Position numbers and translations under genes: made by a program. From Takakia lepidozioides (Eukaryota > Plantae > Bryophyta), in the NCBI GenBank assembly GCA_030704615.1, contig CM060731.1, positions 50,716,001 to 50,780,000 of the forward strand: a stretch of 64,000 nt of DNA, written 5' to 3'. Under the pieces are notes generated by a model. The model ran no database searches. It was not told where the DNA came from and saw nothing but the letters and a program-made list of their open reading frames with translations. How positions within the stretch are numbered: position 1 is the first letter of the stretch; every line of letters starts with the position of its first letter. Positions 1 to 64,000 of this stretch are shown piece by piece.

Positions 1-329
1 CACTTCTAAGACACTGCACACTAACTAACAAATCTACAATACATCTATGTATCACAAAAGCAGTCCAAGTATATATATACATATCAAGAGTTAGTTCCTA
101 GTGACTACCACTATCTAAATCCTATCATTGTGTTGCATATTATGCGTACTCTACAGGAGCTCTCTCAGCTAGAACTTGCACCGAGACTTGTCCCCAGAGT
201 TCTTCAAGAACAAATATCTATCAATGGCCTAAGTTTTGCAAAGTTGCATTGCAACTTATTGTTGGACAATAACTATAGTCTAAGGATGCCAAGCCCATTA
301 TGCTCTACAATCTACTCCCATAATCAATT

Positions 330-773
330 TTCTGCGACACCCCCAGGACGTCGAGGAATCAGAGCGCCGCAACCCTAGCGACGGCCGGGCGCTTTTGCGG
401 TGGCGGGGAATTTTTAAAGAAAAAAAAACGGGTTTTTTTTTTCGGGCATTGTGATTCCCCGCCGTCGCAAAAGCGTCGCCGAGCTGCGGCGCTGCGACAT
501 CTCGTTTCGATTCCCCGGCGTCGCAAAAAATTGTTGCGACGCAGTGGCATCGCAACCCCCCCAGTGCGTTGGCGGGGGAATGGGGTCAGGCCCCTTTCCG
601 GCGACGCATGGCATCGCAAGATGCCACAACGTTGTCCGAGCGCCAGCGTTACGACGCCCCGACGTCGCAAGTCCCGAGCCGGGCGCCTATGCGACGCTAC
701 AGTTGCAAGGTGGTCGGCGCGTCTGGCGCGCCCGAGGTCTTGGCGTCGCTAACCCCCCCTAAGCGTAGTAGTG
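330..773. mobile_element. CACTA (En/Spm) element right terminus with subterminal repeats
   Basis: Ends in ...CGTAGTAGTG at 773 (reverse complement CACTACTACG). Preceded by ~440 bp packed with GCGAC/GTCGC repeats in both orientations (TGCGACGC, CGTCGCAA). It truncates the transposase pseudogene to its right. The left end is not seen. Confidence 0.7.
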
Positions 774-779
774 CGGCAA

Positions 780-2800
780 CATGTTCTTCTCTTCACTGGG
801 AACTATGATGGTTAGAGACTCCTGAGGAAACGAAGGCAAAGAAGACTCCCCCACAAAGGGAGTGACACCCACGAAAGTGGGGGGCACAGGCACACGTGGT
901 ACTGAAAAAGTTCTCCCAATCGTGGCGGTGCGAATCTGCATCCGAGCCTGGTGGGGTGTCAAGTTTTCTTTTGCACAAACCAAACCTCTCCTCTCCTTCC
1001 AGATGTACAAGCCGTGACTGCAATGGTGTTCCCATTGTGCACTCGTTCACAGCCCGTGCCATCTTAGTAGGGTCTTTCAATCTGTTTGCAGCCCTTAGCA
1101 GCAACTCTGCCCTGTTTGGCCCCTTGCCTGTACCCTGTCCCCGAAGGAAATCCCGGTACCGTGTTTGTATCAGCTGTGGCAATGTACAGATCCCGCCCGT
1201 TCTTCCCGGATTGCTTCATCCAAACACTATGCACTGTCTCCGAAAGATTGCCAGAGGGCATGTCCGCAATATCCTCAAGCGTCATATCCTGCCAGCCACT
1301 AGATTATGCAATGAGTTTCATGTTTTGAGTGCAGTTTTACTGGACAAGAGCAGGCTTCAAACTGAAGGAACAAAACCCTCTAACTCTTGGAACTTACTGT
1401 TGTTATGAAACCCCCCCCACTGTCTGTATCGGAAATGCCAAAACCCAAACCAGTCGTCCAGCTCTTTGAGGTCTTCCTGGCTTGATGCATTCGAGGAGTA
1501 CCACCATGCTCGGATAGTTTGATACAGGGAGTTTGTACAAGCGGCATAGTCTCATGTGCTCGTCCTGCAATTCCACTTTTATGCAACTCTTTAAATGCCT
1601 TCGAAGGGACTGCGTCCAATGAAAGAGACAAGTGTGCTCCCTACCTTCCATAGGTGTTTTGGGGTCTCCAGATCCAAACACACACCGTACTACATTCCAG
1701 TTTGCCTGGGCGCTGTCAGCCATGAATCCATTGAAGTTTGGATCAGGCACACCATTCAAATTCATGACGTTCACAAGAGACCTCCACATCAGAATTTGAG
1801 ATTGTGTGTCCTTGGATTGCATGTCGCAAACGGTTATAGTCATTGCTCTTTGGTAAGTGGGATCATACACATGACAAGCCATGGTTGTCCACTCTTTAAC
1901 ACGTTTGACATGGTCGAACATGAGCCACGATTTCTGCAAATCGCCTCCAGGTTGCATTCTTCGGACCGGGCTAGCTCCACTACCCTCCCCCACCGTGGAC
2001 ATTTTGAATAAATACACTTTCAAGGATCCCTGGCCTGGAAAGACATTATCTTGAATAAAGTCATATTTGCTTCTACGCTTCAAGTCCAGAATGCTATCAA
2101 GAGAACCTCTGTTCCCTGGGCCTATTCGTAGTGCGTTGATGTAATTCCGGACATTGGGCGAGCTTAAAGTGGAAAAATGGTCCATAACAACATCTAGCTT
2201 TGAGGAGTCCAGCTTGGCTAAGATATCGTCTGGTTCTACAAGAATATATTTTTGCAAGAACGTCTTGCTTGCCGCAAGTGCAATGGCTGACGGCGTAGCA
2301 TTCAGAGCGTTGTGAACTTCTTGCTGCAGGAGTCCCAGTACCGTATCTATACTTTCCCTGCAATCTCCTTTGCACACAGGGTGATCATGATGAGATGTAT
2401 ACAAGCCCGAGTAAGGGTCTGGCAACGATGAAGAACGTAGTACATGCGAGCCTTGTAGGTGGCAATGCATGTGGGGACGAATTTGCAGAACCTGCAAAAC
2501 ATAGTGTTACTTGGAGTGGCACAACCCACTGCAAATGGATTGTCCGCACAGCCCTCCTACTCGGTTTCTTTTGCGGAACCAGTCAGCCTCATGCCACTGC
2601 AATTTGCATTTGTACATCGCAGGTGCCCAACGCAAACTGATCTCCGAAACTTCAACCCATGAGGATTGTGTATGTTGGAAGTTTTCGTCCGGCACCAAGG
2701 GTGTCCATCATGTTTCTTGTCCATACCCTGCATTAAACCAGCCAAACCTCCACATGAGGTTGGAGGCGGCAACTCGAAGAGGACATCACTATCACACACA
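780..2800 (-). pseudogene. Mutator-like DDE transposase with N-terminal GCM/WRKY-fold-like Zn domain (frameshifted); paralog of 59.1-62.0 kb
   Basis: ORF pieces 2557-2799, 1403-2497, 1064-1285 and 793-1182 give GMDKKHDGHPWCRTKTSNI...CVGHLRC..C, HDHP, MFDHVKRV (D1), FMADSAQA (D2), CLFHW (MULE CxxH) and GNLSETVH (E). Confidence 0.75.
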
Positions 2801-4590
2801 TGGGATCTGTGTCACACGGGGGCTTCCCAGCGGACAAGGGATCAAGGTCGAGCAGCTTGGCCATGCCCCCATTGAGTGTCCCAAGTCGTGTTCCGCAAGT
2901 TCGGACAATTAAACCCTCTGGTACATGTGGCCGCAACATCTTGAACACCTTCACTTGGTGCTTACATAGGTTCCCTTCCATAGCGTTAGGGAAGTCACAA
3001 CAAGCCCATTCGGATGCTGGATTGCATATAGTGTATACAGTGCCTGGAGAAGACATGCTTTTTACCTTCGCAGGATCCCCCGTGTGCTCGGGCAATTCCA
3101 CGTTGGATTCCGGTATCTGCCCAACCATCCACACCGCATTTTGCACAAAATGTTCCATCCTAGAGTTGCGAATGAACCCTTCAGCTTTCAAGGTCGAAAT
3201 GTACCAGTAATGTGTGAGGAGGCTACCTAATAGGATGTAGACCAACCAATCCAGTCGACGCTTGTCCATTTTCTATCTTGTTTGGGACAAGCACCTCTTC
3301 AGGTTCGCATGGTATGCTTCAATTCCAGCATTCGTATCTTGTCCGGCATGTGGGATATTTCGAGCTCCAACAACCAACATGTCCACTTTCGGGATCCACC
3401 ATTTGTGGATATACAAGAAGAACAGTTTAGCTGCGGGATCCTTTGTTTGTAACTCATACACCACAACAGGACCACCACAAAATCAGATACAAGTATGAAT
3501 CTCTGATATGTGCTCCCTGCTCGTGATCCCCTGATCCCCTTTGACTGAAACCCCTCATGCAGATCCGGTGAAGGCAATGAAAAGGGAATACATGAGCCCT
3601 CCTATGGCCAATGAAAGGCCGATAAAAATCACATTGTCGGATCAAACATGTACTGGTCCTGATCCCCTGGTACCCTGAGTATCCGAAATGTATGCAACAG
3701 GGATGTCGTTCAGCCAAATGTTGAAGACCATAAGAGTAAACATGGCATACTGCACATAAAGACGAAAATGTGCAATGTAAGTACTTTTGTTTTGAAAATA
3801 GGCGAAACATTTTACTGAAATTAATGACAAGAAATCACAGGAGGTGAACCCCGAACCCTACAACCCCTTCTGTTCTCATTTTAGTATTATGTGATCCCCC
3901 CTGTGGGCTATGCCATGATCCCCTGGAAGGAGACCATCCCTCCGTCATTCCTCTCTATAACCCCCCAAGGCATGCATTTGCTAAGTTGTCTTCCCTCCTG
4001 CCTGCGCATCCCTCACTACGAATCACACAAGTACACGTCATGGTCCCAAAATGGTCCCAACATATACAGAGCAGTATACATAATGGAGTTTGGCCTATGT
4101 GTCTAGTCCCCTAATGGGCTGAGGCAGCCGTGTTGTCGAATCCGATAGGGGGATTAATAGGTCACTGGTGATGACCCAATGTCTTGATCCCCTGCACATC
4201 GGATAAGGCTATGGTCCCCCTGTGCCCCTGCTCTCCACCGATCCCCTGCTCTCCACCGATCCCCTGCTCTCCACCGATCCCCTGCTCTCCACCGATCCCC
4301 TGCTCCCCACTGATCCCCTTCACAGTGAAAGATGCTATGCTCTCATGCTCCCAGGAGTCCACGCCGTCGATTCCACACACCTTGTGTTCATTCGTTCTAA
4401 AGGTCGCATCACAAGAGATGATACGTTTGTCACCCATTTGGAGCATTGTTTTTTTCTGAAATTATGTTTGAATGCCAATGGCAAATTTGAGGTCGACATT
4501 GCCGCGCCGTGTTCCTCCAGCAGGGGCATCGGGCGTGTCCTCTTGATAGAAGAAAACACTCTGGGGCTAGGCCTCCTTCCACATCTTTAG
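2800..4590 (-). pseudogene. MULE transposase with C-terminal SWIM Zn finger (second family), intron-containing, decayed
   Basis: FFYQE...GIQT, ISCDATFRTNEHK (D1), TLMVF..IPVAY, DTNAGIEAYHANLK (E motif) and SWIM-like WACCD..AMEGNLCKH, spread over several exon-like blocks. Confidence 0.8.
4225..4314. repeat. 18-bp tandem repeat x5 (CCCCTGCTCTCCACCGAT)
   Basis: Four identical units and one variant unit, read directly; lies in a predicted intron of the MULE transposase. Confidence 0.95.
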
Positions 4591-5260
4591 ACTGGTCCCC
4601 TCGTCCTTATGTCGCTTGCCACGAGGGTATTGTTCAGAATGACGTTGGGTACAATCCCAGCTCTGATGATGTCACCATGAACCTCTTTGCCCTTTTCCAG
4701 GGCTGCCAAGCTCGCACATGCATTGCATATACAAACGAACGTGACCAGGTCTAGCTTTACCCCTTCCCGCATCATTTGCTCATAGGTCTCCAATGCCTCC
4801 ATCCCGCATCCATGCTAGGGAATATCCCGCGATCATCACACAATCCCGGACACGACATTTTGTTCAGCCATATTCTCAAACACTTTGTATCCTCAATACT
4901 GCCACATTTGGCATACATGTCCATGAGGGTATTGTTCAGAATGACATCGGGTACAATTCCAAATTTGACAATGGCACCATGGACCTTTTACCCTTCTCTA
5001 GGGCTGCCAGGCTTGCACACACATTGCAAACACAAACGAACGTGACCCGGTCCGGCCTCACCCCTTCCCGCATTATTTGCTCATACGTCTTCGAAGCCTC
5101 TATACCACACCCCTGTTGTGCATATCCTCGCCCTTCCTGCATTATTTGCTCAAGAATAAGCTCAAGAAAGCTGCATCAGTTGCTCAAGAATAGGTCGCAA
5201 AGCCTCAATCCCACGTCCCTGCATTGCATATCTTGCGATCATTCATTCCATGACACAAGT
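4590..5260 (-). pseudogene. PLS-class pentatricopeptide repeat (PPR) gene fragments
   Basis: EALETYEQMMREGVK..VTFVCICNACASLAALEKGKEVHGDIIRAGIVPNVILNNTLV.MYAKCG motifs, frameshifted. Followed by the GTCCCAGCCCT...GGGCAACC block also seen at 27480 and 28120. Confidence 0.85.
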
Positions 5261-8200
5261 TCTCACTGCTTTGGCTCGATACTACAAAAACATATGGTAG
5301 CGTGGGAGACAAAATGAGGCTAAAGTCCCAGCCCTATGTGTTCACGGCTGAACGTGGGCAACCCTAAAGCAACTTTTTGAATTTTTTTAACTTTTTGCAC
5401 TTTGTCACAGTCTTCGGAGATGAATCAATGCTCCGACAAAATCAGGCAAGCTCTACCCTCAAGGTAAAAGAATCTTAACACTTCAAGATTACCAATGGAG
5501 CAGGCATTTGAGAGCTTTACAATTTTGGAGCCACAGTCTTCGGAGATGAATCAATGCTCTGACAGAATCAGGCAAGCTCTCCAAGCAATGAAAATGAACT
5601 TCACGCATGCATAGAGTTGATGAAACAATCACAAGCTAAACCCTAAAAATCTTACAAAATGGTAAGCAAACTTTTGTGATCAAACATTCCCAATCTCTTC
5701 CCAATCTCTTCACATTCCCAATCCCAATCAACTCGTACGTCCTAGCTAGCTTCTAGTTGCGTTCCGCCCACAAACTCCTCCATTACCATCTCCACCATTT
5801 GCACTTTAGGTTTGAATGCACGAGGTACCTTCATATACATATCTTTGCTATATCTCATTATTTGTCTACAAAATAATGGGACCTTAAACCTTCATCCATA
5901 CCGAGAAATGGAGGTATGACTTGTAGACATACAAAACAACCCAGTTTCAGAGCATGATATATTTATAACACAAAGAAAGGTCCTCTGGTCAGACTCTCTA
6001 TACCATACATACATATATATTCTTCGCTACCATCTAAAGAAAGCGGTTAGGGGAAGTAACACGCTAACCCAACTTATGATCATTGCATAATGGTCTTTGA
6101 AAATTGAAGAGAACACATAGAAACCATATCCAATGCCTTGGAAGTACTTGACAATGGCTTCAAACATAATGTACCAAAGATGCCTAGCAAAGCAGGACAA
6201 GCACTATGCGGGGGCTTGGATGGAAGGTGAAGCTGTTGACACCTCCATGTTGCATGGGTGTGCCACGGGCTTTGTTGTGTATTTGTGTGCATTGGTGCAA
6301 AAGAGAGTACGTAAGTACCCCACCAGTAGGAAGCAGAAATAAGCCCTGGATAAATGCAAGCACAATTCTGCAAAGGAATGATATCTCCCATCACACTTCC
6401 TGCCAGGCAAATGTCATGATCTGGAATCCTGAATCTCCGGACCAAATGCAATTTCAGGTTTAGGTGTGTGAACATAGATTCCAACTTTGAATTGGGTTTC
6501 TTGTGTGCAGTGAAGATAGGTTCCCCATTTAAATTGACTCCTCTCTGAACTGAAAGTACACAATGAAGTTATGTTTGAGGGAGTAGAAGCCGCAGGACTA
6601 CCTGGAGGACAACTTGCTGCACTTTCTGAGTCTGGCCTTTTGATGCCTTACCTGCTACAGTGCACATAAAGGCCACATGTCAAAAAGATTGATTAACTGT
6701 TGCAGCTGTGATCTCACCATGGAGGAAGCTAAATTACATGGGTCACTTATATTCTGCGAGGTACCGTTGAATCAAGAGACACACAAGATCTGCCCTCCAT
6801 GAGGTCCTCAATATCTTCCTTGGTGCAGTCACTGTACCTCCCATCTTACACTACTGTAGATAGAGTTATAAGCAACTAGAAAGAGCACGTTCATGCTGAG
6901 ACATATCCCATCTCTATGAGAACTATAATGGTGTTGAAGGGCAGCATAGGAAAGAAAGCAGTGGAACTTGATGCACATTACCAGTTTGGGTGACACAAAT
7001 CCCAGGTGAGCTCGAAACAAAATTGTTTGAAGCAAATAGGAAATCAGTTTCAATAAAAATAAAGGTGGAATTCACAAAAAGAAATAATCAAAGGTTTACA
7101 GGCTGACCATTGCCCTAAACAGTTGAGAATTGCAAACAATCCTTACTTACCAGAGCTCTGCCCAATAAACTCCATTGCTTTGACAACATCTCCAACTCTG
7201 TTGAGAGCTTCCATAATGTCTCTGCAATTAGGGATCACACACTAGTTGATAGATTAAAAATTACTCGATACGTTCCCTGAAATTGGTGAAGATAATCACT
7301 TGTGCCTAGCTGGATCATGTCGACCTGTCCCCATAAAAAATCAGCACCAATCTCAGGAAAGCCTTCGATGCTCAGGTAAGATTCAGCAAAACGTTCACCC
7401 TCCGCCAAAGTTCTGCTGTAGGTTAGGTTGCCACAGTGAACAGAAAACGCTTGGATCCTATCTCCCTTGTGCTGCAAGGCCATTTGCTGTGGGTGAGGAC
7501 TCTTGAGCACCTTACAAAGTAACTATTGGTAGTTGAAAGGCATCAAGACAGCCTTGATAGGGCATAGCAGAATGCCAAAGCCTATTCAGGTCTATCATTA
7601 TATACTTCAACTGGGCAACAAAAACAAACATATTGCCATCCAAATCCATGGTATGTAGATGTACTGGAGAATGGAGAGGGGTTTAACTGAAATAAGAGAG
7701 TATAATTTCCTCCATCCTTAGTAGTTTGGATCTGGAGACACCATGGCCAACAACCTGCTGTATCAGGCTCCTTACATGCTGCAGCTTAGCATTCTTTGCC
7801 AGTTGTTGTACAAAAAATGGTCAAAATAAGCTGGAGCTTCTCGAGTCCCAGATCCAGGCTGCTTCATCATCCGTATATGCTCTCATCTGATTATCCGCAG
7901 GGTACAAAAATCTTTTGATGGTAAAAGTAGACAAGCGTGAGCTTTGTGGCCTCCTCATTCATTGGGATTTGGGTGGGAGTCTGGACTGAGATGTTTTGTG
8001 GTGCATAATCTTGCAGAAAGCAGCCGGAAGGACGGAAAAAGCTACAGGAAGGCTAAAGAGATTGGGCTCGAACAAGAGCAGGTACCAGAACTTTTGCTCA
8101 TTTTACCAATCTGATGAAGGACCATAAAGCACAGCTGATCAGCTTTTGTAGCAACCTGTGCAGAGGTTGAATCACCTGGAGACAAAAATAGTGCACCTGG

Positions 8201-10202
8201 AGTGCCAAGTCCAGACCCTTTGGCAGGTAACATGAGTGTTTCCAGCATAAAGTTTCATGCTCTAATGCAGTCAACAATCTTTTGGGCAGATTTTCCACTG
8301 GTCAGTGGAAATTGCCACCTTTTATTGCCATTGTATCCACTTGAGCTATGATTTGGACACAGACTTGGATCCAAGGGCACTTGAGGGTCTCAAAAGTGAT
8401 TAGTACCTGCAATTGGTCAAGTAACAATTCTCTTGGCTGCTTTTGAAAAGGGAAACTCAAAGGGTTCGACATGCCTTACAATGAAGTGAGATCTCTTTTC
8501 TTGTTCTCTTTTATCCCCTCCAGATCCGTTTGTCTCCATGTCTCTGTGTGTCTCTGCGTCCCTGTCCCTAGGCCCTCTATGGATGTTGTGAAGTCTTTTC
8601 TCTTATATCTACCTTTCCTTTGAGCTTCCCGCGGATGTTATAAAGTACCATTCCATTTCTTCCTTTCTTCCTAAATGCAAACACCACAACCACAACTGGG
8701 CTCAGTATGCAGCAATTTTAAGTCCATTTTTATAGTGTCTTTTCTCTGCACCCCTCCCCCCAACTTTTTGATCGTGTCTGAACCTGGTGAGGGTCTATAT
8801 GCTATGCAGCAACTCGAGGTCCATGACTACATTCTCTGTGTCTCTGTTCATTTCTTTAAAGGCTGGCAAGGGCATGTTTTCCTTCTTGAAATCTGTCTAT
8901 CTTCTCTTGAATACTGAAGTCGTGTTTGTTATGGCCCTGTAGAACTTGGATGAGCAGTTGCTCGAGGAGCATGAGAAGTTTGGAACTGTGCCAGATTCAA
9001 ATGGCATTAAGCACCACTTTATTCTCGCCATCCATGCCAGGGTATCCCTGTACTGATGGATTCCCGCTTCACATTCTCAACTCATCTCCAGGTTCTCATG
9101 TGATCATTGTACCATGAAGCTATGGATTCAAGACATCGATTTATCCACTTCAGAGACTCTCTTACGGGTGAGGTGCGGAAACCATGATATGATTGTGATT
9201 GAATGCAGCAATAAAACATAACGTTCAGCATTGCAAAAGCAGCGCTGGGTTCACCTCAGGTGGGACCTACTTCATCACCATATTTCTCTCAGAGCCAGAA
9301 GAGTAATTAGACCTGACACTGTTCAAGTCTCAAAAGGCATGAGCAGTTATTGTTGTCTTTCAAGATTCCCAGGCTTTTTGAAGAGACCTTGACCTGATAT
9401 GTATAATTGTAGCTTACCTCCAAGGAGCCACAGTCTTCAGGCGTTGTTTAGTTGTTTCTAAAATGGTTACTTCTTATTCTATTGTGTCCCATTGGCCCTC
9501 ATGGCCCTTGGTACGTTATGATTTTTATTTATTTATTAATTATTTTTTTTAATTATTTTCTGGCCCCCAAGGACGTTTTGAAGTTCCTCTCCTTTCCTTT
9601 CTCTCTTTGAGCTTTCCACGGACGTTATAAAGTACCGTTTCATTTCATTTCGTTTCACTGGCCATGCGGACTGCAGATTCCACTTCAACCAGCAGGAAAT
9701 TGAGACTGTCAAATTCGTACCAATGTCTGGGTCTGGTTATCCACTCATCCAAATTTTAGTTCGCCCACTGCATCTATGGACAGATTGACAAAGGGAAAGG
9801 CTGCCTCCATCCGCCTCCAGGCCAAATGCAATCAGATACATTTGCGCCAGGCCCCAACATACACAAATGGAAACTACTTAGTGGCATCAAAGAGAGAGAA
9901 TGAAAGGAAGGGAGGTGGACGAAGTAGAACAACACGAGAGAAACATGAGTTCTTATCGTCATCTCTGAGAACTGAGGGTGTAGCTCCATTAAACTGCTTG
10001 ACCGTAGCTGATGCACTGACCACTACCCTTGTGAAAGCGGGGATATTCTGTTGAAGAGTGAGAGCTGGAAGTGTCTGTGCTGTCACGATTGTCAGAATAG
10101 CTGAAAATGTAGGAGTTGCAACTTGAAGCATGAAGAAGTTTCGTGAGAAGCTAAATCCGTTTGATTGTGGCTGTGATGAATCATGAATATCCCAAGAGAA
10201 TA

Positions 10203-10285
10203 GGGGTTCGAGTTCATCACTTCATTCCAGGGGGTCACTCCGGATGGACAGCGGACCCTGGCATGAAGTGATGAACTCGGGCCCC
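10203..10285. other. Near-perfect ~30-bp-stem hairpin
   Basis: GGGGTTCGAGTTCATCACTTCATTCCAGGG (10203-10232) pairs with CCCTGGCATGAAGTGATGAACTCGGGCCCC (10256-10285). Confidence 0.85.
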
Positions 10286-10319
10286 CATCGCCCGCTTCTT
10301 AACTGAGACGGAGCCACAA

Positions 10320-11955
10320 ATGGATCTCCGCATCGCAAAGGGCTCTCCGGCACGGCTGATGCAACACTTGGGTCTTTTTGCATGCGAGCGTCTACTAAGA
10401 TTCCTCAAAGTGATCGGGAAGAGAGAATGGAAAACGTACCCAACACCTCAGTTATGTCGTGGGAACCCTTCTGACATGTTTCTTGGACTATTGCTGGAGC
10501 CACGGGGCTGAGAAAAGCGCGCAACAGTGTCAGGACAAGTGGGAGTCACTAGCATCCGAGTTCAAGAAGGTGTGTACTTACAAAAGGATCAGTCCAGGCG
10601 GGGTTAAATCGTACTGGCAACAATCCCACGAGGAGAGAAAGAACAATAGATTGCCTGCCAATTTCCATAAGGAGGTCTTCCACGCCATGTCCGGCTGGTA
10701 TGGCCGGAATAAAACTCTTGACCCCGGGGAGCTTGCTGTGGACACGTATGCAACTCCGCAACCTGCAGGTCACCACCACTCTTTGAATTCATCATCTTCC
10801 TTCACCATGTTGTAACTTCCTCTTTGTGTTGTGGTGAAATGCAAGGCTTCTTTACACCTAATTTATAGGCGAGAAAGTCTTAAAACGACTCTCAGTAGGA
10901 CGGATATTGTGGGAGATGATCTAAGTGAATGGGTCCCCCTTACAACAACTGTTGGTAGAGTGTTCCAGCTGTTTGTTGTCCTTGAGCAAATGCACTATAA
11001 CATATGTCTAGAGCGCCACAATCTGTACACGGTGAATGGGAGCCAGATGGTTATGTTGGAGAAGGCCGGTTGTGGTCACACTGTGACTCAGTGAGTTCAG
11101 ACCAAGATTTATATGTTACTGTGGGTGTAAGTGAAGAATGGTGGTAATCCCTCTTCTGTCTTTCTGTTATGCCTAAAAGCAACCAGTATTCTAGTCAGGG
11201 AAGAAGGGAACTTCAAATTGGCCACATGAATGCCAAACAGGTGACAGAGAAGAAAGGTTGACAAACAAGGAAACAAGTGAACCCCTGCCTGCCCTTGTCA
11301 CCCCAAGAGAGGAGACTCCTTGATTGGATTATATGCTTCCAAAGAGTGTCGTACTGAGCCCTTTCTTCCCACGGGTGGGATTCTGCATGGAAGGGCCGCA
11401 ATGTGCTTGCACATAACCATAACTAGGGGGCACTTACAGACATTTTTTGCAGATTTTATCACTAAGATCTGGAGGAAAACTCTGCATCCTGTCTCACATT
11501 CTATCTTATCTACAACCTATTTTACAACCTTGACCATTTGAGGGTGTACTATGACATTACATTGTACTGAACTTCAGTAAATTTTGGCCTTTGCAGGGAT
11601 AAACACAAGCAACACAGTAGGCAGCAATGCCAAGTATTCAAAGACCGGTGAGGAGGCCGACGAGCAGATGGATTGCCCAAGCACAGGCAAGAAACGGAAG
11701 TGTTCAATATTGGTAGCTATGTCAAGGACAACCAATGGGCTAGCATCTATCCTAGAACACAACAATCAGAAGGTTGTAGATGCAATAATGAGATCCGAGG
11801 ACAAGAAAGACAAGCGGCACAAGGAAGACTTGGATATGGAAAAAATAAAGCTGAATTTTGAGGAGGAGAAGTTTGTAGGCACAATGCAACTAGGCAATGG
11901 CTATATTGGAGCTCTTAACAGTATAAGCGATGGACTTAAACAGTGTTGGCTGTGA
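10320..11955 (+). pseudogene. Myb/SANT-like trihelix DNA-binding protein (host trihelix TF or PIF/Harbinger-type accessory protein), two blocks, 5' frameshifted
   Basis: DYCWSHG..KSAQQCQDKWESLASEFKKV...SYWQQSHEERKNNRLPANF (10459-10815). A probable second exon (~11597-11955) encodes a charged coiled-coil-like region. Confidence 0.7.
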
Positions 11956-13747
11956 GAAGGCCAGCAACAGGACTGACGACAGTGTGTATGAAGCAGACAG
12001 TGGAAGCTTAGAGAAGTAAGAAGCAGTGAATCTCACGGCATCCTCTTCCAATTTTGGTGTAGTGAACTGGCTGTTGTAAGCAGAGGGTGAGCTCTATTTG
12101 AAAGGTCCGATCAGGTTGTTGTTTCTTCTGAAGGAAACATGACCACAGAGTGGGGATTTCCAGTTAAGGATTGATATTGTATTTTAGTTCCACAACACAA
12201 CACTGAGATATTTAACAATTCGCACTCATTTGTAGCCACAATCCAGGACATATGTGATGCATCTATGCTTTGCTTTTGTACACTAATTACTCGCCCATTC
12301 TCATCTATTTACAGAAATTGCTTGATTGTTGTCCACTGATTTCTTGCTGTAAAGTGTGCATCACCTTTTTGTGTGACCAGGATGGACCTTCCTGCAAGGG
12401 GTGAGGTCTGGCCTATTATTAGCGGAGCAGTGGGAGGGAGCAAATAGTCACTCATGTCGTTTGTGCTGATAGACCAAGCTTCAGTTTCAAGGAAGTGGAA
12501 AGAAGGGGAGAAGTGACTAGTGGGGGTTTTCTTGGAAGAATGGTGTGGAACAGATGAGCGAAGTGCTGCACTGGATTAAAAAACCAAAGACAAGACGAGG
12601 AAGGGCATCCCCAAAGTGAGACCCTTTACCTTTGCACACTATTTTAGGTCATGTTCTTTATTGAGCTTTGCACATTCGTTCAGTAACCAGTAGCAATAAT
12701 GGATCATGCCGGCAGAGATGAATCAATTTTCATCTACATTGATTAGATTCCCAATTGTAGTTAATCTCATATCTTTATGAGAGAACAACCTTATGACCAG
12801 CATGGAGACACCTTGGACAAGACTCCCAACAAAATTTGTATGAGAATATAGCATAGAAATTTCCTTGTCACAAAAAATATTATATGCTAGAATTGGAATA
12901 ATCCTTGAACAAAAATGAAATTGACACAACCTTGAGCGGGGTAATTTTCAGCTCACTAGTAGAAAGGGTTGTGAAGCCTTAAAACAAGCCTGAAGCATAT
13001 ACTCCTTTCCTCTCAAGAAGCAAGGTTTCACAACAAAGGGGCGAGCGGAAAGAGCAAGCAACGCGCGAGAGGAGGATCAAACACACGGATCTGACACAAA
13101 GCAACTCTCATCCAAGCCATGTACACCAAAATCACATATACACTAACACCCGAGTACACCGCCCTGGCCTTGTGTCAGGGCGCCGTCTTTATACAAAAGC
13201 CCTAGCTTTAGTGGCCCGCCGCGTGGCGAGGTGTCACAAGCCAAAGACCACGGCACCGTCTTGTAGCCCTAGATCTGATGAAGGGCTAGGATGTTGCCAC
13301 CAGCCCAAAACTAACCCTAACCTAGGTATCATTGTAATGGTTTAACGGCTTTATACGCCTTAATTTTATACTGCGGATGTGTATCGCCGTTTTGGATGAA
13401 ACGGGCCATTTCTAGGCTAATCAAATATGGGGCTTTACATCTGTGTAGCCTACCCCCTACGAAAAATCCTGAGCTCCGCGAAGGAGAACAAGTAATAGGA
13501 AAATATCACCCTCCACTGCTAGGTGAAAAACCTACCAAGAGAAAACCTGGCACTTGCAAGTTGGGCCGAGGACAAAACCCTTGGCTAGGAAAACCGTGCA
13601 GGGAGTACAGATGGTGATATACCATGAAAAATGTTGTTAAATCCTAGAGATGTCAAGTCCTAGGACCCCAATAGTCACCATCCGCAAACTAAGACTAAGC
13701 CGCTGAGAAAAGAAGAGGATGAAGCTGAAGTAGATTGGCACAAAGGA

Positions 13748-14272
13748 GTGGATACCTTTCTTCCCCCTATTCTCTTTGCTTATCGCACCGCCGTGCATGC
13801 TAGCACCAAGAAGACTCCTTTTGAGTTGTTGTATGGTCGCAAATGTGTTTCTCCTTTGCATTCTATCCCTCTTATCTCTACTGTTGCTGATCCGGTTGAT
13901 CTTGAGACCTTTGTTGAGGATCTTCATGCTTGGCATGCGGTGTCTATCCATGATGCCAAGACGAACATTGGTAAGGCTCAGCTAACACAGGCCCGTAATT
14001 TTAACAAGCGTGTCAAGTATTCTAACATGTTTCAGGTGCGACAGACCGTGTACATTCGATTACAGCATGGCAAGCATGCATGCAAATCTAAGCTCAAGAT
14101 CGACGGTCCATACTTGATCTATCAATTTTTACGTGGACGACGTGCTCTCCTTATTCCACAAGGCTCTAATACTGAAGTGCGGGATGAACCTATTTCCTTG
14201 ACCGACTTGGTGCATTCCGAACTAGTTTTTGATCTTACATGTATCAATGTGGAGGGGCGCACGGTGGGGTGA
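13748..14272 (+). pseudogene. Ty3/gypsy integrase C-terminal fragment (unrelated to the DNMT-bearing family)
   Basis: WDTFLPPILFAYRTAVHASTKKTPFELLYGR...DGPY (GPY/F module), followed by a purine-rich tract near 14250-14272. Confidence 0.75.
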
Positions 14273-14290
14273 TGTATTGATCTTCTTCAA

Positions 14291-14563
14291 ATGTTTGAAG
14301 TCTTTGCTAGCGTAAATGGAGTGCCTGAGAACTTCAAAATGACTATCTTTAGGATGAGCATGAAGGGGTCAGCTTGGGACTTGCTGCATGCAACAGTCAT
14401 GGATGATCCCAACCTCAATTGGGCGACCCTTATAGAATGGGCTAAGACCTTGTTCAAGCCTCCTGAAAGACCTCTAGACTGCTTTGTTAAGCTCTCGTCT
14501 CGTCCTGGAGAATCCTTGTGGCAATTTTACATGGACATCAAGTCTGTTGCTGTTGAGAACATC
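14291..14563 (+). pseudogene. Probable retrotransposon gag fragment, cut by a CACTA insertion
   Basis: FEVFASVNGVPE..K...F...MKGSAW..L...W..L.E.....FKP resembles the Retrotrans_gag pattern; weak match. Confidence 0.45.
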
Positions 14564-14900
14564 CACTAGAAGAGAAACCGGCTTTTTCCACGGTTTTTTT
14601 CACACTTTTTGCTGTGGAATCAGCCGCAGTCCACACCTGCCGTGGGTGTAAGAAACGACTAGTGCTTTCGGACACCCCGTGGACGGCCTGACTCTCGGGC
14701 GGCCCTGTGGAAAAGTCCATGGGTGGCTTTTTTCACGGGGTGCATGGTGACATGGCCGCTGACATGGCAGAGTGTGAAAAAGGTCAGTGTGGCATGTTTC
14801 ACGGCGGATTTCACACTTTGAACAAGACACTATGTGACACGTGTCATATTTCACACCTTCGATAAGTCACCATGCAACACGTGTTCGTTCCTGTGTGATG
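14564..14900. mobile_element. CACTA element left terminus
   Basis: Starts CACTAGAAGAGAAACCGG at 14564, followed by CCACGG/CCGTGG/TTTCACA subterminal repeats and then an AT-rich tract. A matching right end was not found. Confidence 0.65.
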
Positions 14901-15139
14901 GTACGCATTAATTAATTAATAATTTATTTCCAATATTAAGTTTGAATATTAATGGATTTAATTTATTGTTATTATTATGATGATGATGATTATTATTATA
15001 GGGAAAATGGACAGTGGCCTTGATGAGAACATTATTAAATAACAAAATATTGAAAGTATGTTTTTAGAAATTATATTTATTCGCTCAAATACCAAAACAC
15101 ATCCTTTGCAGGGAAGGAGAGTTTGCCTTAGTGTCTATG

Positions 15140-15815
15140 TTGAGTTGCGTCTCCTACTCTCTGTAATCTAATAGGCATTCACCTTTTTCCCTCGGTTGTC
15201 CCACCCTTGACTGGGGTCAGAAAAGCATTCATTCCATAGCTTCTCCTCATCTCTGTTACATGTTTCTGGATACTTTCCTATTGTCACTTTGGCAGTATCA
15301 TGTCAAAATCACTCCAAACTATGTACCATAGATACCCATGCAGGTTTCTTGTAGCTATCCTTCCACAGGGAATCATAAGTAATCTGGAGCTTGAAATCCG
15401 GCCCTCTTGGATGACACTCTATCCCTGCTCCTTCAGCTATCCATGCCTCTGCACAGATCATGCATACATCCTTGCATTGCTGTTAGCAGCTGACAATGGC
15501 AGCCTAGATTTGTTCCAGCAAACACCCAACTCAACTTATCACACCAGTTCCTATTCTCAATTGCATCTACCACTCTGTAATCCAAAGGCATTTACCTTCC
15601 AAGACGGTTGTCCCACCATTGACTGGGGTCAGAAAAGTATTCATTCCACAGCTTCTCCTCTCTGTTACCTATTTCTGGATACTTTCATGTTGTCACTTTG
15701 GTAGTATCATGTCAAAGGCACTCCAAACTATCAAAGGTTCACTCAACCAGCTAACTTGCAGAATTCTTGAAACATGAAAATTTAGGGCGATTCTGATAAG
15801 AGGGGAAAATAGAGT
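15140..15815 (+). repeat. Rearranged copy of cargo sequence also present in the Pack-CACTA (23470-24085)
   Basis: Shared strings TTGTCCCACCATTGACTGGGGTCAGAAAAG, CCATGCAGGTTTCTTGTA and CAAACTATCAAAGGTTCACTCAACCA, in a different block order. Confidence 0.85.
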
Positions 15816-16477
15816 GAAATGACATGGCATTGAAAAGAATACAAGTTCAGAGAGGGGGAATGGTACATGGGAGATTCAATGAGCTGCTTTACCATGGTCG
15901 CTTGTAGTTACACATCACTTGAGACGAAGTGGGGAGGGTATAGGGCATGTAACCTGACCTGCATTCTGGTGTTTTCATAATGTGAGAGTCCTTGGTCTGT
16001 CATTGTTGTGGATGTTTTGAGATGGTGAGCAGCAACCTGTTGTCTTAAGCATAGCTGAAATGTACATATATTGTTAGTGCTCATAATCATATTAAGTCCG
16101 AGTTCCTGTATGGTGTGGCAGGGGGCATGTGCCTTAGGGTGCATAGGTCGGAGCCATGATCTCTCCCACCCGTTCCCCTGCTTCCCCGATCCCCGCTAAC
16201 CCCTTATACAATCTCTTGTCTTCTTCATCCCCTCATCCTCCAACCGCCCTGAACCTAAGCCCCCTGATCCCGGGATCCCCCTAATCCCCCCCTGATCCCC
16301 CGATCCCCCCTGATCCCGCCCTGAACCTGAGCCCCCTGATCCCCTGATCCCCCCCCCCCAATCCCTGGTTGTCTGATCCACCTCAAGGATCCCCTCGCCC
16401 CCTCGCCCCTTCATCCCCTTCACAGCACAGTGGACGCCAAAGAAGGCACAAAGGCATTACAAAGAAGAGGACAAGCT

Positions 16478-19400
16478 TCATTTTTTTTTCGTGGGGAATG
16501 GAGATACAATAGCTACATCCTTAGCATCCGAGGCATGCACATGTGACAGTCTACGCTGCAAATCTGCATCATCCCAATTATCCACTATCCATTCACAAAG
16601 AAAATCCTGCTTTGATACTGCGTACTCACATGTAAACCAATCTGCTGTAAAAGTTGCCCCCCATTTTTTTGTGATTTTGGTCTCCAAGTATTTTTGTATG
16701 AAAGTCATTACAAAATAGCCACACTCCCAGCCACTTGGTTGTTGTGGCACCTCAGGTTCCAGCCACTCCTCAGGTTCCAGCCACTCCTAAGGTTCCAGCC
16801 ACTCCTAAGGTTCCAGCCACTCCTCAGGTTCCAGCCATTCCAAAGTATTGAGTCCGGTTCGGCTTTGTGTAGGTATGCTCTAAAAGTGCAAAGACGCGTT
16901 TCAAAAGCAAGTCGGCTATGGGATCTGAATGATGTCATGGAATTCAGATGAACAAACTTGGACTTATCAAAAACCATCCCAATGGCCCCTGCAGAACGTA
17001 CATGTGTTTGAGGCCAGACACCACTAATGCTTTCCATTCTCCAAATCAAATCAAAGTCGGTCAAAGCTGCAAAACAGGAGGATTGAGGGACGCACCCAGA
17101 GCATAAGGGGATGAACCATGTCTGAACCTTATCTGGATCCTTCCCTAGGCACTTCTCAGTTACCCAATCATTTACAAGCCCTTTGGAAATCCTGTGAAGG
17201 TCGTCCTCGGTTGATGCCTCCAAAGCCGTCCATATCAGTGTGTCCATCACAACCCACCAGCAACGATTACTCTCCTCCAGGGATGGCTGCAGAATATTGG
17301 CATACAAAAACACCCCTCCATCCCCCGCTTCCCCATACAATTTTGACAACCGTAGATAATCCCATGAACCCAGAATGGACTCCTGTGGAGTGCCTTTGAA
17401 GAAAACAAGGCAGCCCTTGTCCTCTGGGAGCTTTTCCCTCAGTCTATTCTGGTTTTTCCATTTAACACAAGTTCACGAAGTCACACATGTAGGCAATTAA
17501 CTGTTAAGGGTGTTTTCAAGCAACCATATCATCCCCCTATCATGAGTATAAGCCCTGCTGAATGTACTCACCATGAATTTGGTCCCCCCTTGGGTCGTTG
17601 GAAGCCCTGGCCCACTTACTTAGTGACTTCTGGCCGACCAGATTTTGCCTCCCATTTCTCCCCTGTTCTGGTGATAGATTTACTTTCCCTCTCAGCTGCA
17701 CGGTTCTCCTCCCTCCCCCGCATTGTCACCCATATTATTTGCGCACGCTTCGGCTCCCCCTCATCCTTCGGGGGTCTTTGCTTCCCCTTGCCGATCCCCT
17801 CTCCGGTTTGCTCCCCCTTGCCCTTCATGTGTTCCTTCTCCTTCCCCTTATCATTTGTTTCTTTCTGATCCACCTGCTCCATGCCCTGCAGGTTCAATTG
17901 GCGTCCCGAAGTTTTTGCAACAATCCTATGTCATGTTCGACCTGCTACTGGGCCATATGATGGTTTGTTGGAGGTCAAACCCATGTGCAGGGGGGTGGAG
18001 CAGAAACCATATGCGCAGGCACTGTCAGACCCGTGGTGAATGTGGAGCTAGGGGTGACCCCCAATTCAATATTCCAAGGATATGTGGAAGCGATGGGAGC
18101 AGTACCAAGTGGCTGGAGTAAGCGCTCTGCTGTGGGGGAGACCAGACTATCTACGAGTGCGGATAACAACGGGATGGCTTGTGGATGGTACGGGGGTGCA
18201 CCTGGGAAAACTGATATGGGCGGAACAAACCCCTCCGTTGCCAATTCGGTGTTCCCTGCCAATGACTTGCGTTCAGGGGTCACCAACGTTGAAATAACCT
18301 CAACCTATTTCGTCAGCAGAGGACTGGAAATAGCTGCTAATCTGCTGGACTTGGTAGTTGGATCCACCATTCTTGGCACATCCTCCCTCTCCACATGGGA
18401 AGCACACACAGACTCAGGATGAGTTGAAAGAGGTGATTGGACAAGGGCAGAGAGTGAAGGACCACAAAGAGACACAACAGCCCGCGACAGAGCATATACA
18501 TTGAGGGGAGCATGCATGACATCGGGAACAACGTTGGGGGATGACACCTCGGGGGATGGAGCACTGAGGGGGGGGACCAGAGGGAGTCACAGTAGCATGC
18601 GAGAGAGCATACATATGTGGGGAAGAAGAGTGGAAGTCAGGGGCAGACAGGGGGGGACCAGGGTTACACACGGATGCATGCTTCATACAAGACAAATCTG
18701 GGGGAGCAGACAAAAAATCGGGAGTAGAGGCGGGGGCTGCCAGGGCTAAAGGGAGATCAGAAAGGGAGGGAGCAGTGATACACACTAAAGCAGTACCAGA
18801 TGAGGGGGGAGCACAAAAAGAAAACTCATGCGAGGAGGGAGATGAGTCCGATGGGATAGCATGCGGTGAGACCGCGAGGGTAGCCACTTCTGGGGGAGCA
18901 AGTAATGGAAGAAGTACAGAGGCGTGGGGATCACATGGTTGGGGAGGAGTTGCAGAGAGGGCGGCAGACACAGGGGGGGGGGGGGGGGGGGGGGGGAGAG
19001 GAGGGTAGCACCTGGTGCGGGTTCACAAATTTGAAGGGGAGCAGCGGCAGGGACATCACATGATGGGGCAGCAGAGACAGAGAGGGTAGCAGAGAGGAGG
19101 GCCGCTCCTTGGGAGCAATCAGAGATAGGAAGGGGAGAAGAGGCGGGGGCAACAAAGACAGCGAGGGCAGTGGAATATTCCCTTGGGGAGTCTAAAAGAA
19201 GACTGTGAGGTAGAACAGTATGAGAGGGGATGGGATTGACATCAACTTCCGCAATGGGTGTGTATAAACCTGCCATCGGAGATTCCACTTGAAAAGTCTC
19301 TGTATGAGGCGCTTGAAGGTCTTCAACCTATGAGGGTGTTGGCGACGCCATCTGCAATGCATGGTGGGACAATTGCGATGAATTGAAGGCGTCCACGTCG

Positions 19401-20064
19401 ATGTGGGAAAGGTGAGGGGCATATGGTGACACTCGTCGGTCGTATAGTTCATGTCTTCTCGCCAACAACACCTTGTTTGCTCGTAAGACCTCCTCCATGA
19501 CATTTTGAACTCCAACATCAGCTGCCTCAACCTCACCTATCACAGAGACAAGCGCTTGTGTCTTAGCTTTGACCCCCGTGATCCCGTGATCCCCCGATCC
19601 CCGACTGTAAAGTCTGCTCCCCCATTTATCTATTCCAATTCCGATCTTCACAATGACAAACTGTTGGAGAGGCAAAGCATGCACTTACTCAAAAGATGCA
19701 CGTAGCGTCCCAAATCAATGTGCTCCCGCCTAAATAATAGATCCTCCCAGGCCCTGGCTGCACGTCGTATGCCTTTGGCATCGTTACCCTTGCACCACAA
19801 AACTTGGAAGTGGGCCGTTTCCGTTGTTGCAAATTCATGAAACGCTCGGGCATGCACCATGCGAAGAAATGCTCGGCAGGAGTCGACGATCTGCATTTTG
19901 TCCTGCATTGTACCATATCTAAGCTGACCCTCTGCCAGGAACACTTCTTTCAACATACTCTCGTGATTCTGAAAATTCCCAAACGTCCGCCAACCTCCAT
20001 GCAATAAGAGTCCAAATCCATGGTAGGGCAGTTTGTGAGCAGTCTGCGGTGCAAAAAACATCAT
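16478..20064 (-). pseudogene. Large TE-associated gene ending in a ULP1/C48 (SUMO-protease-like) domain; Pro/Ser-rich middle
   Basis: C-terminal PQQPSGWECGYFV (Ulp1 Q...CG catalytic motif) and upstream WFIPLC. Upstream same-strand ORF blocks: 17616-17897 (K/E-rich), 17975-19288 (P/S-rich) and 19328-20064. Joining them into one gene is inference. Confidence 0.6.
16750..16839. repeat. 18-bp tandem repeat x5 (CCTCAGGTTCCAGCCACT)
   Basis: Read directly. In the ULP1 frame it encodes EWLEPE units, two of which carry TAG stops. Confidence 0.95.
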
Positions 20065-20096
20065 GATATGACTGGGGCAGATGCCGTGTCTTAATA

Positions 20097-21083
20097 GTGG
20101 AGGCAGAGGCGGACCTCAGAGTTCGTGATGGCGCGAAACAAAGGAATCCCTATAAGTGCAAGTTTTTTGGGCGGCCCATGAAGGATAAGGTTAGGTTGAC
20201 TAGGCATGTCATTGATGGGGAGGGTTGTCCTTGGTTGAACATGGTGGATGGTTGGGACGAGGTTGAGTTGCCACTAAAACCCTGGCCCGTTGCCGAGTTC
20301 CCGAAGCAGGTTACTCATTTTGTGGAGAGGTTGAGAGTGTGTACAAACCCCGAAGCGTGGCGCGTACCAGGAGACGACATGTCCCATACTGATCGGCAGC
20401 AGCAGCCCAAAGGAGCAAGAAAATGGAAGCCTGATGGCCCTGCACCATCACAAGTGGCTGCCCCTGACAAGAGGAGTAGCCGTAGTGGGTCCGACACTAA
20501 TTTTGAGCGCACCAAACCAAATAAGGGGGCAAAAAAGGTTAAGATTGTTACTACTTTACCCTCTGTCCGTGAGAGACAAGCCAAAGTGCGGCCTGAACTC
20601 GCTGTCACTTGGAGTAGAAAACCAAAGAAAAAGTATCCCTACAGCCGTGAGCAGCCAGCAGCAGAAATGGGGGGGATCGGACATGGGGGGGATCCGTCTC
20701 AAAGTCAGGGGGGCCAGTCCGGAAAACAGCGAAGACACGTAGATGTGGGGGAGCAGACTACTCATCAGGACGAGGGGGAGCAGCCTGGGAGCTCGGGGAC
20801 TCTTGCAGGGGATGGGGCCATGGACATCAACCACGACACACCGCACCCGATCACTCCTGCTGGAACATGTATACGCCTGCAACATGGACTTCTCCCTTCC
20901 AATTTTGCTGACCAGAATGATGAAAGATTCTGGGATGCATTTGTGGATTTCGCATGGAGTGGAGGGTTTGCAATGCAAGTGGAGAGGGCTGAACGCCGCT
21001 GGAGAAGATGGCTTCTACAAGCACAAGTTTGCTTCACCCCCCAATCTTTTTTTCAGTTTATGGCCATCTGCTCCCCCCAATAG
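20097..21083 (+). CDS. Uncharacterised TE-associated ORF (328 aa) with a degenerate BED-like Zn motif
   Basis: Long open frame containing RNPYKCKFFG...RLTRHV...GCPW; a paralogous RNPYKC snippet occurs at ~22385. The start codon is not ATG. Confidence 0.4.
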   Translation: MEAEADLRVRDGAKQRNPYKCKFFGRPMKDKVRLTRHVIDGEGCPWLNMVDGWDEVELPLKPWPVAEFPKQVTHFVERLRVCTNPEAWRVPGDDMSHTDRQQQPKGARKWKPDGPAPSQVAAPDKRSSRSGSDTNFERTKPNKGAKKVKIVTTLPSVRERQAKVRPELAVTWSRKPKKKYPYSREQPAAEMGGIGHGGDPSQSQGGQSGKQRRHVDVGEQTTHQDEGEQPGSSGTLAGDGAMDINHDTPHPITPAGTCIRLQHGLLPSNFADQNDERFWDAFVDFAWSGGFAMQVERAERRWRRWLLQAQVCFTPQSFFQFMAICSPQ

Positions 21084-24000
21084 TTTCCCAGGATTGCCCC
21101 CGTTTTGTAAATGCTCATTCTGTGTTGCATTTTTGCCTGTAGATCAATGCTTCCGCGGGAGAAATTGAGGCTGTGCGGAAATCAGTGCGGGCATGGAGCA
21201 CCTGCAAAGACGGCGTTCCCTGTGCTCTATCCATTGGGCTGGAGTTGGAAGATTTTGAGAGCTACCTTGTGGGAAAGAAGAGTATTCCTTTCGTAACACC
21301 CTCCTGTCCGGTGAATGTTGTTCCCCCATCATGCCTGTCTCTGCTCCCCCTTCATCGTCTACCCCCCCCCCCCCCCCCCCCCCCTCCCGCCTCTGCTGTA
21401 AACAGGTCTGCTCGCCCCATATCAGGTCCCCCCACGTCATGTCCCCCTTGCACCGTTCCCCCCTCTTCTGCTCCCTCGACTTCTTTCAGGTCTGCTCCCC
21501 CCTCTGCTGCTCCCTCCTCTTCTGCTCCCCCCTCATCTCTAGATCTCCAGTTTGATATTGTTGAGCTATTGCTGCAGGGGGAACAACCTTAGGCCTAGTC
21601 TTTGCCATCGGCAACGAGCACACGACGATCAAATACATAAAAGAAAAAGCAAGGAACAGAAGCTTGAGAAAACAAGGAAGAGCACACGGATTGCAACGAA
21701 CAAAAGGAAAACACAAAGCAAAGACAACAAAGAGGATATGAGTAGAGCAGCTGAAAAACCACAACGAAGAGCCGCCACCGAAGAGTCGCTTAGCGAGGAA
21801 GACATTCCGCACGTGCAGTGTACCTAGGGGAGCGGACACGTGGGGGAGCAGGGGATCAGTCGATGGACATGTGGCAACAACACCAAAGTGGGGATCACCG
21901 ATGTCGACACGTGGGGAGATCTGGGCGGTCATAAGGGGGAGCAGGCATGGGGAGATGTGAAGGGGGAGCGAACCCCTAGCCACTCCCAGAACATGAGGAT
22001 CAAAGTAGGGGGACCAGGCACGTGGGGGGATGTTAGTAGAGGGGAGCTGACATGTGCAGAGAGTACTGGATATGACATGCATGGCGATTCCGTGGTCAAG
22101 GAGGTGACCTTTGTTGGTGTTTGCAATGCGTGTGCAAGCCTGGGAGCCCTGGAAAAGGGGAAAGAGGTCCATGGCAGCGAAGACAGGGGGAGCGGACAAT
22201 GCGGGGGGGGGACCAGACAATGGGGGAGCAAAAATTCGGGAGGGATTAGATATTTGGGGTTTTGCAAGTGACGGATTGAGGGAGGGAGACAACTCATGAG
22301 AGGAAGGGGACCAAAACTGCAGGGGCAGGGAATATGAGAAGAGACCATTGTGTAGGACGAGTAAAACACCATGCTAGGTCGAAAAAGAAATCCCTATAAG
22401 TGCATGCATTATGAGCTGGCCGGTATACAACCATCTTGGACTCTTCAACCTCTATCAATCCTATTCAGTTGCTCGATACCCAACCATGTTCGATTCTGCA
22501 ATACACAGACGTTCACATTTGAATCTAGCAAGGTAAGTAGTATGAAAAAACAAACATGAAGTTGAGGCTGAAGTTTAATATGCGAAAGGTACTATAGTTA
22601 CAGATCCTCATCCCCCTGCACATGGGATTTGGTGCAGCCTACGCCAATCCTATCAACTTTCAAAATAACAACACTACAACAGATGAGCGTTTTTATGACT
22701 GCAAATATGACTATTTTTTCAGTCCTATATGCGTTCATGACTACATGACTCTGAAGTGAAAAAAACGGCGTGATAGCGACTAGTCTTTAGGACTGTGTTT
22801 TGCAAGTCATAGCCGTGACTGCGTGCGTGGCACCTGGAGTCATGCAGAGGAGAGTGATGTAGTCACAACTCTATGATTTACATATGACTAACTATATGAC
22901 TACATTGTCTGCTGAGCGTTGCCTACATGGAGAGGCTTCAGTGGAACACGTGCACCACTGCGCAAGCGACACGTCACGCATTCGTGAGGGGATCGTATGA
23001 CTATATGTCTGCAAAGCGATGCCTACATGGAGAGGCGCCGGATGGACACGTGCGCCATTGCGGATTTGACACGTCATTTTTGAATAATATTTTTAACTTT
23101 AATAAATCACATTACAAAATTATAAAATTTAGATTATTAATTGATTTAAATTCTTCATTATATTTTTGGGAAAATAGACTGGACAAAATTCCAAATTGGA
23201 CAAGCATCCCCACGGATGCCTCAAAGTCTAATGCGGAGCAAAAATTAAGCAAACCGACACAAGGGCAGAAGTTTTTTTAGTACTTACAGTTCTGGTATAC
23301 TACAATGAAGGACTCTATTTACAACTATCGAATGCAATACTCCTTACAACTGCATTTGGCCAGCAACTCCGAAACGAACTTGGTGGCAGTGTGGCAGTCA
23401 CCACACACCCGAAGATTCTTCACGAGATGGAGAGACATCCCCGCACCTCATCAGCCCAAAACCTCGATTGTCCCACCATTGACTGGGGTCAGAAAAGTTC
23501 CACAGCTTCTCCTCGTCTCTGTTACTTGTTTTTGGATACTTTCATGTTGTCACGTTGGCAATTTCATGTCAAAGTCACTCCAAACTATCAAAGGTTCACT
23601 CAACCAACTAACTTGCAGAATTCATAATGAAAATTGAGGGCCGATTATGATAAGAGGGAAAAACAGGGTGAAATGTGTTGAAGAATGTGCCTTGATTAAT
23701 AGTGCCTGATTTGATCAATTGTGTCGCTGCTGCTTCCAATTGACCATCTATCCATGCAGGTTTCTTGTACCTATCCTTCCACATCGAATCATAGATAATC
23801 TGGAGCATGAAATTCGGCCCTCTTGGATGAATCTGGACCCACACTCTATCCCTGCTCCTCAGCTATCCATGCCTCTGCACAAATCATGCATACATCCTCG
23901 CCTTGCTGCTAGCACTGACAATGACAGCCTAGAATTGTTCCAACAAACACTCCACCCTACTTATCACACTAGTTCCTATGCTCAATTGCATCTGCTACTC

Positions 24001-24094
24001 TCTATAATCCAACAGGCGTTCACCTTCTTGCCTCAATTGTCCCACCATTGACTGGGTTAGAGAAGTATTCATTCCACAGCTTTTCCTCGTCATT

Positions 24095-25810
24095 TGCCCC
24101 TAGGTCTCCCAAGCCTCCATCCCGCGCCCTTGCTGTGCATATTCTGCAATCATCACACTCCACAACACCACATGCCGTTCAGCCATACTGTCGAACACTC
24201 CCTTTGCATCCTCAATGCACCCACATTTGGCATACATGTCCACCAGGGCAGTGTTCAGAATGATATCAGGTGCAATTCCAGATTTGATGATGTCACCATG
24301 GATCTCTTTGCCCTTTTCCAGGGCTGCCAGCTGGCTTGCACAAGCATTGCAAACACACACAAACGTGATCTGGTTACACTTCACCCCTTCCCCCATCATA
24401 GGTCTCCAAGGCCTCCATCCCGCGTCCCTGTTGTGCATCTCCTGCAAGCATGGCATTACATGACACCATATCTTGTTCAGCCATACTGTCGAACACTCCC
24501 TTTGCATCCTCGATGCACTCGTATTTTGCATACATATCCACCACGGTATTGTTCAGAATGACATCGGGTACAATCCAGCTCTGAAAATGTCACCATGGAC
24601 CTCTTTGCCCTTTTCCAGGGCTGCCAGGCTTGTAGAATCATTGCAAATGCACACAAACGTGATGTGGTCAGTGGGCTCACCCCTTCCCCCATCATTCGAT
24701 CATAGGTCTTCAAAGCCTCCATACCATGTCCCTGCTGTGCATACCCTGTAAGCATCGCGTTCCACGACACCACAAAATGTTCAACCATAGTGTTGAAAAC
24801 TCCCTTCGCATCCTTAATGCACCCACATTTGGCATACATGTCCACCAAGGCAATGTTCATAATGACATCTGGTACAATTCCAGCTTTGACGATGTCACCA
24901 TGACCTCTTTTCCCTTTTCCAGAGCTCCCATGCTTGCACATGCATTGCAAATACAAACAAATGCGTTGGGCTTCACCCCTTTGCGCATCATTTGCTCATA
25001 GGTCTCCAAAGCATTCCTACCACACTCATGCTTGGTAAATCCTGCCAACATTATATTCCACGTGATCAAAGATCGTTGAGGCATTCTGTTAAACACTTGG
25101 TGATGCTCCTGCACTTAAGGTGTTGAGTAGAAAAACAATTGGCGTGAATCCACTTTGGATAATGTGATTGTGCATCTGCTTTCCAGCTTCCAGACCTTCC
25201 ATCTTGATGCACTTAAGCAAGAGACAGACATACGTACGTGAATCTGCTGAAATGCCTCATTGGTCTAAAGTCTGTAGAGCCTCTGTCAGTCTGCCTGCCG
25301 CAAAGCATCGTCACATGCCTAGAAGTGCAGCTAGAAGAGGCATTGTGGACTCCCTCTCTTAATCCTCTTTCAAAAGCTGTGGTCATGGTTGAGGTGCCTG
25401 GTTTTATAAACCGTGCCGCTGCAGCTGCAGCCTTTAGTTGACCATCTACCCATGCAAGTTTTTCTTGTAGCTATTGATCCATAGGGAATCGCATCTGGTA
25501 CAATTCTAGCTTTGGCGATGCAACCATGCACCTCTTTGCCCTTTTCCAGGGCTGCCAGGCTTGCACACACACTGCAAACGCACACAAACCTGATGTGGTT
25601 GGGCTTCCCCCTTCCCACATCATTTGCTCATAGGTCTCCAAAGCCTCCATCCCGTGCCCCTGCTATGCATACCCTGCAAGCATCGCATTCCATGACACCA
25701 CATCTCGTTCAGCCAGAGTGTGGAATACTCCCTTCGCATCCTGAATGCACCCACACATTTGGCAAACCTGTCAGTTTAGGATGACATCTGGTACAATTTT
25801 TCCAGCTTTG
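24095..25810 (-). pseudogene. PLS-class PPR gene fragments (Pack-CACTA cargo)
   Basis: Repeated ITFVCVCNACASLAALEKGKEIHGDIIKSG..PDIILNTALVDMYAKCGCIEDAKGVFDSM..R.VV.W..MI..YAQQG motifs with many frameshifts. Confidence 0.9.
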
Positions 25811-25837
25811 ACGATGATGTGCGAAGGGGTGAAGCGA

Positions 25838-26567
25838 GCAGACGTGATACAAACTTATGTATTCTGGAGCGGACATGAGCCTCAGCAGCGCATGGTCTGG
25901 TTCTTCCCTCTTTCTCGTGATTGCTTGTTTACCTGCAGCAATTGAGTGAAAATGGGTTTGGGTGGTGAGAGGTTGGACCAAGTGTGGCTTTCATGTACGC
26001 CTTCATGTGGGTGGGTGCACAGTATAACTTTGCGGGAAGATACGATCTGCCCAAGTTTGTGAAGCTGGTGGAGGAAGCTATCTCAATCTGCGAATCGGCC
26101 CTTATGCATGTGCAGATTGGAATTTTGGGTAGACAATGCCTAAATTTATACTGTCTTTATACTTTTTCTCATCCTATTGTATTTCTTAGATTTGTCCTTT
26201 GTGCCATACTGTGGTTTCCCTTTTCTCCATCCTTCTGTCCCTCTCTCCTCTGGGTTGCCGTGTCTCAAACTTGGCTGTTTCCTTTTGTAGCACAGTTGTT
26301 TTGTTGTTTCTGCATGAGGTTATTTGGTTGCAAGTTTTTCTCCATCCTTCTGTCCCTCTCTCCTCTGGGCTGCCGTGTCTCAAACTTGGCTGTTTCCTTT
26401 TGTATCACAGTTGTTTTGTTGTTTCTGCATGAGGTAATTTGGTTGCAAGTTGCATGGTTAGGAAATGAAGACGTGGCATGAATGAAATGGTTGGGTGCAG
26501 GGGCTTTCCAGTGTGGTTGCGTGATGTTCCCGGAATTGTGTTCCGCACTGACAATCAACCCTTCAAG
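25838..26567 (+). pseudogene. BGAL: GH35 beta-galactosidase fragment: three consecutive exons with introns
   Basis: Exon 25838-25894 ADVIQTYVFWSGHEP; exon 26023-26128 YNFAGRYDLPKFVKLVEEA/YLNLRIGPYACADWNFG (frameshift); exon 26501-26567 GFPVWLRDVPGIVFRTDNQPFK. GT/AG borders are present. Confidence 0.92.
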
Positions 26568-26789
26568 GTGAGTTTGAGTCTGAAAGGATTTGGAGGCTTA
26601 TTTGCACCTAGTATCAGCCAGCAGGCTCAAGCACGTGCTTCTCATATATATGAAGGCTTGCATGATGTGATGCCTCCACATGGATTATTTTGTGGTACTG
26701 AGAAAAAGGATAAGAATTACTTGCTTGGTCGCACTCTTTTCAAATCAGTAGTCTGTAGATTGAGAGGATGTGGTTGGGCTTCACCGGCC

Positions 26790-27440
26790 CTTCGCGCAAC
26801 ATTTGCTCGTAGGTCTCCAAAGCATTCCTACCACACCCATGTTAAATCCTGCCAACATTATATTCAACGTGATCAAAGTTCGTTGAGGCATTCCGTTGAA
26901 CACTCGGTGTGCATTCATGATGCTCCTGCACTTAACATACATGTTCACAAGGGTGTTGAGGAGAAAAACACTTGGCGTGAATCCACTTTGGATAATGTGA
27001 GTGTGCACCTGCTTTCCAGCTTCCAGACCCTTCATTTTGATGCACTTAAGCAAGAGACAGACATACATATCTGAATCTGCTGAAATGCTGTTGCTTGGTT
27101 TAAAGGTTGTAGAGCCTCTTTCAGTCTGCCTGCCTGACAAAGAATCTTCACATGCCCAGAAGAGCCAGAAGAGGCATTATGGACTCCCTCTCTTGATCCT
27201 CTTTTAGAAGCTGTGGTCATGGTTGAGGTGCCTGATTTAAATTAGGGCTGCTAGGCCTGCCATGCACACAAACATGATGTGGCCGGGCTGAACCCCTTCC
27301 CCCATCATTTGCTCATAGGTCTCCAAAGCCTCCATCCCAGCTTCTCCTCGTCTCATCTCCTCATCTTCTCCTTCCCGCATCATTTGCTCAACGCCTCCAT
27401 CCCACGCCCCTGCATATCCTGCTATCATTGCGTTCCATCC
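26790..27440 (-). pseudogene. PPR gene 5' fragment (diverged duplicate of ~25000-25400) plus further PPR pieces
   Basis: LCQAGRLKEAL..., YVCLLLKCIKMKGLEAGKQVHTHIIQSGFTPSVFLLNTLVNMYVKC; nucleotide similarity to 25000-25400. Confidence 0.85.
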
Positions 27441-27689
27441 TCGGCTACATGGTGTGGCGAAGGAGAAAAAAAAACGCCAAGTCCCAGCCCTCCTTTGTGT
27501 TCACGATTACCTTAATGGGCAACCTTATTATCAATTTTTTGACTTTTTAACCTTTTGCACTTTGATTCATTCTAGGTCAGAGGCTAAAATCCTCCTACTA
27601 GGCTTGTCTAGAAAATCAAAATGCCACGTAGACAAACATTTGATAGTGGCAGTAAAATATATTACCATTGGGCTGGTTTGAACACTTTA

Positions 27690-27951
27690 GTAAAGTTATA
27701 GTAGAAACTTTCACTTTGAGTTATTGAAATTGAAATATATATTACCAATTATATTTTCAGAATATACAGCTGTCAATGTTTGACTTTGACAGAATAAAGG
27801 ACTCTGTAGTGAAACTTTTGATAGTTGTAGTGAATTGTTTTATTAATATCAGCACATTTCACTACGTGGTGCTAGAAATAGTGAAAAGTGGCAAATAGTG
27901 AAATTCATAGTGAAATACTGACGGTGCTGAAAACCATAGTATGTTGTAGTG
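27690..27951. mobile_element. Orphan CACTA-like right terminus nested inside the Pack-CACTA
   Basis: Ends TGTTGTAGTG at 27951, preceded by TAGTGAAA/TTTCACT repeats. No partner end found. Confidence 0.5.
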
Positions 27952-28859
27952 CCTCGCTGTGCCTATCCTCGCCCCTTCCTACATCATTTGCTCAAGAATA
28001 GGTCTACAAAGCCTCCAACCCACGCCCTTGCACATCCTGCGATCATCGCGTTCCATGCTCTAGGTTCGTGGATACTAAGAAAACATATGGTGTGGCGGGA
28101 GACCAAAAAAAGCCCACAAGTCCCAGCCCTCTGTTCACGGCTGGCACCCTAATGGGCAACCCTATAAGCAATTTAAAAATAAAAATAAAAACATTTTGCA
28201 CTTTGATCATTGATGAATGAACTTACCCAATGGATGAATACATTCGTGTATGTGCCTTCAAAATGACACGTGTAGTGACGCAGTCATATAATTAGAGTTG
28301 TGAAACCAAATTCAGTCATGAAGTCATATGATTCTAGGAAAATTCATCCACGTGTAGTCCTCCATATGACGCGAGTCATATAAACCATCCATGTCATCGT
28401 GGTCAACAATGTTTGACCAATGCTCCCTACCTTTCCAGAGTCATGTAGTGATATCCATTACTACAGAGTAATAAAACTATGACTGTAACGCATTTCAGCG
28501 TTCTGTAGTCGTGTACCTAATGCCGTTTTTATGACTCCGCAAAAGCCGTAGTCCTAAAAACGTTCATCTCTTGTAGTGCAAACAACAAACAAGAAAGAGG
28601 CAAACAAGAAAGAACAACAAAAGAAGAAGAAGAAGAAGAAGAAGAAGAAGAAACCCTTGTACGCATTGTATGCAAGACGTGAGTCGCAAGAGAATCGCAA
28701 ACGCCGTAGAGCGCACACGATTGAGGTCCTGGTAGGTCATCCCAAGCCCATCGAAGCAGGAGCATGAACAAGCACGACAGCTGGAAACCCTCGCTCATTC
28801 CAGATGGAGAACCCTACCTCCACGACGAAGTGAACAGCATATGCAGGTCCACGTGGTGT

Positions 28860-29123
28860 GATACCCACCGTTGGAAATGGAAGGGATTGGGGGATCGGTC
28901 GAAGGGGGATCAAAGCAGGAGATCGGCGGCAAGACCAGGGAAGGGGATTGACGACCGGGGAAGCGCCACGCAGTGGACCATTGCGCAAAACAATCCGACG
29001 GGGGGACGGCCACATCACGTTGAAGAGGGCCAAGGGGGATGAGTCCCTGGGGGGAGCAGGGGATCGGGAACGGATCGACATTGGGGGTGCCGGCACGTGG
29101 TCAAGGGGGATGGACGGCGTGGC

Positions 29124-29162
<39 letters not shown>

Positions 29163-30559
29163 TTGACGATGAGGGGACCGCGACGTGGCCCACGTGTCAT
29201 GGAGGGCACCATGGAGCAGCACCTGGCGGAAAATGTGGGGAGGGGGGTTAGTCCCCGAATTGGAGAAGGGGATCAATCAAGGCGGGGGGAGCGACAGCAC
29301 GGGGATTGCGTTGTCCATGGTCGAAGGCCCGGGGGACCGCGCCTGGGCTCGGGGGATCAGGCCTCTAACCATTGGAGGGATCGACGGCGGAGGGGATTGC
29401 GACGTGGCGGCATGTCACTGTGAACGGCAGTGGTTGTAAGTAAGATTGATGCACAGGGGATCAACGGTTCGAGGAGAACCACGTGGCGCACGATTGGGAG
29501 TGGGGATCACTCCCGCCCTGGACGGGGGATCAACCCAGTTACGGGGGATCGCGCCTCCGATGGGATGAGGGGATCGACGGCGGGGGGGGGGGAGCGCCAC
29601 GTGGCGTGGGCGTGCCATGGGGCCTTCATCCGACCATTGTCCATCCATTGTGCGGGAGGATGGCGGGGGGATGAGAAGCGGAGGACCCAGAACATCCATT
29701 GTTTTGAGGTTGGATGGATGAGCAGGGGATCGACGGTTCGGGGGAGCAGCACGTGGCGGGCGATTAGGGGTGGGGGATCACTGCCGGTCCGGAGTGGGGG
29801 TCGGGGGGAGCGGCGACGTGTCGGGGGATCGCGCCGTGGATGGGAAGTGCCTTACGCGGGAGGATGGCGGGGGATGAGGGGCGGATGTCACACAATGTTG
29901 TTTGTGAGGTTGGATGGATGCGCAGGGGATCGACGGTCTAGGGGAGCTGCACGTGGCGGGCGATTAGGGTTGGGGGATCACTCCCGGTCCGGAAGGGGGG
30001 ATCAAGACGCGTCGGGGGAGCAGTGACGTCTCGGGGAGCGCGTCGTGGATGGGAGGAGGGGATCGACGACAGTGGGAGTGCCACGTGGCGATGGGCGCGT
30101 CATGGGGCCTCCATCCAGCCGTCATCCATTTAATTGAGGTTGGATGGATGGGGAGGGGATCGAGGGTTCGGGGTAGCGCCACATGGCTGGAGATGGGGGT
30201 GGGGGATCACTCCGGCACTGGAAGGGGGATCAACCCAGTGAGGGGATCCACAGCGGGGGCCGCCACGTGGCTGGAGATCGGGCGGTGCTGTGGGGCGCCG
30301 CGTGGCCAATGGTGGGGCGGGGATCAGGGGTCCCGGGCGGGGGGGAGGGGGGGGGTCAGGGGGTCGCGGGAGCAGTGGGCGGGCGGGCGGGGGCGGGGCA
30401 ACGGGTGGAGGGGTCGGAGGGGGGTGGGGATGATTGACATGGGACGTCCAGCTCGCCGACGAGGCTGCCGGAGCGGGGGTTCCCCGGCTGTACCTCGCGG
30501 GCCGTACCCGTCAGCTCACACGCTTGCAATAAAATCAAGCCACATCCATATTGGGACCG
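28860..30559. mobile_element. Long GC-rich terminal inverted repeat of a Mutator-like element (right junction)
   Basis: Reverse complement of 45151-45965. Ends ...CCATATTGGGACCG at 30559, followed by GACTAACGA (9-bp TSD). Dense GGGGATC and CACGTGG motifs; poly-G run at 29125-29161. Confidence 0.85.
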
Positions 30560-30884
30560 GACTAACGATGGGGCAACTCTTGCACCCGGCCTCTTGATCT
30601 ATCGAGTTTGAGTGTAGTAGGGACAGTGGTGGAGGACTTAATGAGGCTACGGTCACTATCATATCTTGTGGCTACCTGGACTTAGAGGGACCTAAGCACC
30701 AGCTAGGGGGGCGATTGTGGTGGACTAGTGACTGCCATAGTGGGCAGCCTAGCGACTGACTAGTGGCAGCCTAATGGTTGGACTAGTGGCTGGACTAGTG
30801 GTATACTACTGTGTGGTAGGCACATGTATTGTGTGGTTTTGGACAGCAATGTAATTGTGTAGCGATATGTATGCGCACGACAGC
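30560..30884 (+). mobile_element. 3' UTR, PPT and LTR start of the DNMT/PHD gypsy family
   Basis: Aligns with 43055-43292; PPT AGCTAGGGGGGCGAT followed by TGTGG at 30716. Confidence 0.8.
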
Positions 30885-30948
30885 TGTCAAGTTATTTCAC
30901 CACTAGTGTGTAACTAGCTAGGAAATAGCTAGCTTTTATATATTGACA
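30885..30948 (+). repeat. 64-bp module TGTCAA...TTGACA, also forming the 3' end of the copia LTR (52148-52211)
   Basis: The two copies have the same length and differ at only two positions. Confidence 0.9.
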
Positions 30949-32035
30949 TTTCCCTCCGGCACTACACCTCCCACTATCTCCGCAGAAGATGAAGTAACCT
31001 CCCCACTCTCATAGAGTGTAGCTGCCAGCTTGAACACCTCTGCTAGTTTGAACACCTCTGCTAGTCTTACCCCCGGCGTCGCAATCATAGTAGCCGAGAA
31101 TAATGGAGCCTGACACACAGATGTGGCCGCCCCCAACAGCACACTAGCTGCCGTAGCCATGACAGCAGGTAGTGATGCTGCCCGTGTGGCTCTCCCCAAT
31201 GGCATAGTAACCTCTGCCTCGGTAATAGTCGGGCGAGAACTAGGTGTCATGGATGGCGTCGACACTGTCTCCTCCAATGTGAATGACTGATGAAGCCTAG
31301 CCTGACGGCTTGCCTCCCCACGCTGTGAATCCAACTCCACCTCCGCACCTCGTGGCTCAAGAACTCGTGCTGCTCCTCGAGTCACGGCTGCAGCAGACTC
31401 CACCTGCACTAGTGGTAGTGTTGCTCCGCACATGAATCCCATGCCTCCCATATCTCCTCCCTCAGGAACAGGAGGTGGACCCTCCGGCCTTGGAGCCGGT
31501 ACCACCTGAGCTGTAGCCATGGCAGCGAGCATCTGCTCTAGTTGCTGAAGCCGGTTGGCCATGCCTTGGTCAACACCCTGACCTCCGCGTCCTTGGCCAT
31601 GTTGAGCTTGCCCTTGCCCTGCACCTCATGCCTGGCCACCTCGTCCTCTCTACGCTGCTCCACCTCGCCCCCGGCCACCATTGTTCCTTTGGAACTGGCC
31701 TAGGCGCAACTTAGGATGCAAACCATAATACTGGGCCTCTCCATGTCCGTGCTTGCCACAATGCCCACACTGCAATTGTGCAGGCTATGCATGTGCCGGC
31801 CCTTTGCCTCCCTCTGGGCAATCTTTCTTGATATGGGGTCCTCCACATATCCAACACACCACCTCCGCCCATTGTTGGCCTGCAAATGAAGGGAGAGACC
31901 CATACATCTGAGGTCCTCTCTGTCCTTCCCTGGGCTTCACATGAGCCCCCTTGTTGCCTTGAGCACGTTGAGGTAGTGGTTGGCTATGAGCACCACTACC
32001 CTGTGGTGTCTCCTCATCAAATCCCACCATGACCC
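30949..32035 (-). pseudogene. Inverted gag fragment of the DNMT/PHD gypsy family
   Basis: CWICGGPHIKKDC zinc knuckle; MANRLQQLEQMLAAMATAQVVP... matches 36600-37670. Confidence 0.9.
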
Positions 32036-32146
32036 CCTTAGCAGAGGAGTAGAAAACAAATCACCTTTGTGATGGTCGGTAGCGACAATCCCTATCTGGG
32101 ACATTCCACTCAATCTCTACGCATATCTTCAACAATGAAATGTAAG

Positions 32147-32557
32147 TTAGATAAAACTTACTTGCGCCTTCTTAGGTTTTGAAATTGGATCCCCTTCTGC
32201 AGCTTTCCTCTTCCCTCTCACATCTGCTGGAATTTCTGTCTGCTCTAGGGTTTCTGGACCTTCTCCCGGTTCGGCGTTCCGCGTGCTTCCACCTCCTTCT
32301 GTGTTACTGCAAATCATCTCTGCCTCCACAGGCTGGCGCACTCTTATCGCCGACTGTGTCACAGCCGCTGCCTCAGTCTCCGTCTGCTCTTCTGTATCAG
32401 TCTCCGCGTTCACCTGCTGCCTTGGCCCTGTGTTCTCCAACAAACGACGCCTCATCATTTGCTCTCTTGCTCTGCGTCTCTCTCTAAGGGAAGTAAAATA
32501 AAGAGACTTTCTTCTCTTTCGTATTGTAGAAGGAACCCTCTCCAGCTTGACTACCAC
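32147..32557 (-). CDS. Probable first exon of an uncharacterised gene divergent from the transposase N-terminus
   Basis: Acidic/basic low-complexity ORF with NLS-like RGKRK/KPKK, ending at CAA|GTAAGT (donor consensus) near 32161. Confidence 0.35.
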   Translation of the reverse strand: MVVKLERVPSTIRKRRKSLYFTSLRERRRAREQMMRRRLLENTGPRQQVNAETDTEEQTETEAAAVTQSAIRVRQPVEAEMICSNTEGGGSTRNAEPGEGPETLEQTEIPADVRGKRKAAEGDPISKPKKAQVSFI

Positions 32558-33313
32558 TCTCTCTCTAAGCGCGAAAAGTAGAAAAACGCAGTGACTCCCG
32601 ATTTCTTGCGGGATTGCTTGCGTTCTTGCGTGTCTCTAGAAGCATCGGATTCCCTCTCGCGTGACCGTTACACATAGTCGTTCCCTTATTAGTGCACATG
32701 CCAGCAATTGGTGTATAGCTATTCGTATTCAGTTATGGATGTCTGACGTGTGTCGCCCAAAATAAACGGCGTGTTCTTTATTAGAACGGTTTCAATATTT
32801 AAAAATAACAGCGAATCCCAGAAATCTTGGCGCACAGTCTTACACAAATAAATGTAAATGAACGAGAGTTTGATGACAAATCTTGGAATATCATACACGG
32901 TCATCCTTGTTAGCCAGACCCCACATTCGTTTCACATTTGAAACTTTCTAGGTGCGCATGATCATTGGTAGTAGTATAAAGATACATTTACTTAATCTGC
33001 AATCCCATCCTCAGATCCTGTGGCATGCTTCCAGGAAGTCGGCTTTGTTATTGGGTTATTGATGAGGTTCTGGTTAACGGTTTAACAGCTGCCGACACTG
33101 CTCCTAGGGCTACTCTGACCACTGGGCCCACAAGAAAAGTAATTAAAATGGACGGTTGCATATCTGGAAAGAATAACATAATATGCACAGTCGTTGTCTG
33201 AGCTTCCTCCGCCATATTCTCTGCTCATTCTTCAACTGTGTTCTGGAGACATCAGTAAACCGATTTACACTAGATCTGCGATAGCAAGGTACAAACGTAC
33301 GCGAGGAAGGAAG

Positions 33314-33934
33314 ATGGCTTCCTCTGAAGCGGAGTTCTTCTCTGACGACAAACCAGTGTCGTTCTCCCAGGAAGTCCTTGACAATGGATTTGCAATTGTT
33401 CTGGAACATGTCTTGGCTACCCGTTTTCAGCTGCAGAATGGCTCCATTTTTTTGGAGAAAGAGGTGTACGATCTTAAAGGGAAGTTGTTGAAATACTCTT
33501 TCCAAAACCGTGATGAGACGGCTCATATCAGCCAGTGGAGAGTGCGTCCTGGTCGATACAGAGTACTTGGAGAGCCTCGGCGAAAGTCCCTTGGGTCATA
33601 TGTGACGCCCGGGACTGCTGCTTCGGTCGTTGAAGACAAGAGGGAGGTGGTGGTGAAAAAAGAACAGACGTCCTCCACTCCAATCGTTGAGATTTCGGAT
33701 TCTTCCGATGATGACATAAGTGAAATTCCAAATGCAGTCCTTCCTACTGTGGTTGTAGAAGCTGATGAAGAAGAAATTTGTAGTGTCATTCCAAAATTGC
33801 GGGCGATGGGAGGAATGGCTGGATTCAAAAGTGAGTTGCGGGGAATTGATTGGGAATCTTTGAAGCAGGTGCCTGTGAAGTTCTTGCCGGAAACTTTTGA
33901 TGGCGATATCCTATTCGAGCTGCCTCCTCCTCCG
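33314..33934 (+). pseudogene. N-terminal part of the GCM-like MULE transposase family, truncated
   Basis: ORF ends in FLPETFDGDILFELPPP, matching the DSDVLFELPPP that begins the 780-2800 copy. Confidence 0.6.
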
Positions 33935-35606
33935 CGGTGGATCTTCAGGAGATACAATCATTTCTGGCGAGTCAGCCCCCTTTCCAATTTTCTGCTTCCT
34001 GTTTATGCCGAAGCAATGGCACTTCACGCGGCCGAGTCCCTATCCCCTGACTTTTTAGTGGCCAGCCATAGGTGTATCCAGCGTGGATCCGGTGTTCTAA
34101 AATACATAGACTTAGATACAGAAGAAGCGGGGATACATTGTACTGACTCTGAGTCAGACTGAACTGTATTCTTTTAATATTCATTTTCATACTATCTGGA
34201 AAACGTTGAATCCCCTTCCTCCACCGTAGTTGTTCCTTTAGAACAAATAATAATCACAGAATCAACTTTCATTTAAATTGCAATATGTATGAATCCATCT
34301 CACAAACCTCCCTGACTCTTCTCATATCCATTGTGCATTCATCTACAGTGTATTCATGCGTGCTCCATTCATGAATTTTTTCCTTTGTTCAACATCCATT
34401 GTACATTCATCCTCTGTACTCTTTAATCCACCCCACAAACTTCCCACACTTATTTCATATACGTTGTGCATTCGTCAAAAGTTTTGGTCATGCATCTTCC
34501 TGTCATGAATTTTTGTCATTGCTCAACATCCATTATACATTCATCCATTTTACTCTTATCCATCCCTCATTCATCCATCTACATTCATTTTTCACACTCA
34601 TCCATCTGTTTATCATCCAACTGTACATTCATCCATCCTTTATTCAATGCCGTTTATTATGTCGTCCAGCTTGTTTCCGCAGTAAAGGGTGCCAATCCGC
34701 GGGAATACACTCCACTTCTTTCTGGGCGCGTGGTGACGCGGCCTTCACGTGTGATGACGTGGAGTGAGCCCCGTGACGTGGCATTTGCGCAAGGTGACGT
34801 GGCGTGAGCGCAGTTGCGCTCACGCGCTCACGTGACCAGGCTCACGCCGAGGCGTCCCTGGTCTCAAAGCTTTCGAGTTGAGAGACTGTCAGACCCTACC
34901 TTTATTTTCTTTAGTGTTCAGTGAGCGGGAGATAGGGGAGTATTGCTTTGTCTCTACCTGGCAGAAAGAGGAGGAGGGTTGGTTAGAGCGAGCTACTGTA
35001 GCTTGGGACAAGGTTAGTGGCAGGTTTCTGGACATAGATATACCTCCTACACCTACCACCATCATGCAGAGCGAGGCACTTTGAGAGAAGTCTGGCAATT
35101 GATAGCATAGATCAGGATTAGATCTTGCTTGGTCGGGCTTCTATTCTCCCCCCCCCCTCTCTTTACTATTTTCATTACTTTATACTTGTAGTTGCCAAAG
35201 CCTCTCTTGGTGGAGGCCAGTCAGTCCGGGGTTTTGGGCTGGGATATTCTGCAGGATCAGCATTGCAGATGGATTTTGGTGTGGGGGTGTTGATGTTTTG
35301 ATTTCTTGTGTTTGGATCCCCCCCAACACCTGCATGCTTGACTGTGCGCCATGTTGGTTTTGTGTGGGCACTTGCTTTCATAGGGATTAGGCCGGATTTG
35401 ATCACCGGTCAATCCTAGAGTATGTTGTCGGTGGTGAGGGTGGAGTGATGACCAGCAAGACCACCAGTGTTTCTTCTATGGTAAGACTGGGTTGATGACC
35501 AACCAACCATAGGAGTTATTGTGGTGGATGCAGGTGCAAGTGCCCTGAACCACTGGGATATGACCCTTAAACTGCAACAGGTGCCCACCCGTGTCACTAT
35601 TAGAAT

Positions 35607-35619
35607 TAGTACTAGAGCC
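35607..35619 (+). promoter_or_regulatory. Putative degenerate primer-binding site (tRNA-iMet type)
   Basis: TAGTACTAGAGCC versus TGGTATCAGAGCC: 10/13 identity, all three differences transitions; lies just before gag. Confidence 0.45.
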
Positions 35620-35631
35620 TTATAGTGTCAC

Positions 35632-37740
35632 GTGGGGGAGGTGCACATTGTGAGTGTCATCACGGAGTTACCCAAGGGTTTTGAGGGGAGTACGGCTACA
35701 GGCAGTAACAGTGAGAATGGGTTCACAAGACGAGGTATTCGGTTCAGACCACCTTCACCTCCACCCTTAACTAGTGCAGAGTCAGACACAGACTCGGAGG
35801 CTTCATCAGCAGGTGTGCAGTTTCATTCGCCATTGTTGTGGGACGACATGGAGGAGATGTATGGAGCTACCAAGGGGCATTGTAGGTACTCTGGAGCTGT
35901 GGGCACAATTGAGCTAGATGACTTTATCCAGGAGTTCGACAGCTGATGTGATTTGCAGCAGATGCGCAATCCACAGTTGTTCACCCCATTCATGGCGTGG
36001 AAGGGACTGTTCCAGCATTTGGAAGGCCCGCCTATGGATGATTACCACGAGTTCAGGCGAGGACATGAAGCAGAGATTGAGCAGTGGAGGATGTATTGGT
36101 CACCTGACTACGTCTCCATTATTCGAGGCACGACGCGACCAGTAGCTGCATCAGCACCAATATCTCCCACTGCCAGCACTAGTAGTGGAACAAGTAGTGC
36201 CGGTACTTCTGTAGGTGGTACCAGTTCAAAAGGTGCTACTACTCCTCCTGCCATGACTACAACACATGTGCCTAGATTCAACCCGGTGGTGGAGTTCTTC
36301 CAGGAGTTGCGGAGGAACTACCAAGGTGTACAGACAGAGAAGCTGCGAAGTTTGCAAGACTTCCAGCGCAAACCCAGTGAGAGCCTGCGAGAGGCGTACA
36401 CTCGTATGAGGTGCTTGATAAGTGTGACCCAAGGGGTTACTGAAGCTCAGGCAATCCAGTTCTGGTATGGAATTTTGGACAAGGAGCTCAGGAGAAGGGT
36501 GCGGGATACAACCCTGTTACAAGCAGCCCAACCCACATTTAGCAGATGTGTTTCTGCTGGCTGAGCGGATTGAGCTCAACATGGTGGAGGAGCGAGTTGT
36601 TACCATTGGATTTGGCAAAGACATGCCTGCAAGAGGCGCAGCTGCCTGCCCACAGGCACAAGGGACTGCCCAACAGTGTGGTCAGGGGGGCAAGGTTTCC
36701 CAACCCAAATTTCACAGAGCTTACAGGGGACCTCAGGTGCAGAGGCCAGTAGCATCTTTTGCAAGCCAACAGCAACCAGGGGTGATATGTTGGACATGTG
36801 GAGGACCCCATGTCAAGAGAGATTGCCCAGAGAGTGGCAAAATGCCGACACCAGCACAGCCTGCACAGTTGCAGTGTGGGCATTGTGGCAAGTATGGGCA
36901 TGGAGATGCCCAGTGTTATGGCTTGCATCCTGAATTGCGCCTAGGCCAGTTCCAAGGGAACAATGGTGGCCGGGGGCGAGGTGGACCAGCCCAGAGAGGA
37001 CGAGGTGGCCGGGCACGAGGTGCAGGCCAAGGGCAAGCTCAACATGGCCAAGTACGCGGAGGTCAGGGTGTTGACCAAGGCATGGCCAACCGGCTTCAGC
37101 AGCTAGAGTAGAGGCTCGCTGCCATGGCTACAGCTCAGGTGGTACCGGTTCCCAGGCGGGATGGTCCACCTCCTGCTCCTGAGGGAGGAGATATGGGAGG
37201 CATGGGATTCATGTGCGGAGCAGCACTACCACTAGAGCAGGTGGAGTTTGCTGCAGCCGTGACTCGAGGAGCAGTACGAGTTCCTGAGCCACGAGGTGCA
37301 GAGGTGGAATTGGATCCACAGCGTGGGGAGCAAGCCGTCAGGCGAGGCTTCCTCAGTCATTTACATTGGCGGAGACAGTGTCGACGCCATCCATGGCACC
37401 TAGTTCTCGCCCGACTGTTACCGAGGCGGAGGTTACTATGCCATTGGGGAGAGCTACACGTGCATCACTGACACCTGCTACTTAGGCTAGTGCAGCCGGT
37501 GTGTTATTGGGGGCAGCCACCTCTGTGTGTTAAGCCCCACTGTTCTCGGCAACCATGATTACGACGCTGGGGGTAAGACCAGCTGCAGTGTTCAGACTAG
37601 CAGCAACAGTCTGTGAGAGTGGGGAGATCACTTCATCTTCTGCAGAGTTACTGGAAGGTATAGTGGCAGAGGGATCCTCGGATTTGAGGGTCAAGACTGC
37701 CACGGCTGCGCCATGGCAAGCTGCAGCTGCCAGCTAGGCC
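35632..37740 (+). pseudogene. gag: gag with two CCHC zinc knuckles and a GR-rich region
   Basis: ELDDFIQEFD, LRSLQDFQRKPSESLREAYTRM, CWTCGGPHVKRDC, CGHCGKYGHGDAQC; stops and frameshifts present. Confidence 0.85.
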
Positions 37741-37807
37741 AGCCTTTGAGCGCGCCATGGTGACACCTGGAGTTGTCTTGTTAGACAATTAGGATGACAT
37801 TTTCTCT

Positions 37808-38230
37808 TTGAGTGGACCGGCAGGCAAGAAGTACCGGCCACTGCGGGTCTTGTTGGACTCGGGAGCTCAGCCACTGATGTTGGGCAGAGCTGCTATTGCA
37901 GGTTTGGGCCTCATGGAGGCGGATATGGAGCCTTGTCCTTTCCAGATACAGACATCTCCGGAAGGATCAGAGCAGGCTCGGGGCATGACACGGCGTGAGT
38001 TGGCCATTAGACTGCAGCCGGATCATCCTATAGATGGCTCAGTGACGCGAGCCAAGGCCATTGTGATAGACGCGGTCTCTTACGATGTTCTCGTTGGTGG
38101 GGCAGTGTTATATCCCATGGGTTTCACCCTGGACTTTTGGGAGGAGTTAGCATCCTACAGGCCTGGATGGCAGTCAGGGGATGGTCGTCGTGCACAGCTC
38201 CCTGTGACATTCATTGGGGGTATTTGCGGC
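37808..38230 (+). pseudogene. Retropepsin aspartic protease domain
   Basis: VLLDSGAQ catalytic motif and downstream YDVLVG. Confidence 0.85.
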
Positions 38231-38559
38231 TGCCCAGCGGGGCAAGATGCCAGCACTAGCCGCTTTTACAGCTGCAGTTAGTTGGCCTAGAGAGTTGCTG
38301 GAAGGCAATGCCCATGCAGAGGATGTGCCACCTTCAGCAGAGCAGGATGACATGCATGGTATGGCGGAATTGCCTGCCATGGTTGCTCACACTCCATTGT
38401 GGGGGTACGAACAAGGATTTGCAGCAGGCTGCTGATGGACGGGTGCAACAAGCCTGGGTAGAGGCCTTTGTACCGTCAGGAAAAGAGGAGAGTGCGGTGA
38501 TTGCACCAGGACCACCTCAGTTGTCGCCATTGGATACCACACCTCTTGTGTGGCAGTGC

Positions 38560-39510
38560 CCGGATGAAGGCATATGCCTTCTGGACTTGTTTGGCGGGAT
38601 CAGCACTGATTGGCTGCAGTGCAGCAGGCAGGTGTACGAGTTCGACGTTACCTGTATGTGGAGAGGGATGAGACTGCACGACACGTCTCACTACGCCATG
38701 TTGCTCAGTTGGTACAGCAGTACCCTGATTTGTTGTCAGTGTCTGCAGTTCGTGGATACCAACAAGCCTTGCCAGCAGACATTTCGTTGCTGGGGGCGCA
38801 GGATTTGGAGCAGGTTGGCTCCATTGATCTGGTAGTGGCAGGTTGGCCCTGCCAAGGGCATTCATCAGCCGGGCATGGCAATGGATTGCGAGACTCGAGG
38901 ACCGGTCTGTTTTGGGAGATGGTGCGGGTTTTGCGCCACTTGCAGCTTCATCAAGCTGTATCTCCAGCATACATCTTGGAGAATGTGCCACTGATGGGTG
39001 ATTCTCGGGCCAGGGTGATGGCCAGTGTGCATCAAGTCCGGTCGTGGCTTGGGTTAGCAGTGTTGCTGGATGCAGCTGCAGTGGGGTCACGGGCTCATCG
39101 TCCACGGCTATGGTGGACTAACTTGATGCCACCCGCACTGCTCAAGCGTGCATTTGATGGGGTGCAGCGGCTAGCACACCTCACAGTGGATAGCATTTTG
39201 GACACAGGGAGGCAGTCTCAACGTGTGAGACACGATGACCGTTCGCCTTTGGCAGTGGTCAACAGGGTGGGTCAACCACAAGCAGCATTACCTACACTGC
39301 TCAGCTTCCCAGGATCCCATGCTTTTCGGGATGGTGGACCTGGCCTCTTGTGGGATAGCCAGTTGCAACAATTAGTGGAGCCCAATGCTGACGAGCGCGA
39401 GTGGGCAATGGGTTTTACCACTAGTACCACGGCGGTGCCATCTCTTTCTGAGGCATCACATTGTCAGGTGTTGGGGCAAGCAATGGATCTCAATTGCTTG
39501 ACCTGGATTA
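38560..39510 (+). pseudogene. C5-cytosine DNA methyltransferase domain (DNMT3-like) inside pol
   Basis: Motif I LLDLFGGIST (frameshift at ~38610), II YLYVERD, III ADI, IV DLVVAGWPCQGHS, V GLRDSRTGLFWE, VI YILENV, VIII AHRPRLWWTN, IX/X ERE.AMGF...LGQAMD. Confidence 0.92.
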
Positions 39511-39947
39511 TCAGCTTGGCTATGGCCGAGCAGCGCAGAGTACGGAGTACACTTCCCTTCATGGTCTCCCTGCCTACCGAGACGGTACAGGCAGCGAGTG
39601 GGGGCAAGCAGGTGAGGACCACGAGGTGCAAGCCGCATCCATGGCACACGTGGGAGGTGCTCGAGGTTCAGAAGGAGTTGGCAGCCAAGGCGGCGGTGAT
39701 GGATCAGGTTGGGGAATTTTCTCGGGTTGAGGAGGTCCTCAAGGATGGGATGATAGGGCAGGGTGAGACATTATCACTGACAGAGGAGGTAGTGGTCACT
39801 GCTCAAGAGGTTGCAGCATAGCAACCACGGGACGCGTCTTCTACCTCTAAGCCTGCTAGACTTAAGGTTGCAGTCACGGAGGACAACTGGGAGCCTGATG
39901 TTGGACCTATAGTCACCGGAGGAGAGAGACGACGTATACGGCAGTTC

Positions 39948-41325
39948 TTGAGGGCTTACAGGAACTGCTTTGCCTTCAGTTTGAAGGACTTAGGAGCACT
40001 GAAGGGTCAAGAGATTTGCATTGAATTGGCTACTGACACGCCAATCTTTCGGAGACCCTATAGATACAGTGACATGGAGAGGTCCTTGATTCAGATGAGA
40101 ACTCGGGACCTTTGGGAGGCTGGTTTGGTGGAGCTATCTGGGGGAGAATATGCTTCAGCCACAATGATGCCAGCCAAGAATGATGTCTATGGCAATTGGA
40201 CAGAGAGACGTATGTGCGGTGATTACCGGCCTGTAAATCGTCAGACCAAGTCCGATAGGTATGCTATGCCAACACCAGAGGAGATCTTTGATGCCATTGG
40301 GCATGCAAAGGTCTTTAGCACTTTGGATTTACGATCCGGATATCACCAGTTGCCGATCAAGGAGGCGGATAAGCAGAAGACGACATTCTGGGGGATCAAT
40401 GAGCACGGGAAGGATTGTCTTTACCAGTGGCGGTTCTTACCATTTGGGCTTAAAAACGCTCCGGCAGAGTTTCAGAGAGTCATGGACAGGATTCTAGCAG
40501 GGGTGGAGTTTGCTCGGTGCTACATAGATGACATCATCATCTTTAGTGCTACGGTGGAGAAGCATGAGAGACACCTTCAGATGATATTTGAGCGTTTGAG
40601 GGCACACGGATTGAAGTTACATCCGGGGAAGTGCAAGTTTTTCCACAACCAGATTGAGTATCTGGGTCACATGATATATCTTGGAGGATTGGGGATACAG
40701 CAGACTAAGGTAGAGTCCATTGCACAGATTCCACGCCCCACGGATGTGAGCCGAGTTCGAGCTTTCATGGGGTTAGCAAACTATTATAGACGGTTTGTTA
40801 AGGGATTTAGTGCCATTACAAAGGCTCTAACCAAGTTGACCAAGGTGGACCAGGAGTGGCAGTGGGAAGATGAGCAAGAACAAGCTTTTCAAGAGCTCAA
40901 GGCGAGGTTGACCTCGGCGCCCATCTTGAGACGACCTATCATGGGGCGTCCTTTTCAGCTGCTTACGGATTGGAGCATGCTGGGGCTTGGAGCGGTGCTC
41001 ACATAGGTGGATGATGAGGGAAGAGAGTTCGTAGTGGCTTATGCTAGCCGTTCGAACAATGCTGCCGAGTCTAAGTATAGTTCATATGAGGGAGAATGCT
41101 TAGCTGTAGTGTGGGCCGCGGCACACTTCAGGTGCTATCTATACGGCAATCTCTTCACCCTTGTCACGGATCACCAACCACTCAAGTGGTTGATGGAGTC
41201 AGACAAGCTTACGGGGAAGCTTGCACGGTGGGCACTCATCCTTCAAGAGTATGACTTTCAGGTTGTGCATCGACCAGGTTTGGTCAATCGCAATGCAGAT
41301 GGGTTGAGTCGCAATCCATGCAGGA
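39948..41325 (+). pseudogene. pol: Reverse transcriptase and RNase H (gypsy type)
   Basis: RMCGDYR.VN, LDLRSGYHQ, LPFGLKNAP, YIDDIII; RNase H TDWS, EGECLAV, TDHQPL, ADGLSR. Premature TAG at 41004-41006. Confidence 0.95.
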
Positions 41326-42947
41326 ACTTCAGGATGACACTGGAGCTCGGTGGCATGGTGAGAGGGATGAGGAGATGGTGCCTGGATGGCATGCATCTGC
41401 ATTTCTGTATATCTTGGCAGCGGAAGGCCAGGTTGGACCTGCAACAGGGATGACTGTAGATCAAGTGTCTGAGGACCCTGAGGCCAGCAATGAGCAAGGT
41501 GGCGCCAAAGATATACATGAGGATTCAGCTGTGTTGGACTATCTCTATACTGGAGACACGGCAACCACTGTGACTGCCAAGGAGAGGGATCGGATCCTAC
41601 AACGAGCCAAGAGGTTCAAGTGGGAGGGGACACACCTGCTCCGAGTGTGGGAAGATGGTCGAGTGAGGATTGTGCCTCATCCAACACAGCGGGCATGGTT
41701 AGTGCGGCATGCCCATGAGGAGTTGGGGCATTTTGGGGTGCGACGCACTCATAGTCTACTGCAGGGGCAATATTGGTGGCGTGGTATGCACACAGAGGTG
41801 CAACAATTTGTGGCTAGGTGCATGGTGTGTGACAGGGTACGTGCTTCATTCAACGCCCCTACTCCACAATTGCACGCTCTTCCGATCATGGGATTGGGCT
41901 ACAGGTGGAGTCTTGACTTCGCAGGGCCGTTGCCACTGACCATGCGCCACAACAAGTACGTGTTGGTGATGGTGGAACACTTCTCCAAGTGGATCGAGTT
42001 GGTTTCCATTGCCTAATAAGGCTAGTGAGGGAGCCGCGTATGCATTCTTGGATTGTGTACTTAGCCGATTCGGTGCTCCAGCTGAGGTACTCACGGACCA
42101 AGGGAGAGAGTTCTTGGGGGAGTTTCAGGCTTTGCGTGACAAGGCCTTGATAGACCACCGCACCACTTCTCGGGATCATCCTGAGGCCGATGGCTTGGCA
42201 AAGAGAGTTGTTCAGACAATAAAGAGGGGTTTGCGCAAGTATGGCTTGCAGAAGGGACACCTAGGAGATTGGGACCTTCAGTTACCCTGGTTAGCCATGG
42301 GCTACAGGTTCAGCAAGCAAGCATCACTTGCCTCCTTCTCACCATACTTTCTTCTCTTTGGCCGAGAGCCGGATTTGCCTACATCCATTCGCAGAGAAGC
42401 TGCCACAGTTCTTAACCTTGACGATCCGGATGTGTGGGCACGTGTATGTGCAGAGTTGTTCAAGAAAGTCATGCCCATGGCTTTCGAGAACCTTGCCATT
42501 GCACAACATCGTGATACGATGAGGTATGCTACCATACGTGGTGGGGGTTATTGTCCTGGGGTTCGGAGATTCAACCCTGGTGACTATGTCTATCTGCAGC
42601 AGACTACTCCTACGACCTTGGATATGACTGCAGGACGTGTTATTTTGAGAGTTCGAGAGGTCTTGCCCTCAGGCGTCTTGATCTTGGAGGGTCGGGATGG
42701 CATAACTTGGAAGGACCATGTGCGTAATTGTGCGCCATGTCACCTTCCGAATGTCGATGGCAGGATTGACCCAAACCTGGCAGTGGTATCTGCAAGTTTG
42801 ATGTGCATGTTGTGTGGGTCTGCTAGAGGGGCAGCCACCATGCTGGTGTGTGATCGATGCTCTAGAGGTTGGCATATGGGATGCTTGACTCCACCTCTTG
42901 AGATGGTTCTGGATGGGGATTGGTTATGTCCACATTGCATTGGATAG
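41318..42947 (+). pseudogene. Integrase (HHCC plus DDE) with C-terminal PHD finger
   Basis: HEELGH...CMVC, SLDFAGP, TDQGREF, GLAKR (catalytic E replaced by K); C4HC3 PHD CMLC...LVCDRCSRGWHMGCLTPPL....GDWLCPHC then stop. Frameshift at ~42010. Confidence 0.93.
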
Positions 42948-43196
42948 TGGGAGTGGATACAACCATGGAAGGCTAACAAGAAACGCAAGGCCAAGCTACT
43001 AGGAAACCTTCAACACACGAGATCCTGGCTCGAGTTCACAGATTGCAAGACGGCGACTAACGATGGGGCTACTCTTGTACCCGGCCTCTTGGTCTATAGA
43101 GTTTGAGTACAATATGGACAGTGATAGAGGACTTAGTACGGCTGTGGCTATTACATCTTGTAGCTATTTGGAGTTAGAGGGACCTATCCACCAGCT

Positions 43197-43292
43197 AGGG
43201 GGGCGATTGTGGCAGACTATTTTATTGTGCATATATGCTTGGTGTGGTTTGGACAGCGATGTAGTTGTGTAGTGATATGTATGCGCACGACA
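43197..43292 (+). repeat. Polypurine tract and truncated 3' LTR
   Basis: AGGGGGGCGAT|TGTGG; LTR sequence shared with 30716-30884 and (inverted) 44290-44362. Confidence 0.7.
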
Positions 43293-44279
43293 TATTGATA
43301 TCATAACTGATTTGGGAGGTAAAATTGAAGAGGTACTGGAGGCTATTACACGGTTTTTTGCTTTTGCGGATTCTTCAATTACTTATCAAGAGGAGATCCA
43401 AGGTGGGATTGCGCAAAGTGGGCTTGATGTTGTATGCGCACATAGCCAGTGCATCGGTTCTATTTCTCAGGATGAGAATTGACGGGGTCTTGACCAACAG
43501 AATATGGCCCAGACGCTTCTCTGAAGAAATGAGAAAGCGCCGTTTATGCATTTTGGAAAAAAAAATGACAATGATGTGGCACTTAGCGACCCTATTATTG
43601 CTTTACCCTAACACTACTCGTCTCCCACTTTTTAATGGTCATTTTATATACACACACATCTCTCTCTCTCTCTCTCTATCTTGGGATTAGGCTAAACTAA
43701 TTACTTACAGCCTATTATTCTATTAAGGAACCCTATGCTTCTAGAAGTCTCGAGAATGAAGGGTACAACGAATGAATTCATTTGTTCCAAATCCCTAAGT
43801 AGGATTATATTGATAGATCTGTGTTTCAAAACAGTGGCGTTAATTCATGTCGGGAGTTCAGATTCCTAAAACTGCTGAGTTCATAGTTCGTGAATCACTG
43901 TACGTCATATTATCTATTTTCAGCTGCAGATTGTTGTGCATTACCTGTCAGTTGCAATGTCACATGCAAGTCTTTCTCCAGTTCTCAAGGTGGTTGTCTC
44001 CATGAGCACCTTGCCCCCTGATTTCCTTTTGACTTACCTTGCTTAGGAATGCATGTTGGAAAGTAATGACATGTAAAGCGTTAAGACCTGCTACTTACCT
44101 CGCGCATCCTCACTAATCTGTGTTCTGTTGAATGGTTGTGATTTTGGGACGGGCGTAGGTAATGGTCCTTCACCTTTCATGGATTTTTTAGCATTGTAGG
44201 TTGAAGGCTTCAGGGTAGTAGTAAGGGAAGGAAGATGAAGGGTATGGAACCAGTAGGCTACATACACAAGGGAAGACAC

Positions 44280-44362
44280 CCTTGTTAGAGCTGTCGTGCG
44301 CGTACATATCGCTACACCACTACATCGCTGTCCAAAACCACAAAACACATGTGCCCGCCACA
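44280..44362 (-). repeat. Inverted LTR fragment of the same gypsy family
   Basis: Reverse complement reads GGTTTTGGACAGCGATGTAGTGGTGTAGCGATATGTACGCGCACGACAGCT, as at 30835-30885 and 43245-43292. Confidence 0.8.
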
Positions 44363-45150
44363 AGTGCCTTGGTTAGCCATGGGCTACAGGTTTAGCAAAC
44401 AAGCATCACTTGCCTCTTTCTCACCATATTTCCTTCTCTTTGGCCGAGAGCCGGATTTGCCTGCAGCCATTCGTAGGGACACTGCTCAAATCCTTAACCT
44501 TGACAATCCGGACGTGTGGGTACGTGCATGTGAACAGCGTGCAGAGTTGTTCAAGAAAGTCATGCCCATGGCTTTTGAGAACCTTGCCATTGCACAGCAC
44601 CGTGATACGTTGAGATATGCCACTATACGCGGTGAAGGATATCGTCATGGGTTCGGAGGTTTAGCCCTGGTGACTATGTTTATTTGCAGCAGACTGCGCC
44701 TACGACCCTGGATGTCACTGTAGGGCGTGTTATTCTGAGGGTTCAAAAGGTGTTGCCCTTAAGAGTCATGATCTTGGAGGGTCAGGATGGCATGACTTGG
44801 AAAGACCATGTGCGTAATTGTGCGCTATGTCACCTTCCCAATGTCGATGGCAGAGTTGACCCAAACTTGGCAGTGGTACCTGCAGGTTTGAGGTGCATGC
44901 TCTGTAGGTCTGCCAAATGGGCAGCCACCATGCTAGTATGTGATCGATGCTCGAGAGGTTGGCACATGGGATGCTTGACACCACCTCTTGAGAAGGTTCC
45001 TGATGGAGATTGGTTGTGTCCACACTGCTTGGGATAGTGGCAATGGACATGACTAGAGGCAGCTAACAAGACATGGGAGGCCAAGCTCATAGGAGTCAAT
45101 ACACGAGATCCCACGCTCAAGTTCACAGGTTGCAAGACGGCGACTAACGA
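44363..45150 (+). pseudogene. Second copy of integrase C-terminus plus PHD finger and start of 3' UTR
   Basis: PWLAMGYRFSKQASLASFSPYFLLFGREP...CMLC...VCDRCSRGWHMGCLTPPLEKVPDGDWLCPHC, stop at 45037. Confidence 0.92.
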
Positions 45151-45965
45151 CGGTCCCAATATGGATGTGGCTTGATTTTATTGCAGCGTGTGAGCTGACG
45201 GGTACGGCCCGCGAGGTACAGCCGGGGAACCCCTGCTCCGGCAGCCTCGTCGGCGAGCTGGATGCCCCATGTCAAATCATCCCCACCCCCCTCCGACCCC
45301 TCCGCCCGTTGCCCCGCCCCCGCCCGCCCGCCCGCCCGCCCGCTACTCCCTGCACCCCCCTGACCCCCCCCCCCCCCCCCGCGCTCACCCGCCTGGGACC
45401 CCTGACCCCCGCCCCACCGCTGGCCACGCGACGCCCCACAGCACCGCCTGATCTCCAGCCACATGGCGGCCCCCCGGTGTGGATCCCCCTTCAAGTGCCA
45501 GAGTGATCCCCCACCCCCATCTCCAGCCACGTGGCGCTACCCCCGAACCGTCGATCCCCTCCCCATTCATCCAACCTCAATTAAATGGATGACGACCGGA
45601 TGAAGGCCCCATGACGCGCCCATCGCCACGTGGCGCTCCCGCCGCCATCGATCCCCTCCTCCCATCCACGGCGCGCTCCCCGAGATGTCGCCGCTCCCCC
45701 CGACGCACCTTGATCCCCCTTCCGAACTGGGAGTGATTCCCCCAACCCTAATCGCCCGCCACGTGCGGCTCCCCCGGACCGTCGATCCCCTGCACATCCA
45801 TCCAACCTCACAAAACAATGGATGTTGTGTGTCATCCGCCCCTCATCCCCCCGCCATCCTCCCGCACAAGGGATGGACGACGGCTGGATGAAGGCAGGAT
45901 GACACTAACAGGCCACGTGCCGCTCCCCCCGCCATCGATCCCCACAGTGGCATTCATCCCCGCAA
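45151..45965. mobile_element. Long TIR of the Mutator-like element (left junction), truncated internally
   Basis: Begins CGGTCCCAATATGGATGTGG immediately after GACTAACGA (45142-45150); inverted copy of ~29560-30559. Confidence 0.88.
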
Positions 45966-47741
45966 ACTGAAGACTCCGGTGAAGACACGGTTTGCTTCCA
46001 AGGTGATCCTCTTCCAAGAGACTTTGGAGTTTAGGCAAGCCATAATCACTTGTTACTCTAGGCAAACCTCATTGGCACTGCAGTCTCGCATACCAAGTCC
46101 ACAAGTGTGGGCCATTGCCCAATCAATTTCTACAGTTCTAGGGCCTGTGGTTCATGAGTGCATTATGAATCAATCTGGGGGATTTTGGTTGTTGTCCGAT
46201 GCTCTTAATGCAGCCATTGCTACAACAATTCACATGCGAGGAAGTAGTGCTGGGGGGGCTGCAACTGTGGATCATTGCATGGGGGATTTCTCAACAGAGT
46301 TGACATTGTTGGAATGGCGGATGGCTTGAGAGGTGGTATATGTCTTGGAACCATTTTTTTTTTTTTTGGAAGGGTTTCAATCGCGCAAAGCTCACAATAT
46401 GCTCGCGCTTATGCTTGACCCACGTTACAAGGGGTTGTCATTGGTATCACAATATGTAGGCAAAGAGCGTGCTTTGCATATTGTGTCCCAATATGATAGT
46501 ATGGTGTTAGAGCCTCTTTTGGTAAAGTGTTTCAAGGTCTTACATCCGGATACTCCGGCCCAATCACAGCCCACTTCCACAATGGACGAGATGTCCTTAT
46601 TTGGTGTGCATGACCACAATGAAGACATGACATTGACAGTGGTGAGAGAACAACTATCACATTTCAGAAGGACGAAGATAAATGAGGGTGAGTGCGTGGC
46701 TCCTTTGAAATGGTGGAAAGAACACGAGTCTCTCTTTCCGTATGTGGGATTTTTGGCACGGCTAATTTTGGGCATAGTTGGATCTCAGATTGAAGCTGAG
46801 AGGGTTTTTAGTATTGCAGGTGTCATAACAAACTTGAGACGGTGCAGGTTAAATATTGAAAACCTTGATATGCTTGTGAGTGTAGTCAAGAATTGACCAA
46901 ATGATGCTAGAGTTGGTTGCTTTAGTACTTCCATGAAAGAGTTTTTGGATAGGGAAGAAGTCCTTTAGATGAGAATGAGGACTTGATTGCAGAGGCAAAC
47001 CTCTTTGAGATAGACTGATTTGTCTTAGAGACAAATTATTGTTCAACATATTACACTATATTCCTTTGATTGGAGTTTGTTTATTTGTCATTTTTATTGA
47101 AAATTTCAGTGACATCCCGTGTACTTAGTTTGTTGTATGCTATATTGACAAAGCATCATCCAAAAAACACAAATTTATGTAGTTTTTTTTAGTTATGCTT
47201 TTGCTGCACCATAAAAGGTAACCATAGAATTACACATGTTTAATTTGTTTTGTATTTTGAATTAAGATCCTTATGTAGTTAGTTTGTTTTAGTTGTTCTT
47301 TGCTACACCGTACGACAACTTATAAAATCTCTGGTTTTCCGTTTTTAATGGAGACCATGCGTATATAACTACCATAAAAGACAATCACAAAAAACATATA
47401 AGTTTATTTACTTCTGTTTTACTAATAAATTCCCTGGTTTTAGTTGAAAATTCTCAGTATGACCAATCAGATCAGTTCATCTAATTTTCCAGAAGAATAA
47501 AAAATTAAAAAAAATTAATATATTTTTAAAAAAGAACCGGAACCTAACCGGGAACCGGTGTTTTTTTTCCAGCAACTAACCGGTAACCGGAACCGCCCCC
47601 ATGTTAAAAAGTCAGAACCTGAACCGGACTGGAACCGCCTTAATAAAAAATAACCGGATCCGGATCCGGAACCGTCTCTTCAAAAATTTGTGGAACCGGA
47701 ACCGAAGGTTCCTTCACAAAGGAAAGAACCGCCCAACACTG
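45966..47741 (+). mobile_element. hAT transposon 3' part: transposase C-terminus, dimerisation domain and right terminus
   Basis: VKTRFAS, LMLDPRYK, PLKWWK....FP....LAR.ILGI..SQIEAERVFSIAG. AACCGG subterminal repeats at 47534-47705; ends GAACCGCCCAACACTG (CAGTGTTGG-type TIR). Confidence 0.9.
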
Positions 47742-48492
47742 GTGCGGTCATGTGAATTTATCCAAGCTCAGGCTCATGCAGACCAATCAAGCTGTCCATG
47801 GCTAAGCTTCGACCCCCTTATATGAAATTCCATTATATCATGGCTGTATTCATGGCAAACAAAAATGGCAAAAATTTCCTAAAGAAGGTACAAAGACATT
47901 TTCCCTTTTATCTCTTGTACATTCTGATATATGCGTGCCCATGCAAACACAATCAAGAGGTCATGCAATCTCCTTAAGAAAAAATCAGAAGCTTTGTATA
48001 CTTTCAAGACATATAAAGCACTGGCAGAAAATCAAACTAATAAGCAAATCAAGATTTTACGCACAGATAACGGTGGTGAATATTTATCTGGCGAATTTTT
48101 AAAAAAATTATTCTGAAAATGGAATTATCCATCAATATATAATTTCTTATACACCACAACAGAATGGTGTCGCTGAGAGGAAAAACCGCACGTTGGTTGA
48201 ATCTGCCATATGTCACTCTGCTAACCTTCCACTTACATTTTGGGCCGAAGCTCTATTTACAGCCAATTATGTTCAAAATCGCTTATTGACTAAGGCTAAT
48301 TTAACTAAAACTCGAGTAGAATTATGGACTGGAATAAAGCCTTCAATTTCCCATTTCAGAATATTGGGTTGTTTGGCTTATGCCCATGTTCCTAAAGAGC
48401 ATAGAAGTAAATAGGATAGTAAAACCTGTCAATGTCGCTTCTTGGGATATGTCGCTTCTCGGGATATGGTGAAACTACTAAAGGGTATAGAC

Positions 48493-49206
48493 TAGTGTTG
48501 GCCGGGTATAGCACTCTACCTCGGTTAATGAGTCGGTTACCACTCCAGTTAGTACATATACGGTATTTTTACAAAATAGAGCAAATAGATAATTGACGGT
48601 TGGGAGGTGAGTATGTATATGTATATGTATCCTATATTAAGGTTAGCACTATACTGTATACCCGGATTAATTTTGACCCCCCTAGAGCGGTTACAGTTAT
48701 GTATAAGACACGTTCTTGCTCATACAACGCAGCTGCATTTATAGCGCGTAATCAGCTCCGTTAGCCTCATTTTCACTACTTGGTGTTCCTGTTTTGGGGG
48801 GACCTGTGCAGCTGGTGGGAGAGGGGGGGGTTAACCCATGCTCCAGGCCAGTGAGGTGGTGACAGAGGGTTTCCTTGTGACAGAGCTCATGGCAAGCTCC
48901 GTGGAGCCCTTGGGATCTCATGTGTGAATTGATTATTATTTTTAAAAATCATTGAGAAATACAAGAGCCCATTCAATATATTATATGTAATCGCCAATTG
49001 CATATATATCCGCCAATTTTATGACACCTCTAACCGTCCTATTCATAACCGTCTAAATTTGAAGAATTTTGTAGAATACATAACCGGTGGATATACTAAA
49101 AATAAATAAAATCTCCTTATACATAACCATGGAGTGTGTCCATCCCAAAAATATTGAAGTAACCTTAATTGGCGGATATGTAAAATCTTATAACCGGCCA
49201 ACATTG
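48493..49206. mobile_element. Non-autonomous hAT element (MITE-like, 714 bp) with 8-bp TSD
   Basis: TIRs TAGTGTTGGCCGG / CCGGCCAACATTG; TSD GTATAGAC at 48485-48492 and 49207-49214; CGGTTA/TAACCG subterminal repeats. Removing it restores the copia peptide KGYRLYD. Confidence 0.93.
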
Positions 49207-51880
49207 GTATAGACTCTATGACATTAAACATAAAACAACCATTTTTAGTCGTGATTGCATTTTTCAAGAAGAGTTACAAGAGCATGCTACAGTGGTACAA
49301 GAACATGTCATTACACCATATTTAGATAGTGATGCATTTGTGGTGGGGCCCATACAATATAGAACTAATGTCTTGTGGCTCTTCCCCATCATGTCATAAT
49401 ACCTGCAGCCTTAAATGTACTTGCTCCAGCCTTAAGTATACCCCTAGTCTCTACGCCTTCCCAACAATCTTTTATTTTATAATCCCCTATTTTCTTCACA
49501 TCATGATGATGCCCCCCCCTATTACAGAGGTCCAAGCCCCACTTCCAAGTCAACCAGTCTCGGCTGATGCAGTGGGAGCATTTCTCCAACCTGTCCTTTT
49601 TGGATTCACCTTTGATAAAGTTACTCCTACACCCACTACATCTCGGTACGGTAGGAAGCTCAAGCCTAATCCTAAATATGCTAATTATCATCAGAGTGTC
49701 CTTGATTTGACAGAGCCTTTGTCTTATCAAGAGGCCATCTCTCGATCTGACTCACAATATTAGCAAGCGACTCATCTCTGAATATGACTCTCTCGTCAAG
49801 AATTATACTTGGGACTTATTTTCATTGCCAGTAGGCCGTAAACCCATTTGTTGCAAATGGTTGTTCAAAATCAAACTTAAAGCCGATGGTACCGTTGTAC
49901 GATATAAAGTATGTCTTGTGGCCAAGGGCTATTCACAAGTGGCAGGGGTTGATTATCAAGACACATTTTCTCCTGTTGTTAAGATACCTTCAATTCGTAC
50001 TTTGTTCGCCTTGGCTGTGGTCTATGACATGGAGGTCCATCAAATGTCCGTTAAGATAGTTTTTTTGCATGGTACTTTACGAGAGGAAATCTATATGTCT
50101 CAACCTGAAGGTTTTGTTAAATCTGGCCACGAAACAAAGGTGTGTCGGTTGCTCCATAGCCTTTATGGCCTTAAACAAGAGTGTGGTATGAGCGCATTGA
50201 CACTTACCTTCATGGTGTTGGTTTCCATCGCAGTTCATCCGACTCGAATGTGTACATTAAGCGATTCAACTGTTTCATCATCATAATCGCTTGGATGATG
50301 CTCTTTTATTTTGTGATAATTCTGCTTTACTCTTGGACACAAAGAATAAGTTAAAATCCACATATGAGATTACCGATAATGGTCCCGTGCGTCCACTATA
50401 TTTTGGGAATTCAAGTTAATCGTAATCGCTCCCTTGGCAATGTTACATTAACACAGAAACACTATCTTTTAAATATTTTGAAACGTTTTAATATGGCTGA
50501 AAGCAAGCCAATGGGTACTCCCTTGGAGGTTAATACCAAACTTTCTCAGATGTTGCTTTGTATTCAGCTTCAGTGCTGGCGAGAGCTATAGTATCTTGTC
50601 ATTTACTTGTCCAAGTGATAGCACCACCACCATATATGTATATCCGGTAGTGGATGTTTTGCCATCGACGTCCCCTGCCCAATCGGCATCACAATATCCC
50701 AAAAGTACTAGAGGATACAATATCATGACTTGGTCCAGGGTTGGCGGAATGTTGCGCCACTTCCCCTACCGCAAACGCCAAGTCTAGACGCATGCAAACC
50801 ATGGTGTAGGTGAGAAACCCAACAGCCTGTTGGTATGGAATATGTAGCATAGCTTGAGGAGCCTCATCAGTGGCTAGAGAACTCACCGGAATCTTGGTAA
50901 TAGTGATGTTGGAAAATCCCAACCATCTTTTGTACGGCTTGAAAACAATTTGACTCATATAATACTGTTGGTATTTCAATATGGCTTCATCAACCTTCTC
51001 TCTTGATTGCAAAAGTGTCGCCTCATCTTGGTGAGTCTCAATTTTGTCTGAGCAACACATAAGCTCAAGGTGGGCCCTTGAAAATTTGGTAAAAGCACAT
51101 AACTTCAATGTCTCATGGATTCTTTGACTGAAGGTGTGATCTTCATCACCTAGAGAACCTCCATTGATGCTGTAGTGTTGTAGAATCTCTTCTGCTGTTG
51201 GGATACATAGACCAACATTCGAGGACTTAGAGATAGCTAGATCCCATGCATCCCAATCTTTCCAAAAAGGTCGAGCCATGAGCTCAAACTGAATTCGAAT
51301 ATCGCCAGGATTATACATGCTCATGGAAGGGTGCATAGTAACCCTACTGAGATTAGCCTCAGATGTAGTGGAACCCCTACGAAGCTCTTTTCTTTTAAAG
51401 AGCTCGTTACCAATACGTCTCAACTGTAACCAAAGAAGCCCGTGTGGCTTCGACAGTTATTAAAGAACTTCATCATCCACAGACATCTCCAACAATTTTG
51501 CACTGTGATAATGAAAGTTGTATTACCATATCTAGGGATCAAGTATTTCATGCACGAACTAAGCATATAGAATTACAATTTTCATTATATTCGAGAAGTT
51601 CAAACACAAGGAGCAGTGAAGCTGCTATATTGTTCAACAGAAGATAACATTTCAGACATTTTTACTAAGGCTTTGACGAAAGTCAAACATGAGAAGTTTA
51701 GAGCTGGACTTGGCCTTGGTGCCATCACATTGTGACTTATTGATCTTAGAGCATAGAAGAACTCTGAGTATAATATTTAATTTTTTTTTAATGTAGTCTA
51801 GAGACTGATCACCTCTCAGGAGTACTTTTACTAAACTTGGAGTGATATTGTTTTTTATAGACTCTCAACCTAAGTGGGAG

Positions 51881-52211
51881 TGTTAGAAGGATTAATTAGT
51901 AAATCCAATGTAGGTTAGTAAGTCTAGTAAAATGAATAGTTAGTGTAGTAAATGTAATGTAGGTTAGTAAGTCTAGTAAGATGAATAGTTAGTGAAGAGA
52001 AGTTATGTTCACTGGAACCTTTATGTAACTGCTGAGCCCAGGTGTGAAGCATTTCATGTCTGGGTGACTTCTAAGGTTGGGAGGAGAGCTCCTTCAAATA
52101 TATAAAGTCTTATTCTTATATTTGCTGAGTGTATCTGATCATAACTTTGTCAAGTTATTTCACCACTAGTGTGAAACTAGCTAGGAAATAGCTAGCTTTT
52201 ACATATTGACA
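51881..52211 (+). repeat. copia 3' LTR
   Basis: TG...CA after the PPT, with an internal ~40-bp tandem duplication and a TATATAAA box near 52099. The 3' end is inferred. Confidence 0.65.
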
Positions 52212-53499
52212 TTTGGGATTGGCCCAAGTGTCAATCCAGGGGTCAAGGCAGATTTAGGCCCTGGAGTGGTTATCTTCATGGCAAGCACGGGAGGCTCATC
52301 TTTCTCGAGTTGAGCCTCACCGCGCCTAGCTATGGCGTCGTAGTGTGGATTCCCCATGGCGTGGGATGCACTTGGCTTGACTTGTATTTGAGTGATGAGT
52401 TTATATATGCATGAGTTTCTGCTTCACCTTTGTGAGCTCGCATGAGCTCGTGCTTGTATTCTTCTTCTTTATCACTCGAATGAGCTCGTATCTGTTAGTG
52501 CCAGATACGAGTTAGTTGTAACACTTATGGTTTTTGCTTGAGAATGAGAGAAATCAGGTTTGGATGCGAGGAGCATCATCAAGTTCGTGGTTGTTAGGAG
52601 CGGAGGCGATGTGGGTTACGAGGTGGTAGACCTTGGCATTCGATCTTCAGCTTCAGAGATGAAAGCACCATGTTGCAGGTAATTCCAGAGCATCTTGATG
52701 GTTTCAGATTGTGTACATACATGAGCAAGCACGATTGGGAAGAAGATCAGTCAAGAGCAGGTTATAGTGGCTTTGGTGGCAAAGCTGAGAATTGGCCTTG
52801 GGAATGCGAGCTTTCATTGGCAATGGCTGTGGAGTGCTTAGTCTTATTTTAGAGAGCATCAATGAGCAAAGGAGCCAAGATAGGGGGCTGATATTACCTC
52901 TTGTGTGAAGAGGATGCATGTGTGGAGCATGCATTCAGCCCATTGAAGCTTCCATCTTTAAGCTTGGAGGGCAAGCAAGGAAGAAGGAAGGGCTGACTTC
53001 CCTTATGTGAGGGTAATCGCGCAAGACTGTGAGTTCTGAAGGAGAAAAATGCGAGCAGCGTCGCAAGATTGCTGAAGCCAAGCAGGGTGCGTTTGCTGGC
53101 AGACTGCTGCAAAAGCTGCATGCAAAGGAAATCGCCAAGTGATTACCTCGGGAGGTCATCCGTGAGCGACTTAGACAAGGCGAGCTGCTTACTTGGCCAC
53201 AGATTGGAGTGCCTAAGTTTGTTGTCATGCGAGATCGCACCAACAACCTTGAGAGCTTTCTGCACCCGAAGGTTCCTAGTGGTTATCGTTTTGGGAGCTT
53301 GTTCGGGGTGGGATTGCGGCGGCGCTGACAAACATACGCCCTGCCTGGACTCCCGATCAGCCTGCTGATGATTTTTTGTGGGAACAATCCATTACTGGCG
53401 TCCCCCAGCACTTGTTTCACCTTTCTGCGCAGGATATTGTGATTTTTCCTTGCAAAACCTTTGATCAAGAGAAGATCGCATGTGTGGAGCATGCCTTTA

Positions 53500-53700
53500 G
53501 CCTGTTGAAGGCTTGCATGAGGCGCCTGATAGATGTAACCCAAGGGGTTGCGGAAGCTCGGGCAGTCCAATTCTGGTATGGGATATTGGACAAGGAGCTG
53601 AGGAGAATGGTGTGGGATGCAACTCTCCTACAAGCGGCCCAACCGACCTTAGCAAATGTGTTTTTGCTGCCAGAGCGGATAGAGCTCAACATGGTGGAGG
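53500..53700 (+). pseudogene. Short gag fragment of the DNMT/PHD gypsy family
   Basis: MRRLIDVTQGVAEARAVQFWYGILDKELRR...ERIELNMVE matches 36400-36590. Confidence 0.85.
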
Positions 53701-54235
53701 CACAATGGGTGGGTGACTATCGGTACAGTCATTCACTGTTGTTCAGATCATACAGTCTGTCTGATTGCCTTTCAAGGAGTCCTTCCTCTTCCCTTCTTTA
53801 GCAGGAACTACTGAATTACGAGCGTCGTTAACGCCATTCGATTCTCCTCATGAGATTTATGTACCTATGTGTTTAAAGAGAGAGTGAGGGTCGGCATACT
53901 GTCAATCATCGTTGTTCAGACCATACAGTCTGTCTGATTGCCTTTCAAGCAGTCCTTCCTCTTCCCATGCTGGCGACGGTAATCACAGTGGAGTCAATCT
54001 GAATAATCTGCACTTACTATCCGCCCTAAACTATACTGAATGTCGTTGCCGCCAATCACTTGCACATAGATGTCATTACACAACACCGATCCGGCAGGTC
54101 GTTATCTTTTGTGATTGTCGTTAACGCCGTTCGCTATCGCTCTCGCTTTTGTTTTGAATACGGCAGTATCAGCTTTGCTTGTGTAGATTGTGCTGAATTG
54201 TTTCACACATTCATAGTGAGTTTCTTTGAGACAGA

Positions 54236-55540
54236 GTGATGGTCGTTACCGCCATTCACTATTTGCAAATTACTCAGTCAGAACTGAATGGCATCGTGCA
54301 GGAAACTGTGAGGTCGAAGCCTACAGGATCAGAGGGGAAAGGATCTGGAGATGGGGACGAGTCCGCAAAAAGCTCAGAGAATACAGATGAAGCAGATGAA
54401 TCTGAAGTGCACTACCTTGACAAGGTGAAAGAACTCATGTCATTCCAGAAGGTAAACTCTCAGGAGGTTATAAGGGACATGCTCGTATCTGGAGGGCGTC
54501 TGGACATTCCTCTGTGCCGGATGATATCAATGCCTGTTGTGTGTTCTTTCCCATGACATAACAAAATTGGAGAGTGATTTTGTGCATGGATATAGACTTG
54601 GTGCACAAGTTTTTTATGTGTCACTGACGGATATAAATGGGAAAAGCACATTAGTGTCTCCAGAGATCAGTGATAACTGGGATGAGTGCTGGAAAGATGC
54701 CAATGAGGAGTTCGAGCTGGGCCTCATGATGGGAAAGAACACCCAGCAATTCTGCAACCACATGTTCTACGTCTGGGACGGCAACCACCGATTGCTGGCA
54801 TGGATGGGATACATTCAGAAACACCATGCGAAAGACAAAGACAAGCATGTTGCTGTGGAGGCAATGGTTTTGGATCCTGGAAACGACATCGCTAGGCTTC
54901 TTACAGCTATGCACGACGTGAACAAGTAAGTCATCCAGGAGATTTCATTCCCTCTGTAGTGTCTTATTAATCCTCAAAAAACAGTGTTAAGGAATGCAAT
55001 GTTTCCAATGTTTTTGCAGATCGATAGAGAAATCGCATGTGACAACAAGCTTGGTTCACTCACTATTCCGAATTCAGAGGATTGGTCTGATGAAGCTGGA
55101 TGATTTTCGGACAGTACTACCACCCAATATCATCAAGAAGTGTGAAACAAGAAGAGCTGCAGGCACTTGGTATTCTTTGACACGAGAGGCACTTCTGGAG
55201 TACATGTATGCGGTAAGCCCGAGTCTGTACTTTGTTTACTTTTCGAATACATGTTTGTAGTCCCTTTGGAGCTAATCACTACTTGAATCAATGCAGCAAG
55301 AACTGGCAGAGGCAGCTGAGAAGGGAAAATCCGAATATTACCGCACTACACCAGAGGAACTAAGGACATCAAAGGGTGTGGAAGCTGCAATAAAGAAAGA
55401 GTTTGAAACCAAATTGATGTCCGCCTTCGGAAAGCAGCTTAGAATAGTAGATCCTGGACTTGGTCCTGAGTTCCTTCAGCAGATCAAAACACACTATGAC
55501 AAGCATGTGCATCCGGAGATGCAGCAGGAGAAATTGACCC
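54236..55540 (+). pseudogene. Intron-containing gene fragment with ParB/sulfiredoxin-like domain
   Basis: FYVWDGNHRLLAW (DGxHR at 54777-54791). Frame-preserving GT-AG introns at 54926-55019 and 55213-55296. Frameshift at ~54550; 3'-truncated by the repeat array. Confidence 0.65.
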
Positions 55541-56560
55541 ACATTTGCAGGATGGACAAACTTCTTCACATCATACATTAAGAAAAAGCCACACTTTGCG
55601 ATTGTGGTTGTCGCACCCTCGTGAAGGATCTTTAAAAAGCTCATGCCAACTCTGTTCAATGATTCAAATTCAGGGCTGAGTCTGATGAGAGGGCAAAACA
55701 GGCTGAAATAGGTCGAAGAAGAACCTGTGCCCTCACCACATTGTCCTCGACCTTGTGTCATGACCCATAGAGGATTTGACTGAACATGAACCCAAGATTA
55801 CCTCTTGTGTGTGCTGCTTGTGTCTGTAGTTAGGTAATGTCGGATTGGTCAGTGAGAACCTGCACCACGGTGCAGCTGAGCAGGCAGACATTGAGACACG
55901 CCCTGCTAAGACCAAGCTGACTCTCCCAAGAACCTTGTAAACATCAGGAAGAATATCAAATCATGGTACTAACAGGAGCCAACAACCCACATTTGCAGGA
56001 TGGACAAACTTCTTCACATCATACATTAAGAAAAAGCCGCACTTTGCGATTGCGGTTGTCACACCCTCGTGAAGGATCTTTAAAAAGCTCATGCCAGCTC
56101 TGTTCAATGATTCAAATTCAGGGCTGAGTCTGATGAGAGGGCAAAACAGGCTGAAATAGGTCGAAGAAGAAGGTGCCCTCACCACATTGTCATCGACCTT
56201 GTGTCATGACTCATGGAGGATTTGACTGAACATGAACCCAAGATGACCTCTAGTGTGTGTTGCTTGTGTCTGTAGTTAGGTACTGTCGGATTGGTCAGTG
56301 AGAACCACCACGGTGCAGCTGAGTGGGCAGAGATTGAAACACGGCCTACTAAGACCAAGCTAACTCTCCCAAGAACCTTGTAAACATCAGGAAGAATACC
56401 AAATCATGGTACTAACAGGAGCCAACAACCCACATTTGTAGGATGGACAAACTTCTTCACATCTTACATTAAGAAAAAGCCACACCTTGCGATTGCGGTT
56501 GTCCCACCATCGTGAAGGATCTTTTAGAAACTCATGCCAGCTCTGCTCCATGCTGTAAAA
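55537..56560. repeat. Tandem array of ~445-bp units (about 2.3 copies)
   Basis: ACCCACATTTG(C/T)AGGATGGACAAACTTCTTCACATC recurs at ~55537, ~55985 and ~56428. Confidence 0.9.
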
Positions 56561-57159
56561 TCAGGGCCGAGTGGGTAGAGATTGAAACATGGCCTGCTAA
56601 GACGAAGCTGACTCTCCCAAGAATGGCGGGCTCCCAGCCGAAACCTCCTCGCACACATACCCTAGCGTTTCTAGGGTTGCTTGCTCCAGATGCGAAGGTT
56701 GATCCAACTGCCGGCCTCCCATGCATGTTTGCCCTCTCTCCCGCTCGCTCGCTCTAAGTCCCAACCCTCTCTCTCTCTCCCTTCCGCTCGCTCTAAGTCT
56801 CTTCACGCTACCGTGATGGGCAACTTTTTAAGTTTTTTAACCTTTTTGTAAACCCTAAGAGCCCATCTTTGATTTTTTTTCTTTTTTTTTTTTTTCTTGA
56901 AGGAAACCACATGCCCTTGAGGAGGGGGGGAAATTCACCCGCCTTCATTTATGGGCCATAAGACGTACAAGACGATCAACGCCCAGACATACCGTCACCA
57001 ACAATCCCACACACGGGATAAGGCAGCGGGTTTGAACCCCAAACCACCAGGGCGACCGATGTGTTTTTTGTTTTTTCTTAAATTCATTCTAGTGGTCAGA
57101 GTCTCCGTTTTTTCAAAATATAAATACTCATATATTATACATATAACCAAAAAAGCATG

Positions 57160-57501
57160 TGTCGACACGTGCAGTCATGTAGTGATTCATCCATGTGATG
57201 ATATGGCAGAATGCATTAGAGCGAGAGTCATGAAGTCATATGTCTTTCTAGCAATATACACACGTCATTCCAGTGTAGCCATGACCGTGACTAGTAGTCA
57301 TATCTGCCATGCCAATATTCGTGGTCAAACATGTTTGACCTGTGTTGCGCAGAGTCCGGAGCCATGCAGTTGCATATTCGCCTTCCCCAGACCTGCATTA
57401 TGACTTCAAAAGCATTTTACGACTGCAAATGGCATTTTTGCCACAAATCTGTCATGACTGCGCACCCATGGGAGTCATAAAAGCCGCAATCTGTTGTAGT
57501 G
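57160..57501. mobile_element. CACTA right terminus related to the Pack-CACTA family
   Basis: Ends ATCTGTTGTAGTG at 57501 (reverse complement CACTACAACAGAT, identical to the start at 22672); AGTCAT/ATGACT subterminal repeats. Confidence 0.8.
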
Positions 57502-59099
57502 AGAGCCAGCACCCACAAGAGTACCAATGAGCCACTCTGGTTTGATAACTACAAGAAACCTGCATGGGTATTTGGTCAACTGGCTGGAGTAGAGCAGTTC
57601 ACCGGTGGATGGTTGAAACACCTGCAGGTGAAATCCAGGGAATCTGTGAGAACTACATGGACATGTTGGGAACTCGTAGATGACTTGGGAGCAGTTTTTA
57701 ATGGCGAGAACGTTTTTGTGTTAAAAATTTATTTAAAATAATAATTATAATAATTATTTAAAAATTTATTTTTTAATAAAAAAAAAACCCCTTTGATCTA
57801 ATTTAAATGATTTAGAGCCTAATTGGTCATATCTTTGTCAAATGGACTCCGTTTGGCTCAGTTTTTGGGGGGATAGCTGCAGAAAGGGGAAATCTACATA
57901 CTCAGACCTAATTTTAGTTTTTAGGACTCTGCTAAAAATCTATGGAATTTTTTGAGTGTGAGTGTGCGATGAAATATCCACAATTCTGTTTCTAGAACCT
58001 GTTGTGGTCTACATGAGAGACAAATCTGTGGATGTCCTCCTTGTATGGCTGGGGGAAATGAGGACGTAATTGAAGGGCAGATCTCTTCTCTTAGCCTGTG
58101 CACACAAGGGGACAAGATTTATGTTTCTCAAGGGACTTAGACTGATTTGAGTGGAGAGGAGTTGGACGAGTTGATTGCATACTGGGAGTCAGGCATTAGC
58201 AGTAGACAACACACTGCTATAGTTGGCGTTGAGGGCCTCAATATTGCTTTGGACAGTCAGAACTCTGTTGGAGCCAGCAGTTTTGTAGCTATAGGTGAAA
58301 TACCAAAGTGGGTGAAAGCTAGGTTTGGAACACAGCCAAAGACAGCCCCAGGGACCAAGGTGTTTAGCCACAAGGCCGTGGTGTACTGGAGCAGATGAGT
58401 AGGAGCTATACAAGTTTGTGCAATCAGACATGGTTGCAGCCGGACACGTTCTACACGGGGCAACCACGAGCGGGGGTTCATTAGCAATGAAAAGTTTGTT
58501 CTGCTTGAAGGAGATGCAGTTATTCGCAATGAGGACTCCCGCAATCGTCTCAAAGCAACGACGCAATGGCGTGAGCGCGTGAGCGTCATGTCAGCATGCT
58601 GATGTGGCGGTAAATGATGACGTGGCACTGTCCGTCATCTGCCACGTCAGCATTAACATGCGCCGCCTATAACCGTGGATGGTCCTATGACCGTGGAATT
58701 AATGCAGGGAATCTTGCCTAAATAGAATCAAGACGAGCGTTGAGGCCTACAATTGCAGCATCCAACATTGTGCAATTACAAATGCTTGTTTCACTTTTAC
58801 AATTACGAGGATGAAAAAATATCCTCACAAAGTGTGCGCCATAAAGGCTGCCACGGGAAGACCTTCCTCCCTCCTCAAATAACAATGAGAGTTAGGATCA
58901 TCTTCAAAAGATGATTGTACTGCATAGCGACAACAAGACATGTAGACTTCGAATGGTGCAATGACAAATGTGCACTACCTAAAAGTTGTCACTCAGAGCT
59001 CACTCCGTATAGTTGGAGGCCATATCATTGCACCGCCAACGAATTACGTGAATTACACATTTCAAATCATGGTCGTCCACATACCACATTGCATAGTTG

Positions 59100-62000
59100 A
59101 TGCTACCCATGTGTTGTATCCCGCTACAAAAGAGTATCGACCTCGTTGAAACTCATAGTGGCCTGGTGAATGAAGTTGTCATGTTTGGGATCGCAAACCA
59201 TCCTCTTCAAAAATATGAAATACAAATGTTTGCAGGGTATGAATTTACCTCTCTTGCCCAAACTGGTTGATATCATATTCACAAAATCAGGACATGTGCA
59301 ATTGGGGAAATTGGAAACCGTGATGTCGTAGGTCCTGTCATGAACAACAGATGTGGAAGTGATGATTGTGAATACCCGACCATATCCTGGATCGGGTACT
59401 TCCGTGGTGCTTCCAACACGAGCTTGGAGCATTCTTGCGGACTCCACTTTGCCAAAGTGTTCAGCGGTTGGAGGGGAAACGCCGAACAAGCTTTCCATCT
59501 CGTTTGGTTGACCACAAGTCAGGATTTGCCAGGGGGGACCCGGGAGGACGCAGAAGTAGTAGCACATGCATGGAGTTGGGGTTGTCTCGCAAGGGAAAAA
59601 CCTGCCTCCTCCAGCATTTCAATCTCCTGAAAGCTGAGATGTGTTCCCACCTTCACGGGCCAAACGGTTGGAGGAGATGGCTTCATCACTACGGAAGGAC
59701 GCACAGTTCCATGCACACATCTGGCACAATCATCTGTGCAGAATCAGAACTTGTGGTTCTTGGCTTCTGGTTGACCGTATGGACGCATCAAGCCCGTGAA
59801 AGTCGGAGCAGGAGTTCGGGCACCACCTCTGGATATAGATGAAGTACACTTCTCGAAATTAGTTGCCCTGATCGCTGTACATTTCACACGAGACCCTACA
59901 CTTGTGCGTTCTATGTGCCAAACGTGGTCGGGGCATGCGGACTCAAGCACATCAAGGGGGTTGTTTCTCTCCTGCACCATTTTCAGTGACACTGTTTGAT
60001 GCTGGAGCTTGTCGTCGTGTTGGAGGTTCCTCCACAATGGAGGTTCCGGACATGGAGCTGTTATGCAAGGGAACACGAGGCTTCGAGAAGTTATCACGGT
60101 CTGCCCTGTGGGAATTTGAATCCGAACCAGGTGGAGTGTTCAATTTCCTCTTACAGGAGCCGAATCTCTCCTCCTTTTCAAGATGTGGAACTCTAGAAAC
60201 AAGTGGCGTTCCCTGGGCATACATGCTCACCGCCCGTGCTATCTTGATTGGATCCCCATATCTGTTTGCAGCACGCAACATCAACTCCCATTTGTCCGGA
60301 CCCTTGCCACCAACCCCACCTCGTAAGAAATCACGGTATCGGGTTTGTTGTTGCAAGGCACGTATCAAATCATCTGTTGTTGCCACATACAAATCCCGAC
60401 CTCGTTTCCCAGACTGCTGCAACCATGCGTTGTGCACAGTTTCTGCCAAATTGCAAGATGACATGTCCACCATTTCCTCAATGAACATGTTCTGCAAAGT
60501 GCAGAACCACACTTCAAAATAGTGAACAGAAAACAACATAAAGAAAGCGAGGACACAATAAAATGGAAAGCAAATGTATGAAAAAACAATAAATATAAGC
60601 CTCGTACCAATGGCATGGCTGCTCCCCACTGTCTATACCGGAAGTGCCAAAACGCCAGCCAATCTTCCAATGCTCTCATACTCTCAAGTGATGCAGCTCC
60701 AAAAGAGAACCACCAGGCACAAATTGTCTGGAACAAAGTGTCCGCCTCCTTCATTGTTCTAGCATCTTTGTACTCTTTGCACAATTTACGGTGCTGAGTC
60801 TGCATCTCTGGTTTGATGTCCGACTTTGTATGTTTTTCCAGAGATTGTGTCCAATGGAATAGACATGTACGCTCTCTTCCTCGCATTGGAACTTTTTGGT
60901 CGCCCGATCCGAAGACAATACGAACAGCATTGAAATTTGCTTGAGCACTATCCGCCATGAAACCTGCAAAATTTGGAGATGGCAGCCCATGACACGTATC
61001 AGGGAATTCCACATGAGCTTCTGGGATTCCGTATCCTCGGATTGCATGTCACAAACTGCAATTGTCATAACTCGTTGGTACACTGGATCGTAGACATGAC
61101 AAGCCATTGTTGTCCAATCCTTTACTCATTTCACATGATCAAACATAAGAAAACAGTTCTGCAAGTCCCCAGTCTTCTGCATCCGCTTCACGAGGCTAAC
61201 CCCACTGCCCTCCCCAACAGTCGACATTTTGAAAAGAAAAACTTTGATGGTACCTTGACCTAGGAATACATTGTCCTGGATGTAATCGTACTTGCTCACT
61301 CGTTTTTATTCCAAAATATTGTCTATGTAGCCTCTGATCCCCATTCTCAATGCATTGATCTGATGCCGAATGTTCGGTGAACTTAAAGTGGAGAAATGAT
61401 CCATGACCAGGTCCAATGCTGCACCGTCAAGTTTAGTCCCCACATAATCCCCTTCACTCAAAATATGGCTTTCCAAGAAGGACTTGCTTGCACCAAGAGC
61501 AATTGCAGATGTTGTTGCGGATGGGTTTCTCCCGAACTCCTGTTTAATCAACCTCGATACTGTCTCAACACTCTCCCTGTAATCCCCCTTCGAGACAGGA
61601 TGGTTATGGAATCCGAAATGCACACAAGCTCTTGTCATTGTTTTCAAACGGTGGACAACATAGTACATTCTTGCTCCGCAAAGCGCCAAGCAGGATGGCA
61701 CAAGTTTGCAGAATTTGCAGACGAAAGTGTTTGCCGGTGGAGGGGCAGTCCCAGGCTGAAATGGATTTTCCGCCAGACCCTCCCATTCGCTTTGATTATG
61801 AACCCCAGACTGAAGAAAGTGTCTGCAATTCAAATTATCACACCTAAGGTGTCCATTGCAAACTGTCCTCCTGAAAACAAGCTTGTCATCATTCTGAATA
61901 TTGGATGTTTTTGTTCTGCACCACGGGTGCCCGTCGTGTTTCTTGTCCATTCCATGCATCATGATTGTTACACCTCCAACGCTGCCTTTCCTGAAAGACA
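59100..62000 (-). pseudogene. Mutator-like transposase: GCM/WRKY-fold-like Zn domain, DDE core, Cys-rich region and SWIM finger
   Basis: WCRTKTSNI...VCNGHLRC..C...CKFC..C...C...CVHFGFHNHP; MFDHVK, FMADSAQA, CLFHW, CNLAETVH; SWIM CTCPDF...PCKHLY. Intron at ~60495-60605; several stops and frameshifts. Confidence 0.8.
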
Positions 62001-62077
62001 GCCTGAAAAAGTTATTACTGTAACTTTGATGTTATTGAGAAATTGAGTATGGCTCCCAAAGAGGGTTTAGCACTTAC

Positions 62078-64000
62078 TCACATGAAAAGTCGTTGTCGAC
62101 CTGCTTATCTTCGGGATCGTCATCATTTCGAATTTGAATCCGATCAGTCTGTGTGCCTGAAGTGGAGTCAAACAAAAGGGGGAGGAGCACTGTGTTGTAG
62201 AGGTCAGAATCACCCTTCATGCCAAAAAGGCTTCTTCCGCCTGCCTTGCATGCATGGTAAGTTGCTCCTGCACCACACAGGAGGACATGAACAGTTTGGT
62301 GGGGGGGATTTAAGCAGATGAAACTGTTGAAAGAAAACCAATTCGGAAGGGAAAGAACGAACCTGTGGACACAGAAAGATCGACCACCCGTGCAGAGCGG
62401 TGGCTGCATGACTCCAGCAGTATTTGCATGAACGCTGGGGACTTTTCCTTTGCACCTCTCCAGGGAGTGCCATCTGGTCTCTTCAGAGTCTGACTGAACT
62501 GCATGAAGTTGTACAAAATGTCATCGACATGGGGCTCATAGGGTGGCTTGACGAAACAACCCTGGTCAGAAATCTCAAAGCTGCGGATGGAGGATGGTGT
62601 CTTTGAGGTGCGAATCCTTCGCAGGCAGATCGCCTTGAACATCCTCGTCTGCCAAAGATAACAGGTTAGTGTGGTAAACACAATGTATAGTGGAAGTGTG
62701 TACATCGGCTATTCAGAACTCAAACACAAAAAAATCATTTTTATCACGAATCGGTGATGATCGTTGTCGATCATAATAGATTCTACTAGAGTGGAGCTGC
62801 AGAGAACATTGAAACTCATCATGAAAGCACAAGCAGAAGGGAGACGGCATACCAGCTGACCAGGGAAACCCCCTTTCACAAGGTAGAGGCTGTTCACACA
62901 ATTCCATGTGTGCAAAACTTCAAACCCTGAAGACTTGAGGTATGATGCCAATGCCCGACGACTATCATTGTCACATGACTGAAAAAGCAGAAGTGTCCCT
63001 GCATCAGAGAGAAAGTTATTACAGAACCCGAACACCCAACTCCAGTAGTTGTCCTCAAATTTGTTCCAGCCTGGCGTCTTGCCCTTTGGAAGAACTTCTG
63101 GCACAGCCTGGCCATCCGGAATGTCGAGAATGACAATGTCGGCCGCATAAGTTTTCTGCACACCGCACACGAAGGTGGGACCTGTGCTCACTTGCAACAG
63201 ACATGTTTTTTATAAGAACGAAAGCAAGAATGTTTTCAAAGAACGAGACTGAAATACTGCCAACGAAACTTTCAGAGAAAAAGGAAAGAAACTGGAATTC
63301 TCACCAGATTGAGGAATGAGATTATATTGTCCCAGGTAGGCGATGGCACCCCAGTGTATCCTCTCTTTCGATTCTGCATCATCGATAGCCAACCCTCATT
63401 AACAATTTTCATCTCTCCTGCCGAATCAGAACGGGAAGGGTGTGGCTTGGCATCGAACACGCACTGAACAGTGCGGGTATATCTTCCAGCAGTAAAGTCC
63501 TGCCCACTCTCCATCTCCTTTTCTTTCTCCTTCCCCTTGTCCTTTTCCTTCTCTTTGGACTTGTCTTTGTCCTTTGGCTTTGCTGGTGAGATGGCTATGA
63601 CATCAACAACCTTGTCTTTTGGTTTGCGGCCCGCCTTCTTTCCCTTTTGCGGCGTTCCCTGAGCATCAGGCTCCTTGGCAGCCAATGTTGCTATGTTTCG
63701 TTGGTACTCTTCGTCAGTCAAAGGCGCCAACATCTCAGCGTTATTGTTCAAGTATTTCATATGCTGTTCTTGAAAGGTCGTGTGCTCCGGTGGGCAGTCA
63801 AGGTACCACCCACAGTCTCTGAAGTGAGAAGGACTCCAGTCCTTCAATATCCCTGCAGTATACATGGTTGGATCGTTTGCAGGGTCCGACCACATGTCAA
63901 GATAGTCTGGAATTCCGCTCAGGTGATTTCCTTCCATAAGCACATATTTCGTGTACCTGAAAAAAGGAGATAAATCCCAACCCACAAAAGCGCTCAGTGA
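62078..64000 (-). pseudogene. Multi-exon gene with C-terminal beta-class amino-methyltransferase (N6-adenine/N4-cytosine DNA MTase-like) domain; 5' end outside the window
   Basis: Predicted exons ..63305, 63191-62853, 62648-62363 and 62267-62078 join in frame: ADIVILDIPDG (motif IV-like), FLSDAGTLLL, RGAKEKSPAFMQILLESCS (motif X-like), VVDLSVSTG|ATYHACKAGGRSLFGMKGD (motifs I-II). One acceptor appears mutated (CAA at 63194-63192). Confidence 0.72.

Follow-up and report, generated by a model that had tools for sequence, protein, structure and literature searches.

Gypsy retrotransposons that join Pol to a DNMT3-type domain are known from KnitGypsy-Dnmt3 and the streptophyte 'Gypsy-DNMT3' elements (de Mendoza et al. 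2018, PMC5890265). The accessible portion of that paper also describes DIRS-like split direct repeats and purifying selection on the DNMT, and the family found here is alike in all of these respects. The isolated KnitGypsy DNMT produced no methylation in yeast, a result its authors call inconclusive, and the role of transposon-borne DNA methyltransferases is called unclear both there and in the consulted part of a preprint (bioRxiv 10.64898/2026.05.21.726589). The same preprint describes EpiLTRs, in which one LTR element combines a cytosine methylase with a chromatin reader, as the element in the window would. In Chlamydomonas, Gypsy-7a_cRei and REM1 likewise encode a Gypsy polyprotein with a PHD for which an insertion bias is proposed, and insertions of Gypsy-7a were intergenic at 2.6 times the expected frequency (PMC9940879, in part). 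The order in a legend of that paper is RH, PHD, INT, so the Chlamydomonas PHD may not be C-terminal. Chromoviruses such as MAGGY, according to the excerpts at hand, carry a histone reader at the integrase C-terminus, the position of the PHD here, and provide the functional model for tethering.

The window, the whole 64,000-nucleotide stretch of moss DNA analysed here, contains a main copy and a 3′ fragment of the same family. With moderate confidence, we read the main copy as a dead Gypsy of the KnitGypsy-Dnmt3 lineage whose PHD finger would act as a weak tether to the H3 N-terminus, and whose leaky stop would yield abundant DNMT and scarce PHD-integrase as separate modules.

Structure and placement of the element

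The main copy is a dead Gypsy element with the order gag-PR-DNMT3-RT-RH-INT-PHD, composed of the following features.

35848..37330, + strand: gag with zinc-knuckle region, broken (tblastn with Marchantia P0110, 62% over residues 1-222)
37793..38215, + strand: aspartic protease with LLDSGA motif (ORF translation; tblastn 57% to P0110 595-758)
38571..39503, + strand: DNMT3-type C5 methyltransferase (PF00145 E 7.8e-13; motif census)
39819..39827, + strand: in-frame stop in readthrough-type context, TAG CAA CCA, between gag-PR-DNMT and RT-RH-INT-PHD
39885..41252, + strand: reverse transcriptase and RNase H (PF00078 E 3.6e-33; PF17917 E 1.6e-28)
41681..42359, + strand: integrase H2C2 finger and DDE core (PF17921 E 8e-16; PF00665; alignment to P0152)
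42585..42737, + strand: integrase C-terminal beta-barrel, SH3-like (five strands, model residues 206-256)
42804..42947, + strand: PHD finger 1 (C4HC3) and stop (PF00628)
43200..43292, + strand: B repeat from the split-repeat terminus, with which the main copy ends in ...GCACGACA

The RT-RH-INT order of Ty3/gypsy elements was evident from Pfam and tblastn. The copy is inactivated by frameshifts, stops, and a lysine at the third DDE position. Its gag matched PF03732 only below the cut-off (E 0.004) and is interrupted by stops at 35944 and 37109; the RT/RNase H region has a single premature stop, at 41004, and the integrase core has a frameshift near 42005 as well as the lysine, seen in the P0152 alignment. 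Relatives P0124 and P0145 match aspartyl-protease Pfams. The label SH3-like is one we take from integrase C-terminal domains in general. Foldseek placed Tudor-PHD pairs of PHF1, MTF2, and UHRF1 at the top of its matches, but a Tudor reader on the integrase was rejected: the rmsd was about 15 Å, and column counts in the alignment showed no conserved Tudor-type aromatic cage in the barrel. The Gypsy family to which the main copy belongs is very abundant.

The methyltransferase ascribed to the element in a preliminary description of this DNA is genuine, as its PF00145 match indicates, and is DNMT3-type by its motifs and by a PDB comparison with its Marchantia homologue P0110, for which DNMT3A/B/C matched best and DNMT3A ranked first. 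The gene is intronless and unpermuted, with motifs I, IV, VI, VIII, IX, and X in the usual order. In the main copy a frameshift near 38607 separates motif I (LDLFGG) from the remainder, where PC (Cys codon 38850), ENV, RxR, and motif X are present. Judged from median pN of 0.20 and pS of 0.74 in nine comparisons, the DNMT is under purifying selection.

Both C4HC3 PHD fingers also proved real, each with 8 of 8 ligands at correct spacing and a Trp two residues before Cys7. The full PF00628 model was covered in both (cut-off 24 bits), with E 2.8e-10 and 40.5 bits for PHD 1 and E 9.8e-11 and 42 bits for PHD 2. PHD 1 (42804-42938) shares its ORF and frame with the integrase core (rve match) and is followed by Ile-Gly-stop (42945-42947), confirming its place at the integrase end; PHD 2 (44894-45028) is followed by Leu-Gly-stop (45035-45037). 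The AlphaFold model of the finger superimposed on the ATXR5 PHD at 1.1 Å over 50 columns. The two copies are 84% identical over 61 aa, with a dN/dS of about 0.11 (pS 0.38, pN 0.057; 45 codons), and medians across 22 comparisons were pN 0.20 vs pS 0.62, values that point to purifying selection on both fingers.

PHD 2 belongs to the second of two further pieces of the family in the window.

30560..30951, + strand: displaced stretch that continues a copy through its 3′ UTR and B repeat into the start of the A repeat (alignment)
44367..45150, + strand: copy 2, a 3′ fragment with integrase C-terminus, PHD 2, and 3′ UTR (Pfam, tblastn, alignment)

Copy 2 spans 784 bp, matches the main copy at 668 of 777 aligned bases, and has a frameshift near 44648. 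It contains no DNMT, RT, or catalytic core and so does not repeat the pairing; the second PHD stands as a diverged copy but not as one paired with a methyltransferase. A 9-bp duplication, GACTAACGA, is common to 30560..30951 and the end of copy 2, and flanks the long inverted arms of another transposon. We rejected the idea that 30560-45150 is one element inserted in the centre of a CCGG palindrome, with Phygy-like CpG targeting, since its junctions are this 9-bp duplication and the target-site duplications (TSDs) of relatives are not NCGN.

At the 3′ end of the main copy, the three window copies diverge at the terminal CA, relatives L005, L008, and L016 end alike, and 58 contigs of run X1 continue from this end into the start of the A repeat. 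Relatives have DDE-type ends, with split repeats A1..B1-A2-B2 and TG..CA termini that are complete in L026, L036, L040, L058, and L073; of these repeats the main copy retains only B. Clear 4-bp TSDs were found in L026 (CATA), L058 (ACCT), and L073 (ATGT). Phygy, a moss non-chromovirus, is defined by an NCGN target-site duplication, which was absent from these three and, read by eye, from the sequence after mapped 3′ ends, where CpG decay could hide some; membership in Phygy was rejected on the three clear TSDs. No Chromo match was found in the window ORFs or in the 48 long relatives scanned.

An INT-PHD protein of Klebsormidium nitens, P0162, shows 56% identity. In the integrase tree, the window groups with P0162 and with L028, an element with its DNMT before RT (0.988/0.997, with 0.988 for the clade that holds P0162); the trees were built with FastTree from 101 and 53 rows after rows more than 85% identical were dropped, and their deep nodes are weak. 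If P0162 originates from the published element, as we infer, the tree would place the main copy in the KnitGypsy-Dnmt3 lineage.

Co-inheritance and probable separation of PHD and DNMT

PHD and DNMT occurred together in 21 of 22 informative loci and in 35 of 36 informative distant proteins. The DNMT takes one of two positions within the lineage, before RT or beside the integrase, and it directly precedes the integrase in 34 of 44 distant proteins. A PHD-integrase without DNMT was found in L087/L088 and P0406, and L087 has an unbroken ORF of 2,152 codons. A variant genetic code in L087 (a table 6 reading) was considered for this long frame free of TAA and TAG and rejected, as the frame is open under the standard code. 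Viral contigs gave just two weak integrase matches, with neither PHD nor DNMT. By this survey the pairing is old and usual, but not obligatory: the two domains are independent in one direction, as L087 shows, and otherwise usually paired.

An in-frame stop separates DNMT from RT in 20 of 21 loci of the window's subclade, compared with 0 of 14 loci outside it, although the 20 are not independent, comprising about four subfamilies with duplicates included. The stop is followed by CAR-YY in 18 of the 20 and by exact CARYYA in eight, whereas CAR-YY follows only 6 of 708 decay stops. The linker sequence around the stop is dissimilar among loci, and in L083 it is the sole stop in a 5.1-kb frame from PR to PHD. 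The window stop, TAG CAA CCA, is a type I readthrough motif (UAG/UAA and CARYYA, in frame). CARYYA favours readthrough in plants, reaching 32% in a TMV reporter, and in TMV-type readthrough, as here, UAG/UAA and CAR-YY lie in frame with a downstream polymerase (PMC4132726 and PMC2754532, in part). The window stop, for which readthrough is predicted from sequence, differs in sitting after protease and DNMT rather than between gag and protease. A stem 3′ of the stop is no more than a lead, with z-scores of 0.09, -3.96, -2.73, -0.22, and -1.99, a consensus energy of -2.4 kcal/mol, and some compensatory changes.

Most ribosomes would thus halt after gag-PR-DNMT, and a minority would read through TAG-CAR-YY into Pol, from which, as from the shorter product, the protease would excise INT-PHD and DNMT, respectively. 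Many homologous proteins, including those of Marchantia, Calypogeia, and Sphagnum, end 82-84 residues beyond the aligned end of the DNMT, and the DNMT is likely produced at Gag level. The stop and some 1,100 codons lie between DNMT and PHD; hence the two are likely separate proteins made in unequal amounts, and abundant DNMT beside scarce PHD-integrase suggests separate modules rather than one reader-writer enzyme. Outside the subclade, DNMT and INT-PHD lie in one ORF (P0152), so this separation is not lineage-wide. The conserved stop predicts the amount of DNMT and which polyprotein carries it.

Alternatively, the stop could be bypassed by splicing or re-initiation, or could mark non-autonomous lineages that borrow Pol. 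Ten of the 20 loci have an ATG directly after the stop context, which in those ten ends in CCC and not YYA, making re-initiation possible there, and the gene models of P0113, P0115, and P0121 continue from DNMT into RT, a pattern that splicing could produce, as could an artefact of the models. However, the frame is continuous across the stop in undisrupted loci, the 3′ hexamer is kept where the ATG is absent (window, L006, L083), and RT, INT, and PHD downstream are still under purifying selection. We regard these alternatives as very unlikely, and the separation of DNMT and PHD would hold even then.

The predicted H3 pocket of the PHD finger

The single-PHD structures nearest to the window PHD are KDM5B/5A PHD1, ATXR5, BHC80, and BAZ2A/B. 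The Trp of the H3K4me3 cage, two residues before the zinc His, is Gly in both window copies and occurs in 0 of 81 PHDs of relatives and 0 of 137 distant PHDs, which places the window PHD in the non-K4me3 class by its residues. The Asp that binds R2 is present in 77/81 and 130/137, and in all of the 31 distinct PHDs that make up the window's subclade (KDM5B D328 position). The A1 pocket, with KDM5B L325, P347, G349, and W351 as reference, is retained in the subclade as Leu/Ile in 30/31, Pro in 28/31, Gly in 24/31, and Trp in 31/31; PHD 1 has Leu in place of the Pro.

The acidic positions that read K4 and T3 (KDM5B D308 and E321) are both Ala in the window copies, and Ala is also usual in the subclade (25/31 and 23/31, respectively). 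An acidic residue before Cys1, at the D308 position, remains in 3/31 subclade PHDs vs 35/50 in other relatives, and the acidic wall (E321/D322) in 0/31 vs 30/50. Mean net charge is +2.4 in the subclade, thus basic, vs -3.6 in the others. Changing D308 or E321 of KDM5B PHD1 to Ala weakens binding from 6.4 to 41.7 or 75.8 uM (PMC4225485), and neutralizing the double acidic patch of BAZ2A reduced binding 17-fold.

The model of the preliminary description, taken in full, has the PHD read H3K4me0 specifically, steer the integrase to such chromatin, and cooperate with the DNMT as ADD does with DNMT3A. The absent K4me3 cage, the nearest structures being K4me0 readers, and the strong co-inheritance all speak for this, as does the distant, algal-type grade, in which the PHD is acidic (wall in 93/137), the DNMT directly precedes the integrase, and a DNMT-INT-PHD fusion is possible. 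The subclade's missing K4/T3 contacts, the intervening stop and codons, and the DNMT-less PHD-integrases oppose it, and we consider it distinctly unlikely. A putative reader and a putative writer are both encoded, and a non-K4me3 PHD and a DNMT3-type methylase are indeed co-inherited across a wide lineage; specific targeting to H3K4-unmethylated chromatin is not supported given the lost acidic contacts, nor is an ADD-CD-like coupling given the stop and the two DNMT positions.

DNA-binding PHDs exist, and the net basic charge of the subclade PHD also fits DNA binding or lost histone binding. The finger may then have switched to DNA, a host protein, or integrase assembly and no longer read the histone tail, consistent with the loss of both acidic patches, the BAZ2A result, and continued purifying selection. 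This switch is unlikely, in our estimate, as the A1 pocket and the R2 Asp (31/31) are retained, which an H3 N-terminus binder requires. The PHD is instead likely an H3-tail tether on the integrase that is predicted to hold histones weakly, contacting the free H3 N-terminus (Ala1/Arg2). Several PHDs per integration complex may bind nucleosomes by avidity, with H3K4me3 promoters only mildly disfavoured, and a large number of DNMT molecules, whether packaged or in the nucleus, may methylate the element's own cDNA or a new insertion.

A more specific version is possible, though on the doubtful side: DNMT3 upstream of the leaky stop would load particles at Gag stoichiometry and self-mark the cDNA, the charge-reversed PHD would dock without reading K4, and an ancestral reader-writer fusion would have been uncoupled in the move to land. 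Methylation of the element's own cDNA would then occur before or at insertion in a bryophyte-associated Gypsy clade. Traces of the uncoupling would be that the DNMT left the integrase side for the Gag side, that a stop arose, and that the PHD lost its acidic patch. For the question of whether reader and writer cooperate, the lineage offers built-in controls: its PHDs are acidic or basic, its DNMT takes two positions, and one relative lacks the DNMT.

Comparison with known systems

The pairing had been singled out as the notable part of this locus. The family is partly known through KnitGypsy-Dnmt3, and LTR elements with reader plus methylase appear in the consulted part of the 2026 preprint. 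A literature search that covered the text of open-access articles and preprints found no paper on PHD and DNMT in one Gypsy or on the stop between DNMT and RT. A PHD is not mentioned in the text or three supplementary files of PMC5890265, whose Fig. 4c may draw one. Demonstrated PHD-directed integration was likewise not found for any retrotransposon in the literature, as far as the sources at hand extend.

Unlike the window, Gypsy-7a_cRei and REM1 have no DNMT listed in the available part of PMC9940879. EpiLTRs carry a chromodomain instead of a PHD, and their methylases are a sister of DNMT4 and one that acts on adenine; their authors, in the portion consulted, consider them distinct from Gypsy-DNMT3 (10.64898/2026.05.21.726589). 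Chromoviruses, as described in the excerpts at hand, have a chromodomain and another terminal structure, with targeting shown for some, whereas the window has a PHD as putative tether. KnitGypsy-Dnmt3, in the accessible part of PMC5890265, encodes DNMT, RT, and RNase H in a single ORF, whereas the window subclade keeps the frame with a conserved stop between, and we therefore file the main copy as a variant of Gypsy-DNMT3. A 2019 opinion paper stated that land plants such as tracheophytes lack transposons that encode a methylase (PMC6338049). The accessible part of PMC5890265 contains no land-plant members of Gypsy-DNMT3, whereas the window lineage includes them, with named homologues in Marchantia, Calypogeia, Riccia, and Sphagnum, and these bryophyte homologues make the function of a transposon DNMT testable in model bryophytes.

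PHD fingers and the copies that carry them

The preliminary description had placed C4HC3 PHD fingers directly before two stop codons, and both were confirmed at those sites, with all eight zinc ligands present in each finger. Both matched the Pfam PHD model over its full length:

42804-42938, + strand: PHD 1, followed by two codons and then a stop (PF00628, whole model, E 2.8e-10)
44894-45028: PHD 2, followed by two codons and then a stop (PF00628, whole model, E 9.8e-11)

The two are 84% identical (61 residues), with a dN/dS of about 0.11 for the pair, which indicates that the finger was functional during divergence of the copies. An AlphaFold model had a mean pLDDT of 64.7 overall and 81-93 in the PHD blocks, and the modelled PHD superposed on those of ATXR5 and BAZ2A/B at 1.1-1.4 Å. 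The end of the integrase barrel (42717-42743; residues 250-258 of the ORF at 41970-42947) carries a conserved H-x3-C-x2-C-H motif (H 29, C 29, C 32 and H 34 in 35 rows), which could be an extra metal site beside the PHD or merely core packing.

PHD 1 belongs to the main copy, a Gypsy element on the + strand at about 35850-43292 in the order gag, protease, DNMT, RT, RNase H, integrase, PHD. This copy is dead: it is frameshifted near 36540, 37330, 38400, 38607, 41325 and 42005, some of its stops are premature, and the third DDE residue is Lys. PHD 2 lies in copy 2, a 784-bp 3' fragment (86% identity at aligned bases) from which the DNMT is absent. Another transposon, recognisable by long inverted arms and a duplication of 9 bp, has cut this copy, which now resumes at 30560. 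The arms (29566-30568 and 45142-45946) are GC-rich, ~0.8-1 kb long and 74-87% identical, with internal repeats; GACTAACGA (9 bp) adjoins the end of each arm and has a single occurrence in the main copy (43056-43064). Together, the arms and the 9-bp sequence suggest a transposon insertion, perhaps Mutator/Foldback-like, with its two target halves now in permuted order. A hAT transposase C-terminal dimerisation domain (46330-46896, + strand; PF05699, E 6e-12) lies 400 bp past the right arm. The main copy's family is also seen as an inverted gag/linker piece (30951-31919, - strand; 86% to 36725-37674) and at 52148-53711 (+ strand), with an A-repeat start at 52148 and a gag piece at 53512-53700. 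Dispersed repeats at 4637-5375 and 22100-28211 (~300-nt spacing, 60-90% identity) looked like degenerate PPR-type coding repeats.

Relatives and the pairing of DNMT with PHD

The nearest named relatives are liverworts and mosses. Homologues of the DNMT were found in Marchantia, Calypogeia, Riccia, Sphagnum and Closterium, and those of the integrase-PHD in Marchantia, Calypogeia, Sphagnum, Tetrabaena and Klebsormidium nitens (the last at 56% identity, 93% of the query covered). The Marchantia homologue P0110 matched DNMT3A/B/C best in a PDB comparison; at least 98 of the 105 DNMT homologues aligned keep the catalytic Cys, and 102 of 123 keep ENV. Where a relative retains both ends, its repeats are split (A1..B1-A2-B2) and its termini are TG..CA; 4-bp TSDs are clear at three loci (L026, L058, L073), carry one mismatch at L040 and are absent at L036.

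The best-matching sequencing run, possibly from the window's own sample, contains the family in great abundance (87,105 matching contigs), with a summed depth, which is no copy number, of 0.39-1.16 million across the element versus 58 on a flank contig. One 5,009-nt contig from another organism spans DNMT through PHD, so the domain order is no assembly artefact.

The preliminary description had singled out the joint presence of DNMT and PHD, and this pairing proved usual but not invariable. Twenty of 50 long DNMT-anchored matches reached the integrase core and 18 of these had a PHD; in the other two the sequence stops at the core. Among 82 integrase-anchored loci, duplicates included, 22 had both protease and RT, with the DNMT between them in 21; the exception, L058, has an internal deletion. 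In a distant sample of 150 proteins, clustered at 50%, PHD was present in 148, as is built in by a PHD-containing query. In the 44 that reach from RNase H into the integrase, the DNMT follows RNase H in 34 and precedes RT in one; eight have too little upstream sequence for a decision, and in P0406 no DNMT was found despite 880 residues upstream of RT. In locus L087 and its near-twin L088 the gag-PR-RT-RH-INT-PHD frame stays open for 2,152 codons, and neither BLAST nor profile found a DNMT in it (true cases score 1e-114 or better on the profile). They belong to six contigs (L083-L088) that have eukaryotic retrotransposons of this kind but come from genomes with cyanobacterial, Mollicutes, Halorubrum and Halanaerobiaceae labels, most likely through eukaryotic binning contamination. 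The pairing is thus old and usual, the DNMT has occupied two positions, and the PHD is able to stand alone.

In the integrase tree, whose root depends on a single distant sequence, the DNMT-before-RT elements, among them those of Klebsormidium, mosses and liverworts as well as the window's, group together (0.988); this clade emerges from a grade of poor resolution in which the DNMT sits beside integrase. By rough pattern match in 61 distant DNMT-bearing proteins (P0278-P0422), 20 show EC and 8 show PC at motif IV (29 could not be parsed), and at motif VI 35 show ENT/ENA and 11 show ENV, indicating that the distant grade's DNMT differs at its active site. One protein, P0154, joins a DNMT related to this family with a PHD and PCIF1_WW (PF12237, E 4.9e-18); it has neither an RT nor an integrase match and is possibly a reader plus two methylases.

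The stop between DNMT and RT

A TAG or TAA occupies the equivalent junction site in 20 of 21 subclade loci covering it, the odd one out being L018, whose upstream sequence differs; none of the 14 loci from outside the subclade has such a stop there. In 17 loci the stop shares the Pol frame (indels shift the anchor in three), and it is the only stop within 5.1 kb of frame in L083. CAR-YY follows it in 18 of the 20 loci and exact CARYYA in 8, while the linker around it differs among about four subfamilies. After 708 decay stops within domains of the same loci, these motifs occur 6 times and once. Mere decay was rejected as the origin of the TAG at 39819, given its recurrence across the subclade and the CAR-YY context.

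CARYYA is described as the TMV-type readthrough signal, active in plant cells (PMC4132726, PMC2754532). On this sequence context, the simplest reading is that gag-PR-DNMT would be the major product, with RT-RH-INT-PHD made via readthrough. Re-initiation past the stop is a possible alternative, with an ATG after it in 10 of 20 loci, and splicing is another possible route. A possible long stem 3' of the stop (39832-39935) pairs the first post-stop codons with the TGGERR-coding stretch; it has some compensatory changes and weak energy.

Predicted histone reading and known systems

The proposed specific targeting to H3K4-unmethylated chromatin is not supported for this element. Structurally, the closest single PHDs belong to readers of unmodified H3 (KDM5B PHD1, KDM5A PHD1, ATXR5, BHC80), and no K4me3-cage Trp was found in 81 distinct or 137 distant PHDs. 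With pocket positions transferred from a KDM5B alignment to the numbering of PMC4225485, the A1 pocket is kept and the R2-binding Asp is present in 77 of 81 PHDs, including every one of the 31 in the window's subclade, delimited by sequence pattern. The acidic K4-reading residues, however, are lost in this subclade: Ala stands at the D308 position in 25 of 31 and at E321 in 23 of 31, none has the acidic wall, and mean net charge is +2.4, whereas other relatives retain the acids in 35 and 30 of 50. In KDM5B, binding at 6.4 uM is reported to weaken to 41.7 uM with D308A and to 75.8 uM with E321A (PMC4225485), and neutralising the double acidic patch of BAZ2A to cost 17-fold. The subclade PHD is therefore predicted to bind weakly, anchored on A1/R2 with little K4 readout, and H3K4me0 targeting, though plausible in the distant grade, is doubtful for the window element.

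What is established for the PHD-DNMT Gypsy is its anatomy, the selection on it, the co-inheritance, the stop and the residues of the pocket. Readthrough of the junction stop would yield RT-RH-INT-PHD, proteolysis would free the modules from the polyprotein, the integrase may dock on H3 tails through avidity, and the abundant DNMT may methylate the element's own DNA. In the literature searched, we found no account of a conserved leaky-type stop after a DNMT in Gypsy, of PHD acidic-patch loss in the stop-bearing subclade, or of a DNMT-less PHD-integrase relative.

Retrotransposon PHDs are described as widespread, LTR elements combining reader and methylase appear in a 2026 preprint (bioRxiv 10.64898/2026.05.21.726589), and a Gypsy-DNMT3 is already published (PMC5890265). 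The term PHD is absent from the text and supplements examined of that paper, Fig. 4c aside; its yeast test of the Klebsormidium DNMT gave no methylation, a result its authors deem inconclusive. The terminal layout described there for KnitGypsy-Dnmt3 matches the A1..B1-A2-B2 split repeats of the window's relatives. For the PHD, the nearest functional hint is a PHD-bearing Gypsy of Chlamydomonas, with intergenic insertion reported at 2.6 times expected, through targeting or selection (PMC9940879).
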